NCBI RefSeq assembly: GCF_004010195.1
Contig: NC_057752.1
Span: 11,910,777-11,963,058, forward strand
Reading direction: 5' to 3'
Origin: Chiloscyllium plagiosum
Lineage: Eukaryota
DNA: 52,282 nucleotides
The notes under the pieces: generated by a model
What the model was told of the DNA's origin: nothing
Databases searched by the model: none
What the model saw: only the letters and a program-made list of their open reading frames with translations
Part shown: in pieces, positions 1-52,282 of the stretch
Layout: each line of letters opens with the position of its first letter
Position numbering within the stretch: position 1 is the stretch's first letter
Position numbers and translations under genes: made by a program

Positions 1-60
1 TCCCTCCCTCCCTCTCCTCCGCCCGCCCCCTCCCTCCCTCCCTCTCTCTCCACTCTCGTG
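1..60. repeat. CT-rich low-complexity tract
   Basis: (TCCC)n/(TC)n runs at the window start. Confidence 0.8.
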
Positions 61-334
61 CTCTCATTCTACAAAAGCTTGAGTTCTCTCTGCTGCTAGA
101 GTCATTATTGGTGTTCCTTCTCCTGGACTTGGGAAGGTAGCAAGTGAGCAAATCTGGTTTGTTGAATTTGCCTTTACCAAGGGTGTATTTATAGGATGCT
201 GTGATATTTGAACAATTAATTAGTAGTTAAATAATATTATTTTAAGTATTTTGATAGTTAAAGTTATGCTAATTCTTTTTGTTGCTTATATTTTAACTTG
301 TCTAAGAACAAAACGTGTTGTTTAAAGCCTAGTA

Positions 335-550
335 CAGTTGGTTCTGCTATAATGCTTTTCTTTAACAATCATTGACTATAACACGATGGGAGAATTTAGA
401 CCATTATTTGTAGGACGTGATCTTTCTCTACCTGCATTGGCTATTGCATGATTCTGGTCCCATTGGTTTAAATGGTGCTACTATTACGTGATTTCTTATA
501 ACACGAGATCGCATTGGAATGGAACTATCATGTTATAGCAGGACAAACTG
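335..550. mobile_element. Tc1/mariner (pogo/Tigger-like) MITE
   Basis: Imperfect TIRs CAGTTGGTTCTGCTATAA ... TTATAGCAGGACAAACTG, flanked by TA at 333-334 and 551-552; no coding capacity. Confidence 0.8.
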
Positions 551-669
551 TAGTCTGACCAATCACATCACATCTGGAAAGCAGCACCTTCCACTTGCCT
601 TTAAATAAAATAAAAGTTACGGTCTAGGCTATTTCTTGATCTGTTTTGAGGAACTTGGTCTGGTTAATA

Positions 670-925
670 ACAATGGTCACATTTGAAATAATTAAAAATC
701 GGGAATAAAAAACTAGTCTAATGACAATGATGTAACCATTGTCAATTGTCATTAAACTCATCGAGCTCGCTAATGTCCTTTAGGGAAGGAAACTGCCATC
801 CTTATCTGATCTGGCCTACATGTGACTCCAGACACACACAATTGATTCTTGCCTGTCCCTAACTGGCCAGAGAACAGTTAATAACTACAGGGCTAACTAG
901 GGACACCCACATCTTGTGAACAAAT
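670..925 (+). mobile_element. SINE remnant (family also at ~10800, ~27480 and ~33855)
   Basis: Shares the block TCCTTTAGGGAAGGAAA..GCCATCCTTA..TGGCCTACATGTGACT with the other copies. Confidence 0.6.
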
Positions 926-1034
926 AGAACAAAAATTGTTGTCCTGTTTTAGTATAGAAATGGCAGCATTTTAACAATGAGCCAGAGCTTCAGTGACATT
1001 GAAACTCTAATGAGACCTTTTGGAAACCTTTCAG

Positions 1035-1151
1035 CATCATTCACGACGTGTGTATGAGATTCTTCGGCTACGTGTGACCAACATGAGTGATCCAGCGCAA
1101 AGCAGCGAGTACCGACTGGATGTGAAACGCAGACTTGCTATTCCTTTTAAG
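1035..1151 (+). CDS. HAT1: Histone acetyltransferase 1, penultimate coding exon
   Basis: tttcAG acceptor (1033-1034), GTattt donor (1152); 117 bp, phase 0-0. Encodes HHSRRVYEILRLRVTNMSDPAQSSEYRLDVKRRLAIPFK, matching vertebrate HAT1 QHARRVYEILRLLVTDMSDAEQYRSYRLDIKRRLISPYK as recalled. Confidence 0.95.
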
Positions 1152-1293
1152 GTATTTCAATCTATGAAGAACAGATCTGGAGCAATGATTTTTGGAGGTG
1201 GACGTAGGAAGAGGATGAATGGAGACATGGGTGGGGATACCAAAGTAAAATGTAAGGGTCATCCACTCTACATTCCTGACCATGTTACATGTT

Positions 1294-2900
1294 AGAACAT
1301 AGAAACATACAGCATAGAACAGGTCCTTCGGCCCACGATGTTGTACCGAGAATTATTCCTAATCTAAATAAAATAACCTAGCCAAGCACCCCTCAATTCA
1401 CTGCTGTCCATGTGCATGTCCAGCAGTCGCTTAAATGTCCCCAATGACTGGTACCACCACCACCGCTGGCAGCGCATTCCATGCATTCACAATTCTCTGC
1501 GTAAAGAACCTACCTCTGACGTCTCCTCTATACTTTCCTCCTAATATCTTAAAGCTATGACCCCTCGAGTCAGTCAATCCTGCCCTGGGAAAAGTCTCTG
1601 GCTATCGACTTCACCCATGCCTTTCATTACCTGATCGAGGTATAGAAGGTAACCTCTCTTCCTCCTTCTCTCCAGAGAAAAAAGTTGGAGCTCAGTCAAC
1701 CTCTCTTCGTAAGACCAGCCTTCCAGTCCAGGCAGCATCCTGGTAAACCTTCTTTGCACCCTCTCCAAAGCCTCCATATCTTATAATAGGGTGACCAGAA
1801 CTGGACACAATATTCCAAGTGTGGTCTCACCAGGGTCTTGTAGAGCTGCAGCAAAACCTCGCGGCTCTTAAACTCGACCCCCCTGTTAATGAAAGCCAAA
1901 ACACCATATGCTTTCTTAACAACCCTATCCACTTGGGTGGCAACTTTGAGAAAACTATGCACTTGAATATCAGGATCCCGCTGTTCCTCCACACTGCCAA
2001 GAATCCTGTCTTTAATCCTATATTCAGCATTCGAGTTTGACCTTCCAAAATGCATCACTTCGCATTTATCCAGGTTGAACCCCACTGCCATTTCTCCGCC
2101 AAGCCCTGCATCCTGTCTGTGTCGCACTGCAACCTGTAACCGCCTGTAATAATACTATCAACAGCACCTCCAATCTTTGTGTCATCGGCAAATTTATTAA
2201 CCCACCCCTCAACCTTCTCATCTAAGTCATTTATAAAAACTACAAAGAACAGAGCCCTGCGGGACACCACTCAACACTGACCTCCAGGCAGAATACTTTC
2301 CATTTACAACCACTCTCTGCCTTCTGTCAGCCAACCACTTCTGAATCCAGACAGCCAAATCTCCCTGTATCCCATACCTGCCTGACTTTATGAATGAGCC
2401 TACCATGAGGAACCTTATCAAATGGCTTGCTGAAGTCCATATAAACCCCATTCACTGCTCGACCTTCATCGACCTGTCTTGTTACCATCTCAAAGAACTC
2501 AATAAGATTTGTGAGGCATGACCTGCCCTCTCAAAGCCATGCTGACTGCCTTTAATCACACTATGCTTTTCCAAATAGTCATAAATCCTATCCCTCAGAA
2601 TTCTTTCCAAAGCCTTGCTGACCACAGACGTAAAACTCTGACTGGTCTGTACTTGCCAGGGTTTCCCTATTACCCTTCTTGAAAACAGTAACAACATTTG
2701 CCTCCCTCCAATTCTCCGGTACGACTCCCATGGAGAGTCAGGAAGCAAAGATCTTTGCCAGCAGCTTAGCAACTTCCTTTCCCGGAGCAACCAAGGATAA
2801 ATCTGGTCTGGCCCTGGGGATGTATCGATCTTAATGTTTTCCAATAATTTCCAGCACATCAACTTCATCCATCTTGATCTATTCAAGCCTATTTCCCAAC
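1294..2900 (-). mobile_element. CR1-clade LINE, 5'-truncated and degenerate (RT region and 3' tail) in HAT1 intron
   Basis: Frameshifted ORF2 pieces: [45 protein letters not shown]; simple-repeat 3' tail near 1294. Confidence 0.92.
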
Positions 2901-2914
2901 TAGAAAAAAGAGCC

Positions 2915-5900
2915 AAGAAAATTTACAGTCCAGGAACAGGCCCTTCTGCCCTCCAAACCTGAGCTGATCAAAATCCACTGTCTAAACCTGTCACCCAATT
3001 CCTAGGCATCTGTATCCCTCTGCTTCCCCACTTCCTCTCACATTTGTCCAGATGCATCTTAAATGAATCTACCGTGCCTGTCTCTATTATCTCTGCTGGC
3101 AACGTGTTTCAGACGCCCACCACCCTCTGTGTGAAGTACTTACCGTGTGTATCCCCCTTAAACTTTTCACCTCTCGCCTTGAAAGCATGACCTCCCGTTA
3201 TTGAATCCCTCACCCTGGGAAAAAGTTTATCTCTGTCTACCCTGTCTATACCCTTCATGATTTTGTAGACCTCAATCAGGTCCCCCCTCAATCTCCTTTT
3301 TTCTAATGAAAACAATCCTAACCTACTCAACCTCTCTTCATAGCTTCCATGCCAGGCAACATCCTGGTAAACTTTATCTGCACCCTCTCCAAAGTGTCCA
3401 CATCCTTTTGGTAATGTGGCAACCAGAACTGTGTACACAGTATTCTAAATGCGGCCAAACCAACGATTGTATAATTTTAACATAACTACCAGCTCTTCTA
3501 CTCAATACCTCGTCCAATGAAGGCAAGCATACCATATGCCTTCTTGACCACTCTATCCACCTGTGCAGCAACCTTCAGGGTACAATGGACCTGAACTCCC
3601 AGATCTCTCTGCTCATCAACTTTTCCCAAGGCTCTTCTGTTTACTGTATAAATCACTCTAGAATTAGACTTCCCAAAATGTATCACCTCACATTTGCCTG
3701 GATTGAACTCCATCTGCTACTTCTCCGCCCAACTCTCCAGTCTGTCTATATTCTCTTGTATTCTTTGACAGTCCCCTATACTTTCTGCTACTCCACCAAT
3801 CTTTGTGTCATCTGCAGACTTGCTGATCATACCAACAGTGCCTTCTTCCAGATCATTTATATATTTTACAAACAACAGTGGCCCCAACATTGACCCCTGT
3901 GGAACATCAGTGGTCACCTTTCTCCATTTCGAGAAACTCCCTTCAACTATTACTCTCTGTCTCCTGTTGCTCAACCAGTTCTTTATCCACCTGGCTAGAA
4001 CACCCTGCACACCATGTGACTTCACTTTCTCCATTCGTCTACCATGGGGAACCTTATCAAATGCCTTACTAAAGTCCATGTATATGATATCTACATCCCT
4101 TCCTTCATCTATCAACTTGATCACTTCCTCAAAAAACTCTAAGTTAGTAAGGCACGATCTCCCCTGCACAAAACCACGTTGCCTGTCACTGAGAAGCCCA
4201 TTCTTTTCCAAATATAAATAGATTTTATCCCTCAGTACCTTCTCCAGCAACTTTCCCACCACTGACGTCAGGCTAACTGATCTGTAGTTACCTGGATTTT
4301 CCCTACTCTCTTCCTTGTATAAGGAGACAACGTGAGCAACCCTCCAGTCCTCCGGCACCTCACCTGTATCTAAGGATGCTACAAAGATATCTGTCAGGGC
4401 CCCAGCTACTTCCTCTCTCACCTCCCTCAGCAACCTGGGATAGTTCCTCAAAGTTTTCATTCACAACAAGGTCCCTTTCATTAGTGAAAACCAAAGCAAA
4501 AAACTCATTTAGGTCTTCCCCTAGCTGCTCGGACTCCACGCACAAGTTCCCTCCGCTATCCCTAACTGGTCCTACCTTCTCTCTGATCATTCTCTTATTC
4601 CTCACATATGAGTAAAATGCCTTTGGGTTCTCCCTAATCCTTCCCGCCAAACCTTTTTCGTGCCCCCTCCTGGTTCTCCTCAGTCCATTTCTGAGTTCCA
4701 TTCTAGCAAGCTTGTAATCCTTTAAAACAGTACGAGACCCTTGCTTCCTCCACCTTACGTACGCTGCCTTCTTCCTTTTGATGAGAAGCCCCTCTGTTCT
4801 TGTCATCTAAGGCTCTTTAATCTTACCCCTTCTTGCCTGTCTCAGAGGAACAAATTAGTGCATCACTCCCAACAACTGCTCCTTAAACAGTCTGCACATG
4901 TTTGTTGTGCCCTTTCTAGGGAACAATTACTCCCAATCTGTACTTCCCAACTCCTGTCTGATAGCATCATAATTTCCTTTTCCCGAATTAAATATCTTCC
5001 CATGGGAACTGCTCCTTTCCCTCTCCGTGGCTATGGTAAATGTGAGGCAGTTATGGTCACTGTCACCAAAGTGTTCTCTCACCAGGAGATCTGACACCTG
5101 TCCTGGCTCATTGCTGAGCACCAAATCCAAAATTGCCTCTCCCTCATCGGTCTGTCTACATACTGAGTAAGGAAACCTGACAAAAATGGCTCCATCCAAA
5201 CGATCTGCACTTAGGAGGTTCCAGTCAATACTGGGAAAGTTGAAGTCACCCATAACAACAACCCTGCTACATCTGCGTTTTTCCAAAATCTACCAGCGTA
5301 TGAGTTCTTCGATCTTCCTACTTCTGTTTGAGGGTTTTCTCCAGACCCCCTATGAGGTGACTGCTCCTTTGCTGTTCCTAACTTCCACCTATACTAACTC
5401 AGTAGACAAACCTTCCTCGACAACCTCCGTTTCTGTAGCTGTGACGCTCTTTCTGATTAGCATTGCTACGCCGCCCTTCTCTTTTTCCACCCTCCCTATT
5501 CTTGTTAAATATTCTCAACCCAAGCAACCATTCCTGCCCCTGTGAAACCCATGTCTCCATTATGGCCACAACATCATAGAGCATGGATCAGTACTTGGGA
5601 CTAAGTTCATCACTCTTATTTCTGACACTCCTTGCGTTAAAACAGACACACTTTAACCAATTCCTTTGTTTCATCAAGTGAAAAACCTTCCTGATAGATT
5701 CACCACATCCTGTCACTGCCCTGTCTAAAACTGCTCGCCCCCCTCAGATGTATAGCTCTGGTTCCCACCCCCCCTGCCAAACTAGTTTAAACCCTCCCAA
5801 ACCATACGAGCAAATCTCCCACCCAGGACATTGTGCCCCTCCAGTTCAGATGCAACCCGTCCTCCATGTGCAGGTCCCACCTTCCCCAGAAGGTATCCCA

Positions 5901-6100
5901 ATGATCTAGATATCTGAAGCCCTCCCTCCTGCACCAGCCTCGCAGCCATGTATTAAGCTGCACTCACTCACTGTTCCTCACTTCACTATCTTGTGGCACC
6001 GGTAGCAAACCTGAGATCACTACTCTACTTGTCCTGCTCTTCAGCTTCCAACCTAGCTCTCTGTAGTCACTTTTCAGATCTCAATCCCTTTCCTGGCTAT
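2915..6100 (-). mobile_element. CR1-clade LINE, longer degenerate copy (ORF1 esterase end, endonuclease, RT) in HAT1 intron
   Basis: DGLHLNWRGT esterase motif near 5850; YDVVAIMETW and VVMGDFNFPSIDW (APE endonuclease); [13 protein letters not shown] and PQGSMLGPLLF (RT). Confidence 0.93.
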
Positions 6101-6233
6101 ATGTTGGATGCAGTAGGGAATCAAAAGAGAGGGAAGAACGTTAGAAGATTTTCTGTGCTGTGTCCTTTCTGATCCCAAGTGCAGAGACCTCCTCTGTGGG
6201 AGCTTTGTTTCATTTCTTGTTTAACTCTTCCAG

Positions 6234-6398
6234 AAAAATAAAAAAGAAGCAACACGTCTTTCCCGGTTGATGCCAGAAGATTGGCTTGCACAGCAGGCAG
6301 AGATGAGTGTAAGCCAAGAGCAGGAGTACTTGGAGGAGACCTATCAGAGCACTGTGGAACAGTACCGACGTATCCTGGAGCGCTTAGCACGTGTCTGA
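6234..6398 (+). CDS. HAT1: Histone acetyltransferase 1, last coding exon
   Basis: Polypyrimidine tract and cAG (6232-6233), phase 0 as required by the previous exon. Encodes KNKKEATRLSRLMPEDWLAQQAEMSVSQEQEYLEETYQSTVEQYRRILERLARV*, matching the HAT1 C-terminus (..LEESFQELVEDYRRVIERLAQE*). TGA at 6396-6398. Absent from the ORF track. Confidence 0.9.
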   Translation, partial: KNKKEATRLSRLMPEDWLAQQAEMSVSQEQEYLEETYQSTVEQYRRILERLARV

Positions 6399-6793
6399 AT
6401 TCAGTTGCAAATCTTGCTCTTGTCTTGATGCAGGAGTCCAGATTAGTTAACTGGAGATTGTAATATTGCTGCATTGTTCAAGGAACTGTTCCTAATCACA
6501 ATAAGTAAATGGTTTTCCATTGAAATTGGAGCACTCGGTCAATGTGAAGCCTTTCTCTGCTCTTGTGTACAGTTTGCTAAGCGTCAATCAGACAGCAAGA
6601 TAAACATCTTTTTAAAATGTATATATAGAAGCACTGTACTATATATTTTTAAAAAAGACATTTATTCAGTTTTACTCTTGAAATCTCCAGCCATACGTAA
6701 TGGCAATCTATGATTTTGGTGGGAGGATAAGGCCTCGAAAGACTCACTTTAGCAGAGAAAGGCACTGCTTTCTTTTGGTATTGGATAAAAGCA

Positions 6794-6799
6794 AATAAA
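6794..6799 (+). terminator. Candidate HAT1 polyadenylation signal
   Basis: AATAAA about 400 bp after the stop codon, following an AT-rich UTR. Confidence 0.55.
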
Positions 6800-7026
6800 A
6801 ACTTCATTTTTATCTGATCGCTGAACTCTCAAGCTTCCAAAATTAAACCAGTTGAGTCTTTATTCTGTAGCACTGTTTACCTCTGAGAAAGATAAATATA
6901 CCAAATCCTTTTTCCTGTAAACAGTGGGGTACCCTGAAATGGCATTGCTAATACACTCAACAGTGTTAGAATACTACCAGTAGTAGTTTGTAAGGTTTAA
7001 AAAGTATGTATCATACATATATATTC

Positions 7027-7406
7027 ATGATCATTCGGCCACCAGATCTCAACAGTTAGGGTCAGACAGACCAGAAAGCAGGCAAGCAGCAGCAAAGTGT
7101 GCTCAGAGTTCTCTACCCTTTCCTTGCCGTGCATGTACGAGTAAAGGAGCAAGGCTATCTTTCCAACAGGGGCAGACAGGCCTGGCTAATAATGGTAGAT
7201 AAAAGAACTCTGCCATGACTGCCAGGGTACCGAAAACGATCAGCAGGAATCTGCTTCAAACAACTCCGGAATCCAGGTTGCTGAGAGTGAGAGACAAGTT
7301 GGACCTCCTCACTCTGGCGCACCATCAGAGAGAACTGGAAGACGTAGAGAATCCTGAAGGAAAGGAAAGTCAGGCCCGGCGAGATGTGGCCAATAAAGGT
7401 GCCCAT
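7027..7406 (-). pseudogene. TEDDM1/TMEM45-family pseudogene, intronless, internally deleted and 3'-truncated
   Basis: ATG at 7406 gives MGTFIGHISPGLTFLSF (family N-terminus MGxFxGHxxPG). Colinear fragments follow in shifted frames: IVFGTLAVMAEFFY, IISQACLP, IALLLYSYMHGKERVENSEHTLLLLACFLVCLTLTVEIWWPNDH. Confidence 0.8.
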
Positions 7407-9160
7407 GTTGGAGCTGAGGTACTTTGAATGAAGAGATCCTGCTATGATGAGCCTGTCAATCACATACAGCAAGGCAGGCTGTTTTTTTTTGTTTTAGCAA
7501 TTTCTTGGGAACTCCTTTCCAGTTTCCTTTATTCAAGCACCTGTTTTGAGGTGCCAACGTTTTGAAAAGGTTGACCCCGCCGTGAAGGGGAAATTGAACG
7601 GGTTTTAACTGAGTTCAGTGCAATAAACAAATCGAAAGCATGTTATAAAACCTCCGCACCCTCAGACGCAAACACACTTTTGGCATAGGGCACCTGTAAA
7701 ACAGCTGAAATGTGTTCTTGTGCTAAGTGTACTGTTTTGAAAGTTAATTCTTGAGATTTTGTGAAAAGGATCTCTTCTCCGACCCCCCCCCCCGCCCAAT
7801 TACCATACCCTGGAAAATAACACCAAAATATTGTTATTGCTAAACACTGCTGTAACTCTGGTTACAGTCTTAGCTGTAATATTGCACATAGCACACTGGA
7901 AACAGGTGTGGCAGTGCCGATGTGGGATCGCACTGGACAGGTTCCTTCAGCTGCAGGCTATACGTACAAACTGTGTGTGTATTCTGCTGATTTCAATGAC
8001 TGCAGTTTGCCGCCAGGTAACTGTAAGAATTGCCTTGTACCTTTTAAAGGGGAGGCCACGCTGGCTGAAGCAGGTGCTGAAAGTCATTCTACAAACACTA
8101 AGGAATCTAATGTAATCTAGACTGATTCTGGGATTCTTGTGGCATACTGGTAGTGCCCACATCTCTGAGTCTGGAGACCTGGGTTCAAGTACCATTGACT
8201 CGAGCACCATGTCATAAATAAGTTGATTGTAGTTACTTTAATCTGTTGTGATTGTAACGAGGCAAGAACGTCTTTATGGTCTTGGTCACAGAGATAGTAT
8301 CCTCACTGAGCCAGAAGTGAGTTCAAGACCTGCCTGTCACAGGGGTGTACCACAACATCTGCGAACAGATTAATGAAAAATCTATCTCCCTAGACTGGAG
8401 AGGGAAAGTGTACTGTGCCTCTCTATTGTAGTGTAACGATGCTGATAAAGGAAGTTTCAGCAGTTTCAAACCAGTTCCCAGCAGATGTTTCTTTTTCCAA
8501 AGTATCCATATCTTGGCAACGGTCAGCATCAAAACAGCAATTTGCTCAATTCAGAAATTCATCTGATATAAGATGTCACTTCTGCCAGCTTTATAATGAC
8601 CCTTTTGGACTTAGATTCAAACGGTTGTACAGCACAGAAACAGACCCTTTTGGTCTTACTCGTCCATGCTGACCAGATATCCTAAACTAATCTAGTCCCA
8701 TTTGCCAGCACTTGGCCCATATCCCTCTAACCCCTTCCTAGTCATATACCCATCCAGATGCCTTTTAAATGCTGTAATTGTACCAGCCTCCACCACTTCC
8801 TCTGGCAGCCCATTCCACACACGCCACCCTCTGTGTGAAAATGTTGCCCCTCAGGTCCCTTATATCTTTCCCCTCTCACCTTAAAACAATGCCCTCTAGT
8901 TTCAGACTCCCTACCTGTATTGATATCCTGTAAAGAGCATTTATTCTATGTCTCACTGTACCCTTTGATTCTTTTAGCCTTAAGAACTATATCTAACTTC
9001 GTGAAAACATTCACTAGTTTGGTCTCAACCACTTTCTATGGCAGTGAAATCCACAGGCTCACTGTTCTCTGGGTGAAAAAATGTCGCGAACCTAAATTGG
9101 CCTACCCTGTACACTTATACTGTGACCCCTGGCTTTGGGCTCTCTGGTCATCAGGAAAGT

Positions 9161-9405
9161 CCTGTTGTGGTTCTGTTCGCCGAGCTGGAAGTTTTTGTTG
9201 CAAACGTTTCGTCCCCTGGCTAGGCGACATCATCAGTGCTTGGGAGCCTCCTGCGAAGCGCTTCTTTGATGTTTCCTCCGGTGTTTATAGTGGTCTGTCC
9301 CTGCCGCTTCCGGTTGTCAGTTTCAGCTGTCTGCTGTAGTGGTTGGTATATTGGGTCCAGGTCGATGTGTTTGTTGATGGAGTTTGTGGATGAATGCCAT
9401 GCCAC
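9161..9405 (-). mobile_element. Penelope-like element 3' fragment
   Basis: AWHSSTNSINKHIDLDPIYQPL resembles the C-terminus of PLE GIY-YIG ORFs; followed by a hammerhead core. Confidence 0.8.
9200..9239 (-). ncRNA. Minimal type I hammerhead ribozyme motif (PLE-associated)
   Basis: Minus strand: GCA-CTGATGA-T-GTCGCCT-AGCC-AGGGGAC-GAAA-CG-TT-TGC. Intact core boxes, stem I GCA/TGC, stem II, palindromic stem III (AAACGTTT). Confidence 0.7.
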
Positions 9406-12400
9406 CTATAATATTTCAGGGGGAGTGGTCTTGCCAAGACAAGGCATCTCTGTTCCTGTACTCAAATCCTCTTGCTATGAAACATACCCACTTGCCTTCT
9501 TCACTGCCTGCTCCACCTGTACACTTACTTTCAGCAATTGGTGTACAAGGTCTTGTTACACCTCCCCCTTTCCCAATCTATCATCATTAAAATAATCTGC
9601 CTTCCTGTTTTTGCTCCCAAAGTGGATAAGCTCACTTAGCCACATTATACCTCATCTGCCATGCATTTGTCCCCTTATTCAGCCTGTCCAAATCACATTG
9701 CAACATATCTGCTGTATCCTTACAGCTCATCTTCCAACCAAGCTTTGTGTCATCTGCAAACTCAGAAATATTACACTTGGTTCCTCATTAATTATTAACA
9801 TAGATTGTGAAAAGCTGGACTTCAAGCACTGATCATCACTAATAACTGCTTGCTACATGGAAAAAAAGCCAGTTGTTCCTTCTCTTTGTTTCCTATCTGC
9901 CAACCAGTTCTCTATGCATGTACAACCAGTACTACTTTTACATGATAATCCCTCATGGATCTTCTTTAAAATCCAAATAAACCACATCCACTGGCTCCCT
10001 CTATCATCTCTATTAGTTATATCCTCAAATAATTCCATTAGATTCATCAACATGATTTCTCTTTCATAACTGACTGATCATGTCACTGTTTTCCAAGTGC
10101 TGTGCTATTAAGTCTTTTTTAATGGACTCTAGCATTTTCCCAACTACTGATGTCAGGCTTGTCAGTCTATAATTCCCACTTTTCTCTCTACTTCCTTGTT
10201 TAAATACTGGGTTTACTTTAACTATCCTCCGATCCACAGGAGTGGTTCCAAAGTCTATACAGTCATGAAAGATGACCACCAATGCATCCAATGTTTTACA
10301 GCCACTTCCTTATGTACTCTGGGATGTACTTTATCAGGGCCTGAGAATTTATCAGCCTTCAATCCCATCAAATTTCCAATACTTTTCCCTACTAATTCTT
10401 CCAGTTCCTCCCTGTGTTCTCCAATATTTTCTGTTTCTCTCATTTAAAAATTCTAATACCATCTGAGGGCTTACAGTTTTGTTCTTTTGAAGTATTGGAT
10501 AGATTTCCCATGCCTTCAGAAACTGACCTGATAAATGGTATTTGCTGGTACTCCAGGACATCACTCCAGTCCCTTCAGAGAATCAGTAGTGCAATGGAAA
10601 ACTCAGCACTTGGTAAGTAGGTTCCCTGTGTTGTCCAGGTGATGGGTATAGGTACTTATTGCTCAGGTCTTGAATGGAGTTGGCATCCCCTACCATTGCA
10701 CAGCAGAAGAGTAGGGGGTATGGCTGCCAAGGACAGTTGTCTCAGTAATGTTGACTGACAATTGTTGTATATACCACTGATTTTCAAATAGATTGTTCTT
10801 TACAAATGTCCTTTAGGAAAGGAAGTTTGCCATCCTTACCTGGTTTGGCCGACATGTGACTTGAGACCCACAGCAATGTGGTTAATTCTTAAACTACCCT
10901 CTCAGCAATTAGGGGTAGACAATAAATACTGGCTGAGAATATCACATAAAATAAGCACCTGTGACACTGAACACCATAACTTCCCCGCCATCAACATTAG
11001 TATTGAGAAACAAAACTAGACTAGCCATGTAAATGATGGGTGAATTCAGGAGTACCACTGAATATTTTCCATTTGCCTGGATGAATGAAATTTCGACAAC
11101 ATTCAAGAAACTCAACACCATTCAAGATGAAGCAACTTGTTAATCAACGTCCCACCCACTACCCCAAAAATTTACTCTCTCTATCACCAGCAGTGAGTAC
11201 CAACTGGAGGATGTGCTGTAGAAATTCCCCTTAGATAGCACCTTCCAAACCCATGACCTGTCCCAACTGGAAGGAGGACAGCAGATGCATAGGAACAATG
11301 CTACCTGCAAGTCCCCCTCAAAGCCACACATCATCCTGACTTGAAAATATATTATTCCTTTACTGGGTCGAGCTCTTGAAATTCCCTTTCAAAGAGAATT
11401 GTGATCTATCCACACCACCTAGATTGTAGTGGTTTAAGAAGGCAGTTAACCACCACCTTCCCAAACAATTAGGAATGGGCAATAAGTGTCGGTCTTGCCA
11501 GTGATGCTCGGTACCTGGAATAATTTTTTTAAAAATATAATTCTGCTTCTTTCAAATAAAATCCCATCAAAGTAAACAACTTGCACTTCCCCATATTATA
11601 TTGTAGCCTTCATACATCTTACTTTTGCAGAAATAAACCCTGGGTACATTACACTTGATCCCTTCATTTAAGTCATTAATATGGATTGTAAGTAGCTGAG
11701 GCCCCAGAACTGATCCTGGCAGTACTACACTGCATGGAGAAAGTGAGGACTGCAGATGCTGGAGATCAGAGCTGAAAATGTGTTGCTGGAAAAGTGCAGC
11801 AGGTCAGGCAGCATCCAAGGAGCAGGAGAATCGACGTACTACACTGCATACCAACCTAAAAATGACAGTTATTCCCACTTTGTTATCTGTCTATGGGATG
11901 AGAGGTAACATTGGCATGGATTAGTAGAGGCATTGGTTTGGAGATTGCAGCAGTTAATGGTAACAACTAACAGGCAGATTTTGTTTTATTTTAAACCAGG
12001 CATGTTGACTTTGATTGGTCAATGTATTGGCTTGAGAAATGAACCAGCGAGTGCTTGTCATCTATTTTGTTGAGTTGAAACAGATGCAGTGAATGTACAT
12101 GTTCTTTCTGTCTGTAGTTAATTGTCAATAATTATTAATTGCTGCATTCTCCATGGCAAAGCCTCTAGCAATCAGAACCCACTTGTGGACCAATCAGCAC
12201 TCTCCTCTCATACAGTATAAATATTGGCTTTCCGCTTTATTGGTATTCTTGCAAATTGTCCTGACAAGTACAAGATGAAAAGCTTTATCAAAGTGTGCCT
12301 TTTTTCAGCAATGCTCAATGCATGTAAATTATTTACCTCAATTACTCCCTGTGATAATGAGTTTCACATTCTAACCACTCTTTAAGTCAAGACAGTACTA

Positions 12401-12659
12401 TTCCCTAATGGATTGATTAGAGACTATTTATCATTTAAGGACCATAGGTTTGGATTCTTCACAATAGAAGCATCTCTTTGTTCACCCATCAAACCCTTCC
12501 AATAGTTTTAAAGACCCATGCATTTTCTCTTCAAAGGAGTCCCAGTCAATTTCAGTTGGTATTTGTACCTGCTTAATGCTGATGTAACTTTTGTTTCATT
12601 TTCTGTGGTGCTTCTATAATTTTTATTAATTTATGGAGACCAAAGCTGCACAGTATTCT

Positions 12660-13330
12660 CATATGATTGGGAGATCTAGGTGTTCAGGTACATAATTCTC
12701 TGAAATTTGCATCACTGGGTGATTAAGAAGGCATTAAGTACACTTGCCTTCGTTGCTCAGACCTTTGAGTATAGGATTTGGGACATTATGTTGAAGTTGT
12801 GCAGGACATTGGTGAGGCCTATTCTGGACTACTGTGTGTAGTTCTGGTTGCCCTGTTATGGGAAGGATCTTATTAAATTGGATAGGGTCCAGAAAAGATT
12901 TACCAGGCTGTCACTAGGAATTGAGGGGTTGAGATATAGACTGGAAAAGCTAGGACTTATTTGAGTGCAGGGAGGAGGTTGAAGGATGACCTTATTGAGT
13001 TTTATAAAATCATGAGGGGCATAGACAGATGAATGACATGGGTCTTTCCCCTACAGTAGGGAAATTCAAACCTGTTTTTTTTTAACTGAGAGGAGAAAGA
13101 TTTAAAAAGGACATGAGGGACAACTGTTTTACACAGAGAGTGGCTTGTGTGTGGAATGAACTTCCAGACAAAGTGGTAGATGTAGATACAATTACAATGT
13201 TTAAAAGACATTTGAGTAAGTTCATGAATAGGAAAGATTTGTAAGCGCAGGCAGGTGGGGCTGGTTTAGTTTGGGAACATGGTCAGTGTGGACCGAAAGA
13301 TCTACTTCTATACTGTATGACTCTATGATT
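12660..13330 (+). mobile_element. CR1 3' fragment
   Basis: LVRP.LDYCV-like segment and CR1 3' UTR with tail. Confidence 0.8.
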
Positions 13331-13358
13331 GAATTATGGTTCTATTAAGTTCAGCATA

Positions 13359-13657
13359 CTAGATTACTTACAGTGTGGAAACAGACCTTTCAGTCCAACA
13401 AGTCCACACCGACCCGCCGAAGCGCAACCCACCCAGACCCATTCCCCTACATTTACCCCTTCACCTAACACTATGGGCAACTTAGCATGGCCAATTCACC
13501 TAACCTGCACATTTTTTTTTGGACTGTGGGAGGAAACCGGAGCACCCGGACGAAACCCACACAAACACGGAGACTCCACACAGTCAGTCAGCTGAGGTGG
13601 GAATTGAACCCGGGTCTCTAACGCTGTGAGGCAGCAGTGCTAACCACTGTGCCACCC
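13359..13657 (-). mobile_element. tRNA-derived SINE (HE1-like)
   Basis: Minus strand head GGCACAGTGGTTAGCACTGCTGCCTCACAGC..GGTTCAATTCC (A/B boxes); TAATCTA-type tail. Confidence 0.85.
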
Positions 13658-13869
13658 ACACCTTCTCTGTTCTTTTTTAAATAGATCCTATTACTTTGTA
13701 CTTATTCATAACTGTATAATCTGCAATTTGACGTTTAATGGTTTATGTTGAAAGGAGTATGGAATTTAAATATTGTCCCTTTAAGGTCCCACATAGGAGG
13801 TTAGTAAACAAAATTGGGATTGGAGGTAATATAATGGATTGAGAATGGATTAGTCTTACTTCAGTAAAG

Positions 13870-15280
13870 TAATGGAAAGGGTACTGAGGGATAGGATTTA
13901 TAAGTATCTGGAAAGACACTGCTTGATTAGGGACAGCCAGCACGGATTTGTGAGGGGTAGGTCTTGCCTTACAAGTCTTATTGAATTCTTTGAGGAGGTG
14001 ACCAAGCATGTGATTAGATTAGATTACTTACAGTGTGGAAACAGGCCCTTCGGCCCAACAAGTCCACACCAACCCGCCGAAGTGTAACCCACCCATACCC
14101 CTACATTTACCCCTTACCTAACACTACGGGCAATTTAGCATGGCCAATTCACCTGACCTGCACATCTTTGTGACTGTGGGAGGAAACCGGAGCACCCGGA
14201 GGAAACCCACGCAGACACGGGGAGAACGTGCAAACTCCACACAGTCAGTCGCCTGAGGCGGGAACTGAACCCAGGTCTTTGGCGCTGTGAGGCAGCAGTG
14301 CTAACCACTGTGCCACCGTGCTGCATGTGGATGAGGGTAGAGCAGTGGATGTAGTGTACATGGATTTTAGTAAGGCATTTGATAAGGTTCCCCATTGTAG
14401 GCTTATGCGGAAAGTAAGGAGGCATGGGATAGTGGGAAATTTGGCCAGTTGGATAGAGAACTGGCTAACCGGTCGAAGTCAGAGAGTGGTGGTAGATGGT
14501 AAATATTCAGCCTGGAGCCCAGTTACAAGTGGAGTTCCGCAGGGATCAGTTCTGGGTCCTCTGCTGTTTGTAATTTTTATTAATGACTTGGAAGAGGGAG
14601 TTTTATTAATGACTTAGATGAGGGAGCCGAAGGGTGGGTCAGTAAATTTGCAGATGATACGAAGATAGGTGGAGTTGTGGACAGTGAGGAGGGCTGTTGT
14701 CGGCTGCAGAGGGACTTAGATATGATGCAGAGCTGGGCTGAGGAGTGGCAGATGGAGTTCAACCCTGCCAAGTGTGAGGTTGTCCATTTTGGAAGAACAA
14801 ATAAGAATGCGGAATACAGGGTTAACGGTAGCAGAGGGATCTTGGGGTCTATGTACATAGATCTTTGAAGGTTGCCACTCAGGTGGATAGAGTTTATAAG
14901 AAGGCCTATGGAGTATTATCGTTCATTAGCAGAGGGATTGAATCCAAGAGTCGTGAAGTGATGTGGCAGCTGTACAGGACTTTGGTTAGGCCACAGTTGG
15001 AGTACTGTGTGCAGTTCTGGTCACCTCACTTTAGGAAAGATGTGGAAGCTTTAGAGAGGGTGCAGAGAAGATTTACCAGGATGTTGCCTGGAACGGAGAG
15101 GAAGTCATACGAGGGGGCATGGAATGCGCTGCCTGTGGGAGTGGCAGAGTCAGCATCATTGGTGACCTTTAAGCGACAATTGGATAGGTACATGGATAGG
15201 TGCTTAAGCTAGGACAAATGTTTGGCACAACATCATGGGCCGAAGGGCCTGTTCTGTGCTGTATTGTTCTATGTTCTAGA
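13870..15280 (+). mobile_element. CR1 RT fragment interrupted by a SINE
   Basis: HGFVRGRSCLTSLIEFFEEVTKH continues after the SINE as [23 protein letters not shown]; 3' tail near 15275. Confidence 0.9.
14013..14322 (-). mobile_element. Full-length tRNA SINE with 7-bp target-site duplication
   Basis: GCATGTG at 14006-14012 and 14323-14329; A/B boxes; (TAATC)n tail. Confidence 0.92.
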
Positions 15281-16623
15281 ATTAGTTAACTGACAAAACG
15301 AAGTATGTGGAATAATGTGATTGGCAGATTGTGATAAGAGAGATACCATAAGGATCAATCAATGTTTGGGCTCCAAGTATTGTTATGACTGTGGATCATC
15401 TATGGACAGATCAAACTTTAATTACAATCTTTTTAACAAAAAAACATATGGGCAGATGTTGAGTACAGATGTAAATTCAGTGGCTGTCTGGAAAAAGAAT
15501 TGTCTGGTGAATTGTCACACCTGACAAAGTGTCAGGAAAGCTTCCAAGCAGTCTGGGTAAGAGACATTTTTGTACCTTCCACTTTCAAGAAGCCAAAAGA
15601 ACAGGGGTTAAAAGCCAGTTTAACTCTAATATGTGTGTTCTAGTGGAAGAAGGCATGCTAGTCAGATGAGGTGTTCCTGTGTAATAGCCTGGGTTTGAGT
15701 GCTAGTGTAATGTGAAGGTCACAGTCATAAAACTATTCACTAGTCACTCCTGTATTACAGGCAAAGGAAACTCTTCCTCTGAGTGCTAGAAGCCAGCTAC
15801 CCAGTAACCCGTCAAAAAGAAGCAGGATAAAAGGAAGGACTGTCTCACTCTGAGTACTACACCAATATGTGAGTTGCATTATTATTTCTTCTCGCATTTA
15901 GTGATAATAAACTCTTTAAATAACTGAAAAAGCCTAATTAAATTGACTCCTGTTAAATCATAAATTCATTTGGTCTGGGAGAGAAATATCCTCAAAGAGG
16001 GGGATCCTTTGTAAATTAACTCATTGTGACCCACTCAAAAAAGGAAAGTGAGTCAGTGAATTCTTCTTCACCAGGGAGCTTGACAATGTGGGATATCCCA
16101 TTTGGAACCATCATAACTCAGGAATTGACAGGGTAGACAGAGGGAAAATGGTTCTCCTGGCTGGGCGTGGTCTTGAACTAGGAAACTCTGAAGCAGGTTC
16201 GAGGGCCCCAATAGCCTACTAATAGTCATAGAGCACGGAAACAGACCTTTCAGTCCACACAATCCACGCTGACCATGATCCGAAACTAAACTAGTCCCAC
16301 CTGCCTACACTTGGCCCATATCCCTCCAAACCTTTCCTGTAAATGTACTTTTAAACATTGTAACTGTAACTGCATCCACCACTTCCTCTGGAAGTTCTTT
16401 GTTCTTATTTCCTATATATAGTGTGGGAAATGTGAAACTGCCCATTTCAGAAGGAAGAATAAAACGGAAGCATGCTATCGTGCATTAACATGCATGGATG
16501 TGGAGCTCTGAGATGGGTACCGTGGTGCATGAATCACATAAGTTTAGTATGCAGCTACAGCAAGTAATCAGGAAAGCTAATAGAATGTTATAATTTACTG
16601 CAAGGAGAACTGAATACAAACTA

Positions 16624-16841
16624 CAGGTCGTTCTTCTATAACGCAATGGCCATGTTCTTGTGCAACCCCGCATTGTAGAAAAATTGTGCTTAGAAATAGC
16701 ACTTAAAGTGTTGGCGATGTAATCGTGTTACAGCCAACACATGTTTTAAAAGTTTGTGCTCTAGAAACAGTGTCCCCAATTTGTCAATCATGTTACAGCG
16801 AATTCACTTGAACGAAATGTGCGTTATAACAGAACGACCTG
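16624..16841. mobile_element. Tc1/mariner-type MITE inserted in a CR1 remnant
   Basis: TIRs CAGGTCGTTCTTCTATAACGC ... GCGTTATAACAGAACGACCTG with TA on both sides. Confidence 0.85.
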
Positions 16842-16969
16842 TAGGCTACACAGGACACTGGTGAGACCACATCTGGAGTACTGAATGCAATACAATGGTA
16901 TTTACAGAAATATATAAATGAGTTGGAAGCAGTTCAGAGAAGTAGACTAATACTGGAATGTACAAATGT

Positions 16970-17115
16970 AAAAATCACACAATACCAGGTTATGGTCCAA
17001 CACATTTATTTGGAAGCACTAGCTTTCGGAGCGGTGCAACTTCATCAGGTGCTTGCGTGATTTTGTGATTTTTAACTTTGTACAGCCAAGTCCAACACCG
17101 GCACCTGCAAATCAA
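16970..17115 (-). mobile_element. Short Penelope-derived repeat with hammerhead core
   Basis: Minus strand 17051-17017: CAC-CTGATGA-agttgcaccgctcc-GAAA-GCTA-GTG; flanks match copies at ~19345 and ~31840. Confidence 0.65.
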
Positions 17116-17299
17116 TACTGGAATCGGTTGTCTTATGAGGAAAGGTTGGACTGACTATGCTTAATCCCAATTAAGTTTAGAAGAGTAAGAGGTAACATGA
17201 TCGAAATATATAAGATCTTGAAGGGTCTTGATGGATGAATGTAGGAACTGAGTTTCTTTTGTGGAAGAATCTAGGGCTCACTGTTTAAAAATCATGTTT

Positions 17300-17975
17300 G
17301 GGGTGGCATGTTGGCTCAGTGGTTAGCACTGCTGCCTCACAGTACCAGGTTCAATTCCAGCCTCGGGAAACTGATTTTGCGGAGTTTGCATGTTCCCCCA
17401 TGTGGGTTTCCTCCCACAGCACAAAGATGTGCAGGTTAGGGTGGATTGGCCATGCTAAATTGTCCATGGTGTCCAGGGACGGTGCAGGTTTGGGTGGATT
17501 GGCCATTCTAAATTGTCCCATAGTGCCCAGAGATATGCAGGTTAGGGTGGATTGGCCATGCTAAATTGTCCCATAGTGCCCAGGGATGTGCAGGTTAGGG
17601 TGGATTGGCCATGCTAAATTGTCCCATAATGCCCAGGGATGTGCATGTTAGGGTGGATTGGCCATGCTAAATTGTCCCTTAGTGTCCAGGGATGTGCAGG
17701 TTAGGGTGGATTGGACATGCTAAATTGTCCCATAGTGTCCAGGGATGTGTAGGTTAGGGTGGGATTGGCCGTGCTAAATTGTCCCATAGTGCCCAGTGAT
17801 GTGCAGGTTCGGGTGGACTGGCCATGCTAAATTGTCCCATAGTGCCCAGGGATGTGTGGGCTGAGTGCATAAGCCATGGGAAATGCATGGTTATACGGGG
17901 GGCGGGGGTTGGTCTGCTCTTCTGGAGGGTCAGTGCGGCCTTGTTGGGCGAAATGGCCTGTTTCCACACTGTACA
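17300..17975 (+). mobile_element. tRNA SINE with internal minisatellite expansion
   Basis: SINE head at 17300 and SINE 3' end near 17970 enclose a tandem array. Confidence 0.85.
17426..17850 (+). repeat. 53-bp tandem repeat, about 8 copies
   Basis: Unit GATGTGCAGGTTAGGGTGGATTGGCCATGCTAAATTGTCCCATAGTGCCCAGG; starts at 17585, 17638, 17691 and 17744 are 53 bp apart. Confidence 0.92.
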
Positions 17976-18391
17976 GATTCAATGCATCAGGAGGCGCCCA
18001 TTTTAAACAGAGATGACTTTTGTCCTCTCCCGGAGATATCGAGACTGTGGAACTCTTCCTGAAAAGGTGGTAGAAGTAGAGTTATTGAACATGTGTGAGT
18101 TAGTGTTCGATTCTAATTATGCAAGAGGGTCAAAGGTTACCAGAGGTAGTGTTACCGGATCAGTCGTCGTATTTATTGAATGCGGAGCAGGCTCGACATG
18201 TATCGTGCTAGACCCTTTCAGAGTGGGAACTTAGAAAGAGGGCATCTACAGTACTTGCAAATAATCAAATTGCCGTGTGTTTGTGTATCCCCACCTCGTG
18301 AATAGGAGGAAAGGATTGAGGAAAAAGCGCGGGCTGGCTCGCTGCACTCGGAAGGAGATCTTCTCATTGGCAATGCCGGAGGCGGTTCTCA

Positions 18392-18406
18392 GGGAAAACG
18401 AAACTG
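18392..18406 (+). promoter_or_regulatory. Interferon-stimulated response element (ISRE/IRF site) in CpG-rich promoter region
   Basis: GGGAAAACGAAACTG, reverse complement CAGTTTCGTTTTCCC, fits AGTTTCNNTTTC; about 105 bp upstream of ATG 18510 in non-repetitive CpG-rich DNA. Confidence 0.7.
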
Positions 18407-18509
18407 TTGTTAATTTTGAATTTGGAAAAGCAGCTCAGTGTGTCCTGATTGAGTGGCGCGGATGTGTCGCTCGGTCTCTCTGTTGGGATTCCTTTCACAA
18501 AAGAACACC

Positions 18510-18789
18510 ATGACAACCGGACAGTTCCTGCTTGAGGTCCTCGATGAACTGAGCGAAAATGATTTCGAAAGGTTCCGATTCCATCTCGAGGACAGCGCGG
18601 AATTTAAACCGATAGCCCGCGGGCGGTTGGAGGGAAAATCTCGGCAGGAATTGGCTTCTCTCCTCCAGCACATTTATGGAAAGCAGGCTCGAGATATCAG
18701 CAGAAAGGTCCTGCTTCAAATTCCCAGGCATGACCTAGTGGGGAAAATGTTTGGAGACGGAGACATGAGTGGCTCCGAGGGCACTCGAG
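18510..18789 (+). CDS. PYD-DD adaptor, exon 1 (pyrin domain)
   Basis: Kozak context ACACCATGA. MTTGQFLLEVLDELSENDFERFRFHLEDSAEFKPIARGRLEGKSRQELASLLQHIYGKQARDISRKVLLQIPRHDLVGKM shows the PYD pattern. Donor G|GTAACA at 18790, phase 1. Confidence 0.9.
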
Positions 18790-19539
18790 GTAACAGAACA
18801 CAACACGTCATTTATACCAAATAAAATAGAGCTGAAACAAAAACAACCTAAGGTTCGCCAGCAGTTTCCGTTTTTGCTCAATTACACAAGCGCCGCTTGG
18901 AACTGATAAAGGAGGAAATGAGATAAACAACGAGGGATTTTTTTGTTGGGGGGGGCAGGAGTGCGGAGAACAAATATCCCTTTCTGAGCATCCTCTTTCT
19001 ATTCCCACCTCCCCCTCCCCCTGTGTGTGTCCTCTCCAGATGTGTTCCCGTACACTTATGTATATCCTCCATGAATCCCACCCACCCTTCAGCCTCTCTA
19101 TATCCCCGTGTGAATCCTTCCTCTGTCACTATCATGTGTATCCTCCCTATCCTACCATCTCTTCTGCTGTGTATTGTCCCCACATCGCACCTTTGTGACC
19201 TTCTTATCTCCCCCCTTCACTGTGTATTCTTCTGTTCCTCTCTTCTAATCACCCCTCACTCTTGATCCTGCTTGTATTACACCCGCTTTCCACCTCTTCC
19301 TTCCTGTATCCCACTCTCTCATGTCCCTGTACCCCCACCACCAAGGTGAAGGAGCAGTGCTCCGAAAGGTAGTGCTTCCAATTAAACCTGTTGGACTGTA
19401 ACCTGGTCTTGTGTGATTTTTAACTTTGTACCCCCACTCCCGCCGCAAAGTGTATGCATCCAGTATTTATTAGTTATAAAATGGATCAAGTGTCAACTGT
19501 TTTTGCAGAGGATTCCAAACTTTTGCTAATGTGCACGCA

Positions 19540-20752
19540 CACAAATCTTCTGGAATTTTTTGAGAATGTAACTCTGAAGATGGACAAGGGAGATCCAGTG
19601 GATGTAGTGTACCTGGACTTTCAGAAAGCCTTTGATAAAGTCCCACATAGGAGGTTAGTGAGCAAAATTAGGGCGCATGGTATTGGGGACAGAATACTGA
19701 CTTGGATTGAAAATTGGTTGGCTGACAGGAAACAAAGAGTAGTGATAAACAACTCCCTTTCGGAATGGCAGGCAGTGACCAGTGGGGTACCGCAGGGATC
19801 AGTGCTGGGACCACAGCTTTTTACAATATACATTAATGATATAGATGATGGTATTATAAGTAATATTAGCAAATTTGCTGATGATACAAATCTGGGTGGC
19901 AGGGTGAAATGTTAGGAGGTTACAGGGTGACCTGGACAGGTTAGATGAGTGGACAGATGCATGGCAGATGCAGTTTAATGTGGATAAATGTGTGGTTATC
20001 TACTTTGGTGGCAAGAACAGGAAGGCAGATTACTACAAAATGGAGTCAAGTTAGGTAACGGGGCAGTACAATGAGATCTAGGTGTTCTTGTACATCAGTG
20101 TGAAGAAAGCTAATAGCATGCTGGTCTTCATAACAAGAGGAATTGAGTATAGAAGCAAAGAGGTTCTTCTGCAGCTCTACAGGGCCCTGGTGAGACCACA
20201 TCTGGAATATTGTGTGCAGTTTTGGTCTCCAAATTTGAGGAAAGACATTCTGGCTATTGAGGGAGTGCAGCGTAGGTTCACAAGGTCAATTCCCGGAATG
20301 GCGGGACTATCTTACATTGAAAGATTAGAGAGACTGGGCTTGTATACCCTTGAGTTTAGAAGGCTGAGAGGGGATCTGATTGAGACGTATAAGATTATTA
20401 AAGGATTGGACACTCTGGAGGCAGGAAGCATGTTTCCGTTGATGGGTGAGTACCGAACCAGACGACACAGTTTCAAAATAAGGGGTAGGCCACTTAGAAC
20501 AGAGTTGAGGAGAAACTTCTTCACCCAGAGAGTGGTGGGTGTGTGGAATGCTCTGCCCCAAAAGGCTGTGGAGGCCAAGTCTCTGGATACTTTCAAGAAA
20601 GAGTTGGATAGAGCTCTTAAGGATAGTGGAATCAAGGGTTATGGGGATAAGGCAGGAACAGGATACTGATTGAGGATGATCAGCCATGATCATAATAAAT
20701 GATGGTGCTGGCTCAAAGGGCAGAATGGCCTACTCCTGCACCTATTGTCTAT
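19540..20752 (+). mobile_element. CR1 RT/3' fragment in intron 1 of the PYD-DD gene
   Basis: [46 protein letters not shown] and a 3' tail. Confidence 0.93.
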
Positions 20753-20962
20753 TACCCTAAATTTACTCCTGAAAGACCTATTTTTGTGACTATCCCCCAC
20801 CCAGACTCCAATTTCTCTTAGCATCTTGAAAATGTTGTGACTAAATCAAATCACACTCCTTCACTGGATCCACGTTCCTTGAAGTCCTTAATATCCAAAA
20901 ATATCTGGTACAGAATGTGAATTGTCCCTGATTAATCTACAGAGGTTTTCAAAATCAAGAGT

Positions 20963-21160
20963 GAGATTAGAGTTGAGAGTGCGGTGCTGGAAAAGCACAG
21001 CATGTTAGGCAGCATCCGAGGAGCAGGAGAGTCAGCGTTTCAGGCAAAAGCCCTTCACCTTTTGCCCGACTCTCTTGCTCCTCGGATGCTGTCTGACCTG
21101 CTGTGCTTTTCCAGCACCGCACTCTCAACTCTAATCTCCAGTATCTGCAGTCCTCACTTT
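20963..21160. mobile_element. Palindromic Penelope-derived element
   Basis: Inverted arms of about 70 bp (GAGATTAGAGTTGAGAGTGCGGTGCTGGAAAAGCACAGC.. / ..GCTGTGCTTTTCCAGCACCGCACTCTCAACTCTAATCTC); half copies at ~11738 and ~39216. Confidence 0.75.
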
Positions 21161-21316
21161 CACCTGGAGATTTTCAAAGGGTCATTGTTAAGAAAATTAA
21201 TTTAGAAGTTGCTTATATCTCATATTGGGCTCAGGGGACCTTGGCAGAAGTAAGTCAGCTATACTGCCTTTGGAGTTGACTGGATTTGAATTCTAATATC
21301 TTGCTCTTTTTCATAG

Positions 21317-21409
21317 TGCAGAGGAAGAGAGAGAGACTGAAGGACTGTGAATCTGATGGAGCTCTGTCTGAGCCTTCAGACAATGAAATGATCATGTCAA
21401 AGAAAAACA
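21317..21409 (+). CDS. PYD-DD adaptor, exon 2 (linker)
   Basis: ctctttttcatAG acceptor, A|GTACGT donor; 93 bp, phase 1-1, open: (V)QRKRERLKDCESDGALSEPSDNEMIMSKKN. Absent from the ORF track. Confidence 0.8.
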
Positions 21410-21624
21410 GTACGTATAATCTCACTTAAGAATTCCTTTAAAAATAACATTTGTATGGAATATTTCAAACAGGATACAGAAGATACAAGATCACAATGCA
21501 GCATTCACTGGATAGTAATCACTGATGGGGATTGAGAGAGACTTCTGTGTGACACTCACTGCCATTTAGTTAAAGCTCCTCTGGCCAAATGTTTCATTCT
21601 AATATTTTATTTTTTTGTTTGCAG

Positions 21625-21914
21625 AGGTGGAGCCAAAGATACTGACAGACAAAAAACTGATGCAATTGGCCAAAAACATGGGGCATAATTGGCAGCAAAT
21701 TGGAATCCAATTCCTAGACCTGCAAAGCCACGAAATTGAACAATGTGAAGCTCAGCAGCGGTTAGTTGTCTTGCAGAGATTTGAAATGCTCAAACGCTGG
21801 AGAAACCGCGAAAAGGAGGGAGCCACTGCTGTCAAACTTCACTCCATTCTTTCTAACAAGGAATGCCCCATTAGTTCTGCACAATTGAATTGTCTTCTTG
21901 AAGAAAACCCATGA
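21625..21914 (+). CDS. PYD-DD adaptor, exon 3 (death domain)
   Basis: Strong T-tract and gcAG acceptor, phase 1. (K)VEPKILTDKKLMQLAKNMGHNWQQIGIQFLDLQSHEIEQCEAQQRLVVLQRFEMLKRWRNREKEGATAVKLHSILSNKECPISSAQLNCLLEENP* has the DD signature LA..MG..W..IG / EI / ML..W..R....AT...L. Confidence 0.9.
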
Positions 21915-22074
21915 CCAAAGTCAATGAGGAGAGTACTTTGCTTTTTTAAAAAAACCTTAAAATGTACAAAATTTAAGATTCATTTAATGTATTTTTTTAA
22001 TTTCCATGATTGATACCCATATCTTTTTGCATTAAACCGAAGATACTACTGAAAAGGAATGATTGATTTATTAT

Positions 22075-23060
22075 CCATTTGCAGCAGTGGGAGCAGCGAG
22101 AACGCAGACTGGAGGCTACCGGGAAGGTAAACTTCCCTCTTAAAGACTTACCTTGTGAGGAGGTGAAGCAAAGGCTCAACAGGAGTGGACGCGGACACGG
22201 GACTTGCTGGGCACGTGAACTGATATTTTGGGGCCTGCAATTAACCCCGAAATACTACACGTTGTGCCTCCCACCCATTCTCCTCTAACCAAACAAATGA
22301 CTGAGTGGAGGGTTGGTAAGGTCAGGCTTTTAAAAAATGTTTTTCAATCTCTCTTTGCAATTTAGATCAGCAGGGATGGAGGCTAGGGCAGTTGCATGCT
22401 CCTCCTGCAGGATGTGGGAGGTAAGGGTCATCACTGGTATCCCTGCTGACTTCGCCTGCGAGAAGTGCACCCAACTCCAGCTCCTCACAGACCGCGTTAG
22501 GGAACTGGAGCTGGATGAACTTTGGATCATTGGGAGGCTGAGGGGGAGAGAGGGGAGTTACAGGGAGGTAGTCACACTAAAGGGGGAGCTAAAAGAGGTG
22601 GAGAAGTGGCATTACTAATCAGGGATAGTATCACAGCTGCAAAAAGGGAGGTCTTCGAGGAGGGTTTGTCTATTGAGTCAGTATGGGTGGAAGTCAGAAA
22701 CAGGAAAGGAGCAGTCACTTTATTGGGAGTTTCCAAGAGACACAGAGGAGCTGATTGGGAGGCAGATTTTGGACAAGGTGCAGAAGAATCATGGTTGTCT
22801 TGGTGACTTTAACTTCCCTAATATTGATTGGAACCTCCTTAGTACAAATAGTTTGGATGGAGCAGTTTTTGTCAGGTGTGTCCAGGAAGGGTTCCTGACT
22901 CAATCCGTAGACAGGCTGACTAGAGGGGAGGCCATATTGGATCTGCCAAGTGTCAGATACCTTGGTGGGAGAGCATTTCAGTGATAGTGATCACAACTCC
23001 CTGACCTTCACTATAGTCATGGAGGGGGATAGAAGCAGATGGTATGGGAAAGTATTTAAT
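22075..23060 (+). mobile_element. CR1 5' portion, internally deleted (ORF1 zinc finger plus endonuclease fragments)
   Basis: MEARAVACSSCRMWE..CEKCTQLQLLTDRVRELEL, then ESVWVEVRN and GDFNFPNIDW. Confidence 0.85.
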
Positions 23061-23402
23061 TTTTTCTTTTAATGGGGGAATGGCTCCCCTTTATATTCCA
23101 GGTGCACCACCTGAACAGATCACTAGTCATGTCTGCACACTACAGCCCACGGTCCCTCAAGAAAAAGCTAATTTAATGTGCGGCAAGTGGAAAAAAGCAC
23201 AGACTTTATCAAATTTATAACTATTCCTACAAACACTACTAAAATTAAGAAACTAACCACTACTCCTAACTTGAACAAATAAACAAAAACCACATCTCCA
23301 GAGATCTTACACCACTATAAGGGGTATTTACTCCCAACCTTATCAAATTTAAAAACTATTCCTACAAACCCTACTAAAATTTAGAAACTAAAATTAAGAA
23401 AC

Positions 23403-23696
23403 AGTGGATCAGTGGTTAGCACTGCTGCCTCACAGCACCAGGGTTCCAGGTTCAATTCCAGCCTCAGGTGACTGACTATGTGGAGTTTGCACATTCTCCC
23501 CGTGCCTGCATGGGTTTCCTCCCACAGTCCAAAGATGTGCAGGTCAGGTGAATTGGCCATGCTAAATTGTCCATAGTGTTAGGTGTATTAGTCAGAGGGA
23601 AATGGGTCTGGGTGGGGTACTCTTTTTCGGAGGGTTGGTGTGGACTTGTTGGGCTGAAGGGCCTGTTTCCACACTGTAGGGAATCTAATCTAATCA
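23403..23696 (+). mobile_element. tRNA SINE (HE1-like)
   Basis: CAGTGGTTAGCACTGCTGCCTCACAGC head; AATCTAATCTAATC tail. Confidence 0.85.
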
Positions 23697-24049
23697 AGGG
23701 AATCTAATTTTACAGCTGTCCTGGCACCTTCCAGTTAAGGCCACGCCCCAAACCCAGCCAATGGGAAAAAAAATGTTATTTACACTTCTACAAGTTGACA
23801 GTGGACACCCACCCCTCCCCGACCACATCTCAACCCCACACATCTTCACACCAAAGTAACCACCCCTCACTCAGAATAACAGATAACTACCAAATGAATA
23901 CAATATAAAACAAACCAGATTTTACACCAAAGCAATACCAAGCCTCTAAGGCCTGAGACCACAAAAGGGAAAAGAACAAAGAAAAAGAGAAGATTAAAAA
24001 TAAATTATACCATTGTCCGCACATATCTTTTCCTTTTTTCCCCCTCGGT

Positions 24050-25048
24050 CCAAGTCTATTATTTCAATGAGTACAAAAATTCTTTTGCTTTTTCCGCCCA
24101 GTCGAAATTGTAAACAGATTCCCTCATAATTAAAACATAGCACTGCCGGTTACCTCAGAGAATATTGAATATTTGAGTCTCTTAATTTTTTCTTTACATC
24201 ATCAAAAGTCTTCTTTTTCTTAATCATGGTCCCAGAAAAGTCTTGAAAAAACATTATCCTCAAACCATGATAAACCAGAGCTGTGGATCTCTTCCCAGTC
24301 TTCTGGCTGTTTTTATTATTAACTGCTTCTCTTTATAGTGCTGGAGTTGCACTAGGACTGGACAGGGGCACTAATCCAGCCTGGACCTGAATATCGCGAT
24401 CCGGTGGGCCCGCTCCACACTCCCCTCACCCAACTCTATCTCCAGCCCCAGCAACTCTGGGAGCCACCTCTCAAGAAATTCAGCAAGGCTTTCGCCATCG
24501 TCACATTCCTGAAAGACACACAACAAGTTTTTTCTCCAACCTCAGTTTCTGCGGTCGTCTACTTGTTCCAGCAGGGCCCGAACCTGGCTTTCCAAGGTTC
24601 AGACCCCCCCCCCTTGGAGCTCTCCATCACGACCGCGAAGGCTGCGGTCCTGTTCCACCACTTCCACACGCCGATCCAAAGCCTGGACCTCCTGCTCATG
24701 CTTTGTCAGCATGGCAGTTATCAGTTCCAGCACTCCCTCAATTTTTTTCAGTTTTGCAAACTCCATGAGTAGATGCTGCTGCTCCTCCACCAAACTTAAA
24801 AGGCGCCGCCACAGGAGTCGAAGCAGCAGCTGTGGGTGTGCCCGACACAGAAGCAGAGTGCCATGCCTGCTGCACTCCCCTAGCTCCATCCTTTAGATGT
24901 CTTCATTTCAACTCCAGAGTCTCTAAATCCTAATTTAAAGGGGTTCTAGGTGCTCTACCTATTTTGTACTAAAAAGTTTCCACTCAAGATATGGCACAGA
25001 GCCCAACACAGCAGACTTCTCAGACTGCCACCATCTTGAATCTCCCCA
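24050..25048 (-). mobile_element. L1-clade LINE 5' fragment (degenerate ORF1)
   Basis: 5' end GGGGAGATTCAAGATGG; coiled-coil segment HEQEVQALDRRVEVVEQ; ORF1 C-terminal FQDFSGTMIKKKKTFDDVKKKLRDSNIQYSLR*PAVL. Confidence 0.75.
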
Positions 25049-26374
25049 TCATTAGACTTTTAATTCTAGGTTTTTATTGAATTCAAATTCCACCATCTGC
25101 CATGGCAGGATTAGAACCTGGTCTCCTGAACATTATCTGGGTCTCTGGTTTAACAGTTTAATCACTCTTTAATCTTCTGAATTCTAGGGTTGACAAACCT
25201 AGTTTTTAAAAAAATTCTTTTATCCCTTGGAATCAAGATGTCTCTCAAGTCCATCTACAGTGCAATCTTCAATAACTCTCCTAAATATGCTCACAACTCT
25301 CCCAGTGTGGTCTGTAACCAGGGTAGGGCATATACGTAACAGAGAATGCTAGAGAAACCCGTGGTGAGAGAGAAAGTGAACGTTTCATATCCAATATGAC
25401 TATCCTTCAGAACGTTGCCAGTGCTGAAAATAAAAATAACAATACATTTAGAAAATAATCTTTTTATTGTAACATGCAGCTGAAAATAGAATAGTGAAAA
25501 TAAAATTAAAACTACACAAATTAAACTATATCCCTCCAAAATCCCAAGCCTGCGCAAGCTAATAAGTCCTGATTTCAAGCACAAGTTAAATATTGCATTC
25601 TTTTCAGCACTGCAACCAAAAACAGAGGAGCAGGTTTTTAAGGAAATCAAAAAGGGAGTGCAAGCACCCACAACCAATACATACATGGTCCACAGACCCC
25701 ACAGCGCCATAGAATATGCATTTGGGTTAGGAGTCCATGAACTATCGCACCCTCAACCCCAGATCCCCGACAGAGAGGGGGAGGACTCCCATGTTGAGCT
25801 GGGGATCCCCACCGGCTGGTGGCAAATGGACACGCTGAGCCGTGTCTATGCAGTGGATGAGGGGAATCAGGTGGACAGTGTGCAGCAGCAGTCGATACTG
25901 CCATTTTATGCCCTTAAAGGGGGCAAAACTAAAATTCCAGAAGGGGCTCAGGCTCTTTAAAAGTTTTTTAAAAAAAGTAAAATATGGTAATGCTTGGAAC
26001 CAATGGGAATGTGGTTTGTGTTTTAAAGCTGTTACAAGAATATTTTGGGAGACAGGAAGGTTGTTCCAGACCCCCTAAATTTCTTTATTCTCTTCTCCTC
26101 CCCCCCCCAGTAAAAACTTGTAACTGAACCATCTGTATCTAGGAAGCACTCATCTTGGGATATCAAGTGACAGGAAAGTGTAGATTAATTGACTGTTCTC
26201 ACTTGAGGATATTTGTATCCTTATCTACTCCCAAAATCTTACACCTTGGGTTCACTAAAGAGGCAACCAGAAAATTAAATCTCATCTTGTAATCAAAAAA
26301 TTGTTTTCTGGGACTTCAAAATCTTGCTGCTAGCAACAATTCATCCTGGAAGAAGTAAAGAGGAAGGTTCTCCT

Positions 26375-26469
26375 TCACTGCAGATCTTTAGCATCTTGAA
26401 ACTTTTCCACGGAGCTGTTTGTCGAAATCGCCACTCCAAAATCGGAATATTGTGACTCAGATGTACCCA
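26375..26469 (-). CDS. TNFRSF-like receptor, last coding exon
   Basis: Acceptor attttttgtatttcAG, phase 1 as required by the preceding exon; (V)GTSESQYSDFGVAISTNSSVEKFQDAKDLQ*. Minus-strand AATAAA at 26089-26084 and 25468-25463. Confidence 0.65.
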
Positions 26470-29400
26470 CTGAAATACAAAAAATATCAGAAATTTTCAA
26501 ACTATACAAGCTATTTCACAAAGAGCACAAAACCAGTCCCAGTGTGGGAAAGGACAGTCATGTTGAACTTGGGGCAAGATAATTGTTAGACCTCAACTGG
26601 AGTATTGTATACAGTAGTGAACACCTCATTATAGGAAGACTATGAATGTATTGGAGACAGTGCAGAAGCATTTTACAAGAATAATTGTAGGAATGAGAAA
26701 CTTCAGTGATGAAGATAGATTGAAGGAGTTGGGACTATTCTCCTTTGAGAGAAGGCAGCTGAGAGGAGATTTGATAGAGGTTTTCTGAGTCATGAGTGGG
26801 CCAGGCAGAATAGATAGGGAGATGTATTCCCACTCGTGAAAGGAAAACGAATGTGATGTGCAAAGTAAGCAAGGGTGATATGACAAAAAAATGAATTCAT
26901 ACAGCAAGTACTTAGGATATGCAATGCACTCAATCGAGGCATTCAAGAGGGCAATGGCTGATTATTTGGAGAAAAATAATGCGCAAGTGTTTCAGGAAAA
27001 GTCAAGATTAGCACTAGGTAATGATACTAGTTTAACAAGCCGGTGCAGAGATGATGGGCCGATTATTCTGCGATAATCCTCCCGTCCACTTTCCTGCCTT
27101 TTCTCCATAACTCTGGATTCCCATATTGATCAAAAATCTATCTCAGCCTTTAAGCATTTCAAGGCCCAGTCTCTGCAGAGAAGAATTCCACACATTCAGC
27201 ATCCTGAGAGAGAAGAAATTCCTCATCTCTATCTGAAATGGGTGACCCATTACTCAGATTATGCCTTCGGTCCTAAACCCTCCCAGAAGGGGAACTAAGG
27301 AAGGTGATGACCTAATGGTATTATCACATTAAATATATGCCCCCTCATTCTTCTTCCTTTCGTGAGGGGGAATATTTCTCCCTATCTAATCTGTCTGACC
27401 CACTCATGATTTAGAAAACCTCTATCAAATCCCCCATAAGAATTGTAACTGAAGAATCTGTACCTATGACGACTTAATATTAATCCAGAAACTCCACTAA
27501 CGTTCTGGAGAACATTCCACCACAGCAAATGGTGGAATTTGAATTCAATAAAAGAAAATTAAGAATCTGCTGAAAACCACAAAACCATTGCCAATTGTTG
27601 GAAAAACCTATCTGGCTCACATATATCCTTCAGGGAAGGAAGTTTGCCATTCTCACTGGATTTGACCCCCACTCTCGTTCCATAGAGAGTAGTTGAGAGT
27701 CAACCATATTCTGACATGGCTCAGTAAGCCACTCAGCTGTCTCAACTGCTACAAAGTCTCAACAAAAATGAGACCAGATGTAATATCTGGCATTGACCGA
27801 GACACAGCACAGAGGCTGTTCAGGAATACCGCTCAGGGCATCTATGAATGGGCAATAAATGCTGGCCAGCCTGTGACACCCACATCCTGCAAGTGAATTT
27901 TTTTAAAAAATCTTCTACGTCTACCCTGTTAAGACCCCTAAGAATCTTATATTTTTCAATAAGGATACCTCTCATTCTTTCGGATTTTAATGAGTATAGG
28001 TCCAATTAGCTTAACCTCTCCAGACCCGGTATCTGCCTAGCGAACCTTCTCTGGACTGCCTCTAATGCCAGTACATCTTTGCTCAGACAAGGGGCCTAAA
28101 ATGGTTCACAATGTTCAAGGTGTGGTCTAACTAGTGCCTTGTATAAATTTACAAATTCTTCTTTTTGTCTACTTCTGCCAAATTAACTTTCCCAACCTAC
28201 ATGAAGCCTGATTTCCCTTATAATGTACTACCATTTTTACATGCGCTCTTTGTCTACCGATTTCTTCTTTGTCAGCTACTGTTAGAGGGCCTAGAGACTG
28301 CAAAACTGATTCACTGTGAACAGTTGAAAACTTTCCAAGGTCAGTCATGCTGTCCTTAATTATTGACTGGACCTAGCATTAGTGAATGTGAATTGGTCTA
28401 CAAGCTAACTGGTCTACAATTCCTTTTCTCACTTTTCCTAAATAGCTGAATGACATACAATTTGCCAATCTACAGGAACAGTTTTTAAATGAAGAGAAAT
28501 GTAGAAGATTATATTTCAGACATCTGTAACATTTTCATTTACTTCCTTTAAAAAGATACAGAAATAGGTATTCAGAAACCACATGGCGATTTGTCACCTT
28601 TCAGTACCAATATTTTTGTCAGTAACATTATTGTGCTCATGTTAGTTTTGGAGAGTCCTTGACCCTGCTTCAATATTAGAATGTTTAGCAGGCTGACCTC
28701 TTCCTCTGCCAAAAATAGTACAAAATGATGGAAGTAACATTTTCACTGTTGGTCTATTCTGTTACTTCGATTGCACATCCAAGTACTTTTTAAAATGTTG
28801 AGGGATTCTGCTTCTGCCACCCTTTCAGGCAGTGAGTTCCCAAGGATGGTGACAATCTGAAAGGGTTTTCCCTCAAAGCCCATCAAAATCTCTCATCTCT
28901 TATCCTAAATCTATATCCTCGATTATGGACCGTACAATTAAGGGCAATAGATCCTTCCTATTCTCACTAACTGGGTCCCTCATTGGTCTCTCCTCAGCCT
29001 CCTTGGTTCCAGTGGAAACAAACTTCAGCCTATCCAGTCTTATCTCATAACTAAAATTCTCCAGTCCTGGTAACATCCTCATAAATCTCTTCTGCACCCT
29101 CTAATACGTTCACAACTTTTCGACAGTGTGATCAGAACTGCACACAATACTCCTATCGTGGTCAAACTAGTGTTTTATACAATTCCTGCATAATCTCAGA
29201 GCTCTTAAACATGGACCCAAAAAAGGCCTCAAGTCTTCTTGCCCTCTATATCTTCTTATCCAGCCATCTTCATTGATCTGTTCCTCTACTCTTCTCAGTA
29301 TCTCTCCATTTGACATCAGCCCTCTCCAAATGCATAACCTCACACTGCACTGGACTCAACTCTATTTGCCCCTGTTCTGCCCAGCTGACTGGCCCATTGA

Positions 29401-30419
29401 TACCTCCCTGTCGTCTCTAGCTTTCTCCCTCGCTATCAGAATTACAGCCAATTTTTGTATTGTCTGCAAATATCTTAATCATAACCCCTATATATTCAAA
29501 TCCACATCATTGACGTATACCACAATATGCAATGGAGTAGTACTGAGCACTATGGAACCTTACATGGAAGCAATTTTCCAGTCACAAAAACATTTCTGCC
29601 TCTGAGCCAATTTTAGATCCAACTCACCACTTTGTCTTAAATCCCATGGGATTTTACATTTGTGACTTATATGGACTTGATGAAAGCCTTGCCAAAATTC
29701 ATATTTACTACAATCAATTACTCCCATCAACACTCCAGGTCACAACCTCAAAAAATATAGTCATATCTGACTGACCTGACTTTGCCTTACTAAATCCATG
29801 ATGATTGTATAAAGATTATGAGGTACATTGATAGGGTAGATGGGAAAGCACTTTTTCCATTAGTAGAAGAATCAATAACCAGAGTCACAGATTTAAAGTA
29901 AGAGATAGAAGGCGAAGAGGAGAGTTGAGGAGAAATGTTTTCACCCAGAGGGTAGTGGGCATCTGGAACACCCTGCCTGAAAAGGGTGGTTGAGTTTTAA
30001 ACTCTCAATATTGAAGCAGTATTTTAAATATTCACTTATATTATCGCCTCCAAGGATATAGGCCAAAACCTGAAAAAATGAGATCGGTGTAGTCAGATCT
30101 TTGTTGACAAGCATGGGCCAATGGACCTCCTTCTGTGCTGTAAGTGTCTTCAAGTCTATGGTAAAGGTTATGGCTTTGGAAGGTCCTGTTGATGGAAGCT
30201 TGGTGACTAAACCTTATACCTGGTAGTCACTGCTAAATTATGTGAATTGGAGGTGGTTGGTGTGTCTATCAAGTGAGCTGCTTTGTCCGGGATGATATCA
30301 CTTCTTATGTGCCATTGCAACCATAACTATCCAGGAAAGTGGGGAGTATTTCATCACACTCCTAGCTTGCATCTTGAAGATGGTGGACAGATTTTGGAGA
30401 GTCAGGAGCTGGGTTAAAA

Positions 30420-31590
30420 CATAGAACATTACAGCGTAGTACAGGCCCTTCGGCTCTCGATGTTGCGCTGACCTGTGAAACCACTCTGAAGCCCATCTAA
30501 CCTATACTATTCCATATGCCTATCCAATGACCATTTAAATGCCCATAAAGTTGGTGAGTCTACTACTGTTGCAGGCATTGCATTCCACCCCCCTACTCCT
30601 CTGAGTAAAGAAACTACCTCTGACATCTGTCCTATATCTATCATCCCTCAATTTATAGCTACGTCACCTCGTGCTAGCCATCACCATCCGAGGAAAAAGG
30701 CTCTCACTGTCCACCCTATCTAATCCTCCAATTATCTTTTATGTCTCAATTAAGTCACCTTTCAACCTTCTTCTCTAACGAAAACAGTCTCAAAAGACCC
30801 TCAGCCTTTCCTCATAAGACCTCCCGTCCATACCAGGCAACATCTTAGTAAGTCTCCTCTGAACCCTTTCCAAAGCTTCCACATCCTTCCTATACTACGG
30901 TGACCAGAACTGTATGCAGTACTCCAAGTGTGGCTGCATCAGAGTTTTGTACAGCTGCAGCATGATCTCATGGCACCGAAACTCAATCCCTCTCCCAATA
31001 AAAGCTAACACACCATATGCCTTCTTAACAACCCTTTCAATCCAGGTGGCAACTTAAGGATCTATGTACCCAGACACAGAGATCCCTGTGCTCATCTACA
31101 CTACCGAGAATCTTACCATTAGCCCAGTACTCTGTATTCCTGATACTCCTTCCAAAATGAATCACCTCACACTTTTCTGCATTAAATGACATTTGGCACC
31201 TCTCAGCTCAGCTCTGCAGCTTATCTATGTCTCTCTAACCTACAACATCCTTCATCACTATCTACAACTCTGCCTACCTTAGTGTCATCCACAAATTTAC
31301 TAACCCATCCTTCCATGCCCTCATCCAGGTCATTTATAAAAATGACAAACAGCTGTAGACCCAAAATAGATCCTTGTGGTACACCACTAGCAACTGAACT
31401 GCAAGATGAATATTTCCCATCAACAACCATCCTCTGTCTCCTTTCAGCTAGCCAATTTCTGATCCAAACCACTAAAATACCTTCAATCCCATGCCTTCAT
31501 ATTTTGTGCAATAGCCTACCCTGTGGAACCTTATCAAACGCCTTACTGAAATCCATATACACCACGTCAACCGCTTTACCCTCATCCAGA
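30420..31590 (-). mobile_element. CR1 RT/3' fragment
   Basis: SGVPQGSILG, SKFVDDTKVG; 3' tail near 30420. Confidence 0.88.
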
Positions 31591-31837
31591 TTCCTAACAT
31601 CTGACCTGCTCTTGTAGCTACTATATTTATATGTCTGGTCCAGTTCAGTTTCTGGTCAATGGTAACCCCTAGGATGTTGATAGTGTGCAATTCAATGATT
31701 ATAATGCTAATGCATGACAAGAGGAGACAGTTAGATTTTCTCTTGTTGGAGGTGGTCATTTCCTGGCATTTGTGTGGCACAAATGTGATTTGCCACTTTT
31801 CAGCCCAAACCTGAACGTCGCCCATTTCTTGTATCAG

Positions 31838-32012
31838 AGTTAAACATCACATGACACCAGGTTATAATTTAACAGGTTTATTTGAAAAGTACAAGATTTC
31901 AGAGCACTGCTCCTTCGTCAGGTAGCTATGAAGGAGCAGTGCTCCGAAAGTGTTGGACTATAACCTGGTGTTGTGTGATTTTAACTTTGTCCACCCCAGT
32001 CCAACACCAGCA
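31838..32012. mobile_element. Palindromic Penelope-derived element inserted in an older LINE remnant
   Basis: Inverted arms with decayed hammerhead cores on opposite strands (CTGACGA-aggagcagtgctct-GAAA on minus; ..TGA-aggagcagtgctcc-GAAA on plus). Confidence 0.7.
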
Positions 32013-33167
32013 CCTCCCATCATCAGTATCTGAGGATTCACAAATGGTGCTGAATATTGCGCAATCATTGGCAAACATCCCCACTTCTGACCTTACAATG
32101 GAGAGAAGACCATTGATGGAGTAGCTGAAGATGGTTGGGTCTAGGACACTACCCTGAGGAACTCCCGCAGAGGTGTTCTGTAGCTGTGATGACGGACCTT
32201 CAACAACCACAACCATCTTCCTATGTGCCATGTATGACTCCAACCAGCAAAGAATTTGCCCCGATTCCCAGGGACTCCAGTTTTGCTAGGGCTCCTTGAT
32301 GCCACACTTTCGGGGCAACTGAGCATGCATGCTCACTCAGAAACACACATGCATTGGTTCCAGACTCTCTAGGTTACTGCATCATGCAGAAAGTACAGAC
32401 TACTCATGCACAGAACAGGCACAACCCTGAAATGAGAATTGGACATGATTGGAAGAAGACAACAGATGAGATCCACTCACACCCCCAAACATAGGTAGAT
32501 AATGTTATGATCACCATTTGATAAATACTCTTTGATAAATGACTCTATGAATCTTGCACCATTAAGATGTGAACTAAATGTGTCTCATTATGGATTACTA
32601 ATCTAATCTAATGTGGAATGGCCCTTGTTAGTTCTAGGGCATCATATTTGAGAAAATTACCTTAGATACACTCTAGAAATTCACTACCTTTCTGACATCT
32701 ACTAGTTTGATTATTCCAATCTGAAAGGCAAAATTTTCCCATTACCATCTTTCCTACATGCTTGGCATGATACATTCTACTACTTTACAACTATGATGAC
32801 CGTTTTCTATCTCTTAATTCTACCTATAAAGTTTCCACTACATACACTACTGAATGACAAAAGGATACAACGAGGGGTAACATCTCTTCAATCAGTCATT
32901 ATGACTATCTCTCCCATGACTATTTTCCAGAGTCTTTTCTGCGGACCATATAATCTTGTTTATTCAGTCCCTAGTCTTGATTGGCTTACATCCATATCCC
33001 AGTACAGCTACCACATCTGACCCTCCAAGTTGAACTTGCACCTGCAAATCATTACTGTCCATAATAACTGAATCCAGGAAATTCAGTAAGGTTAATTTCA
33101 TGCAGACATATTTGAAAACTGAAGACCAGAGGCTGGTCCGTCCTCACTTTAATGCTGACACACTCAC

Positions 33168-33324
33168 CATCTTTCATTTTTACTGGGGCAAAGTCATGGA
33201 TTGGCTTGGTATGAGTTGAGAAACTATCCATTGACTTCTCTTCTAATGAAACCCGCAAAAATGTTTGGTGGCCCTCCTCTTGCACAGGTCGCTGGATAAC
33301 TGCTTCCTTTTCCTTAGTCTTCTG
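33168..33324 (-). CDS. TNFRSF-like receptor, cytoplasmic exon with TRAF-binding motifs
   Basis: CAGCAG acceptor, G|GTGAGT donor; 157 bp, phase 0-1; only one open frame: QKTKEKEAVIQRPVQEEGHQTFLRVSLEEKSMDSFSTHTKPIHDFAPVKMKD. Confidence 0.78.
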
Positions 33325-33854
33325 CTGAGTGAGGACATTGCAATTAAAAAAACAAATCAAGCCGGTCATTAAATTACAAATTATTGACTTGGGAACTCCA
33401 GCACAGTTCCCATACATTAATATTAGAGATGAGAAGGGTATCCCGACCACCCCTACTGCCAAATTCTACACTGTACTCCAACAAGAAGCAGCTTTGAACT
33501 GGGAGCTTTAGATCATGAAATCTTCACTAATATCTTTTAAACAAGATAATGATTTTTGATGTTTTGATTCGGAGACTTGAATGTTGCCCCTGTAGAGAGA
33601 AGCTAACCTAGTCCTCTCTCAGATTAGAAAATTTCTCTCATGTGACAGATGATCACCACTCATCTCTGGGTGTCAGCTTCCATTACAACCATCTCTCTCA
33701 ATCAAATTAACCAATCAATCAATACTGGTTTTCTCACACTGCATGTGGGTGAAAGGTGGACAAATGCTAGTTTTGGCTTGTAAACCATTTGATATCGTTA
33801 CTGTTGTACCAAACTGACCAACCCAGATTGTAACATCATTACATTTGGGGAAGC

Positions 33855-34190
33855 TGTGGTGCTGTAGTGATAAATTACTAGGCTTATAATCCAGATCCCA
33901 AGGCAAGTGTTCTGAGGACATGGGTTCAAATCCCACTATGGCAGATGGTAAAATTAGAATTCAGTAAAATCTGGAATGAAAAGCTAGCCTAATGCTGACC
34001 ATGTAACCATCATTGATTGTTGCAAAAAAAAAAAGGCTTCCCTAATGTTCTTTAGGAAAGGAAATCGGACCTCACCTGGTCTGGTCTACGTGACTTGAGA
34101 CCTACAGCAATGTAGTTGACCTTTATCTACCCTGGGCAATTCAGGGTGGACAATAAATGTTGGTTCAGCCAGTGATGCCTACCTCTCATA
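33855..34190 (+). mobile_element. tRNA-headed SINE sharing its 3' tail with the LINE at 45790-47070
   Basis: GGGTTCAAATCCC B-box; tail GGGCAATT..GGG..CAATAAATG.TGG..AGCCAG also seen near 47010-47045. Confidence 0.7.
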
Positions 34191-35665
34191 AATGAGTGGA
34201 AAAAAAAATCTTACTGTGAAACAAAGGTTGCAGATAACCTAAAGGCTGATTCCATCATTTAAAAAGGCAGAAATAATTGACAAACTCACGCACAAATGCT
34301 GACTGAACAACCCTACTATGTTATCAATGGAGTATTGAGAATGAAGGAGAAGGATTAGAAGTAGAATCCAAACACTAATTAAAGAATTGCCATGGCAAAA
34401 CAAAATCATCCTAACTAACAAGAAACAAGCAGAGACAAATTCAATTGGAACAGAAGGCATTTCATACACTTGGGATAACTCAGCATAATAGGGACAAATA
34501 TCACATGCAATTGAGGGACACAAAAACATCCAGAAGATTAACCTCTGGAAATCTTGAAAGAAACAGATATGAAATTGTAGCAGTAATGGTAAATGGTCTT
34601 TTAGTGAACATCTAATTCAAACTTAGTCTCAGGTTAGGAGAGAATTGTTCAATGGCTATTTACATCAATTAATATTCCTGTACATTTTTCTAAGCTCATC
34701 ATTGAATGGCATTATTAAATAGATAGCAATACCACTTTGGTTAGTTGATAGCACTCCCAGGTCTGGATAATCACCTAATGGGGATTAGAAAGTGGGGACA
34801 AGAGCGCTGAGAGTGCTTTTTCTGCATCTTCAAGAGTTCAATAAAGTCAGGGATGGTTCTAATTTGACCTATCACATACAGTTCCTACCTTCAAGAAAAT
34901 AATGGAGGAGATCACAGCCAGAGATCTAAAGGCCTATCAGCCTCATTCCCATGAGTAGGAAGATACTACAATGGATCCTAGAAGATTTATGATCACCGGG
35001 AAAGGGATGGGCCATTACAAACTCACAACATGAAGAAACATTGGTAAGAAATCACTACGTAGTGGTCAAGCAAAATTCAGTATTTATCTGATAAGTGTAT
35101 TCTGCTTTGGTCCTACCAATGTGCAAAACATTACATTTATCCAAATTAACTACCATTTACAACGTATGGTCCATTCCCCAGCACATCTTTTGCATTTGAT
35201 TTCATTTCTTTCTTAATTGTTGTATTTGGTGTCATCTGCAAACCTGCTGCCCATGTTCCCAACAGCACTGCTCACGTCATGCAAACAGACTGTGAAGCTT
35301 GTGAGTGTTGAGTCAATTGCTGAGTGACACCAGTAGTCATAGGTCTTCAAGCTGAACCATCTACACCAATAACTAGTGACTCTCTTGTCAGTCATCTCAA
35401 ACACTGGTTGGCTAACAAAAATGAATTTTTGTTACTCTTGTATCTCATCTCCATGGAAACATTGAGTGTTACAAGGAAACAAAACCAACCCGGGATGGAA
35501 ACTGATCTCAGATCATTTTGAATTGGGCTCCAATGGGAAAATAGATTGAGTTTGCTGTAAGCTAAGTGGCACATTCACTCCCATCCACAGCACACTTTAC
35601 CTCCCTTTGTTTGAACCCAGATTACAAAGAACATAAACTTCATCCAGGAAACAAAATTGGCTTAC

Positions 35666-35685
35666 CTCTAAACACCATGCGATAG
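35666..35685 (-). CDS. TNFRSF-like receptor, 20-bp juxtamembrane microexon
   Basis: tttttgtcttttAG|CTATCGCATGGTGTTTAGAG|GTAAGC; phase 1 to 0, exactly bridging the TM and tail exons; (A)IAWCLE. Confidence 0.75.
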
Positions 35686-35754
35686 CTAAAAGACAAAAAT
35701 ATAAAATAGTTTTTAAATAAGATTCTCACAAATTCCTGATAATAATCAAACAAA

Positions 35755-35960
35755 AACAAAATTTTGTAAATACTCAGCTGGCTTGCAGCATCTCTGAAGA
35801 CAGAAACAGTCAAACGTTTCAAATCGAATACAACACTTCTTCAGAGCTGCACTTGCAGTTTGGAAGAAGTTATATTAGAGTGTAGACATTAACTCTGTTT
35901 CTCTCTTCACAGATGCTGCCAGACCAGCTGAGTATTTCCATCACTTCCTGCTTTTATTTC
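35755..35960. mobile_element. Degenerate palindromic Penelope-derived element
   Basis: Inverted arms AAATACTCAGCTGG..GCAGCATCT / AGATGCTGC..CCAGCTGAGTATTT. Confidence 0.6.
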
Positions 35961-37327
35961 AGATTTCAAACAGTGTTTTGCTGTCACTTTAATACCTGGT
36001 GACACTGAACTAGGTTCCTTGCAATCTTTCAGCTGTGCTCTTCTATTCATGACAATTCTTTTGATTGCTTGCTGGGTTGATCTAATGGTTTGCTCAGTGG
36101 GTCAGGCCCATCAGTCAGTCCCACAAAGTTGGCTGATGTAAGTGCACACTAGTCTACTCCCCATATAGTTCCAGGGCATCAGCCAAGGCCCAACCTTTCC
36201 AAGTGGGGCTGAGTAAGTTGACGTGAGACAAGGACAACAATGACATGGCTCAGGCAATTTCTACAGGCCATTGCTCTGAAGCAGGTGAGACACATAGTGC
36301 CCAGAAAACACACAAAATTAACAGAACTCTGGTCACTCAATGGAAACTGCAATGTCAACAGAAATTACAGGTGTGCCTGTGACAGATCTGTGCCAAGGTG
36401 ACCACTTGTCCTGTATTTCAGGTGGCTTGATGGTTACCAGGATGCATTTTATCGCTTATCTTTCATTGTTCATTTTCACACACATGCAATTCTGCACTTT
36501 GTACCTGCTGCTCATTCAGACAACTCCAGCAGCACCTCATGCCCAAACATCTTTTAACCTTTTCTACCACAGTCAGTCAGCCTGATCTACACCAGTTTGA
36601 CTCAGTACTCACCTCAGTTACACATTATGAGAAATAGAAAGAGTCTTATCAGCTCTCTTGTATCCCCACATCCATTTTACTGGGAATCCATTAACTTGCC
36701 ATGCTGGAGCCAGTGCTGAAGGACCTCGACAACCTGTTCACCCTAAACCCACCCCATGTCCATTACAAGTCCCTCAAACAAATCAATATCCTCCCCTCTC
36801 ATCACACCACTCTCTGCTCCTTGTCTCCCCCTCATTATGTCTTTTTCTATTCTCTAAACTCATGCTAAACTTCTCCTACACAGTCCCAGGTCTCCAATAT
36901 CCCACCCCTATACTCTGCACCTAGCTGCACAGGGTCCCTGCACTACAGTCATTCAAATTCTGGGCTCAAATGATCAAATCTGTTATCAAATCTGTCCACA
37001 ACCCCTCTATCCAACCTGAGCCAGCTTTACCTGTCAGCTGTTCTCGTCGCAGACTCAACACTCTCTCAGACACCAAGAGACAAACTCTTTGCTGCTTCTG
37101 TAGTTTACTCCAGACACAACCCTGCTTTTGGTAATGTTTCACCAAAAGTCACCACTTTTCATCACCTCTGTCCCTGGTTCTTTGATAGCTTTGGCCCTAA
37201 CAACCACCTCCAAGCCTTGAGATTTCCCTTTGCCAGCACGCTGGTTAAGAGCTTTAACATATTTCCATACTGTGGACAGTCTGGGGATGCAAACCCCATT
37301 CACAAGCTGCTGAAATTTGAGGAATAC

Positions 37328-37470
37328 CTGAGCAGAAGGGAGTGGTCAAGGATTTCCAGTGCAAGAACAAAAGTATCCCAACTAAAACGCATAACAGCAC
37401 AGAAAGGACTATAACATAGATGTCAGAAACGCATCCAGATATGTCCCCAGTCTGTCCAGGCACACATTCT
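37328..37470 (-). CDS. TNFRSF-like receptor, transmembrane exon
   Basis: tttgttttgtttccacAG acceptor, CAG|GTATTC donor; 143 bp, phase 2-1; ECVPGQTGDISGCVSD-IYVIVLSVLLCVLVGILLFL-HWKSLTTPFCS contains a 20-aa hydrophobic helix. Confidence 0.8.
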
Positions 37471-38279
37471 CTGTGGAAACAAAACAAACATTGTCATAAA
37501 TTCATCAATGCAGAGTGGGTTTGAGGGTCTGAGGAATAATGAAATGGAATGGTGTAGTCTCAGTGACAGTTCCACATTTGTGTCAATGCTTCATGTTAAT
37601 GAAGCCACTGAGTCATGAAAGAAGTTGTTCCCCAACAATGTGACAGCGTCTTCCAAACCTGTGACCTTTACCACCTAGGATAATGGTAACAAACACTTAG
37701 GAGCATTGTCACTTGCAAATTCCCTTCTATAAGGAATAAATGACAACTCAGCCCACTGCACACACATTCCCTAATCAGCCAAATTTAAAAAAGGAAAGCC
37801 CACATCCCAGGAGTGAATAAAAAAATTCAAAAAGGAGACATTTCACATAGACACATGATCACATTGATGACAAATCTAACCTAGTACACATTTACAATTA
37901 CAAAACATTGTTGAATTTTAACAGTACTAATAGGTTAAGATAGAGAATAAATCTCCTACTACTCTTTTAAACCGAAATTAAAGCTCCTTCGATGCCGTCC
38001 CCAGCAAACACTCACAGGACAGGGACAGCATGGGGTTAGATACCAAGGAAACCTCCCTTTAGTCTTAACCAAATGCACAGCTCCCTCTACTATTTTAAAC
38101 TGAAAGTAGCCTCAACAAACACTCTCAGGACTGATACAGAGTGGGGTTAGATACAGAATAAAGCTCCTTTACAGCAATGAGTTACAAACTCAACCTCAGC
38201 CTATTGAGAGTCCAGTGGTCATTTGATAGTTGTCCATTTCCTGCACCTGTAGCCTCTGTGCGAGACTGCCCATATAATA

Positions 38280-38565
38280 GGTGGGACGAGTGGCTCAGCA
38301 GTTAGCACTGCTGCCTCACAGCACCAGGAATCCAGGTTTGATTCCAGCCTCGGGTGACTGTGTGGAGTTTGCACATTCTCCCAGTGTCTACGTGGGTTTC
38401 CTCCGGGTGCTCCGGTTACCTCCCATAGTCCAGGTGGATTAGCCATGGGAAATGTGGGATAGGGTCGAGGGTTAGGTCTGGGTGGGATGCACTTCGAAGG
38501 GCTGGTGCAGATTTGATGGACCTAATGGCCTCTTTCAACACTGTAGGGATTCTGTGATTCTACGA
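38280..38565 (+). mobile_element. tRNA SINE (HE1-like)
   Basis: GTGGCTCAGCAGTTAGCACTGCTGCCTCACAGC head and typical body. Confidence 0.82.
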
Positions 38566-40759
38566 GGGATTCTATTGATTCTAACAGATTATACTGTACA
38601 TTTAAATCACTGGTATTGAGCATTGCTCAACAGCAGCCCAAAATACAATACCATGCATGGATTATGGCATACTGCTAGCTAACACACTTGTTTTGAGATT
38701 GAAACAGGAAAGAACCATTCATCTCCTTAATCCTGCTCAGCTGTTCACATAGCTATTTCACACAGCTAATATTTTTTCTCAACTCCATCTACCCATTTTT
38801 GTTTCCCATCTCTGATAACTTTGCTCAACAAAAAAAGTCTATTGATCTCAGTACTGAAAATCGTAATTTGCCCAAATTATTCAGTGTTTTCAGGGAGAAA
38901 GTTCCAGCTTTCAGTATTCCAATCTCATAGACAATTTAGTGCAGCTCTTTCAAACCAATGGGCTTTCCATATTGTGAACCACACGTCCTACAGGTGTGTT
39001 TGTTGACGAAGGCTGTTCTCCATTGTATCAAGGTGGTAGAAGAACTGTCGGCAGTCCTCTATCCTCTGAGTTAGAAGATCAAAGTTCACGTCTTATTAGA
39101 GTGACTTCAGCATATTTTGCAGATCAACACTCCCAATATTACATCAACAGTGTTGCACTGCCAAAGGTACCATCTTTCAGAGGAGACATTAGCCAAGATA
39201 TCATTTACTTTTCAGGAGAAAGTGAGGACTGCAGATGCTGGAGATCAGAGTAGAGGGTGTGGTGCTGGAAAAGCACAGCTGGTCAGGCAGCATCAGAGGA
39301 GCAGGAGAGCAGAAGCTCTTCCTAACGAAACATTTCCCACATTAAAATACTGTAGTTGATAAAAAACATTTGCTGGCCGCAAAGGTGCTTTGAAATGCAA
39401 GTCTCTCTTTCTTTCACTGGGGTAGTGGTGTAATCCTGAAAAGGTGAGTGCAGCCCCGGGAGGTAGGGAGGTGAGTGAGTGAGTGGTGTAAGCGTGGAAT
39501 GGCATGCTTTGGGGTTATGGTTTCTGACCTTCCTTGCTGGACAGCGGCTGTGGACATTTGATAAGGTGAGGCTCAGAGATGACACTGAGAACCCATGACT
39601 GCAGAAACATTGCAGACTGTTCTAATTCCTGCTTTCATTATCATGAAGACAGATCAGAAACTCCATATACTATAGACATTTTTAACTTTTAATTACAAAT
39701 TTATTTTAGAAAGGAAAAACGCGAGGATTGCTAAAGACAAGAATAGATGTGGATGTAAATTCAGCGCTGTTTCGCAAAGTCCAGTGTGGGACCAATGGAA
39801 TACCACACCTGCAAAGTATCATGGAAACATCAAATAGACACAACAAAAAGACACAATGGAGGGGGAGGTGGTTATGGCTATCTTACCCCACTCAGCAGAA
39901 AACCAACTTGTGCAGATGTTTATGCTTTGTCGTTCCATGAATATCTTTTTAAAAGGGGATAAAAACAAAGGTATTCATGTTACTAGCCCGGGTTCAAGTT
40001 AGAATGGGCTGTGAAGGTCAGAGTCAAAGAACCACCCACTCGTCACCCCTGTATTGCAGGTAAAAGTTTGCCTACGGAGTGCTAGATGCCAACTAGCCAG
40101 TCAGAAGGAAAACAGGACAACTCAGTACTGCCAGCCAACCACCATATAAAGGAATTATAGGAATTCAGAATTAAAACAAAAGGATTTCAATTAACTGTAA
40201 TGACAAGAATCCCAAAATGTTCAACTGTCAACATTTTACTTTGTACACTTCACAAATCACCAAGTGAGACGAATCCATGTAACCTTTAGCCTTTGTCTCA
40301 TTTTAGACTCACTTTTTTATTCCAAACAGTGCATATACAAGATGCTATTAATTATTTTCACATTTAGTAAAATAAAATTCACTATTTTGTTTAGAAAGCT
40401 TGATTAAATTGGTTCCTGTCAAAATATAAATTCATTTGGTCTGGGAAAAAGATATTATCAAACGAGGGGCTCCTTTATAACCTGAGCTTGTTCCAACTGA
40501 GAGGGTGGGTGAAAAAAAAAAAGGTGAGCCAGTTCATTTCTCTTCACTGAAGGAGGTTGATAATTTGGGGCTTCCACATGCAACTGTAGTAACTTGGGAA
40601 ACATCACTCAGGATCTGGTCAACACACAATTCAGGATCCTGAACTGAAAGGGGATAACAAAGGCTGTCAAAACCCATGCAACTACACATCAATAGGATTT
40701 AGCAACTGAGAGAGACAGAGACAGATACCCAGAGTCAATGCCAGCACACGGAGGGGGGG

Positions 40760-41165
40760 GACCCAGAGTTAATGCCGAGAGATAGAGAGACAGAGACAGC
40801 GACACAGAGAGAGAGAGAGAGAGCGTGAGCGATAGACAGCGAGAGAGCGAGAGCGAGTGACAGAAAGCGAGAGCGAGTGACAGACAGCGAAAGAGCGAGC
40901 GACAGAGAGAGCAAGCGAGCGACAGCGAGAGAGCGAGAGTGACAGACAGCAAGAGAGCGAGCGACAGACAGCAAAAAAGCGAGAGCGAGCAATAGACAGA
41001 GAGAGAGTGAGAGTGAGTGACAGCGAGAGAGAGAGAGCGAGAGAGCGACATACAGAGAGAGCAAGCGACAGACAGAGAGCGAGCAAGCAAGCAACAGACA
41101 GAGCAAGAGAGAGTGAGCGAGAGAGAGAGCGAGCGCGAGAAGGCCACAGGGCGAGAGGGACAGAG
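40760..41165. repeat. Degenerate (GA/GAGC/GACA)n purine-rich microsatellite
   Basis: About 400 bp of imperfect GA, GAGC and GACA units with very few T on the + strand. Confidence 0.92.
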
Positions 41166-41262
41166 CGAAATCTGGTGAAGAGGAAAGACTGATGCTACCG
41201 GGACATTGGTAGGCCATATCTGCAAATCTGTTGGAATGAAAGTTATCTCACAGTCAACTCAC

Positions 41263-41332
41263 CCTGTCCCTTCTTCAGGTGAAATACTCCCAGTTTCTTG
41301 ACGGCGGCATTCTGTGTCTTTCCTGTAAGCTC
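41263..41332 (-). CDS. TNFRSF-like receptor, candidate extracellular stalk exon
   Basis: ccttgttcctcAG acceptor, GG|GTGAGT donor; 70 bp. The phase 1-2 reading (G)AYRKDTECRRQETGSISPEEGT(G) joins the TM exon in frame. Confidence 0.6.
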
Positions 41333-42596
41333 CTGAGGAACAAGGTTTGAGCAGTCAGTTCTTATAATGAGGTGTTTATCACAGTTCTAGTCTGAGTTGC
41401 AATGACAAACACTGAGCAGTAGAGATCCCAGTTATGTACACTCCTGACCTCACTTTCATAAAATTGTAATAGGATTATAATATGCAGGATTGGCTATTTA
41501 GCCACTTCAGGCTGCACTACATTTTAACACAATCATGGCTGGTCTGATAGTGTCCCTGACTCCATTCTTCTACCCAATGTCTATCCCATAACCCTTGACT
41601 CCACTATCGATCAGAAAACTGTCAAACCCAGCTCTGAATCTATTCAATGATCCAGCCTCAACCAGTCTCTTCAAATGGATTCCATTGACTAACGACCTTA
41701 TGAGAAAATAAATTTCACCTCCTCTCCATCCTAACTGGATTTCATTTTTAAACAACGTCCCCCAGTTCTAGATACCCATGCATGGAGAAATACCTTCTTG
41801 GCATCTATCCGGTCAAGTTCCTTCAGGGCCTTAAGATTTCAATTAAATCCCATTCATTCTTCGAAACGGCAATAAGTATCAGCCCAACCCGCTCAACCTT
41901 TCCTCTCAAGGCAAACCCTTCTTCCCAGGAATCAGCCAAATCCTCAATTCCTTCCATATAAGTATGTCCTTCCTCGAGGAAGGAGACCAAAACAGTACAC
42001 ATCACTCCAGGTGCAGTTTAACCAATGGCCTATCCAGTTGTAAAATGACTTCCCTATTTTTTATACTCTTACAATAAAGACCAACATTTCATTTATTATT
42101 ACTGCAACTAATTATTACTATACTGATCTTTTGTAAAAAAAACACCCAAGAGAACCAATGAATGTTGGAAATCAGAATTGTTACTGACTTTTTGGGATTC
42201 ACAAGGTCATCTCGATCCCAGTGCATTCCAGCATTCTGCACTTTTCCTCAATTTAAATAAAAAGATTCTGCTTCAATAGAAGTCATTGCTCATTATAAAC
42301 AGAAATTCTGTCTGATTTCAGAACTTTCTCTTTGTCTCAGCTGTCAAGGTCCATTGGAACACTCCTATTACTGCTCTGGCAGATTTTGGTCAACACAACA
42401 CAGCAAGTGAGAGCAGTGGTTCCCTCTGAGGCAAAGAGTCAAGTTCACGTCCCACAGCAGACTTAAGCATGTGGTCAAAGCTGACACTATTGACCCAACC
42501 CAACTGGGAACGTGCGCTGACTCTCAACTTCTGCTACTCTCAGGGATGCCACAGAAGTTAGTGACTGAATTGATGTAGACAAAGTCCCCAATTTAC

Positions 42597-42655
42597 CTGT
42601 CTGTTGGAACCAAGTTAACAGAAAACACTGACCAGATTTCTGTATTTGACAAGAA
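42597..42655 (-). CDS. TNFRSF-like receptor, tentative upstream exon
   Basis: Pyrimidine tract then tgtAG; CAG|GTAAAT donor; 59 bp, phase 2-1, SCQIQKSGQCFLLTWFQQT(G). Phase-compatible, but other splice choices exist nearby. Confidence 0.3.
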
Positions 42656-43880
42656 CTACAATTTATGATAAACAAAAGGAAAGTCAGAGAGAGTGAGAGC
42701 TATTTCCCTTCCAGCACTACTGTTCATACCACAAGTTGGTTCCTGGCCAACTGAACAATCACAGATTTGGTGTCAATCTTTGGCATTCACAACAGGTTTG
42801 TATAATTGTGACCAATCAGCTCCTTCTTGTTGGCCAAATTTCAATCTGCTCGCACACTCCTATGCCATGCCATCTATGAACATTGTTGCTGCTCTGTCCA
42901 GGCCGTGGGCAAGATAAACACAATGCAAACAAATTTTAATAGCTTGTTTTTAAAAGTGCAGCAGTTCCTTCCACAGCCCTTGGCGTTAAAACAGTCACTT
43001 TTTCTCCCCCCCCCCCCCCAATTTTTGTCCACAATCTCAAATTTAGAAAATAAAATTATATAGGCCTACACTGTTGGAGGGTCAGCACTGAGGGAGCGTC
43101 GCAGTGCCCAGGGAGCGTCGCAGCACCTGAGGGTGCATCAATCTCAACTTTGGATCTACAAATATCCAAAGTTCTCTGGGGCATAGAGTTCCAAAGATTT
43201 ACAATTTCTCCTCATTGCAGTTGGAAATAATCATCCTGTCAGAGGAACATAGGAGGCCATTCAGCCCCTCGTGTCTGTTCCACCATTCAATGAGATCATG
43301 GCTGATCTGAGACTTCAGTCCATATACCTGCCTTTGGCCCATATCCCTTAATACCTTTGCATAACAAAAACGTCTCTATCTCAAATTTAAGATTAACAAT
43401 TGATCAACCATCCATTGGTTCAAAACCTCTCCCACCCTTTTTGTGTGTAGAAGTGCTTCCTAACATTTCTCCTGCATGGTCTGGCCTGAATTCTCAGACT
43501 AAGCCTCCTTGATCTAGGATCTCCAGCCAGTAGAAATAGCCTATCTTTATTTACCTTGTCTTCTCCTGTTAAGATCATTAAGAGATCGATCAGATCACCC
43601 CTTACAACTTTAAATTCTAGAAAGAGAAAACGGGTCAAATTGTACAATCTCTCCTTGGAACCTAACCTCTGCACTCCAGGTATTATTCTTGTAAGCTGAT
43701 GTTGCATTCCCCTCAAGGTCAATATATCCTTGCTAAAGTGTGTTGCCCAGATCTGCTCACAGCACTCCAAGTGGACCTAACCAGAGCCTAATCCTGAGAC
43801 TGTGTCTCCAAGTTCTCGGCTCCCCAGCCATAGGAAACAACCTCGCTGCACATACCCTATCAAGCCCCATCAAAATCTTA

Positions 43881-45305
43881 AGACCATAAGACATAGGAGC
43901 GGAAGTAAGGCCATTCGGCCCATCGAGTCCACTCCGCCATTCAATCATGGCTGATGGGCATTTCAACTCCATTTACCCGCATTCTCCCTGTAGCCCTTAC
44001 TTCCTTGTGACATCAAGAATTTATCAATCTCTGCCTTGAAGACATTTAGTATCCCAGCCTCCACTGCACTCTGTGGCAATGAATTCCACAGGCCCACCAC
44101 TCTCTGGCTGAAGAAATGTCTCCGCATTTCTGTTCTGAATTTACCCCCTCTAATTCTAAGGCTGTGTCCACGGGTACTAGTCTCCTCGCCTAACGGAAAC
44201 AAATTCCTCACGTCCACCCTCTCCAAGCCATGTATTATCTTGTAAGCTTCTATTAGATCTCCCCTTAATCTTCTAAACTCCAATGAATACAATCCCAGGA
44301 CCCTCAGCCGTTCCCCGTATGTTAGACCTGCCATTCTAGGGATCATCCGTGTGAATCTCCGCTGGACACGCTCCAATGCCAGTATGTCCTTCCTGAGGNN
44401 NNNNNNNNNNNNNNNNNNNNNNNNNNNNNNNNNNNNNNNNNNNNNNNNNNNNNNNNNNNNNNNNNNNNNNNNNNNNNNNNNNNNNNNNNNNNNNNNNNNN
44501 NNNNNNNNNNNNNNNNNNNNNNNNNNNNNNNNNNNNNNNNNNNNNNNNNNNNNNNNNNNNNNNNNNNNNNNNNNNNNNNNNNNNNNNNNNNNNNNNNNNN
44601 NNNNNNNNNNNNNNNNNNNNNNNNNNNNNNNNNNNNNNNNNNNNNNNNNNNNNNNNNNNNNNNNNNNNNNNNNNNNNNNNNNNNNNNNNNNNNNNNNNNN
44701 NNNNNNNNNNNNNNNNNNNNNNNNNNNNNNNNNNNNNNNNNNNNNNNNNNNNNNNNNNNNNNNNNNNNNNNNNNNNNNNNNNNNNNNNNNNNNNNNNNNN
44801 NNNNNNNNNNNNNNNNNNNNNNNNNNNNNNNNNNNNNNNNNNNNNNNNNNNNNNNNNNNNNNNNNNNNNNNNNNNNNNNNNNNNNNNNNNNNNNNNNNNN
44901 NNNNNNNNNNNNNNNNNNNNNNNNNNNNNNNNNNNNNNNNNNNNNNNNNNNNNNNNNNNNNNNNNNNGAGGTTAGGCTAATTGGCCTATAGTTTTCCATC
45001 TTTTGCTTTGATCCTTTCTTGAACAAGGGGGTTACAACGCGATCTTCCAATCATCTGGGACTTTCCAGGATTCCAGTGACTTTTGAAAGATCTCAACCAA
45101 CGCCTCCGCTATTTCCTCAGCCACTTCTCTCAGAACTCCAGGATGCAGCCCATCGGGGAGAGGAGATTTATCAATTTTAAGACCTTTTAGCTTTTCTAGC
45201 ACTTTCTCTTTTGTAATGGCAACCATACTCAACTCAGCCCCCTGACTCCCTTTAATTGTTGGGATATTACTCATGTCTTCCACTGTGAAGACTGACGCAA
45301 AGTAT
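43881..45305 (-). mobile_element. Young CR1 copy spanning an assembly gap
   Basis: Open ORF2 C-terminus (ERVQRRFTRMIP..RHFFSQRVVGLWNSLP); KSPLPDGLHP and ENYRPISLT on the other side of the gap. Confidence 0.9.
44399..44967. other. Assembly gap (569 N)
   Basis: Run of N. Confidence 1.
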
Positions 45306-45789
45306 CTTGTATGAGATCACTTCTCACTCTGCTAAACTTCATAGAATATGTACGCAATGTACTCAGATTTTCATCCTAGGGCAAACCTCTCATATCAAGT
45401 ACTAACCCAGTGAATCTTTGCTGTACTGTGCCTCCAATGCAAGCATATCTTTCCTTAAACACAGTGACCAAAATTGCACACAAGCCTTATACAATTCAAC
45501 AAGATATTTTTCCATTTGGTCTTGATTCTTGTCCTCCAATCCCCTTGCAATGAAAGGGATTTGCTGCATATTTGCTTGCTGGCATGTAGGCACGTACATG
45601 TGCACACACCACAATCGTTGCCACTGCTATGTCCAAGCTGAATAAGAGAATGTGAAACAACAAGAACCTGCCTGAGAAACAAACTGCAAATCTACCAGTG
45701 AACTCCTCCTCTTACAGTTTGAGATCTGGATAATAAATGTTAGGTTGGAGAAAAAGTTGACAAGTTTCAACCTTAGCTGCCTCAGATGT

Positions 45790-47070
45790 ATCTTTGTCAT
45801 CTCTTCCAATGGTGACGAGACTGGCATCTACCCAACAATGCGGAAAATTGCCCAGGCATGTTCTAACCCACCCAATTACTGCCCAATCAGTTTACACGAT
45901 CAGTAAAGCGGTGGAAGGTGGCATCAATAGCATGCTCACTGACACCCAGTTTGGGTTCCACCAGGGCCACTCATTATAGCCTTGGTTCAAACATGGACGA
46001 AAGAAAGAAAGAGTTGAACTCCAGAGGGGAGGTGACAGTGACACCTTAACATCAAGGCTGCATTTGTCCATGTGTGGCACCAAGGAGCCCTGGCAAAACT
46101 GGAACTGAAGAAAACTCTCCATTGCCTGGAGTCATACCTGGCACAAAAGGAAGATAGCTGTGGTTATGGAGGTCAGTTATGTTTGCTCCAGGATAGCTCT
46201 GCTAGAGCTCCTCAGGGTAGTGTCTTAGGCCCAACCATCTTCAGCTACTTCAGCAATGACCTTTCTCCATCATAAGGTCAGGTGCTGATGATTAATCAGT
46301 GTTCAGCACCACTCACAACTCCTCAGATACTGAAGCAGTCCATATTCAAATGCAGAAGACTTGGGCTTCCACACAATATCCAGGCTTGGGCTGATAAGTG
46401 GCAAATAACATTCGCACCACACAAATGCAAGGCAATGACTATCTCTAATGAGAGTCAATCTAACAACTGCCCCATGATATTCAATGATATTACCATCACT
46501 AAATCCCCCACTATCAACATCCTTGGGGGTTACTGTTGATCAGAAACTCAACTGGACTCACCACATAAATGCAATGGTTACAAGTGGTGCAGTAACACTC
46601 AAGAATTTCCATGCTGTACACCTCTATGACTCTAAGCTTGACACCATCCAGGACAAAGCAACCCACTTGATTGGCAGCACATCCAAAAACATCCACTCCC
46701 TCCCCCACTGACGCTCTGTAGCAGCAATGTGCACCATCTACAAGGTGCGCTGCAGAAATTCACCAAAATCCTCAGACTGCATCTTCCAAACCCACAACTA
46801 CTCCCTTGAAGACCAAGAGCAGCAAATACATGGGAACACCACCACCTGCAAGTTCCCCTCCGAGCCACTCACCATTCTGACTGTTCCTTCATTGTCACTG
46901 GGTTAAAACCCTGGAATTCCTTCCCTAAGGGCATTGAGAGTCAACCTACAGCACGTGGACTTCAGCAGTTCAAGAAGGCAGCTCACCCCTACCTTCTCAA
47001 GGGGGGGCAACTAGGAATAGGCAATAAATGCTGGCCAGCCAGCAATGCTCATGTCGCCTGGGTGAATTAA
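45790..47070 (+). mobile_element. Degenerate CR1/L2-group LINE (second family)
   Basis: [44 protein letters not shown]; 3' tail near 47040. Confidence 0.82.
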
Positions 47071-49382
47071 AAGATCACTGACTCAGAGGTACTGGAGTGT
47101 ACCCATCCCATCAGCAGACACTTACTGCTAAGCCAACAATGTCTGTGCTGACAATGGCTATATACCCAAAGGCCTTGTGAACAATAAAGTGACGATTGGG
47201 TCATGATCCAATAAGGATTCTGGGTAATCCAAGATGGAGGACAGGAAAAATTTCCGGTTGTCATAGGCTGCTCCTTCATTGAGGTATTTTAGGTGTTGGA
47301 GGTGATTTCCTCGAATTCCAGGAGCAGCAATTACTGTTGGATATGCTGTTGCATTGTTTTGGAACTTTGGAGAAAAAAAAGGGGAGGAAGACAGACAATG
47401 GCAGCAAGCTCATTGTCTGTAAGGGAGAGGGAAAAAGAAACCTACACTGCTAACTGAAACAGCAGTGAACCTGCACAGTTAGTGCCATTGCTGTTTGAAT
47501 TCATATATCGCTGGACATTGGAGTGTGTCTAGGAAGACTTAAAAAGCGAATTTCACAACTGATCTTGGAGGAACCTGTTTGGGAGCGGTCATGGCACAGA
47601 AACAGATAAGTAAACAGTTTTAATAGCTTTTCTGTAAATCTACAATAGTGAGTAGAGTGGGTCCTTTCTTGATTATATGTTTTTATTGGGATCTGTCTCT
47701 TGATTAAATTTTAAAAATAAGTGCCATAAGTATTAAGTTAGCCTGGAGCAGTGTTTTGTAGAGCAATAAGATGGTGCTATTTTCTGGGGCTGTAGATCGG
47801 AAGGAGCAAAACAGTAGAGTGATATGCTCTTCCTGTTGGATGTGGAAGTTTCAGGAGAGTTTAAGAGTTACTGAGGATTCTATCTGCAATAAATGTCATT
47901 GGTTGTGAATCCTGTCAAATCAAATGAATCAGTTGGAGCGAGAGTCAGAGGCAATGAGGTACTTACAGGAGCTAGGGGGTGTGATGGATGGTAGTTATAT
48001 GGAGGGTGAAAAGCCGCAGATAGTCAGGTAGATGGGTTAACTCAAGAAAAGTAGGAGAGGTACGTGGGTAGTACAGAAGTCTTCTGTGGCTATCCCCATT
48101 TGAAACAAGTACGCTGTTTTGGAAAATGTAGGGAATTATAGACTTTCAGGGGAACATAGCATGAACAGCCAAGTTTCTAGTATCAAAACTGGCTTTAATG
48201 TAATAAGGAGAATATCGGGTTCCAAGCAATCGATTGTGTTAGGAGACTCTCTAGTCAGGGCACAGACAGACATTTCTGCAGCCAGCAGCGAAAAATCAGA
48301 ATGGTATGTTGCCTCCCTGGTGCCAGGATCAAGGATGTCTCAGAGAGGGTGCAGAATGTTCTCACGGGGGAGAGGGACCAGCAAGAGATCATTGTACACA
48401 ATAGTTAGAGGGAAATTGAGAAACAAACTTGTAAGGAGATCTCCGCTACCTGTAAGAATAATAGACTTCTGTACTACCCACGTACCTCTCCTACTTTTCT
48501 TGAGTTAACCCATCTACCTGACTATCTGCGGCTTTTCACCCTCCATATAACTACCATCCATCACACCCCCTAGCTCCTGTAAATACCTCATTGCCTCTGA
48601 CTGTCGCTCCAACTGATTCATTTGATTTGACAGGATTCACAACCAACAACATAGGAAGGGAGAATATAGAAAGTTAGGCAGGATTTTAAAAAGGAGGTCC
48701 AAGGGTAGTAATATCTGGATTACTCCCGGTGCTGTGAGCTAGTGAGGGTAGGAATAGGATGACAGAACAGATGAATGTGTGACTGAAGAGCTGGTGCATG
48801 GGAGAAGGATTCACATTTTTGGACCATTGGAATCTCTTCTGGGGTAGAAGTGACCTGTACAGGAAGGATGGGTTCACCTGTATTGGAAGGGGACTAATAT
48901 ACTGGCAGGGAGATTTGCTAGAGCTGTTCAGGAGGATGTAAACTAGTAAGGAGTGGGATGGTGGGACCCAGGGTGATAGTGAGGAAAGAGATCAATCTGA
49001 GACTGGTACAAGTGAGAAAAGCAGTCAGTCAAACAGTCAGGGCAGGCAGGAACAAAGCAGAGAACAAGGTAGGACAGATAAATTAAACTGTGTTTATTTC
49101 AATGCAAGGGGCCTTACAGGGAAGGCAGGTGAACTCAGGGCATGGTTAGGAACATGGGACTGGGATATCATAGCAATTACAGAAACATGGCTCAGGGATG
49201 GACAGAACTGGCAACTTAATGCTCAAGAATATAAATGCTACAGGAAGGATAGAAAGGGGGGGGGCAAGAGAGGAGGGGGAGTGGCATTTTTGATAAGGGA
49301 TAGCATTACAGCTGTGCTGAGGGGGGATATTCCCGGAAATACATCCAGGAAAGTTATTTGGGTGGAACTGAGAAATAAGAAA

Positions 49383-49882
49383 NNNNNNNNNNNNNNNNNN
49401 NNNNNNNNNNNNNNNNNNNNNNNNNNNNNNNNNNNNNNNNNNNNNNNNNNNNNNNNNNNNNNNNNNNNNNNNNNNNNNNNNNNNNNNNNNNNNNNNNNNN
49501 NNNNNNNNNNNNNNNNNNNNNNNNNNNNNNNNNNNNNNNNNNNNNNNNNNNNNNNNNNNNNNNNNNNNNNNNNNNNNNNNNNNNNNNNNNNNNNNNNNNN
49601 NNNNNNNNNNNNNNNNNNNNNNNNNNNNNNNNNNNNNNNNNNNNNNNNNNNNNNNNNNNNNNNNNNNNNNNNNNNNNNNNNNNNNNNNNNNNNNNNNNNN
49701 NNNNNNNNNNNNNNNNNNNNNNNNNNNNNNNNNNNNNNNNNNNNNNNNNNNNNNNNNNNNNNNNNNNNNNNNNNNNNNNNNNNNNNNNNNNNNNNNNNNN
49801 NNNNNNNNNNNNNNNNNNNNNNNNNNNNNNNNNNNNNNNNNNNNNNNNNNNNNNNNNNNNNNNNNNNNNNNNNNNNNNNNNN
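49383..49882. other. Assembly gap (500 N)
   Basis: Run of exactly 500 N, so the true size may differ. Confidence 1.
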
Positions 49883-50338
49883 ATTACAAATACATTAAGG
49901 ACAAAAGGGTAACTAGGGAGAGAATAGGGCCCCTCAAAGATCAGCAAGGCAGCCTTTGTATGGATCCGCAGCATTTGGGGGAAGATACGAAACGAGTATT
50001 TTGCATCAGTATTTACTGTGGAGAAGGACATGGAAGGTATAGAATGGAGGGAAACAGATGGTGACATCTTGCAAAATGTCCAGATTACAGAAGAGGAAGT
50101 GCTGGATGTCTTGAAACACATAAAAGTGGATAAATCCCCAGGACTTGATCGGGTGTACCTGAGAACTGTGGGAAGCTAGGGAAATGATTGCTGGGCCTCT
50201 TGCTGAGATATTTGTATCATCGATAGTCACAGGTGAGGTGCCAGAAGACTGAAAGTTGGCTAACGTGGTACCATTATTTAAGAAAGGTGATAAAGGACAA
50301 GCCAGGAAACTATAGACCGGTGAGCCTGACGTCGGTGG

Positions 50339-51053
50339 TGAAGAGGGAAATGGCAAGGGGCAGGGTGACACTGAGCACATGGACACACAAGATGACCGCT
50401 GAGCCATTAGTTGGCCACACAAGATGGCCTCAGGATCACAATATGGAGAGAAACAGCAGAGCAGTTACAGACACTGCATGGGGCCACCAGGATGCCAGCA
50501 CAATGCATTCACAACCCAGTTTTGGGTGGGTGGAGGAGAGAATACACGAGTAACAAACATTGTCCGCCGAAGTGTCTGGGTCCAGCCAATACCTCTTACA
50601 GAAATGCTAACAGACTGATACAGACTCAATACGAAATGCTAATAGCCAGGGCTGCACTAATCGTCCTTCTCAGGGAGAGCGATTGGCGCCCATTACTACA
50701 GCAATGGATTTCCATGCACACATCGAAACGGACAATGTCTAAACTGAAACTGACAATTACCATGTGGAAATTAACAAAGGCTGCGCTGGAACTGACAAAG
50801 ACTGTATCAAAACTACCAGTGATTCTGCAACGAAACATGGCTTGTTTATGGCAAAGAAAATAATCTCATCATTGACCTATCGTATCACTAGAGGTATAAA
50901 AGTTTCTTGTCATGTGCTCCGGATCAAGAGAAGACTTGCAGCTGACCACTGTGCTGTTGGTGTCTTTCTCACCCCGGAGCAATAAACTTGTGCAATAAAC
51001 TCTGTCATTGAATCCAGATTCTGACTCAGAGACTAGTGTTTTTCCCCAGAACA
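50339..51053 (+). mobile_element. Solo LTR inserted in CR1 ORF2
   Basis: TG...CA ends, 4-bp TSD GTGG (50335-50338 and 51054-51057), TATAAAA at 50895, AATAAA at 50981 and 50994; CR1 sequence resumes afterwards. Confidence 0.82.
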
Positions 51054-52282
51054 GTGGGAGAGAATCCTGAGGGACAGGATTTACATGTATTTGGAAAGGC
51101 AAGGACTGATTAGGGAAAGTCAACATGGCTTTGTGCCATGGGAAATCATGTCTCACAAACTTGATTGAGTTTTTTGAAAAAGTAACAAAAAGAACATTGA
51201 TGAGTGCAGAGCAGTAGATGTGATCTATATGGACTTCAGTAAGACCTTCGACAAGGTTCCCCATGAGAGGCTGGTTAGCAAGGTTAGATCTCATGGAATA
51301 CAGGGAGAACTAGCCATTTGGATACAGAACTGGCTCAAAGGTAGAAGATCTGGTGGTGGAGGGTTGTTTTTCAGACTGGAGGCCTGTGACCAGTGGAGTC
51401 CCACAAGGATCAGTGCTGGGTCCACTACTTTTTATCATTTATATTAGTAAGTTGGATATGAACATAGGAGGTATAGCAGGTAAGTTTGCAGATTACACCA
51501 AAATTGGAGGCATAGTGGACAGCGAAGAGGGTTACCTCAGATTACAACGGGATCTTGATCAGATGGGCCAGTGGGCTAAGGAGTGGCAGATGGAGTTTAA
51601 TTCAGAATAATGTGAGCTGCTGCATTTTGGAAAGGAAATATTAGCAGGGCTTATACACTTAATGATAAGGTCCTAGGGAGTGTTGCTGAACAAAGAGACC
51701 TTGGAGTGCAGGTTCATAGCTCCTTGAAAGTAGTGTCGCAGGTAGATAGGATAGTGAAGGCGGCATTTGGTATGCTTTCCTTTATTGATCAGAGCACTGA
51801 GTATAGGAGTTGGGAGGTCATGTTGCGGCTGTATAGGATTTGGTGGGTTCGGCCACTTTTGGAATATTGTGTGCAATACTGGTCTCCTTCCTGTCGGAAA
51901 GATGTTGTGAAACTCAAAAAGGTTCAGAAAAAGGATTTACAAAGACGTTGCCAGGTTTGGAGGATTTGAACTATAGGGAGAGATTGAATAGGCTGGGGCT
52001 GTTTTCCCTGGAGCATCGGAGGCTGAGGGGTGACCTTATAGAGGTTTACAAAATCATGAGGGGCATGGATAGGATAAATAGACAAAGTATTTTCCCTGGG
52101 GTGGGGGAGTCCAGAACTAGAGGGCATAGGTTTAGGGTGAGAGGGGAAAGATATAAAAGGGACCTAAGGGGCAACTTTTTCACACAGAGGGTGGTACGTG
52201 TATGGAATGAGCTGCCAGAGGAAGTGGTACAATTACAGCATTTAGAACATAGAACATAGAACAATACAGCACAGAACAGGCC

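Follow-up and report, generated by a model that had tools for sequence, protein, structure and literature searches.

Death-fold adaptors decide which sensors reach which caspases. The closest described counterpart of the gene analysed here encodes a short protein made of a PYD/DED and a death domain (DD), which section 9 of a 2024 analysis reports from birds, coelacanth, reptiles, caecilians and marsupials, without a function (PMC11258412). According to that section, the PYD-DD protein came up in a search for the adaptor that NLRP3 is missing in birds, and was set aside; bird members are often annotated as 'CRADD protein', and in songbirds it is the only PYD protein (PMC11258412). A figure legend of the same paper has anole CARD8 ending in a PYD. 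In this study, we followed up an initial annotation of a stretch of 52,282 nt from the bamboo shark genome (the window), which had proposed by eye a complete two-domain gene with a PYD and a DD and had implied that this architecture is new.

Spliced together, the three coding exons (Table 1) give a 663-nt ORF that encodes 220 aa plus the stop, and all exon borders and lengths, the GT-AG introns and their phase 1 had been given exactly in the initial annotation. The product is identical, letter for letter, to residues 17–236 of P0194, an annotated bamboo-shark protein of 236 aa that is named "uncharacterized protein zgc:174906", and the whole of P0194 results when the identical splice is begun at the in-frame ATG at 18462. 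Three other ATGs are located upstream of 18510, at 18180, 18198 and 18373. In an alignment with 14 other cartilaginous-fish proteins (A3), the counterpart of ATG 18510 is the start in 13, the exception being the chimaera model, which starts 12 residues earlier. To judge from these sequences, the gene model would need amending at a single point, namely its start codon (18462 in P0194 versus 18510).

Table 1. Coding exons, introns and transcribed flanks of the PYD-DD gene (positions in the window)
Feature	Position	Strand	Details
5' UTR, transcribed	18200..18509	+	contigs of 4 runs continuous from 18200-18272 to 18787-18789
Coding exon 1	18510..18789	+	280 nt; donor GT at 18790
Intron 1	18790..21316	+	2527 nt, phase 1, GT-AG, repeat-rich
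Coding exon 2	21317..21409	+	93 nt, phase 1-1 cassette; linker with basic motifs RKRER and KKNK
Intron 2	21410..21624	+	215 nt, phase 1, GT-AG
Coding exon 3	21625..21914	+	290 nt including stop at 21912-21914
3' UTR	21915..22494	+	ATTAAA at 22031; contig ends at 21930, 21934, 22043 and 22494

Transcription was read from the spliced geometry of the contigs alone, the runs being without an RNA record. One contig (X7 record 25) covers 18272–18787, continues for 95 more letters and then covers 21625–22494; another (X3 record 9) also extends 95 letters beyond 18787, and 93 and 123 letters stand ahead of 21625 in X6 record 23 and X1 record 8, respectively. All four runs cover the exon-2 bin, and in all four the depth of the intron-2 bin (21434–21580) is zero. 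Regarding the predicted junctions 18789/21317 and 21409/21625, the contig running from exon 1 to exon 3 is in their favour, while exon 2 is placed within the contigs by letter counts only, both exon joints being absent from the joints listed, which are repeat-derived. Within intron 1 lies a reverse-transcriptase fragment (19424–19912; Pfam RVT_1, 67 bits), and read depth reaches thousands over 19229–21286, as repeats would give. Annotated isoforms that lack exactly the exon-2 segment are found in Cetorhinus and Carcharodon (190 aa), Pristiophorus (186 aa) and Rhinoraja (189 aa). The interferon-response consensus GAAANNGAAACT has its only match in the window at 18394..18405 (+), 105 nt upstream of ATG 18510 and inside the transcribed contigs; at least one match per 52 kb was obtained in 20 of 100 shuffles, and this putative ISRE-like site is a lead only.

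In Pfam, exon 1 matches PYRIN (E 1.3e-16, 61 bits; cut-off 22.9) and reaches 11.9 bits for DED (cut-off 35.9), exon 3 matches Death (E 6.1e-9, 36.3 bits; cut-off 22.6), exon 2 matches no family, and CARD gave no match in exon 1 or exon 3 even at E ≤ 10. This confirms the proposed order of PYD, linker and DD, with an N-terminal domain that is not a DED and a C-terminal domain that is not a CARD. The pyrin domain comprises residues 7–77 (nt 18528–18740) and the death domain nt 21651–21857. Among solved structures, the PYD is closest by sequence to those of NLRP10, NLRP6 and NLRP9, and the DD to that of CRADD (E 3e-4), the FADD and RIPK1 DDs following at E 4e-3 to 1e-2. The AlphaFold2 model consists of two helical bundles (pLDDT about 84–96) on either side of a disordered stretch, residues 100–142 of P0194, which agrees with the linker of about 45 aa in the initial annotation; this basic, disordered linker of about 43 aa is derived mostly from the optional 93-nt exon. 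The top Foldseek matches are the PYDs of NLRP3 and NLRP10 and, as the best DD, that of RAIDD (TM 0.82), so that the likeness to RAIDD noticed by eye holds among solved structures; the NLRP9 PYD and full-length ASC are also among the matches.

Several known genes were considered as identities for the locus and rejected. The PYD exon is not part of an NLR gene, a NACHT or LRR exon being absent from the 52 kb, and the presence of a co-transcribed DD excludes a PYD-only protein (POP). ASC/PYCARD is excluded by exon 3, which is a Death domain without a CARD, and FADD by the DED score given above. CRADD is excluded by the missing CARD in exon 1 and by the shark's own CRADD, whose DD is merely the third-closest to that of the window protein. 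The 324 stop-to-stop ORFs of the window that reach 55 aa or more match no families above cut-off other than PYRIN, Death, reverse transcriptase and endonuclease, and none of these ORFs points to a further domain gene nearby.

Contrary to what had been implied at the outset, neither the gene nor its architecture is new: P0194 is identical and already annotated, as are orthologs in many genomes, and the family is already in print (PMC11258412, section 9). Annotated PYD+DD orthologs of 185–245 aa occur in sharks, rays, chimaera, coelacanth, amphibians, reptiles, birds, echidna and marsupials, the named holders being Callorhinchus, Latimeria, a caecilian, salamanders, a turtle, alligators, lizards, a snake, birds, echidna and three marsupials. 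PF02758 and PF00531 were both present in 23 of 31 matches, and PYRIN and Death in 15 of 32 proteins drawn from the 150 matches listed (one Death match was below cut-off). Full-length identity to the window protein ranges from 95% down to 28% in a 32-sequence alignment, and in a profile search the tetrapod and coelacanth proteins matched over their full length in a single stretch. The shark protein has the N-terminal PYD, the C-terminal DD, the size (220 or 236 aa) and the full-length relatedness of a family member, and, with a copy present in a shark, the family goes back to the ancestor shared by all jawed vertebrates. The orthologs in echidna and three marsupials contradict the statement that there is no mammalian PYD-DD adaptor, which can hold at most for placentals; no placental member was found among the matches checked. 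As to a characterised ortholog with this architecture, on whose absence the initial annotation had made its claim depend, orthologs have been described, and in the literature searched we found no functional study of any member of the family. It is practically certain that the locus is an intact, spliced and transcribed three-exon gene that encodes a PYD and a DD and belongs to this jawed-vertebrate family.

We then compared both domains with the rest of the shark genome. Among 26 Death matches, the DD closest to that of the window is located at C13:26577435 (41% identity, E 9e-17), followed by one on C18 (36%) and by that of CRADD (26%). The C13 DD is the final exon of a CARD8-like FIIND-UPA-DD gene, annotated as P0183 (539 aa, 100% identity) and kept in 11 cartilaginous-fish species. 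In the FIIND of P0183, a stretch SSLSPVG is located at the place that the SF/S cleavage motif of NLRP1 and CARD8 would occupy. The C18 DD matches THOC1, RIPK1 and PIDD about equally, and with the queries used no N-terminal domain was found for its gene; shark CRADD has its DD at C23:4159987 and its CARD at C23:4175933, and a DD on C16 that reads as FADD-like from its sequence is a weak match (E 0.007). At least four PYRIN exons were detected in the genome. In these scans, whose counts are lower bounds, neither a CARD nor a caspase exon was found adjoining any of the four, and none of the matches could be named as an ASC-like or PYD-caspase partner. Two PYD exons on C46 have the NLRP6 PYD as best solved relative, ASC being far weaker, and nothing was recognised within 20 kb downstream of them.

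The ray-finned proteins that share the name zgc:174906 are CARD+DD proteins (Lepisosteus, Erpetoichthys, Clarias, Sander and Cyclopterus), CARD being above cut-off in 5 of the 11 ray-finned proteins examined and also in P0175. They match the family profile from the linker on (query start 92–108, with the DD starting near 128), which suggests one DD-side module with swappable N-terminal output domains. Against the DD profile of the family, the ray-finned proteins score 84–107 bits, the FIIND-DD proteins 70–90 and the shark CRADD DD 42. In a quick DD tree of 95 columns, the shark CRADD DD falls outside a clan of 64 sequences that holds the window DD; the same tree sets the FIIND-DD clade beside bird sequences, an impossible history, and therefore leaves the order of events unsettled. 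The CARD+DD form may stem from a swap of exons within one orthologous gene or be an old paralogue.

We suggest, with a probability of roughly 0.55, that the PYD-DD protein is a two-domain death-fold adaptor. The general adaptor reading of the initial annotation is reasonable in this respect, with the amendment that the nearest DD in the shark's own genome belongs to the FIIND-UPA-DD protein and not to CRADD. According to this prediction, the DD would enter a DD oligomer, and the PYD would next seed or join a PYD filament, or a DED filament via PYD-DED cross-seeding; a signal could thereby cross between two otherwise incompatible death-fold systems. On the DD side, the likeliest candidate partner, put forward tentatively, is the UPA-DD fragment of P0183, by analogy with the route that leads from PIDD1 (ZU5-UPA-DD) via RAIDD (DD-CARD) to caspase-2. 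The likeness between the two DDs speaks of common descent and is not proof of contact; a complex prediction with both DDs (residues 141–236 and 440–539), which scored 0.01 in two runs without controls, counts neither for nor against contact. On the PYD side, PYD or DED proteins would be the candidates. Songbirds, where the PYD-DD protein has no PYD partner according to PMC11258412, make it less likely that the protein simply links up with ASC or NLRPs, and the absence of an ASC-like or PYD-caspase partner from the matches of the shark genome scans, whose counts are lower bounds, also counts against the adaptor reading. Given the terminal PYD that a figure legend in that paper assigns to anole CARD8, it may be the PYD that faces the sensor.

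The same data have been weighed against other functions. The protein could be a death adaptor in the manner of FADD, with a DD that binds death receptors, TRADD or RIPK1 and a PYD that recruits caspase-8-like DED caspases, leading to apoptosis and not to an inflammasome. It is known that the ASC PYD seeds caspase-8 DED filaments. In several orthologs, DED comes second in Pfam for the N-terminal domain, and in one of them, from a snake, it even exceeds the cut-off (36.0 versus 35.9 bits); some orthologs carry a 'FADD-like' annotation, and the solved-structure matches include the DDs of FADD and RIPK1. Songbirds, which have no other PYD protein according to PMC11258412, would require a non-PYD partner. 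However, the gap between PYRIN and DED scores in the shark, and the position of the FIIND-UPA-DD and C18 DDs, not the C16 one, as nearest in its genome, speak against it, and we regard a death adaptor of this kind as quite unlikely. A variant of the PIDDosome, in which the DD would bind PIDD1 as RAIDD does and pass the output to PYD proteins instead of caspase-2, draws on CRADD being the best solved relative by sequence and the RAIDD DD the best by fold. Yet the shark has a CRADD of its own, whose DD shares only 26% identity with that of the window protein; in the scans of the shark genome no PIDD1 was identified, the C18 DD being ambiguous, and we regard this variant as very unlikely.

It may also be asked whether the protein transmits a signal at all. 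Like PYD-only and CARD-only proteins, it could act as a decoy or brake by capping or sequestering assemblies of PYDs or DDs, which would be in keeping with its small size, the lack of an enzymatic part, the optional linker exon and the few PYD genes detected in the shark. A single-domain decoy, however, has no need for the pairing of PYD and DD that has been kept across jawed vertebrates, and a role as brake seems unlikely. That the exons stem from unrelated genes or from a pseudogene has nothing in its favour except that exons joined by eye always carry some risk of error. Exons 1 and 3 lie on one contig, the joined protein is the annotated P0194, full-length orthologs exist in many species and the 52 kb hold no other domain exon; an artefact of this kind has a negligible chance and is already refuted, barring a mis-assembly common to independent runs.

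The predicted PYD-DD adaptor would be a node in the wiring of death-fold proteins that has been retained from sharks to marsupials, and to this the shark data add two leads, namely the FIIND-UPA-DD protein, whose DD is the most similar one that the shark genome holds, and a putative exchange of CARD for PYD in ray-finned fishes. In a wider scenario, the PYD-DD protein would serve the CARD8-like FIIND-UPA-DD sensor as its own adaptor in an ancient jawed-vertebrate guard pathway of 'death-domain type', parallel to PIDD1-RAIDD and to CARD8/NLRP1, with a PYD-to-CARD exchange of the first exon in ray-finned fishes and a loss in placentals. We consider this wider scenario unlikely; if true, the output end of the pathway has been re-wired in ray-finned fishes and placentals have lost the pathway.

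Of the known adaptors, CRADD/RAIDD is likewise built of two death-fold domains, with the DD at its C terminus and a length of about 200 aa, and its DD is the best solved relative of the shark one (E 3e-4; TM 0.82); it has, however, a CARD at its N terminus where the shark protein has a PYD, and it is encoded by a separate gene in the shark. FADD is also bipartite: its DD is C-terminal, and its N-terminal death-fold domain is encoded by the first exon. However, this domain is a DED in FADD and a PYRIN domain here, and the shark DD matches that of FADD less well than that of CRADD. ASC/PYCARD shares the N-terminal PYD, the flexible linker and a second death-fold domain, which is a CARD in ASC and a DD in the shark protein. 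The protein of PMC11258412 agrees in architecture and size, and those of Rhea, Nyctibius, Willisornis, coelacanth, caecilian, reptiles and marsupials align with the shark protein over the full length; section 9 of that paper does not name cartilaginous fish, monotremes or salamanders among its holders, draws no tie to FIIND-UPA-DD proteins and makes no mention of the ray-finned CARD+DD relatives. These ray-finned relatives, whose zgc:174906 name is shared by the shark, ray and coelacanth orthologs in databases, are similar in length to the shark protein and homologous in linker and DD, whereas their N-terminal domain is a CARD and that of the shark protein a PYD.

The PYD-DD locus is a gene. 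Splicing of its three exons through GT-AG, phase-1 introns, as the initial annotation had described, yields 663 nt with a frame that stays open through to the TGA, and both domain assignments made there held in Pfam searches. Exon 1 matched PYRIN at E 1.3e-16 and 61 bits (cut-off 22.9) and DED at merely 11.9 bits, which marks the N-terminal domain as a PYD and not a DED; exon 3 matched Death at E 6.1e-9 and 36.3 bits (cut-off 22.6), CARD being absent from its matches even with the limit relaxed to E<=10, and is a DD.

Contigs from four sequencing runs of four organisms covered the exons and left unique intron sequence uncovered (21434-21580, depth 0 in 4/4 runs). The proposed co-transcription of the exons was seen in one 1485-letter contig, which joins exon 1 to exon 3 by running through 18272-18787, then 95 letters, then 21625-22494. 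An insert of 95 letters is what the 93-nt exon 2 together with the final 2 nt of exon 1 would give, and three further contigs extend 95, 93 or 123 letters past the same exon borders; from these letter counts, together with the coverage of the exon-2 bin by run contigs, we infer that exon 2 is included. It encodes two basic motifs that are conserved, RKRER and KK. Since annotated isoforms of four other species omit exactly this segment, exon 2 is an optional, frame-preserving cassette.

While architecture and splicing stood, the start codon did not stand unchanged. The annotated 236-aa bamboo-shark protein P0194 ('uncharacterized protein zgc:174906'), found by cluster look-up in the same 90% cluster as the shark relatives of the gene, was shown by script comparison to consist of the same three exons with the same splicing and to start at the in-frame ATG 18462 instead of 18510; its residues 17-236 equal the 220 aa first proposed. 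In an alignment with orthologs, 13 of the 14 other cartilaginous-fish proteins start at the position of ATG 18510, the chimaera model beginning 12 residues earlier, and the 16 extra N-terminal residues of P0194 were modelled by AlphaFold2 with low confidence, so both codons remain candidates and the architecture is firm either way. ATG 18462 is one of four ATGs upstream of the conserved start; those at 18180, 18198 and 18373 open short reading frames of 35-46 codons, and upstream ATGs of this kind possibly reflect translation control or a more downstream transcription start. The interferon-response consensus GAAANNGAAACT has its sole match in the window at 18394-18405 (+), 105 nt upstream of ATG 18510 and within transcribed contigs; in 20/100 shuffles the 52 kb contained one match or more.

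The window is vertebrate DNA with many LINE fragments. In a domain scan of every stop-to-stop ORF of 55 aa or more on both strands of the whole window (324 in total), reverse-transcriptase and endonuclease fragments alone exceeded Pfam cut-offs besides PYRIN and Death, which shows that the PYRIN and Death exons do not belong to some bigger NLR-type gene inside the 52 kb. At 1014-1292 (+), the C-terminal end of the histone acetyltransferase HAT1 gave a match below threshold (19.5 bits, cut-off 27); this is possibly where a neighbouring gene has its final exon, and it could be used for synteny.

Features located in the window
Feature	Position	Strand	Basis or remark
Exon 1 of PYD-DD gene	18510-18789	+	GT...AG border, phase-1 intron after
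Exon 2 of PYD-DD gene	21317-21409	+	GT...AG borders, phase-1 introns both sides
Exon 3 of PYD-DD gene	21625-21914	+	stop TGA at 21912-21914
LINE-type reverse transcriptase/endonuclease fragments	3720-5289	-	Pfam scan
LINE-type fragments, same type	14291-14865	+	Pfam scan
LINE-type fragment, same type, inside intron 1	19424-19912	+	Pfam scan
LINE-type fragments, same type	31224-32285	-	Pfam scan
LINE-type fragments, same type	46042-46272	+	Pfam scan
LINE-type fragments, same type	51178-51607	+	Pfam scan
N runs	44399-44967 and 49383-49882

A search with exon 3 retrieved annotated shark proteins of 217-221 aa with both Pfam domains, and a profile built from five shark sequences found 31 proteins of near length from sharks, rays, skates, coelacanth, alligators and lizards, with PYRIN and Death in 23. 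An exhaustive representative search gave 744 matches at E<=1e-3; among the best 150, 32 proteins were run through Pfam, of which 15 carried PYRIN + Death (Death below cut-off in one), 11 CARD + Death (CARD over cut-off in five), three FIIND-UPA-Death, two Death alone and one three DDs. By name (30 proteins looked up), the PYD+DD set includes a caecilian, two salamanders, a turtle, lizards, a snake, four birds, echidna and three marsupials, with no placental member among these 30; a chimaera and one marsupial member are PYD+DD by Pfam. In the same representative library, P0032 (1552 aa) and P0033 (2369 aa) are very long predicted proteins that hit the PYD part of the profile 11 and 18 separate times; each is either an array of tandem pyrin domains or the product of merged gene models. 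Two further proteins, a FIIND-UPA protein of Acipenser (P0064) with two tandem DDs and a Gadus protein of three DDs (P0082), have all their DDs in the DD clan of the window's DD.

The initial claim of novelty therefore fails: the protein is in databases, the family ranges across jawed vertebrates, mammals other than placentals among them, and the architecture has been published (PMC11258412, Genome Biol Evol 2024). Direct phrase searches of the literature gave no match for a PYD-DD protein, and this paper surfaced by an architecture query. The paper describes a short PYD/DED + DD protein of birds, often annotated 'CRADD protein', also in coelacanth, reptiles, caecilians and marsupials; its authors conclude that it does not link NLRP3 to caspase-1 and there assign it no function (PMC11258412). 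Our literature search found no later functional study. Our analysis adds members from cartilaginous fish, monotremes and salamanders, the optional exon for the linker, a FIIND-UPA-DD paralogue as candidate partner and a CARD-bearing ray-finned counterpart.

An AlphaFold2 model from a 32-sequence alignment (mean pLDDT 77, pTM 0.40) has two helical bundles with pLDDT of about 84-96 and disorder at residues 100-142. Its top Foldseek rows were the NLRP3 PYD, the NLRP10 PYD and the RAIDD DD (TM 0.82 on target, rmsd 2.4 Å, 29% identity), none reaching E 0.001 because the query comprises two domains. In sequence comparison with solved structures, the PYD came closest to NLRP10, NLRP6 and NLRP9, and the DD to CRADD (E 3e-4), then ankyrin-3, FADD and RIPK1. 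The likeness of the DD to RAIDD, first noted by eye, was thus correct, as the CRADD/RAIDD DD is the first DD in both comparisons.

Interpretation of the protein as a putative adaptor is reasonable. On the PYD side, the protein is the sole PYD protein of songbirds according to the published description (PMC11258412), which argues that its N-terminal domain must at times work with no PYD partner available, perhaps acting on DED proteins. The bamboo-shark genome holds, as lower bounds, at least 4 PYRIN exons and at least 26 Death, 5 FIIND and 28 CARD matches, and no CARD or caspase exon was found beside its other PYD exons. Two of these, paralogous exons at C46:7704761 (-) and C46:1378504 (-), have the NLRP6 PYD as best solved relative and nothing recognisable in the 20 kb downstream. 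A PYRIN exon at C11:82467674-82467883 (+; 42 bits) lies about 9.5 kb upstream of a HIN-200 ORF on the same strand (PF02760, 55 bits; C11:82477092-82477613), a candidate PYD-HIN (AIM2-like) shark gene; this family is usually regarded as mammalian.

On the DD side, the closest of 26 own-genome DDs is on contig C13 (41% identity, E 9e-17), followed by one on C18 (36%) and the shark's own CRADD DD (26%). In a quick maximum-likelihood tree built from 72 DDs over 95 columns, the DDs of the PYD-DD, CARD-DD and FIIND-DD proteins and the one on C18 grouped together, separate from the remaining genome DDs, including that of CRADD (SH-aLRT 84), and the ray-finned CARD-DD set formed one clade (SH-aLRT 99). 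The deeper order was not recovered, and the FIIND-DD fell beside bird sequences, which is taken as an artefact. On C13, the DD is encoded by the final exon of a gene with upstream FIIND and UPA exons (C13:26547227-26577762, +), annotated as the 539-aa FIIND-UPA-Death protein P0183 (100% match). Conservation of P0183 extends over 11 cartilaginous-fish species, and bichir, sturgeon and anchovy have similar proteins. Apart from this gene, a FIIND match and a CARD match form a pair on C25 (16401760 and 16425515). From paralogy and analogy, we propose the UPA-DD fragment of P0183 as a possible DD-side partner, the likeliest of the candidates though less likely than not, which would bind the DD of the adaptor after the PIDD1-RAIDD pattern.

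The ray-finned zgc:174906 proteins (gar, reedfish, catfish, pikeperch, lumpfish) combine a CARD with a DD and align to the PYD-DD profile from the linker on, beyond the DD alone. CARD8 has the same layout as P0183, but carries a CARD where P0183 has its DD.

Follow-up and report, generated by a model that had tools for sequence, protein, structure and literature searches.

Five small exons on the minus strand of a 52,282-nt stretch of the Chiloscyllium plagiosum genome (GCF_004010195.1 NC_057752.1:11910777-11963058; the whole stretch is called the window in the following) raise the question of whether they form part of a real gene and, if so, to which branch of the TNF receptor superfamily (TNFRSF) this gene belongs. 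A preliminary description, made from the sequence without database searches, had joined them into a hidden, possibly shark-specific member of the family. The reading that we prefer, with a probability of about 0.62, is that of an annotated TNFRSF gene with three cysteine-rich repeats, a single membrane helix and no death domain, which likely encodes a TRAF-recruiting co-stimulatory receptor of an old paralogue lineage beside HVEM.

Gene model and RNA evidence

The receptor part of the window comprises the following features:

41263..41332, minus strand: exon in which cysteine-rich domain 3 ends (Cys142) and domain 4/stalk starts in degenerate form; residues 134-157 of XP_043537997.1
37328..37470, minus strand: exon for the stalk, the transmembrane helix (about residues 174-192) and the juxtamembrane part; 100% identity to P0001, contig junction to the micro-exon
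35666..35685, minus strand: 20-nt micro-exon; its letters lie between both sides of the joint 33323-37324 in run X2
33168..33324, minus strand: tail exon carrying the two TRAF-type motifs (PVQE 224-227, SLEE 237-240); of its tandem acceptors, 33324 belongs to isoform X1 and 33321 to isoform X2
26375..26469, minus strand: last coding exon with stop codon; contigs of runs X1 and X2 end their match exactly at 26469
25463..26374, minus strand: 3' UTR; contigs reach 25643 and 25535, AATAAA at 26089 and 25468, cleavage site inferred

All five coding segments were found where they had been placed, each with an AG acceptor preceded by a pyrimidine-rich tract and the first four with a GT donor. In the direction of the gene they measure 70, 143, 20, 157 and 95 nt, and the proposed intron phases of 2, 1, 0 and 1 hold, joining them into one open frame of 160 residues that ends with TGA at 26377-26375. 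This frame is not a product of chance, because it is letter-for-letter identical to residues 135-294, the C-terminal 160, of XP_043537997.1 (P0007). The latter is the RefSeq protein 'TNFRSF14-like X1' of Chiloscyllium plagiosum, an automatic model named by similarity and built from the same five exons, so that the gene cannot be called hidden. Isoform X2 (XP_043537998.1, P0001) is one Gln shorter because the second AG of a tandem acceptor is used (33321, not 33324). Together, the five exons make up the spliced 3' half of a genuine TNF-receptor-family gene that had already been annotated. For residues 1-131, which the upstream exons encode, tblastn of six proteins against the window gave no match above noise; the window contains two N gaps of 569 and 500 nt.

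For RNA evidence, four sequencing runs were compared with positions 21500-41499; none is on record as RNA, the kind of run X2 is given as 'RNA?', a guess, and we treat the runs that yielded contigs as probable RNA. One X2 contig with a depth of 85.4 links 33323 and 37324 through the micro-exon letters, and thus contains two junctions in the order exon 37470-37328, micro-exon and next exon, the last entered through acceptor 33321 and not through 33324 as first described. The last exon is covered with 0 other letters by contigs of runs X1 (1665 nt) and X2 (1906 nt), which continue for 838 and 971 nt past the exact end of the match at 26469, and this fits a third junction. Spliced receptor contigs occur at depths of 42 and 85. 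The first junction (41263 to 37470) is not among the junctions listed, and in raw reads of run X11, which are mainly repeat-derived, none of the receptor junctions was seen, and run X12 gave no matching reads, results that weigh neither way.

Domains, membrane helix and tail of the receptor

The three cysteine-rich TNFR repeats of the protein come from upstream RefSeq exons for which no match turned up in the window. A Pfam search with TNFR_c6 (PF00020) recognized three stretches with an E value of 3.6e-11, and the score in P0001 is 43.7 bits vs a cut-off of 29.4, which bears out the membership in the superfamily that had been deduced indirectly. Domains 1-2 and most of domain 3 were taken from the RefSeq protein and lie outside the window, as the preliminary description had said of all cysteine-rich domains, but the end of domain 3 is visible in the first exon with Cys142, which is invariant in all 18 alignment rows. 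The Cys of 'GECVPG', by comparison, is private to Chiloscyllium plagiosum among the orectolobiform orthologues. In the receptor alignment a hydrophobic N-terminus, a possible signal peptide, precedes Cys24. One 19-residue segment with a mean hydropathy of 2.5-3.7 is present in 9/9 orthologues, giving a type I topology. AlphaFold with a 9-row alignment produced a poor model overall (mean pLDDT 45.3, pTM 0.22), with a pLDDT of 65-82 for the transmembrane helix. Callorhinchus and Latimeria have a whole domain 4, rays a partial one and sharks none; judging from trees and scores it would have been cut to a stub in the rays and lost in the sharks.

No Death family was detected by Pfam at E<=1 in any of six receptor proteins. 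The tail motif PVQE is kept in all nine shark orthologues, and so is a second motif, S[V/L]EE (SVEE/SLEE). The first of these agrees with the TRAF2/3 consensus Px(Q/E)E given in PMC11117997. Both motifs or close variants are found in Heptranchias, Pristiophorus and Pristis, and the first in Callorhinchus, while the strict TRAF6 motif PxExx(acidic/aromatic) is absent from eight of the nine shark tails. Two matches to the wider form of the TRAF motif, [PSAT]x[QE]E, occurred in 5% of shuffled receptor tails. As a single motif match is weak, the argument for TRAF binding rests on conservation: 11 of the 13 invariant tail columns fall in the 19-residue motif block, and distant orthologues are only about 50% identical. 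The lack of a death domain together with two conserved TRAF2/3-type motifs therefore makes it likely that the receptor signals through TRAFs, and the earlier proposal of a TRAF-type, non-death-domain member is, at the level of predicted motifs, in agreement with this.

Species range and relation to HVEM, CD40 and other receptors

Contrary to what had been suspected, the lineage is not restricted to sharks and includes members in sawfish, skates and the chimaera Callorhinchus; proteins of Latimeria (coelacanth; XP_064408380.1) and Polyodon (paddlefish; XP_041097630.1) are probable relatives. In our main tree (CRD1-3, LG+G4, 46 rows, with P0164, P0171 and P0158 dropped) a branch with a support of 98/95 separates the 12 chondrichthyan members from the other rows, and with Latimeria P0188 and Polyodon P0055 added to their side the support is 98/90. 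The proteins of Amia and Lepisosteus (P0076, P0145) were not accepted as members, as their inclusion reached only 94/89. With outgroups in the tree, newt CD40 (P0164) and the TNFR2-like P0171 nest inside the target group with a long-branch warning, and we treat this nesting as long-branch attraction. Under a mixture model the support of the target group is 67/69 and the backbone is unresolved. The trees are based on 126 columns with one CD40 row and no rows for LTBR, RANK, OX40, CD27, 4-1BB or GITR, and names could be given to only 20 of 148 new matches. By trees and scores the lineage would be older than the split between sharks and chimaeras, and probably also older than that between sharks and bony fish.

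A second HVEM-like gene is present in Hemiscyllium, Heterodontus, Heptranchias and Rhinoraja, in each case on a different and longer contig (for example XP_060708288.1 of Hemiscyllium and XP_067873021.1 of Heterodontus). Bat HVEM and bird HVEM each score higher to this second gene in all four species, with only two genes per species compared, and its ELR1 score is 121.7 bits vs 77.7 for the receptor studied here. Part of this lead comes from its intact domain 4, and the identities to bat HVEM are similar (33-37% vs 36-38%). As the other HVEM-like gene, which lies on a different chromosome, has the higher scores to tetrapod HVEM, the gene in the window is probably a separate old paralogue, and we regard it with moderate confidence as a distinct lineage and not as a plain orthologue of a mammalian receptor.

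Under the strongest competing reading, which we consider rather unlikely, the gene itself is the orthologue or co-orthologue of HVEM/TNFRSF14 in sharks. Its product would bind LIGHT and signal via TRAF2, and the second gene would be a derived copy. The RefSeq name points in this direction, and the receptor's best solved relatives are ELR1 (PDB 3wvt, which we take to be horse HVEM), HVEM, CD40, OPG and TNFR2, with ELR1 (93.5 bits) and two HVEM chains (78.9 and 77.8) as the top three matches of the profile; human HVEM, however, leads CD40 (75.5) by only 3 bits. The tail motifs resemble the AVEE of bat HVEM, none of five second-gene tails checked has a TRAF motif, and the first ESM Atlas match is a 'TNFRSF14-like' cluster, which may be the receptor's own. 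Against this, the receptor lacks the HPNG(L/F) motif and two extra domain 2 residues that the second gene has in common with most HVEM-like rows. A grouping of the target lineage with tetrapod HVEM was never recovered in any tree, and the AU test of one clade with mammalian HVEM gave a borderline p of 0.049, the groups having been named after earlier trees were seen. The corresponding clade of the second shark gene and mammalian HVEM was not rejected (p = 0.20) and not recovered in the tree either; the trees do not settle the choice between paralogue and HVEM orthologue. The Tyr61 position, which HVEM needs for binding of BTLA/CD160 (PMC13612297), does not discriminate: the receptor has Gln43 where bat HVEM has the Tyr that follows its Pro-Gly, and this Tyr is also missing in bird HVEM and in the second shark gene.

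That the receptor is a CD40-side paralogue acting in the activation of B cells or antigen-presenting cells seems clearly less probable. Several orthologues are named TNFRSF5-like, newt CD40 attaches within the target group in one LG tree, and PVQE is present in newt CD40 and matches the TRAF2 site PVQET of CD40 (PMC11117997). However, this attachment is the one that bears the long-branch warning, in 4/4 species the second shark gene outscores the receptor against newt CD40, and the absence of the strict TRAF6 motif from eight of nine tails does not fit CD40. Moreover, newt CD40, the only CD40 row, lacks Cys78 and Cys91, which the receptor lineage and HVEM have kept.

A shark LTBR, or another named receptor without a death domain (RANK, TNFR2, OX40, CD27, 4-1BB or GITR), is very improbable. 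According to the preliminary description the general exon layout is shared with CD40, TNFR2, LTBR and RANK, and TNFR2 ranks second for the single sequence. In the profile, however, TNFR2 reaches 74, RANK 56, CD27 39 and OX40 29 bits, and the tail of about 100 residues has no homology match to these receptors. The hint of LTBR, drawn from a WKS after the membrane helix, fails because this WKS is not conserved, being present in four of nine shark orthologues, and LTBR (55.0 bits, in place 24 among 54 distinct sequences) scores below ELR1 and human HVEM. Least credible of all is a non-signalling decoy or decaying duplicate, which the loss of domain 4 in sharks, the short tails without TRAF motifs in three skate models (P0036, P0037, P0186) and the isoforms lacking domain 3 (P0004 and P0015, from Hemiscyllium and Rhincodon) might suggest, but which is opposed by the open frame, the invariant tail motifs across shark orders and the depth of the spliced contigs.

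Neighbouring genes, proposed function and comparison with known systems

Besides the receptor, the window contains a broken DUF716 frame and a gene for an adaptor with a pyrin (PYD) and a death domain:

18510..18789, plus strand: adaptor exon 1, PYD; Pfam PYRIN E 2.8e-16
21317..21409, plus strand: adaptor exon 2, linker; AG/GT ends, tblastn 100% over 31 residues to P0021
21625..21914, plus strand: adaptor exon 3, death domain and stop; Pfam Death E 7.8e-9

The model has 220 residues, 209 of them identical to P0021, and a contig of run X2 has 743 other letters before its match sets in exactly at 21625. The adaptor gene and the receptor gene stand tail-to-tail, and in six other species they are found on one contig. 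A functional coupling of the two is not supported, because the receptor has no death domain. The adaptor's death domain is weakly nearest to FADD/CRADD, chordate Atlas clusters named 'FADD-like' exist with PYRIN in 75% and Death in 97%, and no study of this gene was among the matches listed (best 20 of 26). In the rest of the window (1-18400 and 41400-52282) 121 of 192 stop-to-stop frames of at least 55 residues, frames over obvious LINE remnants being left out, gave three weak Pfam matches, all below cut-off.

If the receptor is the paralogue that we prefer, its action can be outlined from what is known of the family. A trimeric TNF-family ligand would cluster three receptors, PVQE and S[V/L]EE would bind TRAF2/3/5, and NF-kB/JNK signalling in leukocytes would come after. 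The likeliest ligand is LIGHT/TNFSF14, which sharks have, or a relative, as a candidate only. More tentatively, early jawed vertebrates may have possessed two HVEM-like receptors, of which this one was lost in tetrapods and kept in sharks, rays, chimaeras and probably coelacanth and paddlefish; in sharks it would be X-linked, lie tail-to-tail with the PYD and death-domain adaptor gene and carry TRAF sites that the other gene lacks. Chromosome lengths suggest the X-linkage, and as the ancient elasmobranch X is without full dosage compensation, an X-linked gene would mean a higher receptor dose in females. Such a history would add a lost co-stimulatory receptor lineage, an orphan for a TNF ligand retained in sharks, and, if the gene is X-linked, an immune co-stimulatory receptor whose dependence of dose on sex can be tested.

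As a gene discovery the locus has little weight, as the model is already in RefSeq under the right family name; the receptor comes from an ordinary family and is of modest evolutionary interest, and what may carry weight is which lineage it represents. Classifications of the vertebrate TNF ligands exist and cover groups that mammals have lost (PMC7674686, PMC11762692), but our literature searches found no study of this receptor gene and no matching study of shark TNF receptors. A second lineage of the HVEM/CD40 group kept in cartilaginous fish offers a candidate partner to ligands that have no known receptor, and it shows that at least two different genes go by the labels 'TNFRSF14-like' and 'TNFRSF5-like' in shark genomes.

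Among known systems, HVEM/TNFRSF14 (PDB 1jma, 4fhq) and ELR1 provide the closest solved ectodomains, with three full cysteine-rich domains and the same cysteine pattern, and HVEM also has a short tail with a TRAF2-type motif and no death domain. Unlike HVEM, the receptor has a domain 2 that is two residues shorter, no HLNG/HPNG motif and no Tyr61 equivalent, and in sharks it lacks domain 4 and carries two TRAF motifs 13 residues apart. The second chondrichthyan HVEM-like lineage belongs to the same family, occurs in the same species and bears the same RefSeq-style names, but lies on another chromosome-scale contig, has an intact domain 4 and shows no TRAF2-type motif in the tails checked. CD40/TNFRSF5 resembles the receptor in the PVQE motif and in a similar ectodomain score, whereas the receptor differs from it in the cysteine pattern of domain 2, in having no conserved TRAF6 site and, in sharks, in having three and not four domains. 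The adaptor, finally, is a two-domain death-fold protein like FADD and ASC, but its N-terminal domain scores as a PYD and not as the DED of FADD, and its C-terminal domain is a death domain and not the CARD of ASC.

Structure and probable transcripts of the receptor gene

The five exons of the preliminary description lie at the positions it gives. They have AG acceptors and GT donors, their phases are 2, 1, 0 and 1, and their join gives 160 codons and a stop:

41332-41263, minus strand: first receptor exon in the window
37470-37328, minus strand: receptor exon
35685-35666, minus strand: receptor micro-exon
33324-33168, minus strand: receptor exon, with a tandem acceptor at 33321-33324 (isoforms with or without one Gln)
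26469-26375, minus strand: last receptor exon

Using the transmembrane exon as sole query, six proteins were found among 22 candidates, headed by a Chiloscyllium plagiosum protein with 100% identity, "TNFRSF14-like isoform X2". The joined frame agrees without any difference with the C-terminal residues 135-294 of the corresponding isoform X1 (XP_043537997.1). Therefore, the receptor gene is real and already modelled: the reconstruction was correct and its family and signalling type were guessed well, but the gene is not hidden. Isoform pairs of this type are in RefSeq for several shark and ray species. Nowhere in the window is there a match to residues 1-133, which puts the upstream exons beyond 52282, unless they are inside one of two N gaps. 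The cysteine-rich domains, described as not visible in the window, are indeed missing there as far as residues 1-133 are concerned, but the first exon holds the end of domain 3 and a remnant of domain 4. At 32990-33041 (minus strand) we noted a counterpart of the 14-residue alternative tail exon of the C. punctatum proteins P0003 and P0009; its 52 nt between AG and GT are 10 nt longer than in C. punctatum, and the frame would shift.

Four sequencing runs were compared with positions 21500-41499. Two contig sets, runs X1 and X2, which are probably RNA, were informative, and the raw-read runs yielded nothing on the receptor gene. One contig of run X2, at depth 85.4, connects 33323 with 37324 and carries the micro-exon letters in between; a check of its flanks placed the acceptor used at 33321, which is that of isoform X2. 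Contigs of both runs match the last exon and the 3' UTR with zero mismatches up to 26469 and run on for 838 nt (X1) and 971 nt (X2), lengths compatible with 387 nt from the remaining four exons and a further 400 coding nt upstream. The first junction (41263>37470) is not among the joints listed for this part of the window.

Domains and putative signalling of the receptor

The RefSeq protein begins with a hydrophobic N-terminus, followed by three stretches that match Pfam TNFR_c6 and uphold the TNFR family call; after a stalk come a single membrane helix (about 174-192) and a tail of 102 residues. Pfam found no death domain in the protein. The fourth cysteine-rich domain is full in Callorhinchus and Latimeria, reduced to its first two cysteines in rays and represented by a cysteine-poor stalk in sharks. 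Nine shark orthologues, of which the distant ones share about 50% identity, have 13 invariant tail positions; 11 of these lie within residues 222-240, a block carrying PVQE and S[V/L]EE. The accessible text of PMC11117997 gives Px(Q/E)E as the TRAF2/3 consensus and PVQET as the CD40 site, and that of PMC13612297 states that NF-kB signalling by human HVEM requires the TRAF2 site. As two loose matches arise in 5% of shuffled tails, a lone TRAF-type motif has little weight, and it is the conservation that counts as evidence. We regard the receptor as one of the ordinary kind. By analogy with its family, ligand would likely induce trimerisation, the trimer would recruit TRAF, and TRAF would activate NF-kB/JNK. 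TNFSF14/LIGHT, present in sharks according to the accessible parts of PMC7674686 and PMC11762692, is the most economical guess for the ligand.

The adaptor neighbour and chromosomal location

The receptor gene lies tail-to-tail with a gene for a putative adaptor:

18510-18789, 21317-21409 and 21625-21914, plus strand: three exons of the adaptor gene (220-residue PYD and death-domain protein)
17426-17856: tandem array, 8.1 copies of a 53-nt unit with 90% matches, some 650 nt 5' of the adaptor start codon
~24100-24900, minus strand: decayed coiled-coil frame between the 3' ends of both genes, no Pfam support
~6998-7398, minus strand: intronless frameshifted frame, weak Pfam DUF716 match (E 2.3e-4, under the cut-off)

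The adaptor model is identical to a Hemiscyllium protein at 209 of 220 residues, and its last splice is backed by a contig. A search that gave 37 candidates contained nine homologues. At least seven other sharks share the gene, with the annotations "uncharacterized", "caspase b-like" or "pyrin-like". In six species the longest contig of the adaptor homologue equals that of the receptor orthologue in size, and the two genes of C. punctatum bear consecutive locus tags (chiPu_0018726, chiPu_0018727); the pair is therefore conserved at least at contig level. It is a neighbourhood in which no functional tie was found. The same domain combination appears in other chordates in "FADD-like" clusters, and an adaptor of this kind might link PYD proteins of the inflammasome type to death-domain complexes.

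The 53-nt array seems to have arisen from a SINE that is common in sharks. The frame at ~24100-24900 presumably resembles ORF1 of an L1-type element, and many CR1/LINE remnants occur elsewhere in the window. The frame at ~6998-7398, whose start we take to resemble TMEM45/TEDDM1 proteins, is probably a pseudogene; the C. punctatum model P0020, which splices 7215-7418 from the other strand onto the death-domain gene, is probably an annotation artefact.

The contigs bearing the receptor gene or its orthologues measure 16.39 Mb in C. plagiosum, 16.41 Mb in Pristis, 28.81 Mb in Carcharodon, 12.23 Mb in Rhincodon and 19.65 Mb in Stegostoma. In these five elasmobranchs they agree with X sizes in the accessible text of published work, namely 16.4-28.8 Mb (10.1101/2025.02.26.637739), about 12 Mb for the whale shark in an earlier assembly, and about 20 Mb for the zebra shark (PMC13100897). 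However, the contigs of Heterodontus (37.8 Mb) and of two skates (8.1 and 8.7 Mb) fall outside 16.4-28.8 Mb, although the study stating that range itself relied on a whale shark assembly that does so too; the zebra shark X is also given as about 17 Mb (10.1101/2022.10.17.512540), and similar sizes are common to small chromosomes. We put X-linkage at about even odds. In the accessible parts of the sources, part of human chromosome 12 is homologous to the shark X (10.1101/2022.10.17.512540) and X dosage compensation is incomplete in C. plagiosum (PMC11406177).

Evidence for two HVEM-like lineages in cartilaginous fish

The literature searched, which was largely open-access, yielded no study of TNFRSF14-like genes of sharks, though a subscription paper may describe them; the accessible parts of PMC6001812 and PMC11599192 do not treat them, and that of PMC12318234, supplement included, does not mention TNF. 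What the present analysis adds is evidence that cartilaginous fish have two HVEM-like lineages, together with a possible location on the X and a conserved adaptor neighbour.

A profile search against 1.84 billion representatives returned six matches above 195 bits, followed by a tail of HVEM/CD40-like proteins. In the profile comparison with solved structures LTBR ranked far lower, which speaks against the LTBR likeness noted earlier. Among the 20 of 148 new matches that were named, members of the receptor lineage occur in Pristiophorus, Heptranchias, Pristis, three skates and Callorhinchus. The gene is therefore pan-chondrichthyan and not shark-specific, as had been considered. In the main tree (domains 1-3, 126 columns, 46 rows hand-chosen from a 154-row tree, three outgroups removed) 12 members stand on one side of a branch with support 98/95, and proteins of Latimeria and Polyodon join next (98/90). 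The Latimeria tail contains PTQE and an STVK segment resembling the SSV[E/K] end of shark tails. The second chondrichthyan lineage (8 rows, 96/91) is found in the same four species on other, longer contigs:

Contigs of the second lineage versus the receptor lineage
Hemiscyllium: 46.8 vs 23.6 Mb
Heterodontus: 51.4 vs 37.8 Mb
Heptranchias: 37.4 vs 28.3 Mb
Rhinoraja: 30.6 vs 11.5 Mb

No TRAF2-type motif was present in the second-lineage tails checked. Its proteins P0054, P0056, P0062, P0130 and P0035 combine an intact four-domain ectodomain with such a tail, the reverse of the receptor gene.

From these comparisons the receptor gene is a probable separate paralogue beside HVEM. An origin on the CD40 side is less likely, although with outgroups included CD40 and a TNFR2-like row fall within the receptor lineage. 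This nesting and the collapse of the backbone under a mixture model (29 rows) mean that the placement should not be over-read. Orthology to HVEM is also less likely: a constraint uniting the receptor lineage with mammalian HVEM gave a borderline p-AU of 0.049 in the 46-row tree; the second lineage with HVEM gave 0.20, and both shark lineages together 0.11. The second lineage has also kept both domain 4 and the HPNG motif, and its scores against HVEM are the higher ones.
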